The notes: generated from the letters alone by a model not told the origin. DNA of 64,000 bases from Pseudomonas sp. (GCF_050739775.1 NZ_JBOICA010000004.1:28664-92663); one strand, 5' to 3'; positions 1-64,000 are shown, counted from the first letter of the stretch. Made by a program: numbers and translations.

Positions 1-501
1 CAGTGGCACCGAAATATGCACCGGCCGCGGCCGCTCACTGTCAAACACCGCATAGGCGCGGGCAATCAGTTCCGGCAAGTCCTCGGCACTCAAGGCCACG
101 GCGGAAAACGCCGTGATCGGCGCGGTCATGGCGCGCTGGTCCTGGGTCTCGTGCAGACAGCCCCAGCCCTTGCCCAGGCTTGCGGTGTGGTTGACGCTGG
201 AAATCACCAGCATCGGGATCGAGTCGGCGTACGCCTGGCCGATGGCAGTGGCGGCATTAGTTACGCCTGGGCCGGTGATGACGAAACACACGCCGGGCTT
301 GCCGCTGACCCGGGCATAGCCGTCAGCCATAAAGCCTGCGCCCTGCTCATGGCGGGTAAGGACGTGACGAATGCCGCTGCCGGGCAGGCCGCGGTACAAC
401 TCCAGGGTATGCACCCCGGGAATACCGAACACCGTGTCGACACCGTAGTTGGCCAACAGGCGAACCAGGGCCTGGCCGCCGGTCAATGGGCTGTTGTGCA
501 T
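1..501 (-). CDS. aruI: TPP-dependent decarboxylase, 5-guanidino-2-oxopentanoate decarboxylase-like (5' part; runs off window start)
   Basis: Not in the ORF track; translated by hand from ATG at 499-501: MHNSPLTGGQALVRLLANYGVDTVFGIPGVHTLELYRGL...TRHEQGAGFMADGYARVSGKPGVCFVITGPGVTN, a classic TPP-enzyme N-terminus. Gene order matches the P. aeruginosa aru locus. Confidence 0.8.
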   Translation of the reverse strand, partial: MHNSPLTGGQALVRLLANYGVDTVFGIPGVHTLELYRGLPGSGIRHVLTRHEQGAGFMADGYARVSGKPGVCFVITGPGVTNAATAIGQAYADSIPMLVISSVNHTASLGKGWGCLHETQDQRAMTAPITAFSAVALSAEDLPELIARAYAVFDSERPRPVHISVPL

Positions 502-511
502 GTTGTTCTCC

Positions 512-2611
512 TTACGCCTGGCCGAGGCGAATCAACGCATCGACCGCGGTGGTGCCCTGGGCACCGACCATTAATGGGTTCACATCCAGTTCCAGCAGTT
601 GCCCGGCGTTTTCGCAGGCGTAGTCGGCCACGGCGCGGATTGCCGCTACCAGTGCATCCAGATCAGCGTGCTCGCGACCACGGAAGCCCTGGAGCAGACT
701 GGCGCTACGCAGACCGAGTACGGCCGCGCGAATGGCACCGTCGGTGGTTGGCAATAGAAGGGTCTTGCTGTCCTTGAGCAGCTCGACGAGGATCCCGCCC
801 GCACCGATCAGCAGGGCCAGGCCGAAGTCGTTTTCACGCTTGATACCGACGATCAGCTCGGCCAGCGGCGCGCTGGCCATAGGTTCGAGCAGCACCTGCT
901 CGAACGGCACATGCGGCGCATAAGCGCCAATTCGTGCGCGCATCTGTTGCAGTGCACTGACCAGCGCTTGCGCGTCGCGCAGGTTGAGCGCCACGGCACC
1001 GGCTTCGGTCTTGTGCGGCAACTGCGCGCTCACGGCCTTGAGCACCAGTGGGTAGCCCACGGCCTCTGCGGCTTTGACTGCCTGATCAGCTGTGGTCAGC
1101 ACGCCTGCCGGAACAGGCAAGCCGAACGCCTTCAGTGCCTGTTTGGAGTCCCACTCATTGAGCAATTCGCTGTCACCTTGCAGCGCTTGTGGACACACCG
1201 GCACCAGCGCCGACTCGCCGAGGTCGAGCAAGGCCTGACGCCTGCTTTGGTAGGCGGCGATACGCCCCCAGGCCGCCAGCCCATCCTCAACCCCTTGCAG
1301 CGCCGCAATGCCATGGCCATGCAGGCGCTCGCGGGCACTGGCCGGGAGCAGTTCAGGGAAGGCCGAAGTGACAAAGCCGATCTTACCGTGGCGCTTGAGC
1401 GCGGCGCTGTACAGCTCAAGCAGCAGGTCGCACTCCTTGCGCTCGCCGGTATATTCGGCCGGATAGTCGAGCACCAGCATGGCCGCGTCGGCCTCGCTAC
1501 GCAGGGCGCTGTCGAGCATGCGCTCAAGCGCTGCACCGTCGCCCCAGATTGCCGTGGTGAAGTCCAGCGGGTTGACCAGGTTGGCGTAGGCCGGCAGTAC
1601 CTGGGCCAGCTCATCGACCTGACTGGCGTCGAGTTTGGGCAGGCTCAGGTCGTTGCGTTCGGCGTAATCGGCAATCAGCCCGGCGTCGCCACCGGAACAG
1701 GCCAGGGCAATCAGGCTGCGGCCCTTGGGCAGGTTGCCGCAGGCCACGGCCTTGAGGGTTTCGGCAAAGCTCACCGGACCGCTGACGCGGATCACTCCCA
1801 GGCGCTGGAACAGACTGTCGTAGAGCGCATCGGAACCGGACAGCGAGCTGGTATGACTCAGGGCCAGCTCGGCACCGATCTGCGACACCCCGGTTTTCAG
1901 GGCGATGATCGGGATGCCCTTCTCCAGCGCCTTGTGCGCCGCACGGGCAAAGCCAGGCACATTCTTCAGACCTTCAAGGTGCAGGCCGATGGCAGTCACC
2001 CGCGGTTCATCCAGCAGCACATCCATCAGCTCGGCGATGCCCAGCTGTGCCTGGTTGCCGACCGAGGCCATGTAGGCCACCGGTAAGGAGCGGTCGCTCA
2101 TCGACAGGTTGTAGGCGAAGTTGCCGCTCTGGGTCAGGATCGCTACGCCCTTCTCGACTGCCTTGCCGCCGTGCGCCACCGGCCACAACGCGCTGTTGTG
2201 CAGGTAATCGAGCAGGCCATAGCAATTGGGGCCGAGCAACGCCATGTTGCCGGCGGCGTTGAGCAGTTGCTGCTGCAGCGCCTGGCCTTCGGCGCCGGCT
2301 TCGGCAAAGCCCGAGGCATAGCAGATCGCCCCGCCGGTATCGATGGCGGCCAGTTCAGCGACGCAGGTGAGCGTCAGTTCGCGGTTGGTGGCGATGAATA
2401 CAGCGTCCGGGCCGCAGGGCAGCTCGTCGACACTGCGCACACAGGGAATACCATCGATGCTGTCGTGCTGTGGGTTAACCAGCCACATCTGGCCTTGATA
2501 ACCGCCTTCGGCACAGCGTTTGAACGCCCGCGCCATGCTGCGTCCACCGACAAAGGCCAGGTGGCGCGGCGCCAGCAGACGCTTGAGGTTGTCACGAATC
2601 GACTGCGACAT
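512..2611 (-). CDS. Acetate-CoA ligase family (NDP-forming acyl-CoA synthetase, fused CoA-binding and ATP-grasp domains)
   Basis: 699 aa; LLGPNCYG, TQSGN, SHTSSLSG, HKTEAGAV and ELDVNPL motifs. Confidence 0.9.
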   Translation of the reverse strand: MSQSIRDNLKRLLAPRHLAFVGGRSMARAFKRCAEGGYQGQMWLVNPQHDSIDGIPCVRSVDELPCGPDAVFIATNRELTLTCVAELAAIDTGGAICYASGFAEAGAEGQALQQQLLNAAGNMALLGPNCYGLLDYLHNSALWPVAHGGKAVEKGVAILTQSGNFAYNLSMSDRSLPVAYMASVGNQAQLGIAELMDVLLDEPRVTAIGLHLEGLKNVPGFARAAHKALEKGIPIIALKTGVSQIGAELALSHTSSLSGSDALYDSLFQRLGVIRVSGPVSFAETLKAVACGNLPKGRSLIALACSGGDAGLIADYAERNDLSLPKLDASQVDELAQVLPAYANLVNPLDFTTAIWGDGAALERMLDSALRSEADAAMLVLDYPAEYTGERKECDLLLELYSAALKRHGKIGFVTSAFPELLPASARERLHGHGIAALQGVEDGLAAWGRIAAYQSRRQALLDLGESALVPVCPQALQGDSELLNEWDSKQALKAFGLPVPAGVLTTADQAVKAAEAVGYPLVLKAVSAQLPHKTEAGAVALNLRDAQALVSALQQMRARIGAYAPHVPFEQVLLEPMASAPLAELIVGIKRENDFGLALLIGAGGILVELLKDSKTLLLPTTDGAIRAAVLGLRSASLLQGFRGREHADLDALVAAIRAVADYACENAGQLLELDVNPLMVGAQGTTAVDALIRLGQA

Positions 2612-2629
2612 AAGAGTTCTCCGACCCGA

Positions 2630-3790
2630 TCAACGCAACAGGGGACGCAACAGTTCGCGGGAAATAATGTGCCGCTGGATCTCCGAGGTACCCTCCCAGA
2701 TCCGCTCGATCCGCGCATTGCGCCAGATCCGCTCGACCGGGCCTTCATCCATCAGGCCCATGCCGCCGAAAATCTGCACGGCTTCGTCGGCGACCTTGCC
2801 CAGCACTTCGCTGGCAAACAGCTTGGCCATGCCGGCCTCGCCATCGGTCATGCTGCCCTGGTCCATCTTCCAGGCGGTGTGCAGGGTCAACAGCTCTGCG
2901 GCGCGGATCTGCGTGGCCATGTCGGCAAGCTTGAACGACACGCCCTGATAGGTGCCGATCGGCTGGCCGAACTGCTTGCGGTCCGCCGCCCATTGCAGCG
3001 ACATGTCCAGCGCCCGCTGGGCCTGGCCGACGCAGTTGGCGGCAACCATCACCCGCCCGGCGGTGAGCCAGGCGTTGGCCACTTCCCAGCCCTTGCCCAC
3101 TTCGCCCAGCACCTTGCTGGCCGGCACCCGGCAGTCGTCGAAGAACATCTCGTAGGTGTGATAACCGCGGTTGCTCACGCACTTGGGGCCGCGGCGGATA
3201 GTCATGCCGGGCGTGCCACGGTCGACCAGGAAGGCGGTTACCGCGTTGCGCTTGCGGCCGCTGTGCTCGTAGGTGTCGGTCACGGCGAAAACAATGGCGA
3301 AATCGGCGTGCCCGGCATGGCTGATGAAATGCTTGCTACCATTGAGGACAAAGTCATCACCTTCGCGCACCGCACGGGTCTTGATCGCATTGGCGTCGGA
3401 GCCTGCACCCGGCTCGGTCAAGGCAAAGCAGTCGACCTTCTCGCCCTGGATACACGGCAGCAGGTAGTCGTTGATCTGCTCATCCTTGCAGGCCATGAGA
3501 ATCTTCGAAGGACGCGCGACAAACACATGCACCGCCCAGGACACCTTGGATAGCTCACGTTCGATCAGCGCCTGGGACAGGTAATCGAGACCGCCACCGC
3601 CGACTTCCTCGGGCATGTTGAATGCATAAAAGCCTGCAGCGATGGCCTTGCCGCGAATCTGCGCAGCCAGTTCCGGCGACACCTCGTCGGCGCGGTCCAC
3701 GGCCTCCTCATGGGGCAGCAACTCTTTGGCGACAAAACTGCGTACCGCTTCCACCAACATTTCTTGTTCTTGGGTCAGTTGGAAATTCAT
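2630..3790 (-). CDS. Acyl-CoA dehydrogenase
   Basis: Start trimmed to MNFQLTQEQEML (3788-3790); FALTEPGAGSDA, NGSKHFIS, RKQFGQPIG, IWEGTSEIQR. Confidence 0.93.
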   Translation of the reverse strand: MNFQLTQEQEMLVEAVRSFVAKELLPHEEAVDRADEVSPELAAQIRGKAIAAGFYAFNMPEEVGGGGLDYLSQALIERELSKVSWAVHVFVARPSKILMACKDEQINDYLLPCIQGEKVDCFALTEPGAGSDANAIKTRAVREGDDFVLNGSKHFISHAGHADFAIVFAVTDTYEHSGRKRNAVTAFLVDRGTPGMTIRRGPKCVSNRGYHTYEMFFDDCRVPASKVLGEVGKGWEVANAWLTAGRVMVAANCVGQAQRALDMSLQWAADRKQFGQPIGTYQGVSFKLADMATQIRAAELLTLHTAWKMDQGSMTDGEAGMAKLFASEVLGKVADEAVQIFGGMGLMDEGPVERIWRNARIERIWEGTSEIQRHIISRELLRPLLR

Positions 3791-3821
3791 GGAATGTTCC
3801 TGAAGAAGGTCGTGTAAGTTT

Positions 3822-4613
3822 TTATTTGCCAACAAATTTTGCGGCGCGCTTTTCGACAGATGCACGCAAGGCTTCGGCGCCATCCTCGCTGCGTCCACAC
3901 AGCAACCCGGCGGCAAGCTCGGCCTGCAGTTGCTCGCCGAGGGTGCGCTGGGCGCCGTCACGGATCAGACGTTTGGTCTGGGCGAAGGCGAAGGTCGGGC
4001 CATTGGCCAGGCGCCCGGCCAGTTCCGCAGTGACGGCCAGCAACTGCTCATCGGCGCACACATCGCCCACCAGCCCGGCGGCCAGCGCACGCTCGGCGCC
4101 CCAGAGTTCATCGAGAAACAGCAGGCGCTTGGACTGTTCGCTGCCGATCAGCCGCGGCAGATGCCAGCTGGCACCGGCATCGGGGCTGTAGGCCATGCTG
4201 GTATAGCCCGCCTTGAACCGGGCCGACGCGCCTGCCACGCGCAAGTCGCAGCACAGGGTCAGGTCCATCCCGGCGCCGACGGCGGTACCGTTGATGGCGG
4301 CAATCGTCGGTTTGTCGAGGCTGTGCAGGCGTTGCATCAAGGCGTGGGCGGTCTCGGTCCAGCCATAGTTTTCCAGCGCGCCACGGGCCTCGGCTTCAGC
4401 CCATTCGGCCAGATCCGCCCCGGCACAGAAGCTACGCCCGCTGCCAGTCAGCACCACCACACGCACCGCGGGGTCGGCGTTACAGTCGTCGAGCAAGGCA
4501 TGGAGCTTCTTCAGGCTGGGGATGTCCAGAGCGTTGCGCTGCTCGGGACGGTTGAGGGTGATCCAGGCAACGCCGGCTTCGACTTTGCTCAGCAGTGACG
4601 GGGAAGTAGTCAT
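3822..4613 (-). CDS. Enoyl-CoA hydratase/isomerase family protein
   Basis: Start trimmed to MTTSPSLL; LNRPEQRNAL, FCAGADL, AINGTAVGAG. Confidence 0.9.
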   Translation of the reverse strand: MTTSPSLLSKVEAGVAWITLNRPEQRNALDIPSLKKLHALLDDCNADPAVRVVVLTGSGRSFCAGADLAEWAEAEARGALENYGWTETAHALMQRLHSLDKPTIAAINGTAVGAGMDLTLCCDLRVAGASARFKAGYTSMAYSPDAGASWHLPRLIGSEQSKRLLFLDELWGAERALAAGLVGDVCADEQLLAVTAELAGRLANGPTFAFAQTKRLIRDGAQRTLGEQLQAELAAGLLCGRSEDGAEALRASVEKRAAKFVGK

Positions 4614-4665
4614 GGGAGGCCTCGAATTATTGTGGTTGGCGTGAGGGGTAGGACTTGAGGCCATA

Positions 4666-4685
4666 CTAAACGACTGTTCAACAAG
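4666..4685. promoter_or_regulatory. Candidate TetR (BetI-like) operator upstream of the hydratase-dehydrogenase-ligase-aruI operon
   Basis: CTAAACGACTGTTCAACAAG; its last 17 bp match the site upstream of tetR (11448-11464) at 15/17. Confidence 0.55.
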
Positions 4686-4819
4686 GAGACAATCGGAGAT
4701 AAAAAGTGATGTAACAGATGAAGTTACCTATACATCTATTTGTTTTTATTGAAATTTAATGAACACACACATAGAACGAGCCGACTGCTGTTACAACTTC
4801 GCACAACTGGCCGCCCAGC

Positions 4820-5160
4820 CGCCGAAAGCAAGAGCGAAGCGAATTGTGCTTTTGATCTTGATCTGCTTTTGATCTTGATCCACCTGCCCCGTTAACCAGT
4901 AGGGCTGAGTGGAGGTGTCGTGAAGGGGCTAGCGCGTAGCGCCTTCGGCGTAGCCGAAGTTGCGAAGCGTAGAGTTGCTTGCAACTCGTAGCTCGCAATG
5001 CCCGTAGCGACACCGGAAGGAGGGGACCCGAAGCGCAGCGTAGGGCCCCTGGTGGGGCGAGAATTTTGCTTACTTTTTTTCGACTGAAAAAGTAAGCCGC
5101 CGTAAGGGCGGAAAGGTGACTCAGCGCCACATTGGCAAATGGATATGTCCACAAACCGGA
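4820..5160. repeat. About 340 bp structured intergenic repeat/MITE-like element of the type common in Pseudomonas (R200-like)
   Basis: Perfect 17-bp tandem TGCTTTTGATCTTGATC x2 (4847-4880); hairpins GAGTTGC-TT-GCAACTC, CTTACTTTTT...AAAAAGTAAG (5069-5096) and CCGCC-GTAAG-GGCGG (5097-5111). Ends resemble a Pseudomonas repeat I recall; boundaries approximate. Confidence 0.6.
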
Positions 5161-5162
5161 GG

Positions 5163-5190
5163 GCCTCATCGCGGGACAAGCCCGCTCTCA
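5163..5190. repeat. Single degenerate REP (ATCGCGGGACAAGCCCGCTC type)
   Basis: GCCTCATCGCGGGACAAGCCCGCTCTCA resembles the Pseudomonas REP ATCGCGGGGCAAGCCCGCTCCCACA. Confidence 0.7.
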
Positions 5191-5218
5191 CCTCAGATTC
5201 TATGCCTACCTCAAGACA

Positions 5219-5305
5219 CAAGCGGGTTTATCCGCGAAGGGGCGCAGCGCGGCCCAGAAGATGGGACCGCTGCGCAGTCCTTCGCGGATGAATCCGCTCC
5301 CACAA
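5219..5305. repeat. REPIN (inverted REP doublet), left arm decayed
   Basis: AGCGGGTTTATCCGCGAAG ... CTTCGCGGATGAATCCGCTCCCACAA; the 45 bp at 5261-5305 match 19727-19771 with one mismatch. Confidence 0.85.
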
Positions 5306-5311
5306 GATAGT

Positions 5312-5340
5312 CGCTCCCGCCGGGCCTGGGTGGGAGCGGG
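5312..5340 (-). terminator. Probable hairpin terminator after the permease gene
   Basis: GC-rich stem CGCTCCCGCC / GGTGGGAGCG a few bases beyond the permease stop at 5346; U-tract is weak. Confidence 0.45.
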
Positions 5341-5345
5341 ATGCG

Positions 5346-6749
5346 TTAAACCGACGGGGCCAACACCACCTGCCGTTTGCGATTGATGATGAAGTACGCC
5401 GCATAACACACTGCAATAAAACCAAAACCCCAGTACAACGAAGGCCGCTGTGTCTCATCCAACGCCAGGAACACAAACAGAGAGCTGCACAGAGTGATGC
5501 ACAACAGCGGTACCAGCGGATACAACGGCGCCCGGTACTTGAGCTCGCTCAGCTTGCCGCCTTCGCGCAGAAACGCCTTGCGGAAGCGGTACTGTGCCAG
5601 GGCAATCACAATCCAGGTCACCGTCCCGGACATCCCGCTCACCGCCATCAACACCATGAACAGCGTGTCGGCAGCAACGAAGCTGGTCATCAACGACACC
5701 AGGGCAAAGCACAGGGTGATGCTCAGCGCCCGCAGCGGCACACCACGCTTGCTCAATGGCGACAGGCTCTTGGGCGCCATGCCGGTCTTGGACATCGCCC
5801 AGAGAATCCGCGTCGAGGCATACAGCCCGGAGTTGCCCACCGACAGAATCGCCGTGAGGATGACAAAGTTCATCAGGTCCGCCGCATAGGGAATGCCGAC
5901 CATGTCGAACACCTGCACGAACGGGCTTTCCATCAAACCGGCCTGCTGCCACGGGACGATGGCCGAGAGCACCACGATCGCCAACACGTAGAAGATCAGC
6001 ACGCGGAACACCACGTTGCGCACCGCGCGCGGGATGCTCTTTTCCGGCTGGTCGGTTTCACCCGCCGCCACACCCATGATCTCGCAACCCTGGAAGGCAT
6101 AGACCACGGTCATCATCACCGCGAACACCGCCGACAAGCCGTTGGGGAACAGCGAATCGCCAATCAGGTTGCTCATCATCGGCGCCGGCGCGCCACTGGA
6201 AAGCGGGATGGCACCGAAGATCACCAGCACGCCAACAATGATGAAACCGAGGATCGCCGCCACCTTGATCCCCGAAAACCAGTACTCGGCCTCACCAAAG
6301 GCACGGGTGGCCAGGGCGTTGAGGCCGAACAGCACCACCACGAACAACGCCGACCAATACCAGATCGGCACCTCGGGGAACCAGCGCACCATCAGCATGC
6401 CCGCCGCGGTGAATTCCAGGCCGACGGTGGTGGCCCAGCTCATCCAGTACACCCAGCCGATCATGAAGCCGGTGGCCGGACCGATGTACTTGGTGGCATG
6501 GGCCTGGAACGAGCCGGATACCGGCATCTGCACCGACAGCTCGCCCAGGCAGACCATCACCAGGTACATCAGGAAACCTGCCACCAGGTAGGCCAGGATC
6601 GCACCCACCGGCCCGCCCTGATTGATGGTCACCCCCGAGCCCATGAACAACCCGGTGCCGATCACGCCACCCAGTGACAGCATGAAAATATGCCGGCTCT
6701 TCAAGGCGCGAGTGAGATGAATACCTTTACGGTCGATAGATTCGCTCAT
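5346..6749 (-). CDS. APC-family amino acid permease (MmuP/RocE/LysP-like)
   Basis: 467 aa, about 12 TM; RHIFMLSLGGVIGTGLF, CLGEL, FGEAEYWF, AFQGCE. Confidence 0.92.
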   Translation of the reverse strand: MSESIDRKGIHLTRALKSRHIFMLSLGGVIGTGLFMGSGVTINQGGPVGAILAYLVAGFLMYLVMVCLGELSVQMPVSGSFQAHATKYIGPATGFMIGWVYWMSWATTVGLEFTAAGMLMVRWFPEVPIWYWSALFVVVLFGLNALATRAFGEAEYWFSGIKVAAILGFIIVGVLVIFGAIPLSSGAPAPMMSNLIGDSLFPNGLSAVFAVMMTVVYAFQGCEIMGVAAGETDQPEKSIPRAVRNVVFRVLIFYVLAIVVLSAIVPWQQAGLMESPFVQVFDMVGIPYAADLMNFVILTAILSVGNSGLYASTRILWAMSKTGMAPKSLSPLSKRGVPLRALSITLCFALVSLMTSFVAADTLFMVLMAVSGMSGTVTWIVIALAQYRFRKAFLREGGKLSELKYRAPLYPLVPLLCITLCSSLFVFLALDETQRPSLYWGFGFIAVCYAAYFIINRKRQVVLAPSV

Positions 6750-6953
6750 GTCGGCACCTCAACAGTGGCGCAGGGGCGAAAGGGACAGGCGATAACGCGG
6801 GGACGGATCAGCTTTACGGCAGTTCATTATTATTATCTCCAATAAGCTTCGAAGACCGCGTGCAGTGCGGTTAGCGTTGATTATTGGAAAGCGATGTAAG
6901 GTGCAGTTGTACGTAAAGATCGAAGATGTAAAAAGTCGTAAGATTTTTGTACA

Positions 6954-9209
6954 TCAGTGCTGGAGCAAGCGCTCCAGTGTCTGCTGCGCCCGCTGCATCT
7001 GCACCTGTAGAGGCCCTTGCAAGCCGTCGATGGCGGTCATGTCACGCGCCATCGCGGCCTCCTCCAGGGCCCGCAACACTCGGGCCAGGCCACAGAAGCC
7101 GAGGGAGTCACTGCTGCCGGCCAGGCGATGGGCCAGATGGACAATTTCGGTGTAATCGCGCGCCTGCAGTGCCTCGCTCAAGGCGCTGCGGTGCTGGACA
7201 ATCAGCGCCTGCAGCACCGCGAGCAATCCTTGCAGTTTCTGCTCACCCAGTAACTGGCGATGGGTCTGCAGCAGCGCCTGGTCAAGATCCAGGTCTTGCG
7301 CGCACGCCTCAGGCAGCGGCCCTTCTGCGGCCAAGGCCTGGCGCAGACTTTCCAGCTTCAAGGGCTTGGCCAGCACCCCGTGCATACCCGCCTCGAGAAA
7401 ACCTTGCACCAATGCTGGCTGGACACTGGCGGTCAGCGCCAGGATCCGCGCATGACGGTTCGGTCCAGGGCTGTTGCGAATCTGCCGGCACAGCTCGACG
7501 CCGCTGATGCCTGGCAAATGCACATCGAGCAGGATCAGGTCGAAACGCCGCTGACTACACAGCGCCATGCCCTGCTCAGCCTCCTCGGCCAGCCAGACCC
7601 GGTGACCATCGCGTTTGAGCAGGCCGTGCACCACCTCGCGATTCAACGCCACATCCTCGACCACGAGGATATCCAGGGCGGCGACCACCTGTGTCGGCGC
7701 CAGCGCCAGGGGCTGCTGCTGCCCGGATGCCAGGCTCAGTTCGAACCAGAAACAGCTGCCCTGCCCCTCGACACTGTGCAGACCAATACGTCCTCCCAAC
7801 TGCTCCACCAGGTGTTTGCTGATTGCAAGCCCCAGACCCGTCCCCCCATAACGCCGCGCCACGACTTCGCTGGCCTGGGTGAAGCGGTCGAATATTTTCG
7901 CCTGCACCGCCTCGGCGATACCGATGCCGTTATCGGTGACACTCACCCGCACCTGCTGCTGGCCGTTCTGCTCGCCCAGCACCTGGACCTGGACACTGAC
8001 CTGCCCGCCTTCGGTGAACTTGATTGCATTGGCCAGCAGGTTGCTCAGCACCTGGCGCAGGAACTGCTCGGCACCCTGCTGACGCTCGGCCAGTTGCGGA
8101 TCGATGTGGCACTCCAGGGTGCTGCCGGTGGCCAAGGCCTTGGGCTCAAGCAGGGCGATGACTTCGTCGCACAGTTGGCGCAGGGAGAAATCCACAGACT
8201 CGGGATGAGTCTCGCCTTCTTCCAGGCGGGCGAAGTACAGCACTTCGTTGAGGATGCTCAGCAGCCCCTCACCGGCCTTGTATAAGGCCTCCAGACGTTT
8301 GCTGTCCTGCGCCTGGAGCCCGGCACCGCGCAGCAGTTCGGCCATGCCGAGAATGCCATTGAGCGGCGTGCGCAGTTCATGGCTCATGGTTGCCAGGAAA
8401 CGGGATTTGGCCAGGTTCGCCGCTTCCGCCTCATCTTTGGCGCGCATGAGGCTGGCGGTACGTCGCTCGACCATTTTTTGCAGTTCGTCGCGCTTGTCCT
8501 GCAAGGCCAGGCGGTCCACTTCGCGCCGCTCGATATCGCTGAGGATCGCTCGGCGCATGTCGTCCAGGGCATGGGCCACAGTGTCGATTTCGTCGAAACG
8601 GGCGCAGCGGCGCTTGTCCAGGCGCAGCGGTTCCTGCCAGTCACCGGCAGCGATGCGCCGGGCGAACTCGGCCATGACCTGCAGATGGCGGGTCACCAGG
8701 CGATAGAACAAACCCGACAAAGCCACCGCCAGGCCACAAAGGAATACGCTCATCCACAACAGGCTGGTCAACCCGGTGGCGAACAGACGCCGATGCACGG
8801 CGCCCAGGTCGATGCTCACTTCAAGCTCACCCAGATGCCGCAACGGCCCCGACGGCGGCTGGAAGTCCAGGGCAAAGCGCTCAATGCGCAGCGGTCCCGG
8901 CGGATTGGCTTGGCCCTGCAACAGGTTGAAATCGGCGCTGCTCAGGCGCACCCGAGCCACATCGGAAAAATCCACCAGGCCACGCAGTTGCACGCTGATC
9001 TGCTCCTGGTTGAGGTCCCAGAGGCTGCGCTCAAGGCTGGCCAGGTAGCCAACGCGGATCAGTGCCATACGCGCATCGATATCACGCATTTCCCGGCGGT
9101 ACTCGAAATACAGCTGCACGGTACTGGCCAGCACCGTGAAGCACAGGCTGAACAACAGGATGAACAGCAACAGGCGGCGCAACAGGCCATCCGCATGCAG
9201 GCGGATCAT
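6954..9209 (-). CDS. aruS: Hybrid sensor histidine kinase (TM-HAMP-HisKA-HATPase-REC-HPt), AruS-like
   Basis: SHELRTPLNG, NLLANAIKFT, GGTGLGL, receiver LLDVHLPG, HPt AHRLAGSS; position as in the aru locus. Confidence 0.75.
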   Translation of the reverse strand: MIRLHADGLLRRLLLFILLFSLCFTVLASTVQLYFEYRREMRDIDARMALIRVGYLASLERSLWDLNQEQISVQLRGLVDFSDVARVRLSSADFNLLQGQANPPGPLRIERFALDFQPPSGPLRHLGELEVSIDLGAVHRRLFATGLTSLLWMSVFLCGLAVALSGLFYRLVTRHLQVMAEFARRIAAGDWQEPLRLDKRRCARFDEIDTVAHALDDMRRAILSDIERREVDRLALQDKRDELQKMVERRTASLMRAKDEAEAANLAKSRFLATMSHELRTPLNGILGMAELLRGAGLQAQDSKRLEALYKAGEGLLSILNEVLYFARLEEGETHPESVDFSLRQLCDEVIALLEPKALATGSTLECHIDPQLAERQQGAEQFLRQVLSNLLANAIKFTEGGQVSVQVQVLGEQNGQQQVRVSVTDNGIGIAEAVQAKIFDRFTQASEVVARRYGGTGLGLAISKHLVEQLGGRIGLHSVEGQGSCFWFELSLASGQQQPLALAPTQVVAALDILVVEDVALNREVVHGLLKRDGHRVWLAEEAEQGMALCSQRRFDLILLDVHLPGISGVELCRQIRNSPGPNRHARILALTASVQPALVQGFLEAGMHGVLAKPLKLESLRQALAAEGPLPEACAQDLDLDQALLQTHRQLLGEQKLQGLLAVLQALIVQHRSALSEALQARDYTEIVHLAHRLAGSSDSLGFCGLARVLRALEEAAMARDMTAIDGLQGPLQVQMQRAQQTLERLLQH

Positions 9210-9979
9210 CGTGCGTCTGCCGGCAGGTTGGTCATGTCGCGGTAGGTCACTTCGCTCTGCTGCAGCCAGCGTTCGATCTCGCCAGAATCCGTCATGCGCT
9301 GCAGCTGCTCATCAATTTTCGCCATGTGCTGACTCAACTCGGATTGGCGCGAGACGGCGACGCGCAGGTAATCGACGCTAAGGGCCGCAGGCAACGCCTG
9401 GATATCCTCGGCACCGGGCAGGTGTTCGATGAACAGCTGGCCGGTGCGCCGCTCCTGAATGACGAAGTCGATGCGCCCGAGAATCAGCTTGCCGAAGTTC
9501 TGCTGGCTGGATGACACCCACTCGATATTCTGGTGTTTGGCAACAAACTGGTCGAACTCAGGACCGTAGCTTTCGCCAAACAACAGGCCACCACGATAGC
9601 CGGCCAGATCTTGCAGGCGTTCGAATTTCACTGGCCGCTGGCGGTTGACGAACACCGCCACCTCTTCGCGCAACACCGGCACCGTGGAAAAACGCATGCC
9701 CTGGTCGCGCTGGTCACTGTTGTAGGCCAATACCACATCCACTCGGCCTTCAGCAGCGTCCAGCAGGCAGCGTTTCCAGTTGCCCAGCACGACCATCTCG
9801 ACCTCGTAGCCCAGGCGCCCGAACAACTCGCGCACCACGGTCGGCGCCAGGCCGCGCACTTGCTTGCCGTCGCTCCAGGACACTGGCGGGTACACCGGAT
9901 AGTCGCAATAGCGGATGCGCTCGCCGGCCTGCAGCAGCGGGGCCAGCAACAGCACTACCAGGCCCAGCCACCGCGCCAT
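9206..9979 (-). CDS. Periplasmic substrate-binding protein (family 3), translationally coupled to the kinase
   Basis: Signal peptide; YPPVSW...G...GL, NWKRCL, GRVDVV. ATGA overlap with the kinase start at 9206-9209. Confidence 0.85.
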   Translation of the reverse strand: MARWLGLVVLLLAPLLQAGERIRYCDYPVYPPVSWSDGKQVRGLAPTVVRELFGRLGYEVEMVVLGNWKRCLLDAAEGRVDVVLAYNSDQRDQGMRFSTVPVLREEVAVFVNRQRPVKFERLQDLAGYRGGLLFGESYGPEFDQFVAKHQNIEWVSSSQQNFGKLILGRIDFVIQERRTGQLFIEHLPGAEDIQALPAALSVDYLRVAVSRQSELSQHMAKIDEQLQRMTDSGEIERWLQQSEVTYRDMTNLPADAR

Positions 9980-9984
9980 GGCGA

Positions 9985-10701
9985 TCAGGCCGCCACGCTG
10001 GCGGTAAACAGGTAACCGGCGCCGTGAATGGTGATGATCAGCTGCGGTTCGGCCGGATCATCGTGCAGCTTGCGCCGCAGGCGACCGACCAGGACGTCGA
10101 TGGAGCGGTCGTTGGGCACCCATTCACGGTTGCGGATCTGGTCCATCAACTGGTCGCGACTGAGGGTGTGGCCACTGTTGCGCAGGAACACACTGAGCAG
10201 CTGGAACTCTCCGTGGGTCAGCAGGGTTTCGCCGCCCTGCGGATCGATCAGGCGCCGGCGGTCGGTGTCCAGCGCCCAGTCGGCGAACTGCTTGAGGGCC
10301 TGGGTGCTGGCCGCTGGCGGCTTCGAGGCCTGGGCATGACGCACGCGGCGGATCAGGTTCTTGGCCCGCGACACCAGCTCGCGGGGATTGAGGGGTTTGA
10401 TCACATAGTCGTCGGCACCACATTCCAGGCCGACGATACGGTCGATGTCGTCGTTGCGGCCGGTGATGAGGATGATGCCGACTTCCGAGCGTACCCGCAG
10501 CTCGCGGGTCAGGGTCAGGCCGTCCTTGCCCGGCAGGCGGATGTCGAGCATCACCAGGTCGACGCTGTGGCTGGCCAGGAAACTCTCGGCCTGCTCGGCG
10601 GTGTCGGCGCAGTGGACGTCGTAGCCTTCCTGGGACAGGTAGGCGTGCAGCAAGTCGCGAATAAGCGGATCGTCGTCGACGATCAGTACCCGAGGCGTCA
10701 T
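9985..10701 (-). CDS. aruR: OmpR-family response regulator (TorR/ArcA-like), AruR-like
   Basis: VLIVDDD, MLDIRLPG, GADDYVIKP; winged-helix end RSIDVLVGRLRRKL...TIHGAGY. Confidence 0.75.
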   Translation of the reverse strand: MTPRVLIVDDDPLIRDLLHAYLSQEGYDVHCADTAEQAESFLASHSVDLVMLDIRLPGKDGLTLTRELRVRSEVGIILITGRNDDIDRIVGLECGADDYVIKPLNPRELVSRAKNLIRRVRHAQASKPPAASTQALKQFADWALDTDRRRLIDPQGGETLLTHGEFQLLSVFLRNSGHTLSRDQLMDQIRNREWVPNDRSIDVLVGRLRRKLHDDPAEPQLIITIHGAGYLFTASVAA

Positions 10702-10770
10702 TGCGTGTTGTCTCTTATAGTCGTTGTTATGTAACTCGCGACAGCAGCCTACCCATTACTGAACGACCGA

Positions 10771-11415
10771 TCAACAGCCCTCGGTCAGGGTAAAGCGCCG
10801 CCGTCCACCGGCTTGCAGGCCATCGACCCAGGCCTCACAGATCTGCACGCCCTGCTCGGGCGTAAAGGTGCCGGGGTTGAGCCCGGACTCCAGCCACAGG
10901 CCGTCGAGCAAGGCACTGAGGCTGATGGCCGCCAGATCGGCATCGAAGGCCTGCCAGCCCTCCTCCCGGGCCAGATCGCTCAGCAGGCGGCCCAGTTCAT
11001 TGCGGTACTCACCGTAGGAATGATCGTGCACCTGGTTGATCGCTTCGGCGGTCTTCACCGCGCCCCAGAATGCCAGCCAGGCATCGAGCAATTGCGGGTC
11101 AAGCAATTCAGCGCAGAACGAGGCGCGAAAAAACGCCGATAGCCGCTCGCGGGCATTGGGTGCGGCCTGGGCCATGGCCTCGCGGATCAGGCCCATGACC
11201 CGCCCGGTGACCGCCATGTAGGCTTCGGCCACCAGTTCGTCCTTGCCCGAATAGTGGTGACTGATCAGCCCCACCGAGACCCCGGCCTCGGCCGAGATCT
11301 TGCGAATCGAGGCGCCCTGGAAGCCGTGGCGCTTCAGACATACCAGCGTTGCTTCGACCAGGTTGGCCTTGCGCAACTCCGGGACCATACGGCTGTAACG
11401 GGCTTCCTGGGTCAT
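10771..11415 (-). CDS. TetR-family regulator (BetI-like)
   Basis: N-terminal HTH ASIRKISAEAGVSVGLISHHYSGKDEL; BetI-type C-terminus ALLDGLWL. Confidence 0.9.
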   Translation of the reverse strand: MTQEARYSRMVPELRKANLVEATLVCLKRHGFQGASIRKISAEAGVSVGLISHHYSGKDELVAEAYMAVTGRVMGLIREAMAQAAPNARERLSAFFRASFCAELLDPQLLDAWLAFWGAVKTAEAINQVHDHSYGEYRNELGRLLSDLAREEGWQAFDADLAAISLSALLDGLWLESGLNPGTFTPEQGVQICEAWVDGLQAGGRRRFTLTEGC

Positions 11416-11440
11416 AGGCGCTTCTCATGGCGTGAGGGAT

Positions 11441-11464
11441 CTTGTTGAACAACTGTACAACAAG
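11441..11464. promoter_or_regulatory. Palindromic candidate TetR autoregulatory operator
   Basis: CTTGTTG-AACAACTGTA-CAACAAG, 7-bp perfect arms, 25 bp upstream of the tetR start. Confidence 0.65.
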
Positions 11465-11470
11465 TCTTGC

Positions 11471-12232
11471 TCAGTCGCGATAATCCGGCGCCACTCGCTG
11501 TACCAAACGCAGCAACGCCGCCCATGCCAGCTGCATACCGTCCGGGTCGCTCAGCTCGCCCTCCTTCAACGCCCGCGCCGGTTCGTTGAACTGCCGCTCG
11601 GTATGGGCGCAGACCGCATCAGGCGGCAGCACAATCTCGCCGGCCGCTTGCGCCGCCAGCTGGATTTCGCAGGCTTTCTCCAGGTAATACATACGCAGGA
11701 AGGCCTGGCTGACGCTCTCACCCACGGTCAGCAAGCCATGGTTACGCAGCATCAGCACCGGCTTGTCGCCCAGGTCAGCAACCAGGCGCTGCTGCTCGTC
11801 CATGTCCAGGGCCACGCCTTCGTAGTCGTGGTAGGCAACCTTGCCGTAGAACTCCATGGAGATCTGGTTGACCGGCAGCAACCCGCACTTGAGCGCAGCC
11901 ACCGCGCAACCGGCCTTGGTATGGGTGTGCAACACGCACTGGGCATCTTCACGGGCGCCGTGAATGGCACTGTGGATCACGAACCCTGCGGGGTTGACCG
12001 GGTATGGCGAAGGCTCCACGGCATTACCTTGCAGGTCGATCTTGACCAGCCTGGAGGCAGTGATTTCATCGAACATCAAACCGTAGGGATTGATCAGAAA
12101 GTGATGCTCGGGGCCGGGAATGCGCACCGAGATATGGGTGAAGATCAGATCGGTCATGCGAAAGTGCGCGATCAGCCGGTAGCAGGCCGCCAGTTCCTGG
12201 CGCAGGCGCAGTTCACTTTCAGTCGGATTCAT
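11471..12232 (-). CDS. Class II aldolase/adducin family protein
   Basis: Start trimmed to MNPTESEL; THISVR, FVIHSAIH, VLHTHT, LRNHG metal ligands. Confidence 0.9.
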   Translation of the reverse strand: MNPTESELRLRQELAACYRLIAHFRMTDLIFTHISVRIPGPEHHFLINPYGLMFDEITASRLVKIDLQGNAVEPSPYPVNPAGFVIHSAIHGAREDAQCVLHTHTKAGCAVAALKCGLLPVNQISMEFYGKVAYHDYEGVALDMDEQQRLVADLGDKPVLMLRNHGLLTVGESVSQAFLRMYYLEKACEIQLAAQAAGEIVLPPDAVCAHTERQFNEPARALKEGELSDPDGMQLAWAALLRLVQRVAPDYRD

Positions 12233-12304
12233 TGTTGTTGTTCTCAGACAAATGGCTGGCCAGACAATAGGGCTGGACACCTGGCGGTGTCCAGCCACCG
12301 GGGA

Positions 12305-13342
12305 TTACTTGCTGGCCCAGGCATTGAAGCGCTCTTCGAGCTCATCGCCGTGATCGACCCAGAACTCGACGTTCATCGCCAAGGCGCCTTGCAGATTCTG
12401 CTTGGAGGTCGGCACCCAACTGGCCAGCTTCGGATCGAGCTTGGCGGCAGCCTCGGTGTTGGTCGGCCCGTAGGGGATCGCATTGACGTAGCGCACCTGA
12501 GTGTCGGGCTGGTTGGCGAAGGCGATCAGGCGCTTGGCCTGGTCGACGTGCCTGGAGCCCTTGATGATCGCCCAGTAGTCCATGCCATACAGGCTGCCCG
12601 GCCAGACCACGGCCAATGAACTGCCCTCCTGCGCGGCGACAGCGATCCGACCGCTGTAGGTCGAGGTCATCACCACGTCGCCGGCGCTGAGCCATTGCGC
12701 CGGTTGCGCACCGGCTTCCCACCACTGGATGTAAGGCTTAAGCTCGGTGAGTTTGGCAAAGGCCCGGTCGACCCCCTGTGGGGTCGCCAGCACCTTGTAG
12801 ACGTCCTCGACCTTGACGCCGTCAGCCATCAGGGCGAATTCCAGATTGTACACCGCGCGCTTGCGCAGCCCACGCTTGCCGGGGATCTTCTGCACATCCC
12901 AGAAATCAGCCCATGACACCGGCACCTGGGCCAGTTTGTTACGGTCGTAGGCAATCGCCACGCTCCACACCAGCACCGCTGAACCACACTCCTGAGCGGC
13001 ATCGGGGATCAATTGCTCGGCGCGGCCGAGCTGGGTCCAGTCGAGGCGTTCGTACATGCCCTCATCACAGCCGCGCATCAAGTCCGGGGCCTCGATCATG
13101 ACCAGGTCCCAGTCGACGTTGCCGGTGTCGGCCATCACCTTGATCCGGGCCATTTCACCGTTGTATTCACTCTGGATCAGTTTGCTGCCGTCCTGGGCGC
13201 TGAAAGGCTGGAAAATCGCCGCATCCTGGGCTTTCTGACCAGCGCCGCCATAGGCGACGACGACCATGTCCGGTGCGGCCTGGGCGCTGCCAAGTCCAAG
13301 GGCGAGCAGCCAGGGAGAAAGTTTGAGCAGGGTTGAAGTCAT
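12305..13342 (-). CDS. Polyamine/opine-type ABC substrate-binding protein (PotD/PotF-like)
   Basis: Signal peptide; YGGAGQ, SWADFWD..PGKRGL, LEFALMADG. No adjacent permease or ATPase genes. Confidence 0.88.
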   Translation of the reverse strand: MTSTLLKLSPWLLALGLGSAQAAPDMVVVAYGGAGQKAQDAAIFQPFSAQDGSKLIQSEYNGEMARIKVMADTGNVDWDLVMIEAPDLMRGCDEGMYERLDWTQLGRAEQLIPDAAQECGSAVLVWSVAIAYDRNKLAQVPVSWADFWDVQKIPGKRGLRKRAVYNLEFALMADGVKVEDVYKVLATPQGVDRAFAKLTELKPYIQWWEAGAQPAQWLSAGDVVMTSTYSGRIAVAAQEGSSLAVVWPGSLYGMDYWAIIKGSRHVDQAKRLIAFANQPDTQVRYVNAIPYGPTNTEAAAKLDPKLASWVPTSKQNLQGALAMNVEFWVDHGDELEERFNAWASK

Positions 13343-13442
13343 GCGTGGTTCCTCATGCTGGTACCGCGCCAGGCGCGGTCCGTTTTCTTGTTGTTGTGAG
13401 GTGTGCCCCAGGACTCGGGGTGAATCGAAAACTAGTCAATGC

Positions 13443-13473
13443 CAAGTAAAAAAACAAGTTGATTTTTTACTTG
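13443..13473. promoter_or_regulatory. Perfect 11-bp inverted repeat in the divergent SBP/oxidoreductase promoter; candidate XRE-cupin operator
   Basis: CAAGTAAAAAA-N9-TTTTTTACTTG. Confidence 0.6.
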
Positions 13474-13526
13474 CAGTACACTTCTATAGAAAAATAAAAA
13501 CAACATCCCGCTGGAGCCTGCACCGC

Positions 13527-15476
13527 ATGTCGACCTTCACGCATCTGTTCGAACCGCTGCAAATCCGTGGCAAACGCCTGAAGAACCGCATCATGTCCAG
13601 CGGACACGATACCTCGATCCCCACCGACAACCTGGTCAACGACCGCCTGATTGCCTACCACAAAGCCCGCGCCGAAGGCGGCGTCGGCCTGATCGTGCTG
13701 CAGGTGGCCGGAGTGCACGACAGTGCGCGCTACACCTCGCATGTGCTGATGGCCACCGACGATGCCTGCATCGAGGGTTACCGCCAACTGGCTGAAACCT
13801 GCCATGCCCATGGCACGGTGGTGCTGTCGCAGATCTTTCACCCCGGCCGGGAAATCATGGAGTCCAGCGACGGCCTGCTGGCGGTGGCCTATTCGGCGTC
13901 GGCGGTGCCCAACGAACGTTTCCGGGTGATGCCGCGGGCCCTGGACCAAGCGATGATCGACGCAATCGTACAAGGCTATGCCGATGCCGCCCGGCGCCTG
14001 TATCAGGCCGGGCTCGATGGCGTCGAGGTGGTCGCCAGCCACGGGTACCTGCCGGCGCAGTTCATCAACCCACGGGTCAACCGCCGCACCGATGGCTACA
14101 ACGGCGGGCTGGAGCAGCGCTTGCGCTTTGTGCGTCAAGTGATTGCTGCGGTGCGTGCCGCCACCTCGCCAGACTTTATTGTCGGCCTGCGCATCAGCGC
14201 CGACGAGCGCGATGCCGAAGGCCTTACCGAGGACGAATCCCTGGCTGCGGTACAGGTCCTGCAAGAGGCGCTGGACTATGTACATATCGTCGCCGGCACC
14301 TCGGCCTCCCTCGGCGGCGCGGTGCATATCGTCCCGCCCATGGCCATCGAGGCGGCGTACCTGGCGCGCGAGGCCGGCACCTTCAAGGCCAGCCTGTCGA
14401 TTCCGCTGTTCGTCACCGGGCGCATCAACCAGCCCCAGGAAGCCGAACTGATCCTTGCCCGTGGCCAGGCCGATGTCTGCGGCATGACCCGCGCGCTGAT
14501 CTGCGACCCGCAGATGCCGAACAAGACCGACAGCGGCCATGCCGAGGATGTGCGCGCCTGCATCGCCTGCAACCAGGCCTGTATCGGCCACTTCCATCGC
14601 GGCCTGCCGATCTCCTGCATCCAGCACCCGGAGACCGGACGTGAACAACAATTCGGTCAGTTGCAGCAAGCGCCACAGCGCAAGCGCATCATGGTCGCCG
14701 GTGGCGGCCCGGCCGGCATGAAAGCAGCTGCGGTGGCTGCGGCACGTGGGCATGAGGTCACCCTGTACGAGGCCAGCGCGCAACTGGGCGGTCAGGTGCT
14801 GCTGGCGCAATTGCTGCCGCGCCGTGCCGAGTTCGGCGGAGCGAGCACCAACCTGCAACGCGAAATGCAGCTGGCCGGAGTCGAGGTGGTGCGTAACACC
14901 CGGGTCGATCGCGCCCTGGTGGAACGTGAACAACCTGACCTGGTTATCGTTGCCACCGGTGCCGAACCTTACTGGCCGGCCTTCGAGCGCGCAGGTGATC
15001 TGCAGGTCGTCGATGCCTGGCAGGTGCTGCGCGATGAGGTCACTCTGGGGCGCTCGGTACTGGTGGTGGACTGGCGCTGCGACTGGAACGGCCCGGGTAT
15101 CGCCGAACGCCTGGTCCGCGCCGGGCACCAGGTGCAGTTGGCAGTCAATGGCACCCACTGCGGCGAAAGCCTGCCGTTGTACGTGCGCGACCAGATGGCC
15201 GGTGAGCTGCATAAGCTCGGTATTCCCATCACCCCCTATGCCCGCCTCTACGGCTGCGATGACAACACCGTGTACCTGCAACACACCGCCAGCGGCGAGC
15301 CGATGATCTTCGAAAACATCGACACCCTGGTGTTGTGCCAGGGTCATCAACCGGTCGATACCCTGGTGGACGAGCTCAACGGCCTGGTGCAAGTGCAACG
15401 GATCGGCGATTGCCTGGCCCCACGTACTGCCGAAGAGGCCATTTACGAAGGATTGAAGGTCGCCTGGACGCTCTGA
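13527..15476 (+). CDS. NADH:flavin oxidoreductase (old yellow enzyme barrel, 4Fe-4S, FAD domain; FadH/TMADH/StcD-like)
   Basis: Start trimmed to MSTFTHLFEPL; SHGYL, NRRTDGYNG, CIACNQAC...C, GGGPAG. Confidence 0.9.
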   Translation: MSTFTHLFEPLQIRGKRLKNRIMSSGHDTSIPTDNLVNDRLIAYHKARAEGGVGLIVLQVAGVHDSARYTSHVLMATDDACIEGYRQLAETCHAHGTVVLSQIFHPGREIMESSDGLLAVAYSASAVPNERFRVMPRALDQAMIDAIVQGYADAARRLYQAGLDGVEVVASHGYLPAQFINPRVNRRTDGYNGGLEQRLRFVRQVIAAVRAATSPDFIVGLRISADERDAEGLTEDESLAAVQVLQEALDYVHIVAGTSASLGGAVHIVPPMAIEAAYLAREAGTFKASLSIPLFVTGRINQPQEAELILARGQADVCGMTRALICDPQMPNKTDSGHAEDVRACIACNQACIGHFHRGLPISCIQHPETGREQQFGQLQQAPQRKRIMVAGGGPAGMKAAAVAAARGHEVTLYEASAQLGGQVLLAQLLPRRAEFGGASTNLQREMQLAGVEVVRNTRVDRALVEREQPDLVIVATGAEPYWPAFERAGDLQVVDAWQVLRDEVTLGRSVLVVDWRCDWNGPGIAERLVRAGHQVQLAVNGTHCGESLPLYVRDQMAGELHKLGIPITPYARLYGCDDNTVYLQHTASGEPMIFENIDTLVLCQGHQPVDTLVDELNGLVQVQRIGDCLAPRTAEEAIYEGLKVAWTL

Positions 15477-15523
15477 GCCTGTTTATACTCCGGGGCTTTG
15501 CAGCGTGCGGTCCGGAGCACCCC

Positions 15524-16138
15524 ATGAGCAACAGCAGCAAGATGCCGCCCGCCGGCGCCGTTCCCAGCCAGGAAGGCGCCGCCGCCCCGCAGTTTCTCGG
15601 CACGCGCATTCGTGGCCTGCGTAAACGCAGGGGCATGACCCTGGCCGAGCTGGCCCGGCAGAGCGAATTGACCGCCGGCTACATCAGCCAGCTGGAACGC
15701 AACCTGTCCTACCCGTCGATTCCGGCGCTGTTCAACATCGCCCGCAGCCTGGGCGTGACCATCCAGTGGTTCTTCGCCAGCGAAGCCAGCACCGCCCCTG
15801 AAGACAACGGCTACGTGGTGCGCAAGAGCAGCCGCCTGAGCGTTCATTACGAAGATGGCATCGTTGACCAGTTGCTGACCCCGCAGCCTAACCGTGAGCT
15901 GGAGATGCTCCACTCGCGCTTCCCGCCTGGCACCTACAGCCAGCAAAGTTACAGCCATGAAGGCGAAGAAGCCGGTTACCTGCTGTCAGGCAGTTTCGAG
16001 CTATGGGTGGGCGATCGCTACTTTCAGCTCAACGAAGGCGACAGCTTCAGCTTTTCCAGCCAGGAACCGCACCGCTACGGTAACCCTGGCGAAGTCGATG
16101 CCGTGGTCATCTGGGTGATCACGCCACCGACCTTCTGA
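15524..16138 (+). CDS. XRE HTH-cupin regulator (PuuR/PauR-like)
   Basis: Start at MSNSSK; LGTRIRGLRKRRGMTLAELA...SQLERN; cupin HEGEEAGY. Confidence 0.9.
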   Translation: MSNSSKMPPAGAVPSQEGAAAPQFLGTRIRGLRKRRGMTLAELARQSELTAGYISQLERNLSYPSIPALFNIARSLGVTIQWFFASEASTAPEDNGYVVRKSSRLSVHYEDGIVDQLLTPQPNRELEMLHSRFPPGTYSQQSYSHEGEEAGYLLSGSFELWVGDRYFQLNEGDSFSFSSQEPHRYGNPGEVDAVVIWVITPPTF

Positions 16139-16168
16139 CCCCTACGACAAAAACAATAAAGGCTTGCC

Positions 16169-16915
16169 ATGAACGACCTGATTATTCGTGACCTGAACAA
16201 CGGCCTGTTGACCCTGACATTCAACCGGCCAGACAAGCTCAACGCCTTGAACAGTGCCATGTACAGCCAGCTGGGCGACCTGTTGCTGGCGGCGAGCGAT
16301 GACCCGCAGGTCGAGGTTCTCGTCATCACCGGCGGCGCCCAATGCTTCAGCGCTGGCAACGACCTGAAGGATTTTCTCGACCACCCGCCCAGCGACATGG
16401 ACAGCCCGGTGTTTCGCCTGATGCGCATTGTCATGGCACTGGACAAGCCACTGATTGCCGCGGTCTCCGGTGCCGCTATAGGTATCGGCACGACCCTGCT
16501 GCTGCACTGCGATCAAGTGTTGGTCAGTCGCACGGCGAAACTGCGCATGCCTTTCGTGCCCCTGGGCCTGTGCCCGGAGTTCGGCTCCAGCCTGCTGCTG
16601 CCGCGCTTGCTGGGGCACGCCCGAGCTGCCCGACTGCTGCTGTGCAATGAACTGCTTACGGGTGAACAAGCGCTGCAATGGGGTTTGGCCAACGAGTTGC
16701 ACGACGACGGTGAACAATGTCTGAGCGCCGCCCGGCAATTGGCGCAGCGCCTGCAAAGCCTGCCGCAGGAAGCACTGCGCGTCAGCAAACGGTTACTCAA
16801 GGATGCCCACCGGGAAGAGCTGGAAGCCACTGTTCGCCGTGAAGGCCTGCTGTTTATCGAACGCCTGCACACCCCGCAAGCGAAAGCGGCATTACGGGCA
16901 TTGGTCAAGGATTGA
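16169..16915 (+). CDS. Enoyl-CoA hydratase/isomerase family protein
   Basis: FNRPDKLNAL, FSAGNDL, AVSGAAIGIG. Confidence 0.9.
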   Translation: MNDLIIRDLNNGLLTLTFNRPDKLNALNSAMYSQLGDLLLAASDDPQVEVLVITGGAQCFSAGNDLKDFLDHPPSDMDSPVFRLMRIVMALDKPLIAAVSGAAIGIGTTLLLHCDQVLVSRTAKLRMPFVPLGLCPEFGSSLLLPRLLGHARAARLLLCNELLTGEQALQWGLANELHDDGEQCLSAARQLAQRLQSLPQEALRVSKRLLKDAHREELEATVRREGLLFIERLHTPQAKAALRALVKD

Positions 16916-17083
16916 CGCCCTGGGACGGCCAGGTTGTTTTTAGCGAAAGTCTGTGCATTGCGTTTTCGTCTACTGGTCCGGGTCAGTGAGTTGTGCACGA
17001 ACAAAATTTGTCGTGCTGCACTGGCCAAGCACCAACCAACTGCTAGCGTTGCTAGCAAGCCAACTGCCGAGTGTCCAGCTGAT

Positions 17084-17761
17084 ATGAACCCAACCCTGCG
17101 CTCTACCCTGCTTTGCGCCACACTCATTGCCTTGGCCGGTTGCGCCAGCTCCCGCGTCGACCCGAGCCAGTACTCCGGTTTTCTCAAGGACTACAGCCGC
17201 CTGAAGGAGGCCGAAAGTATCTCCGGTGCACCGGTAATGCGCTGGATCGACCCCAACCTCAAGACTGCCCGCTACACCCAGGCGTACATCGAACCGAGTC
17301 AGTTCTACCCCAAACCGCAGCCCACGGAAGTGATCTCGACGCAAACGCTGCAAGAAATCACCCGCTACTACGATACGGCACTCAAGCGCGAGTTGGGCGC
17401 TGTAGTACCACTGGCCACAGGTCCGGGCCCGAATGTGCTGGTGGTGCGCCCGGCAATTACCGCAGTCGCCACTCACACTGAAGGACTCAAGCCTTATGAA
17501 GTGATCCCGATCGCCCTGGTGGTGGCGGCCGTCAGCACCGCCGCCGGTGGTCGTGACCAGGATGTCGACATCGCCACCGAAGCTGCATTTCTCGACGGCG
17601 GCAACAACGCGGTGCTGGCCCAGGTGGTGCGCAAAGGCGCTGGCAAGGCGCTTGAGAACAAAACCACCCAGCTGACCGTGCAGGACGTAAAACCGGTGCT
17701 CGACGGCTGGGCCTCGGACATGCGCCGCAGCTTCGTCAAGCTCAAGAGCGAGTCGCGTTAG
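17084..17761 (+). CDS. DUF3313-like lipoprotein (YdcL-like)
   Basis: Start at MNPTLRS; lipobox LAGC; [11 protein letters not shown]. Confidence 0.8.
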
Positions 17762-18165
17762 GCGCTCAACTGACTGTCGATGACAATGCTGCCGCTGAGC
17801 AGCTTGTGCACCGGACAGGCATTGGCCACACCCAGCAGGCGCTCACGCTGGGCCGCATCGAGATCACCGTGCAGTTTGATGACACGCTTGATCTCGGTGC
17901 GCATGGGCGTGGTTTTCTCTTCCTTGATAATGTCCAACTGCACATCAACATGCTGCAGCGGCCATTCTTTGCGCCGGGCATACATCGACAAGGTGATAGC
18001 GGTGCATGCTCCCAGGGCCGAGAGCAACAGCTGATGAGGATTGGGGCCAGCGTCGCGGCCACCGAGCGCCTGGTTTTCATCGGCCAGCCACTGGTTCGCA
18101 CCAGCGCACAGGTTGACGGTATAAGGGATCTCACCCAGCTTGGCGTGGACAGTAGAATCGGTCAT
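17758..18165 (-). CDS. OsmC/YhfA family protein
   Basis: ADE...GG.DAGPNP..LL.ALGACT and ANACPVHK Cys pair. Start could be 18180. Confidence 0.85.
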
Positions 18166-18307
18166 CTGCGGGGCTTCCATTGCGCTGGCCAAGCCAAAAG
18201 GGCCTGGCGCGAGTGTGTTCACACTAGCGTCAGACCCTGCGCAGGGGAAGGCGCAATCACGGCCTGCAGTGTCCTGCATTTAGAACAACGGCGAAGCAAC
18301 CCGTGGT

Positions 18308-19606
18308 TCAGGCAAAGAAAGAATACAAAATCGCCGACAGGGTGATCAGGCCGATCAGCACCACAAAGACGTTGGACACCTTGCCCGAGTACTTGCGCAG
18401 CGACGGCACCTTGTGGATGGCGTACATCGGCATCAGGAACAGCAGGCACGCGATGATCGGCCCGCCGAGGTTCTCGATCATGCCCAGAATGCTCGGGTTG
18501 AGGGTGGCCACGGCCCAGCAGGTCAGCACCATGAACAGCGCGGTCAGTTGCTCCAGACGCTTGGCTGGCAGTTGCTTGCCGCGGCTGCGCAGGCTTTTCA
18601 CGATCATGCCCTGGAAGCCTTCGCTGGCACCGATGTAGTGGCCCAGGAATGACTTGGTGATCGCCACCAAGGCAATCAGCGGTGCGACGAAAGCAATGAC
18701 CGGTGTCTGGAAGTGGTTGGCCATGTACGACAGGATCGAGATGTTCTGTTGCTTGGCTGCCGCAAGATCTGCCGGGCTCAGGGCCAGCACGCAACTGAAG
18801 CAGAAGAACATGACCGTCAGCACCATCATCACGTGGGCACTGGCCAGGATCCGGTTGCTCTTCTGGTCGGCCTGCTCGCCGTAGCGGTGTTTCTGCTCAA
18901 CGGCGAAGGCCGAGATGATCGGCGAATGGTTGAACGAGAAGACCATCACCGGGATCGCCAGCCATAAGGTCTTGAAGAACAGGTCCAGCGGCATGCCTTG
19001 CGACGCTTGGGCGAAGAAGGCGCCATTCCAGTTGGGGATCAGGCTCAGGGCCAGCAACAGCAACGCGGCGACAAAGGGATAGACCAACAGGCTCATGACC
19101 TTGACGATGATGCCCTGGCCGCTGCGGACCACGATCATCAGACCGCAGATCAGCAGCAAGGCCAGCAGCGCCCGCGGTGGCGGGGTCATATGCAACTGGT
19201 GCTGCATGAAGCTGCCCAGGGTATTGGTCAGCGCTACGCTGTACACCAGCAGGATGGGGAAAATGGCCAGGAAGTACAGCAAGGTGATCAGCTTGCCAGC
19301 GCCGACGCCGAAGTGTTCTTCCACCACTTCAGTGATGTCTTCGCTGGCGCCACGCTTGCCGGACAGCACGAAGCGGGTCAGGCCACGGTGCGCGTAATAG
19401 GTCATCGGGAACGCCAACAGCGCCAGCACCAGCAGCGGCCAGAAGCCCCCTACCCCGGCATTGATTGGCAGGAACAGGGTGCCGGCGCCAATGGCGGTGC
19501 CGTACAGGCCCAGGACCCAGGTGGTGTCGTGACGGTTCCAGGTTTTGCTTTGCGCGGGCGCAGCCGTGCTCGCACCCAGGTGGGTGGTGGTGTTTACATC
19601 AGTCAT
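18308..19606 (-). CDS. sdaC: HAAAP serine/threonine transporter
   Basis: DTTWVLGLYGTAIGAGTLFLPI, FSFNHSPIIS, KSFLGHY; adjacent to serine dehydratase. Confidence 0.85.
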   Translation of the reverse strand: MTDVNTTTHLGASTAAPAQSKTWNRHDTTWVLGLYGTAIGAGTLFLPINAGVGGFWPLLVLALLAFPMTYYAHRGLTRFVLSGKRGASEDITEVVEEHFGVGAGKLITLLYFLAIFPILLVYSVALTNTLGSFMQHQLHMTPPPRALLALLLICGLMIVVRSGQGIIVKVMSLLVYPFVAALLLLALSLIPNWNGAFFAQASQGMPLDLFFKTLWLAIPVMVFSFNHSPIISAFAVEQKHRYGEQADQKSNRILASAHVMMVLTVMFFCFSCVLALSPADLAAAKQQNISILSYMANHFQTPVIAFVAPLIALVAITKSFLGHYIGASEGFQGMIVKSLRSRGKQLPAKRLEQLTALFMVLTCWAVATLNPSILGMIENLGGPIIACLLFLMPMYAIHKVPSLRKYSGKVSNVFVVLIGLITLSAILYSFFA

Positions 19607-19682
19607 CGATATTGCCTTGTAGTTGTTTTTGTTGCTTATGAATAACTTGGAACGGTGGTAGCAGCAGTGCAGTAAACCTTTG

Positions 19683-19771
19683 TTGTGGGAGCGGATTCAT
19701 CCGCGAAGAGACGCAACGCGTTCCCAATGGGACCGCTACGCAGTCCTTCGCGGATGAATCCGCTCCCACAA
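19683..19771. repeat. REPIN with perfect 26-bp inverted arms
   Basis: TTGTGGGAGCGGATTCATCCGCGAAG (19683-19708) and its exact reverse complement (19746-19771). Confidence 0.92.
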
Positions 19772-19784
19772 AAGCTTTTGGGTT

Positions 19785-21161
19785 TCAACACTCGACAAAA
19801 GCGACCGCCAGGCCGCCGCGCGAAGTCTCCTTGTAGTTGGCATGCATGTCGGCACCGGTATCGCGCATGGTACGGATCACCCGGTCCAGGGAAATGAAGT
19901 GCTCGCCATCACCGCGCAAGGCCATCTGCACGGCGTTGATGGCCTTGACCGCAGCAATTGCGTTGCGCTCGATGCACGGGATCTGGACCAGGCCGCCGAC
20001 CGGGTCGCAGGTCAGCCCCAGGTTATGTTCAAGGGCAATTTCGGCGGCGTTTTCCAGCTGCATCGGGGTCGCCCCAAGCACTTCGGCAAGCCCCGCCGCA
20101 GCCATTGAGCACGCCGACCCCACCTCACCCTGGCAGCCCACTTCAGCGCCGGAGATCGAAGCGTTTTTCTTGCACAGGATGCCGACAGCGGCAGCGCTGA
20201 GCAGAAAGTCGATAACGTCGTTGTCGCAGGCATCGGGGTTGAACTTCATGTAGTAATGCAGCACCGCTGGAATGATCCCTGCGGCACCGTTGGTGGGCGC
20301 CGTGACCATGCGTCCGCCGGCAGCGTTCTCTTCGTTGACCGCCAGGGCGAACAGGTTGACCCATTCCATGGCGCTCAATGTCGAGCCGATCACGTTGGGC
20401 TTGCCCAGTTCCTGCAGGCTACGGTGCAGCTTGGCCGCGCGGCGCTTGACTTTGAGGCCACCGGGCAGGATGCCTTCGTTGCGCAGGCCGTTGTCGACGC
20501 ACTCGCGCATCGCCGCCCAGAGTTTGAGCAAGCCACAGCGCACCTCGGCCTCGGAGCGCCAGGCCAGTTCGTTGGCCATCATCAGTTCACTGACGCGTAA
20601 CTGGTGTTGCTTGCACAGCGCCAGGAGTTCAGCGCCACTGTCGAAGTCGTAGGGCAGCTTCACCTGCTCGGCGCTGTCGCCTGCAGCGCCAATCTGCGCA
20701 GCCTCGACGATAAAACCACCGCCGACCGAATAGTAGGTTTGCTGCAGCAGTGAACCGGTCGCGCTGCTGGCTTCCAGGGTCATGGCATTGGGGTGGTATG
20801 GCAGGCTTTCGTCGAGCAGCAGCAAGTCGAGATTGCAATCGAACGCAACGCCATGATGCCCATCGAGCAGCAGCACCCGACTGTCTTGCAACTGGGCGAT
20901 GAGCGGCTCGATACGCTGTGGGTCGATCTGGTCGGGCCATTCGCCCATCAGCCCCAGCAGGCAGGCGCGGTCGGTGGCATGACCGACACCAGTGGCCGAC
21001 AACGAGCCATACAGACGAACCTCCACTCGATTGACCTGCTCCAGCAGGTCCTGCTCGCGCAAGGCCTGGACAAAGGTCGCAGCCGCCCGCATCGGGCCTA
21101 CGGTATGGGAGCTGGACGGCCCGATACCAATCTTGAAAAGGTCGAAAACACTGATAGCCAT
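19785..21161 (-). CDS. sdaA: L-serine ammonia-lyase (Fe-S)
   Basis: [57 protein letters not shown]. Confidence 0.95.
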
Positions 21162-21307
21162 GCTAATGCCTGCACGCTCAAGCGACGAATGTCACCCTGC
21201 GGCGTTGTGAAAAAATTGAAGGATGTCGCGAAGTTGCGCGATACTGCCCGGTCACTGTGGCATTGACCAACGAAACTTTCTAAGCAAGCCTTTAGTAGAA
21301 CTAAACG

Positions 21308-22246
21308 ATGAGACGACAGATGAATGGCCAGATGTATGTCTGGTTGCATGTGTTTTCCTGTGCGGCACGCCACCTGTCGTTCACCCGCTGCGCCGAAGAA
21401 CTGCACATCACTCCCGGCGCGGTGAGCCAGCAGATCCGTCAGCTGGAAGAGCGCTTGGGCTTTCGCCTGTTCCTGCGCCGCGCCCGTGGCGTAGAGCTGA
21501 GCGCCGAGGGGCAGCGCTTGGCGCAGACGGTCAGCGAAGCCTATGGCAGTATCGACGCCGAGTTGCTGCGCCTGGACGCCGGCGAGATTCGAGGCACCCT
21601 GCGCCTGCGCTCGATTCCCTCGTTCCTGGCCAAGTGGCTGACCCCGCGCCTGCCGCGCCTGCAACAACGCTACCCGGACATCCAGCTACGCCTGGTGGCC
21701 GAGGACAGTAGCCAGGCCCTGCATGAAGGCGATTTCGACCTGGCCATCGACCTTAACGACGGCAGCTACCCGGGCATGCATTCAACCCCGCTGCTCGATG
21801 AGCAGATTTTCCCGGTCTGCTCGCCGACCCTGCTACGTGGGCGTCCGCCCCTGCATGGCCCAGCCGACCTTGCGCACTATCCGTTGCTGCACGACATCAC
21901 CGCCTGGCGGGGCAGTTCGGAGTATGCCGAGTGGGAGTTCTACCTGGAGGGCATCGCTGCCGGGGGGCTGGACGTGCGCCGCGGGCACACCTTCAACCGC
22001 AACCACCTGACCATCGAAGCGGCGATCGCCGGCATCGGCGTGGCCATTGCTCGGCGTACCCTGCTCAATGACGAGCTGGAGCGCGGCACCCTGATCGTGC
22101 CGTTCGGTCTGCCGATCGCCAACCACAAGCGCTATGTGTTGCTCTATCCGCCCGGTGGCCTGGCGCATCCGAGCGCCAGGGCGGTGCATGACTGGCTGGT
22201 TGAAGAAGCCGAAAGCTTTCGCACCTTGCACGCCCCTGCGCTGTAA
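21308..22246 (+). CDS. LysR-family regulator (GcvA/DsdC-like), divergent from sdaA
   Basis: LSFTRCAEELHITPGAVSQQIRQLEERLG HTH. Confidence 0.92.
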   Translation: MRRQMNGQMYVWLHVFSCAARHLSFTRCAEELHITPGAVSQQIRQLEERLGFRLFLRRARGVELSAEGQRLAQTVSEAYGSIDAELLRLDAGEIRGTLRLRSIPSFLAKWLTPRLPRLQQRYPDIQLRLVAEDSSQALHEGDFDLAIDLNDGSYPGMHSTPLLDEQIFPVCSPTLLRGRPPLHGPADLAHYPLLHDITAWRGSSEYAEWEFYLEGIAAGGLDVRRGHTFNRNHLTIEAAIAGIGVAIARRTLLNDELERGTLIVPFGLPIANHKRYVLLYPPGGLAHPSARAVHDWLVEEAESFRTLHAPAL

Positions 22247-22256
22247 ACAGCCAGCA

Positions 22257-23966
22257 TCAGTCGGCCTGACCGAGCGGCATGTGCTCGGCGGCAGCCGCGT
22301 CAGTGGGGGTCACCACCTGGCTCAGGTCAATGCGCTTGAACACCGGCTCTGCCCCCAGCCTTGCGTTGAAGCGGGTGTTGAAACTGAAGTCGTCTTCGGT
22401 CGGCACCGCCAGCGAGCGCCCATAGATTGGCGTGAAGGCAGCCGGATCGTAGCCCAGCAACTGCAACAAGGTCGGGAAGATGTTGTAGTGGCTGGAGCGG
22501 TCCTTGTTGCCTGCCAGTTGCGCTTGCCAGTCGAGGGTCTTGAGTCCTGCCCCCTGGATCACCACCAATGGCACCAAGCCCTCCTCCTCCACCGGATCGC
22601 TGTCGCAATGGGTGTTGAGGCCGGGGTTGCCGCGCTCGTGCAGGTCCTGGCCGTGGTCGGAGGTGTAGATCAGCACGGCCTGGCTCAAGTCGGCCTTGGC
22701 GAACAACCGGTTGAAGAACTCGCCGACATTCCACAGCAGGCTGTTCTTGTAGGCGTTGCGATACAACACCCAATCCTCGGGCTGCCCGGAAAAACCATCG
22801 CGTCGACCCGTGTCGGTGATGTCGGCGTACTGCCCGCGAGGCAAGGCCGGGCGGTAGGCCATGAACTCATCGGGATATTTGTCGTGCACCGGAAAATGCA
22901 CCCCGACCTTGTTCATCACAATCAACTGCGGCTGGCCATCGCCGAGCAGTTCGATGAGTGTTGCCACCGCCGCCATGTCGCGGTCACGCACCGGGGTGCT
23001 GTCGAACTGGATGAACTGGTCAATATCGCGTTTTTCGGTAGTGTTCATCAGGTTCTGCAAGTTGCCGCCAGTGCGCTGGGCGTCGATGTACACGGTGCCC
23101 AGGCCGGCATTCTTGGCGTACTGCCAGATCGACGGCAGGGTCGAGTTGATGCGCAGGTAATCACTGCGAGTACCGCCATAACGCAGGGTGACATTGGTGT
23201 CGGCACTGCAGTTGGCAATCGAGGCGGCATAGCCATAGTTGAAGATGCTCGCCCCGGGCTGGGTTTGGTTGAGCTGGCTGCGCACGCCATGCACGCTGTT
23301 CAGGTCCAGGTAGTTGCCGGAGACACTCTCGTCGATGATCAGCACAATGTCGCGGGCCAGTGCCGGCCCTGTGTGTGCCAGGCTCACCGGCTCGCGGGGG
23401 CCGACACGGTCGTGCAACGACTCATAGGCAAACAGGTTCAGGTACGCCAGCGACGTATACATGATCGGCAGGCCACGCGCGCCCTCGCCCGCGCGCACGA
23501 ACAGAATCGCCGTCAACAGGGCGATAGCCAGCAGCGGCGCAGCCCAGGGCAGCATGGCCGGTCCCGGCACCGTGCGCCGTGGACGCAAGCCCAACCCGAG
23601 CAGCAACAGCACGGTCCGCGCCAGGCTTGCCAGGATCACGCTGTGGTACTGTTCCAGGGCCTCGCCGATAAAACCGCCGGAATAGACCATCGATATGAAT
23701 GCGCTGTAGGTCAGGTAATCCGCGGTGATGCGGGTATAAGCGTCGAAAAACAGTGCACTGGCGGAAAACACCAGGGCAAGCGCCCAGCGCAACCAACCCT
23801 GGCGAATGTTGGCGCTGAGCAACAAGGCCAGCACCAGTAACACGAATACCCCGCCAAACAGCACCAGTGCCGGGCTCGGGCCGATCGCCTGCACGCGTTC
23901 AAGGTAGTAGGGGGAATGGCTGAGCAGGTAAACAACAAGCAGCAATTCCTTGAAGTATTGGCGCAT
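22257..23966 (-). CDS. Membrane-anchored alkaline-phosphatase-superfamily phosphotransferase (EptA/BcsG/LtaS-like)
   Basis: Start at MRQYFKE; about 5 N-terminal TM segments, then VLIIDES, IANCSADT, GVHFP, YTSDHG and SSHYN motifs. Confidence 0.75.
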   Translation of the reverse strand: MRQYFKELLLVVYLLSHSPYYLERVQAIGPSPALVLFGGVFVLLVLALLLSANIRQGWLRWALALVFSASALFFDAYTRITADYLTYSAFISMVYSGGFIGEALEQYHSVILASLARTVLLLLGLGLRPRRTVPGPAMLPWAAPLLAIALLTAILFVRAGEGARGLPIMYTSLAYLNLFAYESLHDRVGPREPVSLAHTGPALARDIVLIIDESVSGNYLDLNSVHGVRSQLNQTQPGASIFNYGYAASIANCSADTNVTLRYGGTRSDYLRINSTLPSIWQYAKNAGLGTVYIDAQRTGGNLQNLMNTTEKRDIDQFIQFDSTPVRDRDMAAVATLIELLGDGQPQLIVMNKVGVHFPVHDKYPDEFMAYRPALPRGQYADITDTGRRDGFSGQPEDWVLYRNAYKNSLLWNVGEFFNRLFAKADLSQAVLIYTSDHGQDLHERGNPGLNTHCDSDPVEEEGLVPLVVIQGAGLKTLDWQAQLAGNKDRSSHYNIFPTLLQLLGYDPAAFTPIYGRSLAVPTEDDFSFNTRFNARLGAEPVFKRIDLSQVVTPTDAAAAEHMPLGQAD

Positions 23967-24048
23967 GACTCCCCCGCAAAATAGCCCTTCGACCCTAGAC
24001 GGCTTCTTCCACGTTAGCAGTGCTGCAACAAAGCGCAAACCAGAAAAC

Positions 24049-24062
24049 GTCAAATTAATGAC
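24049..24062. promoter_or_regulatory. FleQ-like box 1
   Basis: GTCA-AATTAA-TGAC, matching the GTCA-N6-TGAC FleQ consensus geometry. Confidence 0.65.
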
Positions 24063-24277
24063 AAACTTGCGCACACTGATTCTGACACGTTGATAACGCA
24101 AAAGCGTTGCATTCGTGAAACAACCACATCCACAGAAGCCACGCCATTAGCGGTTTTCGACCGTTCATCGTTTTCATTGACGGCCATTTGCCACCCCTTG
24201 AGCAGCTAAAGCCCCGATTTAGAAAGGCTTGATGGCGAAAAGCCTAATTGGTAGGGAGTGTAAATCTGCCGAAACAT

Positions 24278-24317
24278 GCCATTTGATTGACACGACCTTT
24301 CACAGGTGGGCTATACC
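24278..24317 (+). promoter_or_regulatory. FleQ-like box 2 overlapping a candidate -35/-10 for the EPS operon
   Basis: GCCA-TTTGAT-TGAC (24278-24291); TTGACA (24287-24292), 19 bp spacer (long), TATACC (24312-24317). Confidence 0.45.
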
Positions 24318-24367
24318 GAGATCACATCACTGTTGCATTCCCCTTACTCCATACGAGGCGCGCCGAC

Positions 24368-25720
24368 ATGGACGTGAGCGTATTTGGCACCGGCTACGTC
24401 GGTCTTGTGCAAGCTGCCGCCCTGGCAGATGTTGGTCACCGTGTGTTGTGCGTCGATGTCGACGCCCACAAGATCAGTCAGTTGCGTCAGGGCGTTCCGC
24501 CCATCAGCGAGCCTGGGCTGTCGAGCATGCTCGAAGAGAACATCAAGGAAGACCGCCTGCTGTTCAGCACCCAGGCCAGCGACGCGGTCACTCATGCCGA
24601 GTTGATCTTCATCGCCGTCGGTACTCCCCCTGATGAAGACGGCTCGGCCGACCTTTCCCACGTGCTCGGCGTGACCCGGCAGATCGCCAGTTTGATGGAG
24701 GCTGACCGCACCCTGATCATCAAATCCACAGTCCCGGTCGGCACTGCCGACAAAGTCGCGCAACTGGCCCGGGAAGAACTTGAACGCCTGGGCAAAGGCG
24801 CCTTGCGGGTGCGGGTGGTGTCCAACCCTGAATTCCTCAAAGAGGGCAGCGCTCTGGCTGACTGCATGCGCCCGGACCGAATCATCGTCGGCACCGCCGA
24901 TGACCAGGCCCATGACCAGCTGGCCGAACTGTACGCGCCCTTCTGCCGCAATCATGAAAAACTTATGTTCATGGACAACCGCAGCGCCGAGCTGACCAAG
25001 TACGCGGCCAATGCGATGCTCGCCACGCGAATCAGCTTCATGAACGAGCTGGCCAATCTCACCGAACGTCTCGGTGCCGATATCGAGGCGGTACGCAAGG
25101 GCATCGGCTCCGACCCGCGGATCGGCTACCACTTCATCTACCCCGGTTGCGGCTTCGGTGGTTCGTGCTTTCCCAAAGACCTGCGCGCCCTGCTGCACAC
25201 CGCAGAACGCAGCGGCATGCCGCTGCGCCTGCTGCAAAGTGTCAGCGAAGTCAATGACGCCCAGCGGCAGATCCTCTTCGGCAAGTTGAAGCAACACTTT
25301 CCCGGCAGTCTGGCCGGTAAGTCCATCGCCCTCTGGGGCCTGGCCTTCAAGCCCAACACCGACGATATGCGCGAAGCGCCGAGCCGCTACCTGATGGAGG
25401 CCCTATGGGCCGAGGGGGCGACGGTGTGCGCCTTCGATCCGGAGGCCATGTCCGAGTGCCGGCGGATCTACGGCTATCGCAACGACCTGCGCCTGTGCGC
25501 CACCCGTGACGATACCCTGGAAGATGCCGACGCCCTGGTGATCTGCACCGAATGGAAGAACTTTCGCGTAGTCGACTTTGCCCTGCTGGCGAAAAAGCTG
25601 CGCAGCCGCCTGATCATCGACGGGCGTAACCTGTACAACCCCGATCAGGTCGCCAGCTTTGGCCTGAGCTACAGCGGCATCGGCCTGCGACAGGTTCAAC
25701 CACAGGTGCCGACACCATGA
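24368..25720 (+). CDS. ugd: UDP-glucose 6-dehydrogenase
   Basis: GTGYVG, IAVGTP, KSTVPVG, SNPEFLKEG, GFGGSCFPKD, AFKPNTDD. Confidence 0.95.
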   Translation: MDVSVFGTGYVGLVQAAALADVGHRVLCVDVDAHKISQLRQGVPPISEPGLSSMLEENIKEDRLLFSTQASDAVTHAELIFIAVGTPPDEDGSADLSHVLGVTRQIASLMEADRTLIIKSTVPVGTADKVAQLAREELERLGKGALRVRVVSNPEFLKEGSALADCMRPDRIIVGTADDQAHDQLAELYAPFCRNHEKLMFMDNRSAELTKYAANAMLATRISFMNELANLTERLGADIEAVRKGIGSDPRIGYHFIYPGCGFGGSCFPKDLRALLHTAERSGMPLRLLQSVSEVNDAQRQILFGKLKQHFPGSLAGKSIALWGLAFKPNTDDMREAPSRYLMEALWAEGATVCAFDPEAMSECRRIYGYRNDLRLCATRDDTLEDADALVICTEWKNFRVVDFALLAKKLRSRLIIDGRNLYNPDQVASFGLSYSGIGLRQVQPQVPTP

Positions 25721-26787
25721 AAATACTGGTCACCGGCGCCGCCGGTTTCATCGGTGCCCACTGCACCCTGCGCCTTTTGCGCGATGGCCATCAGGTAATC
25801 GGCCTGGACAATTTCAACGATTACTACGACCCGGCACTCAAGCAGGCGCGGGTGCGCTGGATCGAATCTCAAGCACAGGCCTTCGAGCTTTTTCCCCTGG
25901 ACCTGAACGACGCTGCCGGCATGGCAGCGTTGTTTGCCCGTGAACAACCCGAGGCGGTGATTCACCTGGCCGCCCAGGCCGGGGTGCGCTACTCCCTGGA
26001 GAACCCCCGGGCCTACATCGACAGCAACCTGTGTGGTTTTCTCAACATCCTCGAAGGCTGCCGCCGTCATCCGGTGCAACACCTGCTGTATGCCTCCTCA
26101 AGCTCGGTGTACGGCGCCAACCAACACACCCCGTATCGAGTCCAGGACACGGTGGATCATCCGCTGTCATTGTACGCTGCCACCAAGAAAGCCAACGAGG
26201 CCATGGCCCACAGCTACAGCCACCTGTTTGGCATTCCTGCCAGCGGCCTGCGTTTTTTTACCGTGTACGGCCCCTGGGGCCGGCCGGACATGTCACCGAT
26301 CCTGTTCGCCCGCGCCATTACCGAAGGCCGGCCGATTCAGCTGTTCAACTACGGTCAGCATCAGCGCGACTTCACCTACATCGACGACATCGTTGAAAGC
26401 CTGGTGCGCCTGATTCCGCTGCCGCCCAAGGCCGACCCTGACTGGAACCGCGGGCAACCGGACCCGGCCAGCAGCCACGCGCCCTGGCGCCTGTTCAACA
26501 TTGGCGGCCAGCGCCCAGTGGAGCTGAGCGAATACGTCGCCTTGCTGGAAAAGCACCTGCAGCGCAAGGCCGAAGTCGAACTGCTGGCGTTGCAACCGGG
26601 CGACGTGCTGACCACCTGCGCCGACGCCAGCGCCCTGGAACAGGTTACCGGCTTCACCCCACAGATTTCTCTCGATGACGGGCTCGGGCGCTTCGTCGCC
26701 TGGTTTCATCACTACTACTCGCACATCGACAAGGACACTGTGCGGGTCAACGGGCAGATGCCCGCGCCTCAATGGAGGGCGGTATGA
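25717..26787 (+). CDS. NAD-dependent epimerase, UDP-glucuronate 4-epimerase-like
   Basis: TGAAGFIG, HLAAQAGVRYSLENP, YAATKKANE, FFTVYGPWGRPDM. Confidence 0.9.
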   Translation: MKILVTGAAGFIGAHCTLRLLRDGHQVIGLDNFNDYYDPALKQARVRWIESQAQAFELFPLDLNDAAGMAALFAREQPEAVIHLAAQAGVRYSLENPRAYIDSNLCGFLNILEGCRRHPVQHLLYASSSSVYGANQHTPYRVQDTVDHPLSLYAATKKANEAMAHSYSHLFGIPASGLRFFTVYGPWGRPDMSPILFARAITEGRPIQLFNYGQHQRDFTYIDDIVESLVRLIPLPPKADPDWNRGQPDPASSHAPWRLFNIGGQRPVELSEYVALLEKHLQRKAEVELLALQPGDVLTTCADASALEQVTGFTPQISLDDGLGRFVAWFHHYYSHIDKDTVRVNGQMPAPQWRAV

Positions 26788-27530
26788 CAGGACAACCTAA
26801 AAGTGCGCAACTGCAGGCACTGCACCAAGACAAACGCATGGACCCGGCGCATCGCCAGCGCATCGACGCTGCTATTCACATGCAAGGCCGTGGCTGGCTG
26901 ACCGGCCGCGTCGGCGGGCGTCCCTGGACCCTGTCACGCACCAACCGGGTGGTCGCCTGTGTGGGCGCACTGGGCATCCTGGCGCTGATTTCGCCGCTGT
27001 TGCTGGTGCTGGCCATACTGGTCAAACGCAGCGGTCCAGGCCCGGTGTTTTTCGTGCAGAAACGCACCGGCTACCGCGGTCGCGTCTTCGGCATGTTCAA
27101 GTTCCGCACCATGGTTGCCAATGCCGAGGCGTTGAAGGATTCGGTGCGCCACCTGAACAAGCACGGCGCCGATGCCATCGATTTCAAAATCGACAAGGAC
27201 CCGCGTGTCACCCCTATCGGCCAATGGCTGCGGCGCAGCAGCCTGGACGAGTTGCCCAACCTGTTCAACGTGGTGCTCGGCGACATGCGCCTGGTCGGTC
27301 CCCGCCCCACCTCGTTCAACGCCTACCGCTACAAGGACAACCACCTTGCCCGCTTGAGCATCCACCCCGGCATGACCGGCCTGTGGCAGATCTCCGGGCG
27401 CAGCGACATTGACTTCGACCAGCGCGTCGAACTGGACCTGAGCTACATCAACGAACAGAGCCTGATGCTGGATCTGAAGATCCTGTTCAAGACTCCGTTC
27501 AAAGTCTTCAGCGGCCACGGAGCAAGTTGA
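26784..27530 (+). CDS. Priming polyprenyl-phosphate sugar transferase (short, single TM)
   Basis: Start at MTGQP; FKFRTM, DPRVT, RRSSLDELP, LVGPRP, PGMTGLWQ. Confidence 0.92.
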   Translation: MTGQPKSAQLQALHQDKRMDPAHRQRIDAAIHMQGRGWLTGRVGGRPWTLSRTNRVVACVGALGILALISPLLLVLAILVKRSGPGPVFFVQKRTGYRGRVFGMFKFRTMVANAEALKDSVRHLNKHGADAIDFKIDKDPRVTPIGQWLRRSSLDELPNLFNVVLGDMRLVGPRPTSFNAYRYKDNHLARLSIHPGMTGLWQISGRSDIDFDQRVELDLSYINEQSLMLDLKILFKTPFKVFSGHGAS

Positions 27531-28178
27531 ATGGACGGTTCTACTTCAAGAAGTCTGACCATCGCCACCCCCAGCGAAACCAACCTGACGTCTACCGTGC
27601 TCGACGCGGACCAGCGCATCTTGTTGCTGACCGCTGCCAACAGCGGCAGCGGCACCAGCACCAGCGCCCTGGCCTTCGCCAGCCAGTTGGCGCTGATGAG
27701 CGGCGGCCCGGTGCTACTGGTGGACAGCAGCCCCAGCAGCAGCAACCTCAGCCAGCAAATGAGCCTGCACAAACTGCGCGGGTTCAACAACCTGATGTTC
27801 GACCAGGAACACCCACCGCTGATGCAGGACTGCATCGTGCGCCTGAGTGACCAGCCCTTCGACGTGCTGCCCGCGGGCACCTACAAGCGCGGCAAGGAGC
27901 GGCTCAATCCGGACCTGCTGCGAGTGCTGCTGCGGCAGTTGGGCGAGCACTACCGCTTCGTGGTGATCGACGGCGAGGCGGTCTACGCCAGCGCCGACAG
28001 CCTGGTGATCGGTACCCTGGCCGATGGTGTGATCCTCGTCGTGTGCGCAGAGGACACCCGCTGGGAAGTGGCCCAGGCCGCGGCCCAACGCCTTTCCCAG
28101 GCCGGCGCCAAATTGATCGGCAGCGTCTTCAACCGGCGCAAGTACTACATGCCCAAGTGGCTGTACAACAACCTTTAG
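27531..28178 (+). CDS. CpsD/CapB-like BY-kinase homologue with degenerate catalytic motifs
   Basis: P-loop region AANSGSGTST, VLLVDSS, FVVIDGEA, ADGVILVV; C-terminal YYMPKWLY. Confidence 0.8.
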   Translation: MDGSTSRSLTIATPSETNLTSTVLDADQRILLLTAANSGSGTSTSALAFASQLALMSGGPVLLVDSSPSSSNLSQQMSLHKLRGFNNLMFDQEHPPLMQDCIVRLSDQPFDVLPAGTYKRGKERLNPDLLRVLLRQLGEHYRFVVIDGEAVYASADSLVIGTLADGVILVVCAEDTRWEVAQAAAQRLSQAGAKLIGSVFNRRKYYMPKWLYNNL

Positions 28179-28200
28179 GCCAGCAGACCAGGAGCCTTCC

Positions 28201-29220
28201 ATGAAATACACATCGCTTGCGCTGTGCCTGCTGACCCTGGCCGGCTGCGCCAACCAGGAAACCCGGCAAATGCCGGTGCAGATCATGACCGCTACCCCGG
28301 CCAACGCCCAGAGTGCCGAACTGCCACGCAGTGAGCAGGTACTGCGGCCACAAGACGTGCTCGATGTGATCTTCCATATCAGCACCAGCGGCTCCGAGGC
28401 CTACCGCATCCAGCCGGGCGACACTGTGGGCCTGGCGTTCCTCTCGGCCGGCTCGCTCAATGGCAACCAACTGGTGCTGCCCGATGGCAGCATCGAGCTG
28501 CCTCGGGCCAACACCTCGGTGAAGATTGCCGGGCAGACCCCCGACCAGGCCCGCCAGACCATCCAGCGGGCTTATCGCAACAAGAGTCTGTTCCAGCCCA
28601 ATCGCGACCAGCTGACCGTGCAGGTGATCAGCCCGCTGACCGACGAGCAGAACCTCAAGAACGCCCTCAACCACCCCGGTACCGGGATGAGCCGCGAGAT
28701 CACCGTAAACAGCGACGGCCAGGCCAGCTTTCCGGAAATCGGCTCAGTGCCGCTGCAGGGCATGACCGTCACCCAGTTGCAGACCTACCTGAACAAGCGT
28801 TACGCCGACCTGCCCGGGCGCATGACCGTCGATGTGATGCTCAAGTCCACTGCGGTCAACGAGATTTACGTGCTCGGCGAAGTCGGCCAGCCCGGCGCCT
28901 ACCCGATCCGCCGTCCGGTCTCGGTGCTCGAAGCCCTGACCCTGGCCCGTGGCCCGAACATCAAGGCGCGACTCGATTCGGTGGTGATCATGCGGCGCAA
29001 CGGCAACCAGGTCCAGGCCATGCCCTACAACGTCGACAAGGCCCTGGACGCCAGTGCCGCGCAAGTGGCCTACCTACAGCCCGACGACATGCTCTACGTG
29101 CCCAAGACCAAGCTGGCCAGTGCCGGCGACCTGGCCCGGCAACTGGCCGATGTGGTGCTGTTCCAGGGGGTCGGCTTCGGCTTCGCCTACCGTGTTGACA
29201 ACAAAGACAGTGACAACTAA
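28201..29220 (+). CDS. wza: Polysaccharide export outer-membrane lipoprotein (Wza/OPX family)
   Basis: Lipobox LAGC; YRIQPGD, DG.ISFP.IG.V..GMT; SLBB-type YVLGEVGQPGAYP. Confidence 0.82.
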   Translation: MKYTSLALCLLTLAGCANQETRQMPVQIMTATPANAQSAELPRSEQVLRPQDVLDVIFHISTSGSEAYRIQPGDTVGLAFLSAGSLNGNQLVLPDGSIELPRANTSVKIAGQTPDQARQTIQRAYRNKSLFQPNRDQLTVQVISPLTDEQNLKNALNHPGTGMSREITVNSDGQASFPEIGSVPLQGMTVTQLQTYLNKRYADLPGRMTVDVMLKSTAVNEIYVLGEVGQPGAYPIRRPVSVLEALTLARGPNIKARLDSVVIMRRNGNQVQAMPYNVDKALDASAAQVAYLQPDDMLYVPKTKLASAGDLARQLADVVLFQGVGFGFAYRVDNKDSDN

Positions 29221-29240
29221 TTCAAGGCGGGTGAACACGC

Positions 29241-30833
29241 ATGAATACAAAAGAAAACTACCTGCACGAATTCTTCAGGATCTTCTTCGCCAACCGTCAG
29301 TTGGTCAAAAGGGTGTTCCTGGTTTTCGCAGTGATCGCCTTGTTGTTGCCGCTGGTACTCAAACAGAGCTTCGACATCACCGCTGAAGTGATCGTGCAGT
29401 CGAAGAAGCTGTCCCAGAGCGATACCAACACCGCCCTGGCCCAGGAGGCCGACAAGTTCATTCCACCGTCGCTGGCGGACATGGAAACCGAGAGCAACAT
29501 CCTGCGCTCGCCAACCCTGATCCGCCAGACCATCAGCCAGTTGCGCGACGAAGGCCAGTATGAAGTCGCCCCAGGTCCGCTCCAGCGCCTGCTGTTCGAG
29601 CCGATCCGCACCTGGATCGTCAACCCGTTGCGTGAGCATGTGATCAACCCGCTGCGCGCGCTGTTTGGCCTTGAGGTCGATCCGGTGCGCGATACCCAGC
29701 TCGATGCCTTGACCGACGAAGCGATAAACAACCTCAAGATCGAGACCCTGCCGGGTTCCAACGTGGTCTCGGTGACCTACAGCTTTTCCGACCCGAAACT
29801 GGGTACGCTGTTTGTCAGCCGGCTGCTCGACAACTACCTGCGCAACCGCCAGAACCTGCAGTCCAACGAACTGCCCCAGGAATTCTACGAGCAGAAGAAA
29901 CAGCAATATCAGGTACGCATGGACGACCTGGAAAGCAAGCGCCTGGGGATGCTTGAAGGCATCGGTTCGTCGGATCCGAAGGAAGAAATCACTTTCCGTC
30001 TCAATGCCATCAACACCGAAGAGCAGGCCCTGAACCTGTACCGCGACCGCTTGCTGCAAAGCCAGCAGTGGCTGGAGTACCTCAAGACCAGCCTGGCGTC
30101 GGCCAACAACGCCGGCATGCGCGATTTCGCCTTCCCCTACACCTTCACCACCACCGTCGACAACGCGGCCTTCGAAGACCGCGAGATCAAGCAACTGGGT
30201 GAACAGTTGACCACCCTGGTACTGACCTACGTCAGCGACCTGGCGGTATTCCAGCCCAGCAGCGAGCAGATGCTGCTGCAACGCGAGCAGATCGCCAAGA
30301 CCCGCCAGCAGTTCCTCAAGATCGTCTCCAACCGTATCAAGGAGCGGGAAAAAGACCTGGCCGTGGTCCAGGAGGTGATCGCCCAGAAAACCCGGCGCAT
30401 CGTCGACTTTAAAAGCCGGATCCACCAGTTGCAGCAGACCCAGAGCAAGGCCCGCCAGCTCGACACCGAGATCGACGCCCTGCACAAGGCCTTCTTTACC
30501 TACACCCAACGTTACGAAGAAGCCCGCGGCGAGCAGCTGCTTGCTGGTGACCTGTCCAATGCGCGGGTGCTCAGCGCACCGTACGAGCCTGCCGAAGCGG
30601 CCTTCCCCAAACCCTTGCTGATCGTGCCATTCGGCTTGCTCACCGGGTTGTTGCTGGCCATTGCCCTGGTCTATGTGCGTGAGTTCTTCGACCATCGCTT
30701 CAAGCACCCGGCGCAAATCAGCCAGCAACTGGACCTGCCGGTGCTGCTGGTGATCAACGACCAGACCCCGGAAACCCCCAACCCCTACAAGGGCTGGTCG
30801 CTGCCGCGGCTGGTGCACTGGGTGCGCAATTGA
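29241..30833 (+). CDS. Polysaccharide co-polymerase / chain-length determinant (GumC/Wzc N-terminal domain)
   Basis: Two TM segments flanking a large coiled-coil periplasmic region; P..A.FPK..; no fused kinase domain. Confidence 0.85.
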   Translation: MNTKENYLHEFFRIFFANRQLVKRVFLVFAVIALLLPLVLKQSFDITAEVIVQSKKLSQSDTNTALAQEADKFIPPSLADMETESNILRSPTLIRQTISQLRDEGQYEVAPGPLQRLLFEPIRTWIVNPLREHVINPLRALFGLEVDPVRDTQLDALTDEAINNLKIETLPGSNVVSVTYSFSDPKLGTLFVSRLLDNYLRNRQNLQSNELPQEFYEQKKQQYQVRMDDLESKRLGMLEGIGSSDPKEEITFRLNAINTEEQALNLYRDRLLQSQQWLEYLKTSLASANNAGMRDFAFPYTFTTTVDNAAFEDREIKQLGEQLTTLVLTYVSDLAVFQPSSEQMLLQREQIAKTRQQFLKIVSNRIKEREKDLAVVQEVIAQKTRRIVDFKSRIHQLQQTQSKARQLDTEIDALHKAFFTYTQRYEEARGEQLLAGDLSNARVLSAPYEPAEAAFPKPLLIVPFGLLTGLLLAIALVYVREFFDHRFKHPAQISQQLDLPVLLVINDQTPETPNPYKGWSLPRLVHWVRN

Positions 30834-31915
30834 ACGCAGCCCTGCCCCCACGGCCGATCATCCACCTGCTGAGCAGCGGTGGTTTCTACGGCGCCGAGCG
30901 GATGCTGCTGGACCACTGCCAGGCCACCCCGGGACAGCACCTGGTGCTGTTCCTCGGGGCCCCGGATGACCTGGTGGCGCGCTTTCGCGCCGCCGGCGTG
31001 GACTGCCGCAACTGCGAGGGCCTGGGCCAGTTGTTGACGCAGTTGCGCCAGCGCCATGACCAGCAGCCGCTGCTCAACAGCCACAACTTCAAGGGGCTGG
31101 TGTTTGGCTGGCTGGGCGCCAAGCTCTGGCGCCTGCCGATGGTCGCCACCCAGCATGGCTTTACCCCGAGCAACCGTAAGCAGCGCCTGTATACCTGGCT
31201 GAGCCTGCAGCTTTGCCGTACCGCCACCATCGGCCAGGTGGTCTGCGTGGCCGAGAGCATCAAGCGCATCCTGCGCCAGGCCGGTGTCGCCGAACGCAAA
31301 CTGCAGGTGATCCCCAATGGTTTGCCCGAAGCCATCGCCCTGCCCGAGCACAGCCATGGCCACGGGCGTTGGCTGGCCGGTTACGTCGGGCGCCTGAGCC
31401 AGGAGAAAGGCCCGGACCTGTTTCTCGACAGCCTGATCCCCCTGTGCCAGCGTCATCCGCAACTGGATGCGGTGATGCTCGGCGATGGCCCGGAGCGTGA
31501 AGTATTGCAAGCACGCATCGATGCCGCCGGGCTGGGTCAACGCATTCGCCTGCCGGGCTTTCAGCACGACATGCGCCAATGGATGGCACGCCTGGATGCC
31601 CTGGTGATCAGCTCGCGCACCGAAGGCACGCCGATGATTTTGCTTGAAGCCATGCAGGATGGCGTACCGGTGGTGGCCTTTGACGTCGGCGGTATTCCTG
31701 ATGTCATCGAACACGGCCGCAGCGGCCTGCTGGCCCGGCCCCTGGCGGTGGATGAACTGGCCGCACAGCTTGAGGCGCTGATACTCGATCCGGCCCAGGC
31801 CGACGAGCTGATCGCCCAGGCCCGGCGCACTCAACGCGAACGTTATCACCTGCCGACGCTGGCACAACGCTGGGCCCGGGTTTACCTGGGCGCGGCCACG
31901 GAGACCTGCGCATGA
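30830..31915 (+). CDS. Glycosyltransferase family 4
   Basis: GGFYGAER, GRLSQEKG, SRTEGTPMILLEAM..G.P.VA.DVGG. Confidence 0.92.
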   Translation: MNAALPPRPIIHLLSSGGFYGAERMLLDHCQATPGQHLVLFLGAPDDLVARFRAAGVDCRNCEGLGQLLTQLRQRHDQQPLLNSHNFKGLVFGWLGAKLWRLPMVATQHGFTPSNRKQRLYTWLSLQLCRTATIGQVVCVAESIKRILRQAGVAERKLQVIPNGLPEAIALPEHSHGHGRWLAGYVGRLSQEKGPDLFLDSLIPLCQRHPQLDAVMLGDGPEREVLQARIDAAGLGQRIRLPGFQHDMRQWMARLDALVISSRTEGTPMILLEAMQDGVPVVAFDVGGIPDVIEHGRSGLLARPLAVDELAAQLEALILDPAQADELIAQARRTQRERYHLPTLAQRWARVYLGAATETCA

Positions 31916-33282
31916 TCATCCCCCTGTCCCTGATCGGTCTGTTGGCAATCGTCAGCCTGGCCCTGCTGGCCAGCCCCTATCCTTTCCTGGCACCCGGTGC
32001 GGTGATTGGCCTGGCTGGCCTGCTGGCGCTGTACCGGCGGCCGGCCTGGGGACTGCTGGCGATCATCACCCTGGTACCGCTTGAAGGCCTGTTCAAGGAC
32101 ACTGAACTGTCGGCGGTTAAACTGATCGGTGCCGCCCTGGCCCTGGTGCTGTTGCTGCAACTGGCGGCAGGGCAACTGCCCGGCGAGCGTCTGCGCAGCT
32201 CCATGTGGCGTTTGCTGCTGGGCTTTTTGGCCCTGTACCTGCTGAGCTTCCTGGCCAGCGAAAGCAGCGAGATGTCCCTCGGCCATTTCCGTGAACTGGC
32301 GGTGGGCCTGCTGCTGTTCGCCATCACCTTGCTGGTCGGTCGCGAGCTGAACCTGCCGATGATGTGCCGCCTGGTGACCCTGAGCGTCGGCGTGACCTGC
32401 GTGATGGCGATGCTCTCCAGCAAGTACCAGGACGAGGGCCGCGCCGCGGGCCTGCTCACCGACCCCAACCTGTTCGCCATGCTCATCGCCATCGCCGTGC
32501 CCATGGCGTTGTGGCTGGTGCTCAAGAGCCCGAACCGGCTGCAGCGTTTGTTCTGGATTGCCTGCTGCATCCTGTTGCTGGCTGGCATGACCAAAACCAA
32601 CTCGCGTTCGGGACTGGTGGTACTGCTGATCAGCCTGGTGATCGCCCTGGTTCACTACCGCGGCCAGCTCGGTCGCCTGCGTCCGCGGCACCTGGGCTTT
32701 GCCATGCTCGGCCTGGCGATCCTGCTGCCGCTGACCGTTGCACTGATGCCGGACGCCTACATTGAGCGGATCCAGACGCTGTCGGCGCTTAAATCCGGAG
32801 TCAACGCCCACAAGGACGAATCCCTGGGGCGGCGCTCCTCCTACATCGTGGTCGGCAGCAAGATGATCCGCGAGCACCCGCTGATTGGCACGGGTCCCGG
32901 TACCTTCCCCCTGCACTACGCCACCACCGGGTATGCCAAGGCATTCTCCTCAAACAAAAAAATCGGCGACCTGTATCGGCGGGCGCACAACACCTACCTG
33001 GAAATCTTCAGTGAGGTCGGCGTACCAGCCGGCCTGTTGTTCACAGGCTTGATCGTCTTGGCCTTGTACAACTTCTGGTACGCGCGCCGGCTATGGCAGC
33101 AACAAGGCGATCACGACCAGGCCGACCTGCTCACCCATTTGTGCATGAGCATGCTTGCCATTGGCTTGTTCCTGATGTTCCTGAGCGCGCCGAACCAAAA
33201 ATACGTGTGGATCATGCTGGCGCTGTCCAGCGTACTGCGCCTTAAAGCAGAGCAAGCCCGGTTGCCGCAGGTGGCGGCATGA
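31912..33282 (+). CDS. wzy: Wzy polymerase / O-antigen-ligase family membrane protein
   Basis: Polytopic; DPNLFA, TNSRSG, HPLIGTGPG, AHNTYLE. Confidence 0.75.
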   Translation: MIIPLSLIGLLAIVSLALLASPYPFLAPGAVIGLAGLLALYRRPAWGLLAIITLVPLEGLFKDTELSAVKLIGAALALVLLLQLAAGQLPGERLRSSMWRLLLGFLALYLLSFLASESSEMSLGHFRELAVGLLLFAITLLVGRELNLPMMCRLVTLSVGVTCVMAMLSSKYQDEGRAAGLLTDPNLFAMLIAIAVPMALWLVLKSPNRLQRLFWIACCILLLAGMTKTNSRSGLVVLLISLVIALVHYRGQLGRLRPRHLGFAMLGLAILLPLTVALMPDAYIERIQTLSALKSGVNAHKDESLGRRSSYIVVGSKMIREHPLIGTGPGTFPLHYATTGYAKAFSSNKKIGDLYRRAHNTYLEIFSEVGVPAGLLFTGLIVLALYNFWYARRLWQQQGDHDQADLLTHLCMSMLAIGLFLMFLSAPNQKYVWIMLALSSVLRLKAEQARLPQVAA

Positions 33283-34244
33283 CCCAGGTCAGCATCGTGG
33301 TACCAATGTTCAACGAGGCCCGGCATATCGCTCGAACCTTGCAATCGGCCCGACGTGCCGCCGAGTTTGCCGGGCTCGACTGCGAGCTGGTGGTGGTCGA
33401 TAACGGCTCCAGCGATGACGGTCCGCAGATCGCCCGCAGCCTTGGCGCCCGGGTGTTGAGCCTGCCGGGGCTGACCATCGGCGCCTTGCGCAATCGCGGC
33501 GTGCAGGCCAGCGAGGGGGAATGGCTGGCCTTTCTCGATGCCGATATCGAAGTGCCGGAGCATTGGCTGCGCGTGCTCCTGGACCTGCATGAGCAGGCCC
33601 GCGGCGATGTCTTTGCCCTGGATTGCGACACCCCGCGCCAGGCGTCCTGGTTCGCCCAGGCCTGGCAGCGCCGCACCCTGCGCGCCGGTCCCGTGCTACA
33701 CAGCACGCAGTGGCTGCCGACACCCAACCTGCTGATGCGCCGCCACTGGTTCGACCAGGTCGGCGGTTTCAGCGATACCCTGCGCACCGGTGAAGACAAA
33801 GACTTCACCTTGCGCCTGAGCCAGGTGGGTGCGCGCCTGCTGGCCCTGCGTACACCGGTGGTACTGCACTGGGGCTTCGAAGGCAGCTGGGGCGAATGGC
33901 TGGGCAAGGAACTCTGGCGTCAGGGCAGCAACCTGCAACTGCTGCGCGACAACGGCGTAAGCCTGCGCTTGCTGCGTTTTCCGCTGCTGTCCATCGGCGC
34001 CTGGGTGCTCGACGCCATGGCTTTGTCGGCCTTGCTCGACGGTTTCCCGCACCTGGCGTTACTCATGCTGTTCATCGCCAGTCTGCCGGCCTTGGCCTTG
34101 AGCCTGCGGCAAAGCCTGAAACACCGCGACCTGCTGTTCGTCCTGCAACTCTGGGGCTTGCACTGGATCCGCCTGCACCTGGCCGGAGCGGCCTTCGTGC
34201 TCAGCCTGTTCAACTGGAACGCAAGGAGGCCCGCCCGTGGCTGA
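33279..34244 (+). CDS. Glycosyltransferase family 2
   Basis: SIVVPMFNE, VVDNGSSD, FLDAD, GED.D. Confidence 0.92.
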   Translation: MTQVSIVVPMFNEARHIARTLQSARRAAEFAGLDCELVVVDNGSSDDGPQIARSLGARVLSLPGLTIGALRNRGVQASEGEWLAFLDADIEVPEHWLRVLLDLHEQARGDVFALDCDTPRQASWFAQAWQRRTLRAGPVLHSTQWLPTPNLLMRRHWFDQVGGFSDTLRTGEDKDFTLRLSQVGARLLALRTPVVLHWGFEGSWGEWLGKELWRQGSNLQLLRDNGVSLRLLRFPLLSIGAWVLDAMALSALLDGFPHLALLMLFIASLPALALSLRQSLKHRDLLFVLQLWGLHWIRLHLAGAAFVLSLFNWNARRPARG

Positions 34245-35373
34245 ATTCATCTTTTGGCTGTGTCTGTTGCTGCCCTTCTATGCCTGGCTTGGCTACCCCT
34301 TGCTGCTTACCGTTGCTGGGCCGTTTTTTCCTCGGCACACGCCAGCCCCCTTGCCACCGCAACAGCTCAGCGTGGTGGTCGCCGCGCACAATGAGGAACG
34401 GCATATCGAGCACAAGCTGCACAACTTGCTGACTCAGGATTATCAAGCTGCCCGTTTGCAGATCATCGTCGCCAGCGACGGTTCGACCGATCGCACCGTC
34501 GCCCTGGCACGCCACTTCGACGACCCACGCATCCTGGTCCTCGACCTGCCGCGCCAGGGCAAGAACAGTGTGCTCAACGCCGCTGTCAGTCACTGCACGG
34601 GGGATGTCCTGGTGTTCACCGATGCCGATGTGCATTGGCTCGACGGCACCTTGGCCGTGCTGTTGGCGCCCTTTGCCGACCCTGAAGTCGGCGGCACCGT
34701 CGGCAACATGATCATCCCCGTCGCGGGCAAGGGCCTGAGCCTGGGCGAAAGCCTGTACCGCCACTACGAGGCCTGGCTGCGCCGGCTGGAAAGTCGCACC
34801 GGATGCACGGTTTCGGCCGACGGTGCCCTGCAGGCCGTGCGCCGCGAGCTGTACCAAGCGATTCCAGCACAGGTCAACGACGACTTCTTTATCAACACCA
34901 GCGCCCCGGTTGCTGGCAAGCGTGTCGTCTATGTCGATGAGGCCAAGGTTGTGGATCAAGGCGTTGACGAGGCTCAGAGACAGTTCAGCCGCCGTCAGCG
35001 CGTCACCGTCGGCGGCCTGATCAGCCTCACTGCGCGCCGTGAGTTGCTCAACCCGATGCGTCATGGCCTGTACGCCATCGCCCTGATCAGCCACAAGCTG
35101 ATCCGGCGTCTGGCTCCGCTGCTGCTGTTGCCCTTGCTGCTGGCCAACCTCTGGCTGCTCGATGACCACGTCTTCTACCGCTTGTCCCTGGTCGCCCAGT
35201 TGCTCGGCTACGCCATTGCCGTCGCAGGTCTGCTGGATGTGCGTCAGCGCTTGCCCAAGCCGTTTCGCCTCGCCGCGTTCGTGTTGGTGACCCTGGCGGG
35301 CATGAGCGTCGGGCTGTGGCAATTTTTGCGTGGGCACAGCTACAACCAATGGAACCCCGACCAGACCCGATGA
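34237..35373 (+). CDS. Glycosyltransferase family 2 with TM segments (CESA-like group)
   Basis: GTG start; SVVVAAHNEE, ASDGSTD, FTDAD, NDDF, RRQR. Confidence 0.9.
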   Translation: MAEFIFWLCLLLPFYAWLGYPLLLTVAGPFFPRHTPAPLPPQQLSVVVAAHNEERHIEHKLHNLLTQDYQAARLQIIVASDGSTDRTVALARHFDDPRILVLDLPRQGKNSVLNAAVSHCTGDVLVFTDADVHWLDGTLAVLLAPFADPEVGGTVGNMIIPVAGKGLSLGESLYRHYEAWLRRLESRTGCTVSADGALQAVRRELYQAIPAQVNDDFFINTSAPVAGKRVVYVDEAKVVDQGVDEAQRQFSRRQRVTVGGLISLTARRELLNPMRHGLYAIALISHKLIRRLAPLLLLPLLLANLWLLDDHVFYRLSLVAQLLGYAIAVAGLLDVRQRLPKPFRLAAFVLVTLAGMSVGLWQFLRGHSYNQWNPDQTR

Positions 35374-35382
35374 GTGCCTGAC

Positions 35383-36393
35383 ATGCCGATCAAGACCAGT
35401 CTCAAGCGTGCCAGTGGTTGGCTGTACCTCAACTCACCCAAGGGTCGCAGCCAATTGCGCGGCGCCGGAGTGATCCTGATGTTACACCGGGTGCTGGCCG
35501 ACGACAGCAGCGCGGCCCTGCCCCATCGCAATGAACTGTGCGTCGGCCCCGAGGCCTTCGAGCGCCTGCTGCGCTGGCTGCAACGCCACTTTGACTGCGT
35601 GCACCTGATGGACCTGCTCAAAACCCACGAACACCCAAGAAGCAGCAGCCGTCCCAAGGTTGCCTTGACCTTCGATGACGGCTGGCGTGACAACGCCCTG
35701 CATGCCTTCCCGCTGTTGCAGCAGTACCAGGTGCCGGCGAGCATCTTCCTCTCCACCGATTTCATCGGCAGCCGCCAGCGCTTCTGGTGGGAAAGCCTGG
35801 GCGAAACGCTCTGGGGCAGCCATGGTGAAGCACCACGCCGGGTACTGATCGAGCAACTGCGCAAAATCGGCAGGCCGCTGCCCGCCGCCTACTTCATGAA
35901 CGAGCGGCCGCATGCCCGCAGCCAAGTGCTGGCCAAGTACCTGCAAAGCCTCAAGACCCTCAGCCCCCAGGCCCTGCATCTGCTCACCGATGCCTGCCCG
36001 AACGAATCCCTGCCCCAGGCCCTGGACTGGAACCAGGTGCGCCATCTGGAGAGTTCCGGGCTGATCAGTTTCGGCCCCCATGGCGCCAGCCACGCGCTGT
36101 TGCCGGGTCTCGACGACCAGCGCCTGGAAGAAGAGCTGAGCCGCAGCCACTATGCCCTGCAACAAGGCTGCAAGCAGCCGCTGCCGGTGTACTGCTATCC
36201 CAATGGCGACCATGACGCGCGAGTGCGCGAGCGTCTGGCGGCCCATCGCTACCCGTTCGCCCTGAGCACCCGTGCCGGCATCTGCCAAGGCTGTGACGAC
36301 CCGCTGGCGCTGCCGCGCATCGGCGTCAGCCAGCGCAACGCCAGCCGGCCCTCGCTGCTGGCCTGGCGCATCAGCCGCGGAGGCCGCTCATGA
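35383..36393 (+). CDS. Polysaccharide deacetylase (CE4/NodB-like)
   Basis: LMLHRV, LTFDDGWRDN, HGASH, YCYPNG. Start may be GTG 35374. Confidence 0.88.
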   Translation: MPIKTSLKRASGWLYLNSPKGRSQLRGAGVILMLHRVLADDSSAALPHRNELCVGPEAFERLLRWLQRHFDCVHLMDLLKTHEHPRSSSRPKVALTFDDGWRDNALHAFPLLQQYQVPASIFLSTDFIGSRQRFWWESLGETLWGSHGEAPRRVLIEQLRKIGRPLPAAYFMNERPHARSQVLAKYLQSLKTLSPQALHLLTDACPNESLPQALDWNQVRHLESSGLISFGPHGASHALLPGLDDQRLEEELSRSHYALQQGCKQPLPVYCYPNGDHDARVRERLAAHRYPFALSTRAGICQGCDDPLALPRIGVSQRNASRPSLLAWRISRGGRS

Positions 36394-37694
36394 GCCGCAA
36401 CCACTATATGCGCCATCTGCTGCTGAGCATGGGCACGCGCCTGGCGATGATCGCCCTGCGCCTGTTGCGCAACGTTCTGCTGGCGCGCATCCTCGGTCCC
36501 AGCGAGCGCGGCCTGTTCGCCCTGCTCAGTACCCTGCCCGACCTGATCAGTGCCGCCACCAGTGGCGGCTTGAACACCGCGGTCGGCTATCAGGCCGCCA
36601 AGCAACGCTCCATGGGCCTGCTGCTGAGCCAGGTACTGATTTTCGGATGCCTGGTGGCCGGGGCCTTGACCCTGGTCTGCGTGGCCCTGGCCCGGGAGTT
36701 CGGCAGCGAACTGGAAGTGACCAGCCAACTGGGTTTACTGGCTTGGTTGCTGCTGTTGGCCGTGCCACTGACGGTGCTCAAAAGCGGCCTGCTGACCCTG
36801 CACAACGCCAGCGGCGGTGTGGGTGCCTTCAATGCCCTGCGCCTGAGCGAATCGCTGGCACCGCTGCTGCTGTTTCTCGGGCTGTTCTGGATGTGGCAGC
36901 ACGCGGCGCTGGAAGCGGCGCTGATCAGTTGGCTACTGGGCCTGAGCCTGGTGGTAGTGCTCGGTTTGTTCTGGCTCGGCCGCCAGCACTCGATCCGCCT
37001 GTGCTGGGACCGCAGCGGCCAACGCGAACTGCTCGCCTATAGCGCCAAGAGCCACCCGGACCTGCTGTTTCAACAGCTGATCCTGCGCTCGAACTACCTG
37101 TTCATCAGTGCCATGCTCGGCAGCACGGCGCTGGGCCATTACGCCATGGCCAGCGCCGCCGCCGAACTGCTGCTGATCGTCCCCGAGGCAGTGACCACGC
37201 CGTTGATGAAGCGCCTGCTGCAGCAGGACGCCGGCATGGACAAAATCACCCCCCTGGCCTTACGCCTGACCGCCACGGTAATGCTTGGCGCCTGCCTGAG
37301 CATGGCGCTGATCGGCGAATGGCTGATCGTTACCCTGTTCGGTGCTGAATACCAACCGGCTTATCCGGCGCTGCTGGCCTTGCTGCCGGGGCTGTTCGGC
37401 CTGTGCTATGCGAGCATCCTGCGCCTGGACCTGCTGGGCAAGAACCGTCCCGGCACGGTGTCTTTGATGATGGGTATCGGCGCCGCGCTGAACCTGCTGC
37501 TCAACATCGTGCTGATTCCAGCTTACGGCATCGTCGGCGCAGCCATGGCCTCGTCCATCGTCTACCTGCTGGTGACCCTGGCGATGCTGCTGCTCTACTG
37601 CAAACTCAGCGGCGTACCGCTGTGGCAGACCCTGCTGGTGCTGCCCAGCGACCTGGCGCCACTGCGTCAGATGCTGCAACGGCGGCCGGCATGA
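36390..37694 (+). CDS. wzx: Oligosaccharide flippase (Wzx/MOP family)
   Basis: About 12 TM; ARILGPSERG, LIPAYGIVGAAMAS. Confidence 0.85.
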   Translation: MSRNHYMRHLLLSMGTRLAMIALRLLRNVLLARILGPSERGLFALLSTLPDLISAATSGGLNTAVGYQAAKQRSMGLLLSQVLIFGCLVAGALTLVCVALAREFGSELEVTSQLGLLAWLLLLAVPLTVLKSGLLTLHNASGGVGAFNALRLSESLAPLLLFLGLFWMWQHAALEAALISWLLGLSLVVVLGLFWLGRQHSIRLCWDRSGQRELLAYSAKSHPDLLFQQLILRSNYLFISAMLGSTALGHYAMASAAAELLLIVPEAVTTPLMKRLLQQDAGMDKITPLALRLTATVMLGACLSMALIGEWLIVTLFGAEYQPAYPALLALLPGLFGLCYASILRLDLLGKNRPGTVSLMMGIGAALNLLLNIVLIPAYGIVGAAMASSIVYLLVTLAMLLLYCKLSGVPLWQTLLVLPSDLAPLRQMLQRRPA

Positions 37695-37788
37695 TGCGTC
37701 CTTTTTCAACTGCCAGGGCAGACGCTGTTGGCCCTGACCTGGAGCGCTTGATAACAGCGCACCTCACCTGCCATAAACAGGAGGCACC

Positions 37789-38478
37789 ATGAGTGCTTTG
37801 AGCAAAATCCAGGACCGCATCAAGCGCAAGGGACTGCGCAATACCCTCGCGAGCGCCTACAAGCGCTTTGTCTTCTACCGTTGGCAATTGTTGTGGATGG
37901 AGCGCGACCTGGTCTCGCCCGTGCCGCCGTACCGCCTCAGACCCTATGCGCCACTGCGCGTGGAAACCATCACGGTGGACAACGCCACAGCCTTCGCCCG
38001 GCATTTCGGTGACCGCGTCGAGACCATGCGCGAGCTGGCTGCCGAGGGCCATACCGGGCTGATGTTCCTTGACGATGACGAGGATGCGGTGGCCTTCATC
38101 TGGGGCAGCAAGCGCAACTACCACGACCGCCACTTCTATGGCTGCTGGTTCCCGGTCGGGCCCGGCGAGTTCTTTGAGTTCGGCGGCGAGATGATCCGCA
38201 AGTACTGGGGCACCGAGCTGTCGGTGGACGTGCAGTTGGAGCTGTGGAAAGCCATGGCTGCCCAGGGCTGCGACAAGGTGGTGGACGTGTGCGAGCAGCA
38301 CAACATCCCGGCGCTGAAACTGCACCTGCGCATGGGATACAAGGAACAAGGACGGATCATGAACCTGTACTGCCTGTTCGGTCGCTGGAAGTTCTTCCGC
38401 GAGACCCGCTACAGCGAGTCGCGCCTTGAGCCGCTGCGCAAGCCCGAGCGGGAAACCGCCCCGGCCACGGTGTCCTGA
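37789..38478 (+). CDS. GNAT-fold protein of EPS loci
   Basis: Strong RBS (AGGAGG); C-terminal NIPALKLHLRMGY resembles GNAT motif B. Confidence 0.65.
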   Translation: MSALSKIQDRIKRKGLRNTLASAYKRFVFYRWQLLWMERDLVSPVPPYRLRPYAPLRVETITVDNATAFARHFGDRVETMRELAAEGHTGLMFLDDDEDAVAFIWGSKRNYHDRHFYGCWFPVGPGEFFEFGGEMIRKYWGTELSVDVQLELWKAMAAQGCDKVVDVCEQHNIPALKLHLRMGYKEQGRIMNLYCLFGRWKFFRETRYSESRLEPLRKPERETAPATVS

Positions 38479-38481
38479 GGC

Positions 38482-39648
38482 TTGGGCCTGCGCTTGAGCT
38501 GGTGCGCCTCGCTGCGCACCCACGACTTTCCCGCTGCCGACTACGAGGCGCTGCGCCAGCGCCTGGCCGCCAACACACCGTTCAACCATCTGGGCTGGTT
38601 GCGCGCCGCCGAGGCTGCCCTGCAACCGGGGCAGTTGCTCCAGGTGTTGCTCGGCCACCAGGACGGCAAGCTGTGCCTGTGCCTGCCGTTGGTACGCGAG
38701 CGCGAGGCTTTTGGCCCGCTGGGCCTGCTAGTGGTGCGCCACCTCGGCCATCCGCTGAGCGACCGTATCGCCCTGCTGATCGACCTGCCACCGAGCGCCG
38801 CCGCCAAGGTGCTGCGCACGATTCGACGTGACCTGCCCCATGCCCTGCTGCAGTTGAGCGAAGTACCCGACGACGTGGCGGGTGATGGCTGGCTGCGGCG
38901 CTGGGCCCGTCGCAGCTCAACCTTCGAGCGGCGTCTGACCTGCAGCGTGCCAGTCCATCGCATCACCGACGCCGACCGCCAGGAAGTCAGCGGCGACCCA
39001 CGCTACAAACTACGCCGCGCGCGCAAGCGCATCGCCGCCTGTGGCGCACAGGTGCGGCGGGTCATGGCTACGCCCGAGAACATCGAGTCATTGCTGGATG
39101 CGGTCAGCGCCGTCGAGGCGGCCAGCTGGAAAGGCGACGACGAAGTTGGCATCTTCTCCGGCGAGCAGCGCCGCCAGTGGATGTACCAGGCCTTCACCGC
39201 CCTGGCAGCTCAAGGCCTGGTGTGCCTGGTGCTGTTGGAGCTCGACGGCCGCTGCATCAGCTACCGCCTGGGCCTGCTGGAACGTGGCCGGGTCTACGAC
39301 TACAACCTGGCCTTCGAGCCTGCCTATCGCGATCTGGGCAGCGGCCGGGTGCTGCTTGAAGCACTCATCCATTGGGGCCTGGACGAGGGCTGGGAGTGGA
39401 TCGATGCCTCCCGCGTCAGCCTGGAAAACTCCAGCCACCAGCTTCACGAACGCATGACCGATCACATCGAACAATGGCGCCTGAGCTGCTACAGCTGGCG
39501 CCTCGACGGCATCGTCCTGGGCCTGGCCCTGCGTTGCTGGCAGTGGCTCAAGCCACGCCTGCGCAAGCGCCAGACCGCCCTGCCAGATGCCACCGCGAAC
39601 TCACCACAGGAGAGCCCGAATGCCATCCCAGGTCATAGTCAACGCTGA
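38482..39648 (+). CDS. GNAT (Acetyltransf_6, CelD/BcsL/FemAB-like) protein
   Basis: TTG start; PFNHLGW, SWKG, YNLAFEPAY..LGSG..LL. Confidence 0.75.
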   Translation: MGLRLSWCASLRTHDFPAADYEALRQRLAANTPFNHLGWLRAAEAALQPGQLLQVLLGHQDGKLCLCLPLVREREAFGPLGLLVVRHLGHPLSDRIALLIDLPPSAAAKVLRTIRRDLPHALLQLSEVPDDVAGDGWLRRWARRSSTFERRLTCSVPVHRITDADRQEVSGDPRYKLRRARKRIAACGAQVRRVMATPENIESLLDAVSAVEAASWKGDDEVGIFSGEQRRQWMYQAFTALAAQGLVCLVLLELDGRCISYRLGLLERGRVYDYNLAFEPAYRDLGSGRVLLEALIHWGLDEGWEWIDASRVSLENSSHQLHERMTDHIEQWRLSCYSWRLDGIVLGLALRCWQWLKPRLRKRQTALPDATANSPQESPNAIPGHSQR

Positions 39649-40423
39649 CGATTTCGGGCTCAGTGCCCATACCAATGCAGTGATCCTGCATGCGTTCCAG
39701 GCGGGGCTGATCAGTTCGGCGACGGCGATGGCCAATATGCCGGCCTTCGCTGTCGCCTGCGTGTTGGCGCAACAACCGGCGCTCAAGGGACGGGTCGGGC
39801 TGCACTTCAATCTGACCTATGGGCGACCGTTGAGTCAGGCGATTCTTGCCGAGCCGCGTTTCTGTGCCGCCCATGGCGAATTCGACCTGAACCTCAAACG
39901 CAGCACCCTGCGCCTGAACCGGCGCGAGCGCGAAGCGGTCGAGGAGGAGTTGGCGACGCAGTGGGCGCATTGCCTGGCGCAAGGTCTTGCGCCCAGTCAT
40001 CTGGACTCGCACCAGCATGTACACAATATCTGGCCCATCGGCGAGATCGTCGCCCGTTTTGCTCGCCAGCAAGGCGTGCCAGTGCGTTTGGCGCGCAATC
40101 TCGGTAACAACATCGGGCCGGTGAAGCGGGTGTTCAAGACGTTGCTCAATCAACGGCTGCGGCGCCTGAGTGGAGGCGCGACGGCGGATCATGTCTGCAC
40201 CCCGGCCGACCTGAAGGCAGGGCTCGCGCCCAGGCATGGGGTGCTGGAGGTGGTGGCACACCCGAGTGCGCTGGGTGGGCATGATTTTGGCGATGCTTAT
40301 CTGGAGGCCGGTGAGTCGTTGAAACTGCTGGTGGATGAGTGGCTGGAGGGGGTGCCTCGGGTGGGGTATTCGATGCGGCGCAGTGGCCATGGCCGAGGAG
40401 AAACCGGTGCAGTCAATTTGTAA
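39620..40423 (+). CDS. ChbG/YdjC/HpnK-family carbohydrate deacetylase
   Basis: Start at MPSQVIV; VNADDFG, GLHFNLT, HLDSHQHVH, EVVAHP. Confidence 0.88.
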   Translation: MPSQVIVNADDFGLSAHTNAVILHAFQAGLISSATAMANMPAFAVACVLAQQPALKGRVGLHFNLTYGRPLSQAILAEPRFCAAHGEFDLNLKRSTLRLNRREREAVEEELATQWAHCLAQGLAPSHLDSHQHVHNIWPIGEIVARFARQQGVPVRLARNLGNNIGPVKRVFKTLLNQRLRRLSGGATADHVCTPADLKAGLAPRHGVLEVVAHPSALGGHDFGDAYLEAGESLKLLVDEWLEGVPRVGYSMRRSGHGRGETGAVNL

Positions 40424-40460
40424 AACGTAGAGCAGTTATTTACCACCTGCCCCCCTTCAC

Positions 40461-40560
40461 CTCCTGTTTCCTGAGTACCCCTGAAACAGGAGCATCTACG
40501 ATGTCCTCAATAGAGCAGGAAAATCCGCACCGCCACCTGATCGAGCGCCACGACCTGTAG
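40461..40560 (+). other. 10-bp hairpin containing an RBS, followed by a 19-codon ORF (MSSIEQENPHRHLIERHDL)
   Basis: CTCCTGTTTC (40461-40470) pairs with GAAACAGGAG (40483-40492); ATG 40501, TAG 40558-40560. Confidence 0.35.
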
Positions 40561-40565
40561 AGCAC

Positions 40566-42806
40566 TCAGACCCCGGTGAGGCAACCTCGGTCACGCTGGA
40601 CCTCCAGCCAGCGTGCCAGGTCCGCCGCCGGCATCGGCCGCGCCATCAGATACCCCTGCCCCTGGTCGCAACCGGCATTGCGCAGGAAGTCATACTGGAC
40701 CTGGGTCTCGATGCCTTCAGCGGTAATGCGAAAGCCCAGGGCATGGCCCAGGTCGATGATTGCCCGGGTAATCGCCACCGCGTCATCATCCATGGGCAAG
40801 TCCTTGATAAAGGCACGGTCGATCTTCAGGTGATCGATGGGCAACGACTTGAGGTAAGCCAGGGACGAGTAGCCAGTGCCGAAGTCATCCACTGCGGTGG
40901 CCACGCCCATGGCCTGCAGCTGGGCCAATACTGCACAGGCTTGTTGCTGGCTTTCCATCAGCAGGCTTTCGGTGATCTCGACTTCCAGCAAGGTCGGCGG
41001 CAGGTCGAAGCGCTTGAGACTGCGTGACAGGCTGGCGACATAGTCGCTGCGCTCGATCTGCAAGGCCGCAACGTTGATCGCCAGTGGGCCTGGCAGGCAG
41101 TCGGCAGCGCGCCAGGCAGCGATTTGCTCACAGGCGAGTTCCAGGACCTTTTCACCCAGGGGAATGATCAGCCCCGTACGCTCGGCCAGCGGGATGAACT
41201 GCGCAGGCGACACCAGGCCATGCTCAGGATCGCGCCAGCGCAGCAGCGCTTCGGCACCTTCGACGCGGCCACTGAACAGGTCGATCTTGGGTTGATACCA
41301 GAGCTCGAATTCATTGTTTTTCAGCGCCCGGCGCAGGTTGCGCTCCAGGCACAGGCGCTCCTGCAGGTGCTCGGTCATGTCCGGGTGATACAAGCGCCAG
41401 GCATTGCGCCCGCTCTCTTTGGCCGCGTACATGGCGGTGTCGGCGTGGCGCAGCAGGCGATCGCAGGTCTGGCCATGTTCGGGACACCAGGCCAGGCCGA
41501 TGCTGCCAGTGACCAGGGCCGCGTTGCCCTTGAGGTCGAACGGCAACTGCAGGGTTTGCAGCAGCGCCTGAACTTGCTCAATACAGGCTTGCTCAGCGCC
41601 GATGAGCAAGAAGGCGAACTCATCCCCCCCCAGTCGGCAGAGACTGTCCTGATCATCGATGAGCTGCACAAAGCGCGCGGTGGCCTGTTGCAGCAAGAGA
41701 TCGCCCATGGGATGCCCAAGGCTGTCGTTGACCTGTTTGAACCCGTCGATATCCAGTACCAGCACGGCCAGATGCTGGTCACGGTTGAGGGCCGCTTGCA
41801 GGCGTTGATTGAACAACAACCGGTTAGGCAAACCGGTGATGGCATCGTAGTGGGCCAAGCGCTCCAGTTGCGCCTGGGACTGTTTGAGTTCACGGTTACG
41901 CAGGTTGATCAGGTGGTTGCTGCGATTGAGCTGGGCGACAAACACACTGAACAGCCCGGTGCAGGTCAGGGCGAACAGGAATAAGGGCGAGGCGAACAGG
42001 CTCATGGACGGCCAGCCCCCCAACGGGCTCGCCGCCAGTTGCCAAAGCCCGCCCGGCACATCGACATTGACCGTTACCGCATGCTCCTCGAACAGTTTCG
42101 GATCGCCCCAGATCATCCCGCCCGCCGAGCCCTGGCCATCGGCGCCGCGCAGGGCCAGTTCAAAGCCCGGGTCCAGGTCCAGGCCGGCGGCGCTGAGCAA
42201 ACGGTCGATGTCAGCGACGATCGAAACATTGCCCCAATACAACTTCACCCCCTTGTGGCCCTTGAGAAACACCGGCCGCCGATAGATCAGCCCGCGCCCA
42301 CCCTGATACAGCTGCACGGGACCGGCCAGCACCGGGCTGTAATGGTCGCGAGCACGTTGCAGCATGGGGTACTGCTCCGGCAGATGGCGATAGTCGACGC
42401 CGATGATGCTCTGGTTGCCCTTGAGTGGATAGACATCGGCAATCACATCGCCAGGGGCTATGGAGATATGGCGGATATGCGAGACCGAGGCGATGGCCTG
42501 GCGGGCCATGTCGTGAAAGTGCTCGGAGCTGATCTCGCCGTCGGCGCTGATCAACTGGGCAATGCCTTCGGTCTCGCCAAAAGCCGAACGCAACTGCGCT
42601 TCCAGGGCGGCGCGCACCCCGGACAGGCGCGCCCCGGCATTGGTCACCAATTCGCTTTCCTGGCGCTGAACATCCAGGCGGCCAAGCGCCACCGACAAGC
42701 CGATGCCAATCAGCGCAAAGCCAAAGGGCAGCAGGCGGTTGAGGGTAGTACCCAGGGTTGCCGGCAGGACCCGTTTGTCATCAAGGGCGAGGATTCTTGT
42801 GCTCAT
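40566..42806 (-). CDS. Membrane CHASE-GGDEF-EAL protein (diguanylate cyclase/phosphodiesterase)
   Basis: RLGGDEF, EALLRW and DDFGTGYSSL all intact; no RxxD I-site (DDQD); CHASE-like PVLAGPVQLYQG. Confidence 0.92.
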   Translation of the reverse strand: MSTRILALDDKRVLPATLGTTLNRLLPFGFALIGIGLSVALGRLDVQRQESELVTNAGARLSGVRAALEAQLRSAFGETEGIAQLISADGEISSEHFHDMARQAIASVSHIRHISIAPGDVIADVYPLKGNQSIIGVDYRHLPEQYPMLQRARDHYSPVLAGPVQLYQGGRGLIYRRPVFLKGHKGVKLYWGNVSIVADIDRLLSAAGLDLDPGFELALRGADGQGSAGGMIWGDPKLFEEHAVTVNVDVPGGLWQLAASPLGGWPSMSLFASPLFLFALTCTGLFSVFVAQLNRSNHLINLRNRELKQSQAQLERLAHYDAITGLPNRLLFNQRLQAALNRDQHLAVLVLDIDGFKQVNDSLGHPMGDLLLQQATARFVQLIDDQDSLCRLGGDEFAFLLIGAEQACIEQVQALLQTLQLPFDLKGNAALVTGSIGLAWCPEHGQTCDRLLRHADTAMYAAKESGRNAWRLYHPDMTEHLQERLCLERNLRRALKNNEFELWYQPKIDLFSGRVEGAEALLRWRDPEHGLVSPAQFIPLAERTGLIIPLGEKVLELACEQIAAWRAADCLPGPLAINVAALQIERSDYVASLSRSLKRFDLPPTLLEVEITESLLMESQQQACAVLAQLQAMGVATAVDDFGTGYSSLAYLKSLPIDHLKIDRAFIKDLPMDDDAVAITRAIIDLGHALGFRITAEGIETQVQYDFLRNAGCDQGQGYLMARPMPAADLARWLEVQRDRGCLTGV

Positions 42807-42904
42807 AGGTCCGTTGTTCGCATCGGATTACCGCTTTATCGGCGCCATGAGCGCAATGTTGAGTGAGGCTGGCTTTTTTTAGCGCGCTGGCGTTATGCTC
42901 GGAC

Positions 42905-42916
42905 TGAAACGTTTCA
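42905..42916. promoter_or_regulatory. LacI-family (Cra/FruR-type) operator upstream of gapN
   Basis: Perfect palindrome TGAAACGTTTCA, 29 bp upstream of the ATG. Confidence 0.7.
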
Positions 42917-42945
42917 CCCACATAAAATCAAGAGGTGCTGCGCCC

Positions 42946-44565
42946 ATGGACCGTCTGCTCGATTCGCTGTTTCCCACTGCCAACGAGATCCCCGAGGCCT
43001 ATCGCCTGGGTGAACCACTGGTGCAACGCGAGTACCTGGTGAACGGCCAGTTGCAGCACTGGGACGGGCCACTGGCCACTGTACGCAGTCCGGTATGGCT
43101 GAAGGAGGGCGATGAAGAGCGTCAGGTGATCCTTGGCAGCACGCCGCTGCTGGACGCCGACACCGCCCTCACCGCCCTCGAGGCCGCGGTTCATGCCTAC
43201 GACAAGGGTCGCGGCGCCTGGCCTACCCTGCGGGTGGCCGAGCGTATCCAGCATGTCGAGACCTTCCTCGGTAAGTTGCGCGAGCAGCGTGAGGCGGTGG
43301 TCAAACTGCTGATGTGGGAGATCGGCAAGAACCTCAAAGACTCGGAAAAAGAGTTCGACCGTACCTGCGACTACATCGTCGACACCATCAATGCCCTCAA
43401 GGAACTGGACCGCCGTTCCAGCCGCTTCGAGCTGGAACAGGACACCCTTGGCCAGATCCGTCGCGCGCCGCTGGGCGTAGCACTGTGCATGGGGCCCTAC
43501 AACTACCCGCTGAACGAGACCTTCACCACCCTGATCCCGGCCCTGATCATGGGCAACACCGTGGTGTTCAAACCGGCCAAGTTCGGCGTACTGCTGATTC
43601 GTCCACTGCTCGAGGCCTTCCGCGACAGCTTCCCGGCCGGGGTGATCAATGTCATCTATGGCCGTGGCCGCGAGACCGTCAGCGCGCTGATGGCCAGCGG
43701 CAAAATCGATGTATTTGCCTTTATCGGCACCAACAAGGCGGCCAGCGACCTGAAAAAACTCCACCCACGACCGCATCGCCTGCGCGCCGCCCTGGGCCTG
43801 GATGCCAAGAACCCGGGGATTGTGCTGCCCGAGGTGGACCTGGACAACGCAGTCAACGAGTCGGTCACCGGTGCCCTGTCGTTCAACGGCCAGCGCTGCA
43901 CGGCGTTGAAGATCCTCTTCGTCCATGAGGATGTGGTCGGCAGTTTCCTCGACAAGTTCCAGCGCAAACTGGCCGCGCTCAAGCCGGGCATGCCCTGGGA
44001 GCCCGGCGTGGCCCTGACGCCGTTGCCCGAGGCGGGCAAGATCGACTACCTCAATGGCCTGGTGGCCGATGCCCTGGACAAGGGCGCCAACGTCATCAAC
44101 CAAGGCGGCGGCCAGAGCCGTGGCTCGTTCTTCTACCCGGCGCTGCTGTATCCGGTCAGCGCAGCGATGCGCGTGTACCAGGAAGAACAGTTCGGCCCGG
44201 TGGTGCCGGTGGTGCCCTACCGCGACCTGCAAACTGTGATCGACTATGTGCTCGACTCTGACTTCGGTCAGCAGTTAAGCATCTTTGGCAGCAACCCGAC
44301 CGAGGTCGGGCGCCTGGTCGACACCTTCGCCAACCAGGTCGGGCGTATCAATCTCAATGCCCAATGTCAGCGTGGCCCGGACACCTACCCGTTCAACGGC
44401 CGCAAAAACTCCGCCGAAGGGACCTTGTCGGTACACGATGCGCTGCGCGTGTTCTCGATCCGAACCCTGGTGGCGACCAAGTTCCAGGCGAGCAACAAGC
44501 AGTTGATCAGCGACATCATCCGCAACCGCGACTCGAGTTTCCTGACCACCGATTACATTTTCTGA
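42946..44565 (+). CDS. gapN: NADP-dependent non-phosphorylating glyceraldehyde-3-phosphate dehydrogenase (ALDH family)
   Basis: Start at MDRLLDSLFP; GPYNYPLNE, FNGQRCTALK, EEQFGPV, FNGRKNSAEG. Confidence 0.8.
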   Translation: MDRLLDSLFPTANEIPEAYRLGEPLVQREYLVNGQLQHWDGPLATVRSPVWLKEGDEERQVILGSTPLLDADTALTALEAAVHAYDKGRGAWPTLRVAERIQHVETFLGKLREQREAVVKLLMWEIGKNLKDSEKEFDRTCDYIVDTINALKELDRRSSRFELEQDTLGQIRRAPLGVALCMGPYNYPLNETFTTLIPALIMGNTVVFKPAKFGVLLIRPLLEAFRDSFPAGVINVIYGRGRETVSALMASGKIDVFAFIGTNKAASDLKKLHPRPHRLRAALGLDAKNPGIVLPEVDLDNAVNESVTGALSFNGQRCTALKILFVHEDVVGSFLDKFQRKLAALKPGMPWEPGVALTPLPEAGKIDYLNGLVADALDKGANVINQGGGQSRGSFFYPALLYPVSAAMRVYQEEQFGPVVPVVPYRDLQTVIDYVLDSDFGQQLSIFGSNPTEVGRLVDTFANQVGRINLNAQCQRGPDTYPFNGRKNSAEGTLSVHDALRVFSIRTLVATKFQASNKQLISDIIRNRDSSFLTTDYIF

Positions 44566-44613
44566 CAGCCGTCCGTCCAGCGCCGCAGGTTTTGATTTGC
44601 CGAATCGCCGAAA

Positions 44614-44629
44614 CTGTACAAATATACAG
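44614..44629. promoter_or_regulatory. LexA (SOS) box
   Basis: CTGTACAAATATACAG, 14/16 to CTGTATATATATACAG, with extended AAA...TTT symmetry; 44 bp upstream of the VOC gene. Confidence 0.75.
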
Positions 44630-44673
44630 TTTCGCGCCATCCACCCTGCGGCGCGCTAAGGAGGATCCATAAA

Positions 44674-45141
44674 ATGGCCGTCAAACCAATCCCCGAAGGA
44701 CAGCACAGCATCACCCCTTACCTGGGCATCAAGGATGCCGGCAAGGCCATCGAGTTCTACAAGGCCGCGTTCGGTGCGGTCGAGATGTTCCGCCTGGACA
44801 GCCCGGATGGTCGGGTCGGTCATGCGGAGCTTAAGATCGGCGATTCGTCGCTGATGCTCGCCGACCCTTGCGACACGGAGGGCGGCTTGGTCAGCAGCCA
44901 GTCGCTCGGTGGCGCAGCGGTTGGTCTGCATCTGTATGTCGATGATGTCGATGCCCGCTTTGCCCAGGCCATCAAGGCCGGTGCCACCCAGGTCCGGGCC
45001 GTGGAAAACCAGTTCTACGGTGACCGTAGCGGCACCTTGAAAGACCCGTTCGGCAATCTCTGGTTCGTCTCGTCCCATGTCGAGGACGTCTCAGTGGAAG
45101 AAATCCGCGCCCGCGCCGCCAAGTTGTTTGGCGGACAGTAA
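44674..45141 (+). CDS. VOC/glyoxalase/bleomycin-resistance family protein (PhnB-like)
   Basis: SITPYL.IKDA.KAIEFYK.AFGA, HAELKIG, QFYGDR.G..KDPFG. Confidence 0.9.
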   Translation: MAVKPIPEGQHSITPYLGIKDAGKAIEFYKAAFGAVEMFRLDSPDGRVGHAELKIGDSSLMLADPCDTEGGLVSSQSLGGAAVGLHLYVDDVDARFAQAIKAGATQVRAVENQFYGDRSGTLKDPFGNLWFVSSHVEDVSVEEIRARAAKLFGGQ

Positions 45142-45151
45142 TCCCGGTGCA

Positions 45152-45188
45152 TCCCGGTTGGCGAGCGATGGCCGCCAGCCGGGCTTTG
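45152..45188 (+). terminator. Possible weak intrinsic terminator after the VOC gene
   Basis: 11-bp stem CCCGGTTGGCG / CGCCAGCCGGG (one G-U pair), followed only by CTTTG. Confidence 0.4.
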
Positions 45189-45229
45189 CATTAAGGTGGC
45201 AGGCAAAGGAAGGTTGGCCAGGATTGTCC

Positions 45230-46423
45230 ATGAGAATCATCGAAAAAAACGCTGCGCTGGTACGCACTCTCACCCCTGCCGAAGATGAACTGTTGCGCGG
45301 TTTTGTCCAGGGCAACCTGGCAGGTCCACGCCTGCTGCAGGCCAATCAGCTGCTGCTCAAGATCCGCGCCGCCGGGCATTGGCTGGCGTGTGATTGCCAG
45401 CCGCGAGCAATGCCGATTCTCAACGTCAATCTCAATGGCAACACCGGCACTCTATTTCTCAAGAACAACCCCGGCACCGCCGAGCATGCCCCCGATTGCG
45501 CCTTCATCAAGGATGAGCGCGAAGCTGGTCACCTGGAGGATTCCGACGTCCTGCCGGCCGCCTGGTTGCCCCCCGACACGCCCTTGCGCCTGATCGGCGA
45601 TTTTCGCCGCGCCGCACCTGGCAGTGGTGCTGAGCGTAACGATGTAAGCGACAAGCGCGAACAGCATCGTTTGCTGTCATTGCTACTGACGTTGATCGAA
45701 GCCGGAGGCCTGAATGTCTACGCCAGCCACCTGAAAAAGGACCTGACTGGACAATTTGCCGAACTGCGCAGCGTCGCCAGCCGTTACCCCTTGATCGAGC
45801 GGGTGCCGGCCAGCAACTACCTGGAAACCCGCCTGGACATGAAGCACATGATGATGCTCAAGGCGCGGCTGCGTGACTCCAGCGCGTTCGGCAATCATCG
45901 TCGCTACGGTCTGATGCTCGACTGCGTCAGCCAGATCAAGGCACGCAAGGTGTACAACGAGCGCAGCGAAGACGGCTTCGATTTCCAGGGTCATCACCTG
46001 CTGTGGGGCGGCAGCAAGACGCCAGGGCCGCTGTTGGCCCTGGCAATCTACTCACCGGCCAGCGCTGGCAGCCACTTCTATGAATTGATTCATGTCGCCA
46101 GCGTCCCGGTGCTGTCGCGTGGGCAACTGTTCCCGGTATACCGCGATGAAGAGCGCGAGCCCTTGAAGATGCTCGTTTCGTTGATCGACTGGATGGCCAG
46201 CAAGGGTGTCCGGGTGCTCATGCGCCGCCCGGTCATTGGTGGTCAGGGCATGGACGCGTTGGTACTCAGCTCCGACCAGGACCGGGTGCTGTCGGTATCG
46301 TTGACCGACCAGCCGCTAGGCCCGGAGCCTGAAGGCGAAACTTTCAAGCGCTATGCCGACTTCAAGAGCATGGACACCTTTCGCAAGTACGTAGCAGGAT
46401 TCTTCATGCGCGGGCGTGAGTAA
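45230..46423 (+). CDS. Hypothetical protein, DUF1173-like with N-terminal CxC...HxxxC metal site
   Basis: Start at MRIIEK; WLACDCQP...NNPGTAEHAPDCAF. Confidence 0.55.
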   Translation: MRIIEKNAALVRTLTPAEDELLRGFVQGNLAGPRLLQANQLLLKIRAAGHWLACDCQPRAMPILNVNLNGNTGTLFLKNNPGTAEHAPDCAFIKDEREAGHLEDSDVLPAAWLPPDTPLRLIGDFRRAAPGSGAERNDVSDKREQHRLLSLLLTLIEAGGLNVYASHLKKDLTGQFAELRSVASRYPLIERVPASNYLETRLDMKHMMMLKARLRDSSAFGNHRRYGLMLDCVSQIKARKVYNERSEDGFDFQGHHLLWGGSKTPGPLLALAIYSPASAGSHFYELIHVASVPVLSRGQLFPVYRDEEREPLKMLVSLIDWMASKGVRVLMRRPVIGGQGMDALVLSSDQDRVLSVSLTDQPLGPEPEGETFKRYADFKSMDTFRKYVAGFFMRGRE

Positions 46424-46431
46424 TCGCGAGA

Positions 46432-46444
46432 CTTGCCCCGCGAT
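46432..46444. repeat. REP remnant CTTGCCCCGCGAT
   Basis: Part of ATCGCG-AGACTTGCCC-CGCGAT; identical 13-mer at 56722-56734. Confidence 0.6.
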
Positions 46445-46449
46445 GAGGT

Positions 46450-47877
46450 TTACCACTGCCGCTTATCCGGCCGAGTCAGCCCCAGCTTCTCGATACGGTA
46501 ACGCAACATATCGCGGCTCAAGCCCAGGAGCCGCGCTGACTTGGTAACATTCCAGTCGGTACGATCAAGCATCTTGCGCACCATCTCGCGCTCCACCTCA
46601 GGCAGGCTGGTGGAAACCGGCAACTCGCCATTGCCATGGCTTTCATGAAACGCCGGCGCCGGCACGTCAAAGGGCTCATCGACCAGGCTCATGCAGACAT
46701 TGAGCTGGTGCGGGGCAATCTCCTCGCCAGGCGCGAGCAATACGGTCTGTTCGAGCATGTTGCGCAGCTCCCGAACGTTGCCCGGCCAACTGTAATTGAG
46801 CAGCAGCTCCTCGGCCTCGGGGCTGAAATAAAGGTGCGATTTACCGTAGCGTTTGCCATGCAGGGCCAAGAAGTGTCGGGCCAACAGCAGGATATCTTCG
46901 CCCCGGGCATACAACCTGGGGACCTTGATTGAAATGATGCGCAGGCGAAAGAACAAGTCTCGACGAAATTTGCCCTGTTGCACCATCTGTTCCAGATTGC
47001 AGTTGGTGGCACTGATAATGCGCAGATCGACCTTGCGCTCCTTCACCGCACCAATACGGCGAATGGTGCGGTCTTCCAGCAATTTCAGCAGTTTGGCCTG
47101 CAACAGCAGGTCCATTTCACCGATCTCGTCGAGAAACAGCGTGCCACCATCGGCCGCCTCCACCAGACCGACACGACGGTCCTTGGCATCGGTGAACGCG
47201 CCCTTCTCGTGGCCAAAGAGTTCGGCCTCCAGCAGGTTGGCCGGGATCGAGGCGCAATTGAACTCGATAAACGGCCCCTTGCTGCGCGCCCCGTCAAAAT
47301 GCAGGGCGCGGGCCACCAGTTCCTTGCCGGTGCCAGTCTCCCCTTCCACCAGCACCGGCGGCAACTCACCGCTGGACATACGCCGCTCGGCATCGAGCAA
47401 CTGCGTGAGCGTGTGCTTGAGCCCGAGCATGGCCGGTGACTCGCCGATCAAGGACTGACCTCCGGATTTTTGCGCTTCGCGCTCCTGGTAGAACGACAGC
47501 GTACGCTCCATGCGCTCGGTCGCCAGGGCCTTGTCGAGCATCAGTTTGAGTTCGGCCAGCACCACCGGTTTGGTCAGGTAGTGAAAAGCGCCCTCCTTCA
47601 TCGCCAGCACGGCATCTTCAACATTGCCGTAGCCGGTCATCATGATCACCTTGAGCTCCGGCGCACGCGCGGCCAAAGCCTTGATCAGCTCATGACCGTT
47701 CATCCCCGGCAGCGAGTTGTCGGTCAATACTGCGTCGGGTTGACACTGCTGCAGTTGCTCCAGCGCCTGCTCGGCGCTATGACAGACGGTGACCTCGAAG
47801 CCTTTACGCTCCAGATAGGTCTGGATATTTTCAGCGAGGATTTCGTCATCCTCCACCACCAGGATGCTGTGCTCCAT
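46450..47877 (-). CDS. Sigma54-dependent response regulator (NtrC/ZraR-type bEBP)
   Basis: Start at MEHSILV; receiver LTDNSLPG, Walker A GETGTGKE, GAFTDA, FLDEI, RRDLFFRL, WPGNVREL, Fis-type HTH. Confidence 0.93.
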   Translation of the reverse strand: MEHSILVVEDDEILAENIQTYLERKGFEVTVCHSAEQALEQLQQCQPDAVLTDNSLPGMNGHELIKALAARAPELKVIMMTGYGNVEDAVLAMKEGAFHYLTKPVVLAELKLMLDKALATERMERTLSFYQEREAQKSGGQSLIGESPAMLGLKHTLTQLLDAERRMSSGELPPVLVEGETGTGKELVARALHFDGARSKGPFIEFNCASIPANLLEAELFGHEKGAFTDAKDRRVGLVEAADGGTLFLDEIGEMDLLLQAKLLKLLEDRTIRRIGAVKERKVDLRIISATNCNLEQMVQQGKFRRDLFFRLRIISIKVPRLYARGEDILLLARHFLALHGKRYGKSHLYFSPEAEELLLNYSWPGNVRELRNMLEQTVLLAPGEEIAPHQLNVCMSLVDEPFDVPAPAFHESHGNGELPVSTSLPEVEREMVRKMLDRTDWNVTKSARLLGLSRDMLRYRIEKLGLTRPDKRQW

Positions 47878-49342
47878 GATCCCCTCCCGCTGCAACATTG
47901 AAATTCAGGCACACGCGGGTTCCTTCCTCTTCGCGGCTGGTCAGGCTGACCGCGCCGCCGAAACGCTCCATTATTCGTTTGACCAACACCAACCCGACAC
48001 CCAGGCCGCCCTGTTTGGTGGTGAAAAAAGGGTTGAAGACCATGCGCTCCTGTTGCTGGCTCATGCCCTTGCCGGTATCACTCAAGGTTAGCTGGACCTT
48101 GCCTTCACCGGTCAACTCAAGCACCTCCAGAGTCAGCCGGCCGCCGCCTGGCATCGCCTCGAGCGCATTGGAAAACAGGCTGTTGAGGATCTGCGTGAGC
48201 AACACCGGCTGACTCACCACCAACACCGTCGGCGGTGCACTGACCTGCAGTTGCACTTTGTTGCGCTCGGTCTGCTGGGCGAAGGCGCTGCAGGTATCTT
48301 CAATCGCCGCGATCAGGTCAACGGCTTCGGCATCGTCCTTCAACGGCCGCAACGACACCAGCAACTCACGCACCCAACGCGACATACGGTCGACCTGATC
48401 GATGATGTCGCCGATATTTTTTTGCGAACGCTCACTGGCGATTTCCTGAGCCAATTCGGCGCTGGAGCGAATGGTGGCCAGTGGATTGCGCAAACTGTGG
48501 GCCACCGCCGAGGACATTTCTCCCAGCGCGACAAAGGTTTCGCTGGCCATCAGCTTGGTCTGTTGCGTGTGCAAGAGGCTCGCAGCACGGCGCACGATCC
48601 AGAACAGGCCGAAGTAGACCAGCGCGCCACCGAGCAGGGTCGAGGTCCAGATCAGCACATAGCCGCGCTGGATGCGCCTTACCAGGTCCTGGGGTTCCTT
48701 GTACACCTCCACCATCGACAGCACCTGAGTGCCACTGTCGTCGAACATGGGAATGTAGTTCTCGATGAACAGGTACTGCGGCTCACGCTGGAGCTTCTGT
48801 TCTTCGCGGTCCTCATCGGCCTTGTGATAACTGGCCGACACTGCTACTCGCGAGTTGAACGACTCGTCGAGGTCGTCATCGCCGACAATCTTCTGGCCAA
48901 TCAACTGGGGATTGGTAGACCAGACAATGGTTCGGTCCAGGGCATAGACATTGATCAGCAGGGTGTCGGGCAGGTGTTCGACATGGTCGAGAAACTCGAT
49001 ACGCGTGGACGCCGCCAGGTCAGCACTGATCCCCGGATGCTGCTTGTCCATGCGCGGATCCAGCAATTGCGCCATGGTGGTGCCCGGCGGAATCCGCGAA
49101 TGGCGCACCTCGGCCTTGGCCATGGCCTGGATGAACTGGGCGGTGAGCATGGCATCGCGCTCGACGCTGTCATTGACCACAAAACGCGTCGAGACATAGC
49201 CCAGGCCCACTGCCACCGAGGCAATGATCAACAGGCTGACCACGGAGAACCAGCGCAGCAAGTTGAATTCGCGCATGGCTCCGTCGGTTGTCGCCCGGGA
49301 GTCGCGATCCTCATTGGCAAGATTCTGGTCCAGCTCCTGCAT
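47846..49342 (-). CDS. Membrane sensor histidine kinase 1
   Basis: Two TM segments; H-box AHSLRNPL, NALEAM, DTGKGM, FFTTK, GLGVGL. Start could be 49276. Confidence 0.9.
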   Translation of the reverse strand: MQELDQNLANEDRDSRATTDGAMREFNLLRWFSVVSLLIIASVAVGLGYVSTRFVVNDSVERDAMLTAQFIQAMAKAEVRHSRIPPGTTMAQLLDPRMDKQHPGISADLAASTRIEFLDHVEHLPDTLLINVYALDRTIVWSTNPQLIGQKIVGDDDLDESFNSRVAVSASYHKADEDREEQKLQREPQYLFIENYIPMFDDSGTQVLSMVEVYKEPQDLVRRIQRGYVLIWTSTLLGGALVYFGLFWIVRRAASLLHTQQTKLMASETFVALGEMSSAVAHSLRNPLATIRSSAELAQEIASERSQKNIGDIIDQVDRMSRWVRELLVSLRPLKDDAEAVDLIAAIEDTCSAFAQQTERNKVQLQVSAPPTVLVVSQPVLLTQILNSLFSNALEAMPGGGRLTLEVLELTGEGKVQLTLSDTGKGMSQQQERMVFNPFFTTKQGGLGVGLVLVKRIMERFGGAVSLTSREEEGTRVCLNFNVAAGGDHGAQHPGGGG

Positions 49343-49447
49343 CGAGTCTTCCTTGCGGGCTGTTTTTATCAGAATTTATAGCGCAGGCAGATTCCGGCGT
49401 TTGACATCAATACTAATAGCCTCGCACGCAGTGATAGTATTTTGCCT

Positions 49448-50911
49448 CTACTGGGCCTGACGGCTAATGCGAAAACTCAGTTGTACGCAGGTGCCCTTGC
49501 CTTCACGGCTGCTGAGCCGCACCGTCCCGCTGAAACGCTCCATAATCCGTTTGACCAGCACCAAGCCCACGCCCAGGCCACTTTGTTTGGTAGTGAAAAA
49601 AGGTTTGAAGGCCATGCGCATTTGTTCATCGGTCATGCCTCTGCCACTGTCACTCAAGCGCAGTGTCAGGGTCTTGCGATTGTGCTGAATCTGTTCAATG
49701 CGCAGCGTACCGCCTTCGCTCATCGCCTCCAGGGCGTTGCCGATCAGGCTGTTGAAGACTTGTCCGAGCAGCCCCGGCTGGCTGAGCACCCAGGCGTTGG
49801 ACAGTGAATCCACCTGAACCTGTATGCCCTGGCGCCTCAGTTGCAGGGTGAAGGCCTGCAAGCTGTCGTGTAGCACCCGCTCCAGTTCCACCGGTTCGGC
49901 CGCGTCATTGAGTGGCCGCAACGACTGCAGCAACTGACGCACCCAGTGCGACATGCGATCGACCTGGTTGATGATATCGCCGATGTTCTTCTTCGCCGGG
50001 CCTTCTTCTATCTCCTGGGCCAGTTCGGCACTGGAACGGATGCTGGCCAGGGGGTTACGCAGGCTGTGGGCCACGGCCGATGACATTTCACCCAGGGCCA
50101 CGAACGTTTCATTGTTGATCAGGCGCTTGTGCTGCACAGACAGCTGCCGGGCGGCGCGGTACATCAGCCAGTACAAGCCGCCGTAGACCAGCGCCGCCCC
50201 CACGGCGACCGCCAGCCAGATCAGCAGCAGGCCGCGTTCAATGCGCAGGATAAGATCACGGGGTTCCTTGTAGATTTCGACCATGGCCGTGACATTAACG
50301 CCATCGGCGTCGAACAACGGTATGTAGTTTTCGATAAACAATTGCTCGGGCGGGGTGATGAACTTCTGTTCGCTTCGGGCCTGATCGACATCATGGTAGC
50401 TGGCCGAAACCCGCACCTTGTCATCGAAGGCACGGTCGAGGTCTTCATCGGCCTCAATCATCCTGCCCACCAGCGCCGGGTTGCTCGACCAGATCACCGT
50501 GCGATCCGGGGCATAGATGTTGACCAGGAGCATGTCCGGCAGGTTGGCGACATGGTCGAGAAACTCACCCCGGGCATTGCGTCGCGCCTCGGGGTTGACC
50601 TCAGGGAAGCTCTGATCCAGTCGTGGATCGAGCAGTTCACCCATGGTGCGAACATTGGGAATGGACACGTGACGTACTTCAGCCAAAGCGATTGACTGAA
50701 TGAATTGCGCGGTAAGCAGCGCATCACGTTCGACGCTTTCGTTGATCACGAAACGGGTAGAGATCAGGCCAAGCCCAACGGCCACCGAGAGGATGATCGC
50801 CAAGCTGACGAAGGCATACCAACGCAACAGGTTGAACGGCCGTTTGACTGGCGCTTCACTGCGCACGGTTTCTTGCAAGGAGGGTGAATCCAGGCGTGAT
50901 TGCAGGCCCAT
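49448..50911 (-). CDS. Membrane sensor histidine kinase 2 (paralogue of kinase 1)
   Basis: Same architecture; FNLLRW...STRFV..SVERDA.LTAQFIQ, ENYIP and AHSLRNPL shared with kinase 1. Confidence 0.9.
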   Translation of the reverse strand: MGLQSRLDSPSLQETVRSEAPVKRPFNLLRWYAFVSLAIILSVAVGLGLISTRFVINESVERDALLTAQFIQSIALAEVRHVSIPNVRTMGELLDPRLDQSFPEVNPEARRNARGEFLDHVANLPDMLLVNIYAPDRTVIWSSNPALVGRMIEADEDLDRAFDDKVRVSASYHDVDQARSEQKFITPPEQLFIENYIPLFDADGVNVTAMVEIYKEPRDLILRIERGLLLIWLAVAVGAALVYGGLYWLMYRAARQLSVQHKRLINNETFVALGEMSSAVAHSLRNPLASIRSSAELAQEIEEGPAKKNIGDIINQVDRMSHWVRQLLQSLRPLNDAAEPVELERVLHDSLQAFTLQLRRQGIQVQVDSLSNAWVLSQPGLLGQVFNSLIGNALEAMSEGGTLRIEQIQHNRKTLTLRLSDSGRGMTDEQMRMAFKPFFTTKQSGLGVGLVLVKRIMERFSGTVRLSSREGKGTCVQLSFRISRQAQ

Positions 50912-50961
50912 CGCGAACTCCAGGCAAATGACTTCTTAGGTTATAGCCCAGTTACCTTCGA

Positions 50962-51003
50962 TTGCCCCGTTTGCTTGCCCCAATTGCCCCCAACCCTGGG
51001 GCA
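50962..51003. promoter_or_regulatory. Candidate upstream activator sequences for the bEBP
   Basis: TTGCCCC three times (50962, 50975, 50984) and TGCCCC-N7-GGGGCA (50985-51003), 75-115 bp upstream of the -24 element. Confidence 0.5.
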
Positions 51004-51077
51004 TCGGCCCCGCCAAGTCTGCTCTCGGCCAATGCGAAAATCCTCTGCAAACCAGGCCCCACAAGCCTTTCTCCATA

Positions 51078-51094
51078 TTGGTATGGAAGTTGCC
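51078..51094 (+). promoter_or_regulatory. Sigma54 -24/-12 promoter
   Basis: TTGGTATGGAAGTTGCC: exact GG-N10-GC spacing, close to YTGGCACGNNNNTTGCW; 54 bp upstream of the ATG at 51149. Confidence 0.7.
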
Positions 51095-51148
51095 AAACCT
51101 TGTGCAGACGACCCAAGCCCATGGGCCCGATTGCAAGAGGGAAGACTC

Positions 51149-52495
51149 ATGCCCCGTCCAACGCCCCACCCCCTGGCTTTATTGGTCCTGGCCAGCCTGA
51201 TTCAGGCACCGGCCCAGGCTGCACTGTTTGAAGTAGATTCCGGCCCTTACCTGCCGGCCACTGGCGGATTCGCCGCCTGGTACCAGGACACTCACGGCCG
51301 GGTGCTCGACCTGTGCTTATCCAAGGCTGTCAGCTCGCGGGTGGCCGGGGCTCCCGGTGCGCCCTCGTACATGTGTGTGCTGAATCCGGCGCCTGGAGTG
51401 TTCGATGACACCCAGCCAATCAGCTTTCCCACCAACTACCCCGACGAAACCTTCTGGTTTGCCGCCAATGCGGCGATTGTCGACGTGGCCCGCGGCATCG
51501 ATTTGAGCTACGTCACCGCCGTCGAGGCGGCCTTCGCCGCCGAAGAAGTGGTCGATGGCGATCAGGTCAGCTTCGCCCGGGTTCGTATCCGTGTCGATGT
51601 ACCCACCGCAGGCACCTACATCGTCACCCACCCCTACGGTGTCGAAGTGTTCGATGTGCCGGAGGCCGGTACGCGGGCGATCAACATGACCCGCGACATC
51701 GGTATTGGTGGAAAGAAAACCTACACGGGTGCGCTCAAAGGTGATGTTGGCCCGTTCCTGCGCGGCGTCGGTGGCCCCTATACCGAGACCAACCCGCAGA
51801 GCGGCGCCAGCGAACGCTACATCGGCGATCCAAACCTCAATGAAGCGGTAACCGGCAGCCCGTTCAACACCAACTTCGTGCGCATCGAAGGGCCCAACGG
51901 CCTGGACCTGCAGACCACGCTGTTCTCGGTCTCCGGCAAACTCTCCGACGTTGTACGGCCAACCCCGGTGATTGCCCAGCGCAGCACCTACTCGCGCCGC
52001 AGCGATAACGGCGACCTGCGTGCCCAGCAGGATGTCTTTGTGCAGGCACCGCCACCACCGGGCACTGCCACCCTGGTCAGCCAGACCCCGAACCTGAGCC
52101 TCACCGAAGCCAACTCCACCGGTGCCTGGTACAGCCAGTCGGCGCTCAACCCGGCACTGCCATTGAACCTGCAAGTGACCGCCGACAACCAGTTGGCGAT
52201 CCCCAGCAGCACCCCGACCACCCTTACCCTGCCGCTGACCGACCTGATCGTCATCCAGCGTGCCGAGTTCAGCCTGGCGTCCGGACAACTGACCCTGGTC
52301 GCCTCGACCAGCGACGAAACCAGCCCTCCGGTACTCAGCGCCCACACCGCAAATGGCGCCGCCATCGGCACCCTGAGCGGTAATGGCGCAGTCAAGACGC
52401 TCACCACCGGGCTCTCGCCGATCCCGCCGGCCAAGATCACGGTGACCAGCGCCAATGGCGGTAGCGACAGCGAAGAAGTGGTGCTCGTGCCATGA
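51149..52495 (+). CDS. Secreted beta-rich protein of unrecognised family (paralogue A)
   Basis: 448 aa from MPRPTPH; Sec signal ending AQA; Cys pair; Pro/Thr/Gly-rich. Confidence 0.85.
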   Translation: MPRPTPHPLALLVLASLIQAPAQAALFEVDSGPYLPATGGFAAWYQDTHGRVLDLCLSKAVSSRVAGAPGAPSYMCVLNPAPGVFDDTQPISFPTNYPDETFWFAANAAIVDVARGIDLSYVTAVEAAFAAEEVVDGDQVSFARVRIRVDVPTAGTYIVTHPYGVEVFDVPEAGTRAINMTRDIGIGGKKTYTGALKGDVGPFLRGVGGPYTETNPQSGASERYIGDPNLNEAVTGSPFNTNFVRIEGPNGLDLQTTLFSVSGKLSDVVRPTPVIAQRSTYSRRSDNGDLRAQQDVFVQAPPPPGTATLVSQTPNLSLTEANSTGAWYSQSALNPALPLNLQVTADNQLAIPSSTPTTLTLPLTDLIVIQRAEFSLASGQLTLVASTSDETSPPVLSAHTANGAAIGTLSGNGAVKTLTTGLSPIPPAKITVTSANGGSDSEEVVLVP

Positions 52496-52530
52496 ACATC
52501 ATCACGCCACGTCCCGTAGCAGGAGGCAGC

Positions 52531-54759
52531 ATGAATAACTGGCCACGCCTGGCGCTTTGCGCAGCCGGGCTTTCCCTCTCGCTGGCCGGCACTGCCTGGG
52601 CCGGCCTCAAAGCGGTCGATCCGGGCCCCTACACCCTGGCCACCGGGCGTTACCCGATGTGGTACCAGGACCACAACGACCTGTCCTTGGAGCTGTGCCA
52701 ATCAAGAGCGGCAAGCTCGCGGGTACCAGCGTCGGTGCCACCGGCCTATATGTGCACCCTGCTGCCCGAGCCTGGCGTCTACGACGATGCCCTGCCCCTG
52801 GTGTTCCCGGATAACTGGCCACCGGAGATGTTCTGGTACCTGGCTGAAACCGCGATTCCGGCCGCGGGCAACAGCGGCTATGAACTGGACAGTTATGTCG
52901 CCGCCATCGAAGCGGCGTTCGCCAGCGAGAACCCGATCGATGGCGACCAACTGAGCTTTGCCCGTATCCGCATCCGCGTCTCGGTGCCACAGGCCGGCAC
53001 CTACGTGATCACCCACCCCTACGGCGAAGAGACCGTCAACGTCACTACCCCCGGACGGCGAGCGATCAACATCACCCGTGATGTCGGCATCGGTGCACCC
53101 GGCAATTTCAGTGGTGCACTCAATGGCGCACTCGGCCCGTACCTGCGCGGCGTCGGTGGTCCCTACACCGAGATCAACCCGGACACGGGCGCCAGCGAAA
53201 CCTATATCGGTGACCCGAATCTCACTGAGCAGGTCACCGGTAGCCCGTTCAACACCAACTTCGTGCGTATCCAAGGCCCGGCCGGGACCATCCAGACCAA
53301 CCTCTTCACCGTTTCCGGCAAAGTCCTCGACCCCCGTGAGCAGACACCTGCGGAACTGGAGCGTGCCAGCTATCGGCGTACAGCCGACGGTACCCGGATA
53401 GAGGTGTTCGCCAATGCACCGAACAACGCCACCCTGTGCTTCCGTGAAACGCTGGCTCTGGTCCCCGGCACTCCGCCTTCGCCTTGCCAGTTCAACCTGC
53501 TGGCCGACAATAACGGACTGTTCTTTGCCAATCACCTGAGCACTGGCGCGCCGCCACCTGTGATCGTGGTCACGGCCACCGACCCGAGCGGTGCTACCCG
53601 CCCCACCGCGCTGTCGCGCAAGCTCAGCGATGTGGTCAAGATCACCACCGCGCGCTACGACTGGGCCACCAAACGCCTGCGGATCGAAGCCAGCTCCAGT
53701 GACGAGGTGCAGGTGCCCGACCTGGTCGCCCAGGGCTATGGCCGCCTGTCCAAGTCCGGCCCCCTGCAAAGCCTGACAGTCAATGATCTGGTACAGCCTC
53801 CGGCCAGTGTCACGATCAAGTCTGCCGCAGGTGGCGGTGACACCGAAGCGGTGGTGGTGGTCGGCAATGCGCCGGTCGAAACCGCTAATCAGGCGCCGGT
53901 GGCTCAAGCGGACGTCGGTAGCACCCCCTTCAACCAACCGTTGAGCGTCAACCTGCTGGCCAACGACAGCGACCCAGATGGCGATGTGCCGCTGGCGATC
54001 ACCGACCTTACCCAGCCGGCCACAGGTCAAGGCAGCGTTACTCTGACCAGCAGTACCGCGGTGCTCTACACACCACCGCCGGTGATCAGCGCACCACTGA
54101 CCGCGACCTTCACCTACCGGGCCCAGGACAGCAAAGGGCTGAAGTCGGCGGTCACCACGGTGACGATCAACGTGGCCCCGAACCAGGCGCCAACGGCTGT
54201 CAACGACACCGCCACAACCCAAGGTGTCGCCCTGCCGATCAACGTCCTGACCAACGATACCGACCCGGACGGCAACCTGCCCCTGACGATCGCCAGCGTG
54301 ACTCAACCCGCCCTCGGACGCGGCACGGTCAGCTCCAATGGCAGTCAAGTCACCTACACCCCACCGGCCGTGATCCTTACGCCTTTCACCACCACCTTTA
54401 CCTACATCGCCCGGGACAGCGCAGGCGCCCTGTCGGCACCGGCCACGGTCACTGTGCAGGTCTCGCCACGGCCGCCGGCAGAGAACTTCACCGTCACCGC
54501 CGCGACCGTCACGGCACGCGCCGGCAACCGCTTTACCTGGGACATCTCCGGCACCTCGTCAGCGATCCTGCTCAACGCCGTTACCGTGCAGGTCACTACC
54601 CCGACCGGTTTGGTCACCCTGGGCACTACCCCTGTACCGCTGACCGGACGCTGGCGGCTGACAGTCACCAGTACCACGGTGATCCCGAGCGCAGCACCAA
54701 CGGCGACCGTCACCACCAGCCAGGGCACCGTCCGTACCGTGCCGGTTACCGTGCAGTAG
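52531..54759 (+). CDS. Secreted protein, paralogue B, with two cadherin-like/Big_9 Ig repeats
   Basis: 742 aa from MNNWPRL with RBS AGGAGG; same N-terminal domain as paralogue A; repeats NQAP.A..D...N.L.ND.DPDG..PL...TQP...YTPP...FTY.A.DS.G at about 53887 and 54181. Confidence 0.88.
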   Translation: MNNWPRLALCAAGLSLSLAGTAWAGLKAVDPGPYTLATGRYPMWYQDHNDLSLELCQSRAASSRVPASVPPAYMCTLLPEPGVYDDALPLVFPDNWPPEMFWYLAETAIPAAGNSGYELDSYVAAIEAAFASENPIDGDQLSFARIRIRVSVPQAGTYVITHPYGEETVNVTTPGRRAINITRDVGIGAPGNFSGALNGALGPYLRGVGGPYTEINPDTGASETYIGDPNLTEQVTGSPFNTNFVRIQGPAGTIQTNLFTVSGKVLDPREQTPAELERASYRRTADGTRIEVFANAPNNATLCFRETLALVPGTPPSPCQFNLLADNNGLFFANHLSTGAPPPVIVVTATDPSGATRPTALSRKLSDVVKITTARYDWATKRLRIEASSSDEVQVPDLVAQGYGRLSKSGPLQSLTVNDLVQPPASVTIKSAAGGGDTEAVVVVGNAPVETANQAPVAQADVGSTPFNQPLSVNLLANDSDPDGDVPLAITDLTQPATGQGSVTLTSSTAVLYTPPPVISAPLTATFTYRAQDSKGLKSAVTTVTINVAPNQAPTAVNDTATTQGVALPINVLTNDTDPDGNLPLTIASVTQPALGRGTVSSNGSQVTYTPPAVILTPFTTTFTYIARDSAGALSAPATVTVQVSPRPPAENFTVTAATVTARAGNRFTWDISGTSSAILLNAVTVQVTTPTGLVTLGTTPVPLTGRWRLTVTSTTVIPSAAPTATVTTSQGTVRTVPVTVQ

Positions 54760-54777
54760 AACGCAGGAGACATGACC

Positions 54778-55251
54778 ATGGCGCGCCTGACCACCTTGCT
54801 GCTTTGCCTGACCCTGAGCGCTCAGGCCGCCGTGGCCAACGACTTGATGGATAACGCCGACCTTGGTCCCGGTGGGGATCTGGACGAGCCGCTGTCGATG
54901 CAACCACTGCCAGTCAGCGCCGGGCAGCAGGCGCAGGTCGAGCAGAACGGGCAAGCCAACCGCGCCGCCATCGGCCAGGACGGTCAGGCCCTGCTGGGCC
55001 GCATCGTTCAGTCCGGTGGAGCGCAAGAGGCGTACATCCTGCAACAAGGTAACGACCTGATGGCCACCATCCACCAACAAGGCTATGGCAATAGCGCCGC
55101 GATCGCTCAGAGCGGCAGCAACAACCGCGCGAACATCGAGCAATACGGCAACAGCAACAGCGCCAGCATCGTCCAGGCCGGCACCGGGCTGCAAAGCTCG
55201 GTGATCCAGGCCGGCAACGGTCAGCGCATACAGGTCAACCAATACCGTTAA
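54778..55251 (+). CDS. csgB: Curlin minor subunit (CsgB-like)
   Basis: Signal peptide; about 5 Q-x-G-x-x-N-x-A-x-I-x-Q repeats; ends IQVNQYR. RBS spacing favours ATG 54778 over 54772. Confidence 0.8.
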   Translation: MARLTTLLLCLTLSAQAAVANDLMDNADLGPGGDLDEPLSMQPLPVSAGQQAQVEQNGQANRAAIGQDGQALLGRIVQSGGAQEAYILQQGNDLMATIHQQGYGNSAAIAQSGSNNRANIEQYGNSNSASIVQAGTGLQSSVIQAGNGQRIQVNQYR

Positions 55252-55268
55252 ACCCTGGAGGCACCACC

Positions 55269-56714
55269 ATGTTCAAGCTCGCTCCCTTAAGCGCCGCCAT
55301 TGTTCTGTGCCTTGCTGGCCAGGCGATGGCTGACGAAAGCCAGTCGACTCAAAACCAGTCCGGTACCGAGAACATCGCTGAGGTCAAACAGACGACCGCC
55401 GCGTTAAGCATCACCACCCAGGACCAGGTCGGCCTGGGCAACAACCACGCCGCCAAGCAGGAAGGTGGCAACAGCTACATTCAGCAAAGCACGGACGGTG
55501 ACTACAACGCCGGCTACGCCGAGCAACTGTTCGAGTATGGCAGCCAGATCAACCAGCAATCGGCCGGTTCCCTGAACAACACCCATGCCAGCCAGTCCCT
55601 GGGTACCGAAAACCAGGCCGAGCAAACCCAGGAAGGCAGCGGCAACTTCTCGTTCGTCTACCAGGACAGCCAGACTGGCAGCACGGGCACCACTATGCAG
55701 TACGGTAACGATAACCGCGCCTTTGTCGAGCAACTGAACAACACCGCCGCCAACAACACCCTGAGCATCCAGGACGGTACCGACAACTACAGCGCCGCCG
55801 AACACATCAACCATAACGACGGCCAGATCGGTATCTATCAGACCGGTAACAGTAACTGGGCCTATGGCGACCAGCGCGAAGGCCAGGCGGGCACCCTCAC
55901 CATTACCCAGAACGGTACCGGCAACTCCACCGAAGTCTGGCAGGACACCCAGGCTGACAGCCACGCCTCGGTAACCCAATTTGGCCTGAGCAACGAAGGC
56001 GTCATCGACCAGAGTTTTGGTGTAAACAACAACGCCAACCTCTTCCAGAGCGGCAACCTCAATGCCATCTATGCCGACCAGTACGAGTCGATGGGGTCGC
56101 TATCGACGCTGGTGCAGACCGGCGACAGCAACGTCAGCTTCACCTATCAGACCGGCGACAGCCATGTCCTGGAGGTCTCCTCCAACGGCACTGGCAACAA
56201 GGTTCTGGCCAGCAACTGGAAAGGCGAGAAAGCCGGTGGCCAGTTCGGCACCAGCCAGACTGCAGCGATCAACCAGAGCGGTACCGGCAACAGCGCCAAC
56301 CTGACCCAGAAGGACGTTGCGCAACTGGCTCGGTTGAATCAAAGCGGTACCGGCAACACCGCCGAACTGACCCAGGTCGACAGCAACAACGAGTTGTACT
56401 TCGAACAGAACGGCACTGACAACCTGCTGATCGCAGATCAACGCGGCACCAACAACTACGCCACAGGTTCCAGTACAGGCGAGAGCAACAGCATCAAGCT
56501 GGACCAGTCCGGCAGTGGCAACCAGAGCTCCACCTGGCAGCTGTATGGCGACAACAACAGCGCCAACATCAAGCAGACCGACGGCATCAACGTCTCCTAC
56601 GTGACCCAGGGTGGTTCCTACAACCAGGCAATAGTCGACCAGAGCGGCGCGAGCATGATCTCAACCATCGAGCAGTATGGTTCCGGCAACCAGGCCACTG
56701 TACTGCAGCAGTAG
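55269..56714 (+). CDS. csgA: Curlin major subunit (long CsgA-like, about 20 repeats)
   Basis: Signal peptide MFKLAPLSAAIVLCLAGQAMA, then about 20 units of 22-24 aa with Q-x-G-x-x-N...Q; Asn/Gln/Ser/Gly-rich. Confidence 0.85.
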   Translation: MFKLAPLSAAIVLCLAGQAMADESQSTQNQSGTENIAEVKQTTAALSITTQDQVGLGNNHAAKQEGGNSYIQQSTDGDYNAGYAEQLFEYGSQINQQSAGSLNNTHASQSLGTENQAEQTQEGSGNFSFVYQDSQTGSTGTTMQYGNDNRAFVEQLNNTAANNTLSIQDGTDNYSAAEHINHNDGQIGIYQTGNSNWAYGDQREGQAGTLTITQNGTGNSTEVWQDTQADSHASVTQFGLSNEGVIDQSFGVNNNANLFQSGNLNAIYADQYESMGSLSTLVQTGDSNVSFTYQTGDSHVLEVSSNGTGNKVLASNWKGEKAGGQFGTSQTAAINQSGTGNSANLTQKDVAQLARLNQSGTGNTAELTQVDSNNELYFEQNGTDNLLIADQRGTNNYATGSSTGESNSIKLDQSGSGNQSSTWQLYGDNNSANIKQTDGINVSYVTQGGSYNQAIVDQSGASMISTIEQYGSGNQATVLQQ

Positions 56715-56721
56715 AAGTGGG

Positions 56722-56734
56722 CTTGCCCCGCGAT
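56722..56734. repeat. REP remnant CTTGCCCCGCGAT
   Basis: GTGGG-CTTGCCCCGCGAT, a REP that lacks its internal AGCGGG. Confidence 0.6.
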
Positions 56735-56756
56735 AAACCGAGCAGATTTCCCGCTT

Positions 56757-56796
56757 GACCGCAGTCACCGATGGGGGTGACTGCGGTCCCTTTTTC
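56757..56796 (+). terminator. Intrinsic terminator of the curli operon
   Basis: 13-bp perfect stem GACCGCAGTCACC / GGTGACTGCGGTC, then CCTTTTTC. Confidence 0.88.
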
Positions 56797-56901
56797 TGTC
56801 TCCTACCACCTGCCGACCCACTCCACCCCGCCAGAACCACCGATTCAGAGCCTTCGTTCCCGATCCGTTAATATTTTATTTTCCGCCTGAACGCTTTACA
56901 T

Positions 56902-56920
56902 GCTAATGCTAATCCTTATC
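56902..56920. promoter_or_regulatory. Fur box
   Basis: GCTAATGCTAATCCTTATC, 16/19 to GATAATGATAATCATTATC. Confidence 0.85.
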
Positions 56921-56991
56921 ATTCTCGACGCCTCGAGCAAGACCTATTTGTCCCAGGTCCCGCTCACCCTTTGTTCAAGGAGACTTTTGAC

Positions 56992-59238
56992 ATGGCGTCG
57001 CGCTTCAACCTCAGCCCCTTGAGTATTGCCTTGCTGGCAACACTGGGCTCCCCGAGTCTCAATGCTGCTCCCCTGCAACTGCAACCCGATGAAGTCCAGA
57101 TCCAAGCAACCGACCTTCCGGTCGATGGCACCCGCCAAGCCATCGAGCTGGAAAACACCAAAGTGCTGGGCACCGCCGAAGAAGAGCTCAAACAAGCCCC
57201 AGGGGTGTCGATCATCACCGCTGAAGACATCAAGAAACGCCCGCCAGTCAACGACCTTTCCGACATCATCCGCCGCGAGCCTGGGGTCAACCTCACCGGC
57301 AACAGCAGCAGCGGCGCCCGCGGCAACAATCGGCAGATCGACCTGCGCGGCATGGGTCCGGAAAACACCTTGATCCTCATCGACGGCAAGCCGTCCACCT
57401 CACGCAACGCCGTACGCTATGGCTGGAGCGGCGACCGTGACACCCGCGGCGAAACCAACTGGGTACCAGCCGAGGAAGTCGAACGCATCGAGATTCTTCG
57501 CGGCCCGGTCGCCGCGCGGTACGGTTCCGGGGCCATGGGCGGTGTGGTGAACATCATCACCAAGCGCCCGACCCAGGACCTGCGCGGCTCCATGACCCTG
57601 TACAGCATGCTCCCCGAGGACGATGCCGAAGGCACTGGCAAGCGCATCAACTTCAGCCTGAGCGGACCGCTCACCGACAGCCTGATCTTTCGCGTCTACG
57701 GCAACCTGAACAAGACCGACGCCGACGACATGAAAATCAACTCGGCACACCAGGCCTATGAAGAATCCTTGATGGCCGGCCGTGAAGGCGTGCGCAACAA
57801 GGACATCAACGGCCTGCTGAGCTGGAAGATCGACCCGGCCAACACCGTCGACCTGGAGTCAAGCTACAGTCGCCAGGGCAACATCTTCGCCGGTGACACC
57901 ATGCTCAACGCCGGCGGCGAATTCGTCGAAAGCCAGGTCGGCAAGGAAACCAACGTCATGCAACGCTCCAGTTTCGCCGCGACCCATCGCGGCGACTATG
58001 ACTGGGGCAGCTCGACCGCGTCGCTGTCCTATGACCTGACCCGTAACGACCGCCTCAATGAAGGCCTGGCCGGCTGGGGCGAAGGTGCACCGTCCGGCGG
58101 TGCCGGGCGCTTTGAATCACGTCTGCGCAACACCCGCGCCACCGGCGAGGTCAACCTGCCGCTGAGCGTCGGCCTTGAGCAAGTGCTGACCCTGGGTGGC
58201 GAATACCTTTACGAGTCGCTCAACGACCCAGGCTCGCTGCGCCCGCAAGGCTATGACCCGGGTGCCGAACTGCCGGGCTTCGACCGCTCCCAGACCAAAT
58301 CCACAGCGCACAGCTTCGCCCTTTACGCCGAGGACAACATCGAAGTCGGCGAGAACACCATCGTCACTCCCGGTCTGCGCTACGACCATCATGAAGACTT
58401 CGGCAGCAACTGGAGCCCGAGCCTGAACGCCTCGCACCAGATCACCGAAGCCCTGAGCGTCAAGGGTGGTATCGCCCGTGCCTACAAGACCCCGAACCTG
58501 TACCAGGCCAACCCCAACTACCTGCTGTACAGCCGTGGCGGTGGCTGCAACTCCAGCGAAGTCAACAATGGCGGCTGCTACCTGCTGGGCAACGCCAACC
58601 TCGATCCGGAAACCAGCATCAACAAGGAACTGGGCCTGGCCTACGACAAAGGTACCTGGCGCACCAGCGCGACCTACTTTCGCAACGACTACAAGAACAA
58701 GATCGAGGCCGGCAACCAGACCTTGTTCCGCCTGCCCAACGGCCGCCGCATCCTGCGCTGGGAAAATACCGGCAAGGCGGTGGTGCAAGGGGTGGAAGGC
58801 AACCTGTTCATCGCGCTCACGCCGAGCCTGGACTGGAATACCAACTTCACCTACATGATCGAGTCAGAAGACAAGAAAACCGGCGAACCGCTGAGCATCA
58901 TCCCCGAGTACACGGTCAACTCCACCCTGGACTGGAATGCCACTGACAAACTCTCGTTCCAGCTCAACGGTACCTACTATGGTAAGCAGGAAGCGCCCAG
59001 CTACAATGCCCGGGCCAACGAAACGCTGGACCCCAAGGTACAAAAAGATGTCGACCCCTATGGGCTGGTCGGTATCAGCAGTGGCTATGAATTCAACAAG
59101 CACCTGAGCGTGCGCGTCGGGGTCAACAATCTGTTCGACAAGCGTCTGTACCGCGAGGGAAATTCTGACGAAGCTGGCGCTTTGACCTACAACGAAGCCG
59201 GTCGGGCCTACTACGCGTCCTTCACCACATCGTTCTAA
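56992..59238 (+). CDS. TonB-dependent catecholate siderophore receptor (FepA/PfeA/PirA family)
   Basis: Start at MASRFNL; PGVNLTGNSSSGARGNNRQIDLRGMGPENTLILIDG, RDTRGETNWVP; C-terminal Phe. Confidence 0.93.
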   Translation: MASRFNLSPLSIALLATLGSPSLNAAPLQLQPDEVQIQATDLPVDGTRQAIELENTKVLGTAEEELKQAPGVSIITAEDIKKRPPVNDLSDIIRREPGVNLTGNSSSGARGNNRQIDLRGMGPENTLILIDGKPSTSRNAVRYGWSGDRDTRGETNWVPAEEVERIEILRGPVAARYGSGAMGGVVNIITKRPTQDLRGSMTLYSMLPEDDAEGTGKRINFSLSGPLTDSLIFRVYGNLNKTDADDMKINSAHQAYEESLMAGREGVRNKDINGLLSWKIDPANTVDLESSYSRQGNIFAGDTMLNAGGEFVESQVGKETNVMQRSSFAATHRGDYDWGSSTASLSYDLTRNDRLNEGLAGWGEGAPSGGAGRFESRLRNTRATGEVNLPLSVGLEQVLTLGGEYLYESLNDPGSLRPQGYDPGAELPGFDRSQTKSTAHSFALYAEDNIEVGENTIVTPGLRYDHHEDFGSNWSPSLNASHQITEALSVKGGIARAYKTPNLYQANPNYLLYSRGGGCNSSEVNNGGCYLLGNANLDPETSINKELGLAYDKGTWRTSATYFRNDYKNKIEAGNQTLFRLPNGRRILRWENTGKAVVQGVEGNLFIALTPSLDWNTNFTYMIESEDKKTGEPLSIIPEYTVNSTLDWNATDKLSFQLNGTYYGKQEAPSYNARANETLDPKVQKDVDPYGLVGISSGYEFNKHLSVRVGVNNLFDKRLYREGNSDEAGALTYNEAGRAYYASFTTSF

Positions 59239-59471
59239 AAACCTAGAGCGGGCCGTACATTACTGTGTCGGCCCTGTCTGGACTCAGCTCGATAAGAGCC
59301 CAACGGCTGTAGGAATTTTCGTCAGAAATATCCGATTAATTCAACACAGCTATACTCCTCGTACTATCGTTCCTTGATTCGACGTATTGTTGGCGCGCTT
59401 CCGGCCCTGGCCAGAGCCGCCTTCCTGAATGATTCGGGAATTTGCTTACATACTCGACAAGGAGCTGAACA

Positions 59472-60083
59472 TTGACCTCTGTGTTGATAGTTGACGACCA
59501 CTCCACCGTCCGCTTTGCCGTGCGCATGTTGCTCGAACGCGAGCACTTCACCATCGTCGGTGAGGCCAACGACGGTAAAGTTGCAGTACAGTTGGCCCGC
59601 GAGCTGCGCCCTGATGTGGTGATACTCGACATCGGTCTACCAGATATTGACGGCCTGAATGTGTTGAAGCGCTTGCAACTGCTCGAACCTGCGCCGCGCG
59701 TCATGGTGTTGACCGGTCAACCCGCCAATTTGTTTGCCCGGCGCTGCCTTGACGCTGGCGCCTCGGCATTCATGCGCAAGGACGAAGACCTTGAGGCCTT
59801 GGTGAGCGTGCTGAAAGCCATGATCAAGGGCTACTCGACCTTTCCTGACCTGTCGACACGCCACGGCCCGCTGCTTAACGAGCAGCAGCGCCTGGAAAAA
59901 CTCTCCGACCAGGAAATTGCGGTACTGCGGCTGCTGGTAAACGGGCAGTCGAATAACGACATCGCCGAGTGCATGCACCTGAGTGCCAAAACTGTCAGCA
60001 CCTACAAGACCCGGATCCTGGAAAAGCTGGAACTGCGTTCATTTGTGGAGCTGGTCGATCTATCGCGACGTCATTCGATCTGA
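59472..60083 (+). CDS. NarL/LuxR-type response regulator (BvgA/EvgA-like)
   Basis: TTG start with RBS AAGGAG; VILDIGLP; LSDQE...SNNDIA..MHLSAKTVSTYKTRILEKL. Confidence 0.9.
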   Translation: MTSVLIVDDHSTVRFAVRMLLEREHFTIVGEANDGKVAVQLARELRPDVVILDIGLPDIDGLNVLKRLQLLEPAPRVMVLTGQPANLFARRCLDAGASAFMRKDEDLEALVSVLKAMIKGYSTFPDLSTRHGPLLNEQQRLEKLSDQEIAVLRLLVNGQSNNDIAECMHLSAKTVSTYKTRILEKLELRSFVELVDLSRRHSI

Positions 60084-60090
60084 GCCTGTC

Positions 60091-63000
60091 ATGAACCTGC
60101 TCAAGGTCTCGCTGCTGGGTTGCCTGCTAAGCCTGCAGGCACTCCCCGCACGCGCCGTAGAAGTAGCTGAGCCTCGCCAGCTACTGGCCCGTTCGATCAG
60201 CAGCACGGCTCTGAAACTGTCAGCCGAAGACAGCAATTGGCTCAAGCACAAGCAGCACTTGCTGCTCGGCACAAGCGTGCCGGATTACCCTCCGTTCGAT
60301 ATCAATACCAGCAAAAGCGACTATGAAGGCCTGACCGCCGACTATGCCGGACTGATCAGTGAACTGTTAGGCATCCCGATCAAGGTCCAACGTTTTGCCG
60401 ACCGGGCCCAGGCCATTGCTGCGCTGCATGCCGGGCAGATCGATCTGCTGGGCAGTGCCAATGCCTTCGAGGCCGCCGACGCGCAACTGGTGCTTAGCCA
60501 CCCTTATACCGACGACCAAGCGGTGATTGTGATCGGCTCGGGTAAAACCCTGGGGGCCAACGACAAGCTCGAAGGGCTACGTCTGGCCATGGTCGATCAT
60601 TATCTGCCCGAAGCGGCGGTTACTGCACTTTACCCGCAAGCCAAGCTTCGGCTGTACAGCTCCAACGTGGCGGGCCTCTCGGCCGTGTCACTGGGACAAG
60701 CCGACGCCTTTCTCGGCGATGCCGTCAGCAGTGATTATCTGATCACTCGTGTCTACCTGGGCAGTGTGCAGATCGATCACTTCATCAAGAACTTGCGAGG
60801 TACCTTTGGCTTTGCCGTGTCCCGCAACAACACCACCTTGTTACGCCTGGTCGATCAAGCGCTGGACTCCATCGGTGACAATGACCGTTTGAATATCCTG
60901 CGACGCTGGACCAGCGGTAGCACCCGGGTGCTGCTCAGTCGCAGCAGCTTGAGCCTGAGCGCCGCTGAGCATACCTGGATCACACAACACCCGCGGGTCC
61001 GGGTGGCGATCAACAAACACTTTGCGCCCTTGAGCTTTTACGATGAGGGTCATCAGTTTCGCGGCATTACCGCCGATGTCCTTGATCAGATCAGTCTGCG
61101 TACCGGTCTTAAGTTCGACGTTCATGTCGTCGACTCGATGGTGGAAATCATCAAGCAGGTCGAACAAGGCAAAACCGATATCGCCGGTATGCTGTCCCCC
61201 ACTCCGGAACGCGAAGTCACCCTGCGCTTCTCCCGCCCCTACCTGATCACCCCACGCGTTCTGGTCACCCGCACCGATAACCATACCCTGCACAGTACCG
61301 AGCAACTCAAGGACAAGCGCCTGGCCGTGATACGCGGTTTTTTCCCGTTCGAGCTCCAACGACAGGTGCGTTTTCCTCGCACCACGCTGGTACAAGTCGA
61401 TAATCCACTGTTACTGATGGAGTCTGTGGCGCAGGGCAAGGCCGATGCGGCCTTGAGCTCACAGATCAATGCCGCCTATTTTGTCAACCGCATGTTCAAG
61501 GACCGACTGCAGATCGCCTCGATCTTTGGCGACCAACCCGGCATTGCCGCCTTTGCCGTGGCCCGTGACGCCACACTGTTGCACTCGATCCTCGACAAGG
61601 CCCTGCTCAGTATCCCCCCCGACGAGATGACCGAACTGGCTGGCCGCTGGCGAACCAATGCGTTGATCAGCGACAGTCTCTGGTACAACTACCGCGGGCT
61701 TATCCTGCAGATCCTGCTGGGCGCCGGTGTGCTGATCGCCGCGGTGATCATCTGGAACCGCTACCTGCGCATACTGATCCGCCAACGCAGCGAAGCCGAG
61801 CAGGCCCTGCAACTTGAACTGGGTTTCAGCAAGCGCCTGCTCGAAGAGCTGCGCCTGGCCAAAGAGCAGGCCGAAGACGCCAGTCGTGCCAAAAGTACCT
61901 TCCTGGCAACCATGAGCCATGAAATCCGTACGCCGATGAATGCCGTCATCGGCCTGCTCGAACTGGCCATCAAGGACGCTGAACAGGGACGCGCCGACCG
62001 CGCCTCCTTGCAGGTGGCGTTTGAATCGGCCAATGGCATGCTGGAGCTGCTCGGCGACGTTCTGGACATCGTCCGTATCGAATCCGGGCACATGACCCTG
62101 GCGCCACAGCCTACGGACCTCAATGCCCTGATCTCCGCCACCGTCCGCGTGTTCGAAGGCAACGCCAGGCTCAAGGGGCTGAGGCTGGAAACCGATTTAC
62201 AGCCCACTGAACACCTGGTGGCTGTCGATTCGCTGCGCCTGAAACAGATCCTCTCTAACCTGGTGAGCAATGCGATCAAGTTCACCGACCAGGGTAGTGT
62301 CAAGGTCAGCCTTCAACTCAATGACAGCCAGGCAGGGCAACTACAGGTCCTGCTCGGGGTCGAAGACAGCGGCATCGGTATCAGCGCCCAAGACCAGCAA
62401 CGACTGTTCCAGCACTTTGCCCAGGTCGGCACGCAAACGACCCGCCAGGGTACTGGCCTGGGCCTGATAATCAGCCGCACCCTGTGTGAACTCATGGGCG
62501 GTCAGTTGAACCTGCTGAGCGCCCCGCAACAGGGCACACGTGTCCATGTCACGCTGACCTTGCCCCTGGCCGAACCTGTACAGCACAACGACAGCAGGCC
62601 AACGGCGACAGACAACGCCATGCCGGCGCAGTCCATTCTGGTGGTGGACGACTACCCCGCCAACCTGATGCTGCTCGAACGCCAGCTGACGGTACTTGGC
62701 CATCGGGTCAGCCAGGCCAGCGACGGACAGCAGGCCCTGGCGCTGTGGCAACAGAACGACTTTGACACGGTCATCACCGATTGCTACATGCCCGGCATGG
62801 ACGGGCATCAGCTGGCCCGCCAGATCCGTGCCCACGAGCGCCGACTGCAGCGGCCTGCCTGCCTGATTCTCGGCCTGACCGCCAATGCCCAGGCCCAAGA
62901 GCGCGAGCGTTGCCTGGCCAGCGGCATGAACGATTGCCTGTTCAAGCCGATCGGGCTGGCTGAACTGCGTCGCCATCTGCAGGCCACGAACACTCAGACA

Positions 63001-63360
63001 GCGCTGGCACAAACCGCCGAAGAAGATTTACACGCCAGCGGCTTCGACATAGACAACCTCCAGTTCCTGACGTTGGGAGACTCCAGCCTGATCCATCGGT
63101 TGAAAGGCGAACTGGCCCGCAGCAACCATGAAGACCTCAACGCCCTGCGCGACCTTGGCCCGCAGCCTTCGCGCGATACCCTGCGCGCCCTGGTCCACCG
63201 AATCAAGGGTGGGGCCAAAATGATCAAGGCGCGCGGCGTGGTGCGCAATTGCGAAGCCCTGGAGCAGGCCAGTCTCGGCGATGCCTCGAACGACCAGCTC
63301 AAGGCCTTGCTGGATACCTTGGAGCAGAGCCTGCTGACCCTGGAAAAACAACTGACCTAA
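60091..63360 (+). CDS. Unorthodox hybrid sensor kinase with two periplasmic Venus-flytrap domains (BvgS/EvgS-like)
   Basis: Start at MNLLKV; two PBP domains (DYPPF; HFAPLSF), TM, SHEIRTPMN, NAIKFT, REC TDCYMPG, HPt HRIKGGA. Confidence 0.9.
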   Translation: MNLLKVSLLGCLLSLQALPARAVEVAEPRQLLARSISSTALKLSAEDSNWLKHKQHLLLGTSVPDYPPFDINTSKSDYEGLTADYAGLISELLGIPIKVQRFADRAQAIAALHAGQIDLLGSANAFEAADAQLVLSHPYTDDQAVIVIGSGKTLGANDKLEGLRLAMVDHYLPEAAVTALYPQAKLRLYSSNVAGLSAVSLGQADAFLGDAVSSDYLITRVYLGSVQIDHFIKNLRGTFGFAVSRNNTTLLRLVDQALDSIGDNDRLNILRRWTSGSTRVLLSRSSLSLSAAEHTWITQHPRVRVAINKHFAPLSFYDEGHQFRGITADVLDQISLRTGLKFDVHVVDSMVEIIKQVEQGKTDIAGMLSPTPEREVTLRFSRPYLITPRVLVTRTDNHTLHSTEQLKDKRLAVIRGFFPFELQRQVRFPRTTLVQVDNPLLLMESVAQGKADAALSSQINAAYFVNRMFKDRLQIASIFGDQPGIAAFAVARDATLLHSILDKALLSIPPDEMTELAGRWRTNALISDSLWYNYRGLILQILLGAGVLIAAVIIWNRYLRILIRQRSEAEQALQLELGFSKRLLEELRLAKEQAEDASRAKSTFLATMSHEIRTPMNAVIGLLELAIKDAEQGRADRASLQVAFESANGMLELLGDVLDIVRIESGHMTLAPQPTDLNALISATVRVFEGNARLKGLRLETDLQPTEHLVAVDSLRLKQILSNLVSNAIKFTDQGSVKVSLQLNDSQAGQLQVLLGVEDSGIGISAQDQQRLFQHFAQVGTQTTRQGTGLGLIISRTLCELMGGQLNLLSAPQQGTRVHVTLTLPLAEPVQHNDSRPTATDNAMPAQSILVVDDYPANLMLLERQLTVLGHRVSQASDGQQALALWQQNDFDTVITDCYMPGMDGHQLARQIRAHERRLQRPACLILGLTANAQAQERERCLASGMNDCLFKPIGLAELRRHLQATNTQTALAQTAEEDLHASGFDIDNLQFLTLGDSSLIHRLKGELARSNHEDLNALRDLGPQPSRDTLRALVHRIKGGAKMIKARGVVRNCEALEQASLGDASNDQLKALLDTLEQSLLTLEKQLT

Positions 63361-63385
63361 CCCGCGTCCGTGAGTTGAAGGGCAC

Positions 63386-64000
63386 TCAGTGCAACTGCAA
63401 GGTCGAGTTGATCTGACTGATGGCATCGACTACGTGCCGGGAGCCCTGCTGGATTTCCAGGATCACCTCCCCGGCCTCATTGGCCAGCTCCACGCCAATC
63501 CCGGTCCGGCTCAGGCTTGATTGCATGCTCGCTACAGCGGTCAACGACAGGTCGTGGTTCTGGCGCACCACCTCGACAATTTCCAGGGTCGCCTTGCTGG
63601 TGCGCGCCGCCAGGTTACGCACCTCATCGGCCACAACGGCAAACCCCCGACCGTGCTCACCGGCCCGTGCCGCTTCGATGGCCGCATTGAGGGCCAGCAG
63701 GTTGGTCTGGTCGGCAATGCCACGAATGGTCTGCACGATCTGCCCGATCAGTTCCGATTGTTTGCTCACCGCATCGATACTGCGCGCGGCCGCATTGAGG
63801 TTCTGGGAAATCTCTTCGATCACTTGCACGGTCTGTTGCACCACCTGAGAGCCCTTGCGCGCGCAGGCATCATTCTGCACAGAAGTGGCATGCGCAGCCT
63901 CGGCGGCCGTCTGCTGGGTGCTGACCTGGGAGGTAATATCACTGGCGAACTTGACCACTTTGAACAACCGGCCCCGGGTGTCGAAGATCGGGTTATAGGA
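63386..64000 (-). CDS. PAS-containing methyl-accepting chemotaxis protein (BdlA/Aer-like), 3' part; runs off window end
   Basis: [23 protein letters not shown] (PAS end), then [37 protein letters not shown]. Confidence 0.9.

What the first reader, a model, noticed from the sequence alone, without database searches (positions are those of the whole stretch)
51149..54759. Two tandem paralogous secreted proteins sharing an unrecognised ~420-aa region
Seen: both carry GPY..ATG....WYQD....L.LC...SSRV.......YMC.L.P.PGV.DD..P..FP.N.P.E.FW, then SFAR.RIRV.VP.AGTY..THPYG and GP.LRGVGGPYTE.NP..GASE.YIGDPNL.E.VTGSPFNTNFVRI.GP. The Cys pair is conserved (likely a disulfide). B adds two cadherin-like Ig repeats with the DxDGD Ca-binding signature and a Thr/Val-rich terminal beta domain. 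Neither has a lipobox, C-terminal TM anchor, PEP-CTERM or RTX/T1SS repeats. Inference: candidate curli accessories (tip adhesin, fibre cap/anchor or periplasmic chaperone) or a hetero-oligomeric second filament.
Basis: partly seen in the sequence, partly recalled or inferred. Interest (0 to 1): 0.78.

Follow-up and report, generated by a model that had tools for sequence, protein, structure and literature searches.

The report
Secreted protein pair of manganese-oxidation island
The two neighbouring secreted proteins are real paralogues of a large, unnamed family with no known fold. In Pseudomonas they are inherited with the manganese-oxidising gene set (MnxG oxidase, its sigma-54 regulators, Xcm secretion genes) as well as with curli genes, so they are probably matrix or surface helpers of manganese biomineralisation, not curli-specific accessories.

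Summary
A (51149-52495, 448 aa) and B (most likely 52531-54759, 742 aa) are 47% identical over about 440 aa (E 2e-117). Both have Sec signal peptides and a conserved Cys pair. B adds two cadherin-like repeats and a terminal beta domain.

The shared part is a 250-aa N-domain followed by two Ig-like domains. The N-domain has no Pfam, NCBIfam, PDB-sequence or Foldseek relative, although its AlphaFold model is confident (pLDDT 95.6). The family has about 1,700 clusters at 50% identity and reaches at least Chloroflexota.

A-B-csgB-csgA form one operon behind a sigma-54 promoter, which is conserved in 73 of 75 Pseudomonas species. The operon lies divergent from a MnxS1/MnxS2/MnxR-type two-component system.

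- Among 151 Pseudomonas species genomes, 50 carry the pair, 49 of those also carry MnxG and CsgF, and no genome has MnxG without the pair.
- A-B persist without csgBA in 8 species, in Metapseudomonas resinovorans and in second copies that abut mnxG.
- Two distant lineages place the pair beside MnxG- or McoA-like oxidases.
- Published P. resinovorans proteomics shows two adjacent 'Glycoprotein gp2' proteins, probably orthologues, rising together with the Mn oxidases.

The curli-accessory reading is only partly supported. The biochemical role is inferred.

The parts
46450..47898 (-). MnxR-type sigma-54-dependent response regulator (bEBP)
   Evidence: Pfam Response_reg + Sigma54_activat + HTH_8. 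It lies in the same place as mnxR in relatives that have mcoA+SCO1 between the two kinases (review PMC13689576).
47846..49342 (-). MnxS1-type sensor kinase
   Evidence: Only HisKA + HATPase_c are found. It is 59% identical to the neighbouring kinase, as published for MnxS1/MnxS2 (PMC13689576).
49448..50911 (-). MnxS2-type sensor kinase, divergent from gene A
   Evidence: A kinase of this type lies divergently next to A in 54 of 72 informative species loci.
50985..51003 (.). Palindrome TGCCCCCAACCCTGGGGCA (core CCCCA-N4-TGGGG), candidate enhancer site for the bEBP
   Evidence: Seen in the sequence. The same core recurs upstream of A in Pseudomonas, Metapseudomonas and, in weaker form, Oceanisphaera. 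Not tested statistically.
51079..51094 (+). Sigma-54 promoter TGGTAT-N5-TTGC, 55 nt before the ATG of A
   Evidence: The motif TGGYAY-N5-TTGC lies at -57 to -75 in 73 of 75 species loci. It is also present in Oceanisphaera and M. resinovorans.
51149..52495 (+). Protein A, 448 aa. Signal peptide residues 1-24 (AQA|AL), N-domain about 28-275, two Ig-like beta-sandwich domains about 276-448.
   Evidence: AlphaFold2 pLDDT 91.5, pTM 0.83.
51230..51973 (+). N-domain of A (family-defining, about 248 aa, all-beta, Cys56-Cys76)
   Evidence: AlphaFold2 pLDDT 95.6, pTM 0.91. Foldseek best hit: PDB E 0.04, BFVD E 0.12. Invariant residues D47, E100, E126, R144, R146, D183.
52531..54759 (+). Protein B, 742 aa from ATG 52531 (755 aa if from 52492). 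Order of parts: signal peptide, N-domain, two Ig-like domains, two cadherin-like repeats, terminal beta domain.
53875..54471 (+). Two Big_9/Cadherin_4/Cadherin_5 repeats of B, carrying NDSDPDGD and NDTDPDGN
   Evidence: Pfam E 6e-27, 3e-20 and 5e-17. NCBIfam tandem-95 repeat, below its cut-off.
54772..55251 (+). CsgB-like minor curlin (159 aa)
   Evidence: Curlin_rpt E 3e-21. Hits NCBIfam CsgB and CsgA below their cut-offs.
55269..56714 (+). CsgA-like major curlin (481 aa, many repeats)
   Evidence: Curlin_rpt E 1.5e-29, six stretches.
56757..56798 (+). Intrinsic terminator (13-bp stem, 9 GC pairs, T-run) ending the operon

Best explanation
A and B are an old, conserved short and long pair of Sec-exported, all-beta proteins. 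They belong to an unnamed family defined by a 250-aa N-domain with no known fold relative, followed by two Ig-like domains.

In Pseudomonas they are part of the Mn(II)-oxidation gene island. They are transcribed, together with the curlin genes csgB and csgA, from a sigma-54 promoter next to the MnxS1/MnxS2/MnxR two-component system. They are inherited together with the MnxG oxidase, the Xcm type II secretion genes and csgEFG. These points are shown.

Inferred mechanism: when MnxR is activated, the cell makes the oxidases, curli fibres and the A/B pair together. A and B fold and form their disulfide in the periplasm. They leave the cell through the Xcm secretin rather than through CsgG. Outside, they act as non-catalytic matrix or surface components. 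B would be tied to exopolysaccharide or fibres by its calcium-dependent cadherin-like repeats. The shared N-domain, with its invariant Asp/Glu/Arg cluster, would bind the oxidase, a metal ion or the growing Mn oxide, so that oxidase and mineral stay on the curli/EPS matrix.
For: Operon and promoter:
- The four genes are tightly packed, with one sigma-54 site and one terminator.
- The sigma-54 motif is conserved in 73 of 75 species.

Identity of the regulators:
- The two kinases are 59% identical and have only HisKA/HATPase_c.
- In relatives, mcoA-like and SCO1 genes lie between the two kinases. This matches the published description of mnxS1S2R (PMC13689576).
- mnxG in this genome also has a sigma-54 site.

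Co-inheritance in 151 Pseudomonas species genomes:
- The pair is in 50, MnxG in 49 and CsgF in 52.
- 49 genomes share all three, and no genome has MnxG without the pair.
- One genome holds the whole island in about 37 kb.

Link to the oxidase without curli:
- M. resinovorans.
- The G485 second pair (L099), directly divergent from an mnxG paralogue with no csgBA, and the same pair-mnxG adjacency in G545.
- Eight species have lost csgBA at this place but kept A-B.

Distant lineages:
- L104 has A, B and then an MnxG-like gene (54% identity over 938 aa).
- L088 has a MauG-like gene, A, B' and then, further on, a McoA-like gene (48% identity over 885 aa).

Experiment in the literature:
- In P. resinovorans MOB-513, the adjacent PRES513_05618 and PRES513_05617, both named 'Glycoprotein gp2', rise 4.9 and 4.4 in a hyper-oxidising mutant together with the multicopper oxidases. 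They fall in the non-oxidising algR and pilC mutants (PMC13631088).
- 'Glycoprotein gp2' is the UniRef name of family members.

Pair conservation:
- A-type and B-type N-domains form separate, well-supported clades across Pseudomonas, Metapseudomonas and Oceanisphaera.
Against: - No direct test of function, export route or MnxR dependence exists.
- The co-occurrence largely reflects one physically linked island, so it is not many independent events.
- Curli genes co-occur almost as well (49 of 50).
- Seven of the non-Pseudomonas-type contexts show neither a multicopper oxidase nor a curlin gene within 10 kb. The family therefore has a more general role.
- Orthology of the MOB-513 'gp2' proteins rests on their name, their adjacency and the species, not on sequence.
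- No His/Cys/Met metal site typical of copper proteins is conserved.
- No published transposon screen for loss of Mn oxidation that I read reports these genes.
Confidence: 0.5

Rival explanations
1. Curli accessories. A and B would be specific partners of the CsgA/CsgB fibre (tip adhesin, cap, anchor or chaperone). Their link to Mn-oxidation genes would follow only from curli being part of the same island.
For: - They share an operon with csgB and csgA here, in 69 of 77 species loci and in Oceanisphaera.
- 49 of the 50 pair-bearing genomes also have CsgF.
Against: - A-B are kept where csgBA are missing: eight species, M. resinovorans, and the G485 second pair next to mnxG.
- Three genomes have CsgF but no pair.
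- There is no curlin gene near distant family members.
- There is no similarity to CsgC, CsgE, CsgF or CsgH models.
Confidence: 0.2
2. General lectin-like or adhesin matrix proteins, like the cadherin-like lectin RapA2. The N-domain would bind a common surface polymer and the pair would serve biofilm cohesion. There would be no particular tie to Mn oxidation beyond being switched on in the same biofilm programme.
For: - B carries two cadherin-like repeats.
- Family members combine the N-domain with PKD, CBM96, Big_2, SdrD_B and chitobiase C-terminal domains, and with different cell-surface anchors.
- Many contexts lack oxidases.
- The authors of PMC13631088 read the 'gp2' proteins as biofilm proteins.
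Against: - In 151 Pseudomonas genomes, MnxG never occurs without the pair.
- MnxG- or McoA-like genes neighbour the pair again in two distant lineages.
- The gene is directly divergent from mnxS/mnxR or from mnxG.
Confidence: 0.2
3. The N-domain is an enzyme or metal-handling module. It could be a glycan-active enzyme that remodels the matrix, or a Mn(II)/Mn(III)- or Ca-binding module that feeds or relieves the oxidase.
For: - Invariant D47, E100, E126, R144, R146 and D183, with near-invariant Y, Q and N residues, across 60-88 diverse members.
- Co-occurrence with carbohydrate-binding modules in long relatives.
Against: - No relative among known enzyme folds by sequence or structure.
- The arrangement (N-domain plus Ig stalk plus anchor-like end) is typical of adhesins.
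Confidence: 0.1

Closest known systems
Curli accessory proteins CsgC, CsgE, CsgF and CsgH (Dueholm et al. 2012, PMC3521004)
   Same: Encoded next to csgB and csgA. Exported by Sec. CsgH set a precedent for a lineage-specific extra gene beside csgAB.
   Different: No sequence relation. A and B are 3-7 times larger and multi-domain. They are kept without csgBA in several genomes, and their family is widespread without curli. The real csgE, csgF and csgG of this genome lie on another contig beside the Xcm secretion genes.
PRES513_05617 and PRES513_05618, 'Glycoprotein gp2', of Pseudomonas resinovorans MOB-513 (PMC13631088)
   Same: Probably the orthologous pair. They are two adjacent genes with the same database name as family members. 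A sequenced M. resinovorans strain (not MOB-513 itself) has exactly one A-B pair next to mnxS/mnxR and mnxG. Their abundance follows Mn-oxidising capacity.
   Different: Only proteomic abundance was reported. The authors file them as biofilm proteins by analogy with RapA2. There has been no genetics, no family analysis and no link to curli or to the island.
RapA2-type cadherin-like (CHDL) calcium-dependent lectins of Rhizobium (Vozza 2016, as cited in PMC13631088)
   Same: B has two cadherin-like repeats with DxDxD-type calcium motifs. Both are secreted matrix proteins.
   Different: These repeats are only a C-terminal add-on of B. A has none, and the family-defining N-domain is unrelated to them.
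Accessory genes of the Pseudomonas mnxG and mcoA operons (SCO1/SenC, cytochrome c, beta-propeller) and the Xcm secretion pathway (PMC13689576). Also Bacillus MnxE/MnxF subunits (own knowledge).
   Same: Non-oxidase genes that travel with Mn-oxidising multicopper oxidases and are under sigma-54 control.
   Different: A and B are not in the mnxG or mcoA operon as published and are not mentioned in the 2026 review, which does not contain the word curli. They have no homology to those accessory proteins.

Membership tests
Curli (Csg) system accessory protein | Homology to a known Csg accessory family (CsgC, CsgE, CsgF, CsgG, CsgH) | tested here: not met
   A has no Pfam or NCBIfam hit. B hits only Big_9 and cadherin-like families.
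Curli (Csg) system accessory protein | Encoded in an operon with curlin subunit genes | tested here: met
   A-B-csgB-csgA have gaps of 35, 12 and 17 nt, one promoter and one terminator. The same order holds in 69 of 77 species loci.
Curli (Csg) system accessory protein | Occurs only together with curlin genes | tested here: not met
   Eight species loci, M. resinovorans and the G485 second pair next to mnxG lack csgBA after B. Distant members have no curlin gene nearby.
MnxS1S2R / sigma-54 Mn(II)-oxidation regulon of Pseudomonas | Sigma-54 promoter upstream | tested here: met
   TGGTATGGAAGTTGC at 51079-51093, conserved in 73 of 75 species.
MnxS1S2R / sigma-54 Mn(II)-oxidation regulon of Pseudomonas | Genomic co-inheritance with mnxG and physical linkage to mnxS/mnxR | tested here: met
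   49 of the 50 pair-bearing genomes have MnxG, and none of the 101 pair-less genomes does. The kinase is divergently adjacent in 54 of 72 loci.
MnxS1S2R / sigma-54 Mn(II)-oxidation regulon of Pseudomonas | Transcription depends on MnxR and RpoN, and responds to Mn(II) | not testable with these tools
The only support is indirect: proteomics in P. resinovorans.
MnxS1S2R / sigma-54 Mn(II)-oxidation regulon of Pseudomonas | Loss of the gene changes Mn(II) oxidation | not testable with these tools
   No mutant is reported in the papers read.
Bacterial cadherin-like / Big_9 adhesins | Cadherin-like repeats above the Pfam cut-off | tested here: met
   Met for B: Big_9 94.8 bits against a cut-off of 23.6. 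Not met for A: 0 families.
Type II secretion (Xcm) substrate | Sec signal peptide, a folded periplasmic intermediate, and co-occurrence with the secretion genes | tested here: inconclusive
   Signal peptides and the conserved Cys pair are seen in the sequence. Xcm genes lie in the same island. Dependence of export on Xcm is untested.

The most novel reading that the evidence does not exclude
The short and long pair is a previously unrecognised, non-catalytic partner of Mn(II)-oxidising multicopper oxidases (MnxG and McoA types), found in several phyla. It would be exported by the Xcm pathway. Pseudomonas 'curli' would then be primarily a mineralisation scaffold: MnxR switches on fibres, the A/B pair and the oxidases together, and A/B tether oxidase and nascent Mn oxide to the fibres through a new metal- or mineral-binding fold.
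Probability: 0.25. Interest if true: 0.8.

Novelty: new variant of a known kind. Interest (0 to 1): 0.62.

Why it matters
How Mn-oxidising pseudomonads keep their oxidases and the oxide mineral on the cell surface is an open question. So is the purpose of Pseudomonas curli. This locus ties both to one sigma-54 switch. It also points to two abundant secreted proteins of an unnamed family (about 1,700 clusters, no known fold) as the missing structural parts. The 2026 review of Pseudomonas Mn oxidation mentions neither curli nor these genes. The idea can be tested directly with deletions and reporters in the laboratory strains P. putida GB-1 and KT2440. The N-domain is a good target for structure determination and for a new Pfam entry.

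Tried and rejected
Searches that found nothing:
- Pfam, NCBIfam and PDB-sequence searches of A, and of a 12-member profile. The lenient Pfam scan gave only CBM_35 at E 0.046 in 2 of 12 members, which I treat as noise.
- Foldseek of the whole model gave only generic tandem-Ig matches (TM at most 0.23).
- Foldseek of the N-domain alone found nothing in PDB or BFVD.
- Searches of papers by locus tags found no work on these genes.

Readings considered and dropped:
- 'Glycoprotein gp2' as a sign of viral origin. I rejected it as a name passed on by automatic annotation (inference).
- A lipobox in B ('LALC'). Rejected because position -1 is Leu and the likely start is 52531.

Searches that were limited or failed:
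- An even sample of 400 Pseudomonadota genomes gave 0 hits outside the window's own genome, so broad sampling could not show distribution.
- The first related-loci run failed because the alignment was too diverse.
- The genome contigs and metagenome scans returned mostly Pseudomonas.
- A strict search for the sigma-54 motif upstream of distant family members found none.

- The look-up of sequencing runs.
- The fetch from genomes.
- The genome search.

Because of these closures I could not do three things: check expression, read the mnxG promoter region more widely, or test MnxG presence in Oceanisphaera and in the L093 genome.
Full report
**1. What is there**

The window comes from a Pseudomonas of the putida group. 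The nearest proteins are from Pseudomonas sp. NUPR-001, UM16 and P. vranovensis, at 90-92% identity.

Gene A (51149-52495, 448 aa) and gene B are both open. B runs to 54759 and is listed from 52492. The ATG at 52531 has an AGGAGG 5 nt upstream. It gives 742 aa, like the 743-745-aa homologues, so it is the likelier start.

A and B are 47% identical over 440 aa (E 2e-117). Both begin with a Sec-type signal peptide. B adds two Big_9/cadherin-like repeats with NDSDPDGD and NDTDPDGN, and then a terminal beta domain.

**2. The family**

- Known families: A has no hit in Pfam, NCBIfam or PDB sequences, either alone or as a profile.
- Size: a full HMMER scan of 1.84 billion cluster representatives finds 1,689 clusters at E up to 0.001 and 395 at E up to 1e-30.
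- Architecture in relatives: the N-terminal 250 aa also occur inside large proteins with PKD, CBM96, Big_13, SdrD_B or chitobiase-C domains, and with varied C-terminal anchors.
- Reach: one named member is from an Anaerolineae MAG.
- Models: AlphaFold2 with a 60-row alignment gives pLDDT 91.5 for A, all-beta. The N-domain alone, with 88 rows, gives pLDDT 95.6 and pTM 0.91.
- Fold searches: Foldseek of the whole model finds only generic tandem-Ig chains with low TM. The N-domain finds nothing in PDB (best E 0.04) or BFVD (best E 0.12).
- Conclusion: the shared region is an N-domain without a known relative, followed by two Ig-like domains. Invariant residues are D47, E100, E126, R144, R146 and D183. 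The AlphaFold database of cellular proteins was not available.

**3. The operon and its switch**

- Operon: downstream lie a CsgB-like and a 481-aa CsgA-like curlin, after gaps of 12 and 17 nt. A strong terminator follows.
- Promoter: 55 nt upstream of A lies TGGTAT-N5-TTGC. On its own it is not unusual in the window. However, the motif sits at -57 to -75 in 73 of 75 Pseudomonas species loci, and also in Oceanisphaera and Metapseudomonas.
- Regulators: divergent from A are two sensor kinases and a sigma-54 activator. The kinases are 59% identical and have no PAS or HAMP domain.
- Identity of the regulators: in near relatives a multicopper oxidase and a SCO1/SenC-cytochrome c gene lie between the two kinases. 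A 2026 review describes this layout for mnxS1-SCO1-mcoA-mnxS2 of Pseudomonas sp. MS-1. The review also describes MnxS1/MnxS2 as 59% identical, and MnxR as the sigma-54 activator needed for Mn(II) oxidation (PMC13689576). I therefore read the module as MnxS1S2R. Orthology to the GB-1 genes is inferred from these features, not from direct alignment.

**4. The rest of the island**

- In this genome: csgG, csgF and csgE are on another contig, directly beside an MSHA-like type II secretion cluster with pseudopilins, secretin, PilN/O-like genes and a T2SSE ATPase. About 10 kb further on lies a 1,976-aa MnxG-like oxidase with its own sigma-54 motif.
- In KT2440: this corresponds to PP_3472-PP_3490, where xcmX (PP_3475) is the Mn-oxidase export gene and the region is annotated as curli biogenesis.
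- Compact form: in one Pseudomonas genome (G442) everything lies within about 37 kb. The order is mnxR-mnxS, then divergently A-B-csgB-csgA, then csgG-F-E-xcm and on to T2SSE, then two SCO1 genes, then mnxG.
- Outside Pseudomonas: Oceanisphaera sp. IT1-181 has A-B-csgB-csgA followed by csgGFE-xcm.

**5. Co-inheritance**

The counts below come from 151 Pseudomonas species genomes, searched with the same sample three times.

| Feature | Genomes |
|---|---|
| N-domain pair (always tandem; once as pseudogene pieces) | 50 |
| MnxG-like (E up to 1e-100) | 49 |
| CsgF | 52 |
| All three together | 49 |
| Pair only (G430, still next to mnxR-mnxS1-SCO1-mnxS2) | 1 |
| CsgF only | 3 |
| MnxG without the pair | 0 |

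These counts largely reflect one linked island, so they are not independent events. An even sample of 400 Pseudomonadota genomes had no member outside the window's own genome.

**6. Which partner is kept when the island breaks**

- After B, csgB+csgA are present in 69 of 77 informative loci and absent in 8. In one of those 8 that was inspected (L046), unrelated genes follow B.
- M. resinovorans has an MnxG-like oxidase, SLT, T2SSG, T2SSF, a response regulator, the sigma-54 regulator and a kinase, then divergently A-B, with no csgBA.
- A second A'/B' pair lies directly divergent from an mnxG paralogue in G485, with no curlin gene after it, and G545 shows the same pair-mnxG adjacency. A further second pair in G403 (L100) has neither an oxidase nor a curlin hit in the stretch read.
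- In two lineages only 45-50% identical to A, the pair is followed by an MnxG-like gene (L104), or lies between a MauG-like haem enzyme and a McoA-like oxidase (L088).
- Seven other distant contexts show neither oxidase nor curlin within 10 kb. The family's basic role must therefore be more general.

**7. The pair itself**

Tandem short and long copies recur in the window, L088, L089, L091, L092, L093, L099, L100, L102, L104, L108, L159 and the P0272 contig.

In a maximum-likelihood tree of N-domains, the A-type copies form one clade (100/99) and the B-type copies another (99/97). Each clade spans Pseudomonas, Metapseudomonas, Oceanisphaera and L159. In L104, L102 and L091 the two copies group by locus. 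An old duplication has thus been kept as a pair, and similar pairs arose or were homogenised elsewhere. This fits a two-part (heteromeric) function but does not prove one.

**8. Experimental hint**

In P. resinovorans MOB-513 the adjacent proteins PRES513_05618 and PRES513_05617, both named 'Glycoprotein gp2', were among the few proteins raised (4.90 and 4.36) in a hyper-oxidising mutant. The multicopper oxidases and MopA-like peroxidases rose with them. Both proteins were lowered in the non-oxidising algR and pilC mutants (PMC13631088).

'Glycoprotein gp2' is the UniRef name of several family-A members. A sequenced M. resinovorans strain (not MOB-513 itself) has one A-B pair. Orthology is likely, but I could not check it by sequence, because no supplements are held.

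**9. Reading**

Shown:
- A real paralogous pair of an unnamed family.
- A sigma-54 operon shared with the curlin genes.
- Membership of the Mn-oxidation/Xcm/curli island.

Inferred:
- Control by MnxR.
- Export by Xcm rather than CsgG. The proteins are folded and disulfide-bearing, and the CsgG channel is narrow (established knowledge of curli secretion).
- A structural role holding oxidase or oxide on the curli/EPS matrix.

Rival readings are a general lectin-like adhesin and an enzyme or metal-handling module.

**10. Novelty**

The csgAB and csgEFG clusters of P. putida are known (PMC3521004, PMC3056050, bioRxiv 10.1101/2020.05.17.100628). So are the Mn-oxidation genes (PMC13689576).

I found no paper that joins the two or describes these two proteins beyond the proteomic table. 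Earlier AI notes of this scan on another genome reached a similar reading for a short and long pair beside Mn-type oxidases. I treat these as leads, and they are only partly re-tested here, on L088 and L104.

Noticed in passing
window 49343-49447 (between the two kinases); own genome C53 around 13.8 kb: The two MnxS-type kinases are adjacent here. In 34 of 55 related loci more than 3 kb lies between them (a mcoA-like oxidase plus SCO1/SenC-cytochrome c), and in 11 loci a 1-3 kb piece does. This genome has a 1,145-aa Cu-oxidase ORF on another contig, which may be the displaced mcoA.
   Followed up: partly
window 50985-51003: Palindrome TGCCCCCAACCCTGGGGCA (core CCCCA-N4-TGGGG), about 80-95 nt upstream of the sigma-54 site. 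The core recurs upstream of A in many Pseudomonas, in M. resinovorans and, in weaker form, in Oceanisphaera. Similar words lie upstream of mnxG in G442. It is a candidate MnxR binding site, not tested statistically.
   Followed up: partly
own genome C23:24988-33896 (L003:8988-17896): csgG-csgF-csgE directly abut an MSHA-like Xcm type II secretion cluster. The same junction is seen in G442, in Oceanisphaera and in many metagenome loci. The export genes for curli and for the Mn oxidase therefore form one block.
   Followed up: partly
window 45077-46423: A 448-aa ORF without any Pfam or NCBIfam hit lies next to the MnxR-type regulator. It is conserved at that place in near relatives, at 84-96% identity.
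   Followed up: no
G465:C1:4397852-4399816: In one Pseudomonas species genome both N-domain genes are broken into several frame pieces, while MnxG and CsgF are intact. This is a natural knock-out worth phenotyping.
   Followed up: no
L088:6886-9780: In a distant metagenome lineage, a 964-aa MauG-like di-haem peroxidase with thrombospondin type 3 repeats lies directly before the pair. Several TSP_3 proteins and a McoA-like oxidase follow.
   Followed up: partly
window 40566-42806 and 59983-63360: A GGDEF-EAL protein (DibA-like) and a large hybrid histidine kinase flank the region. They are possible c-di-GMP and phosphorelay inputs, and were seen only as NCBIfam hits.
   Followed up: no
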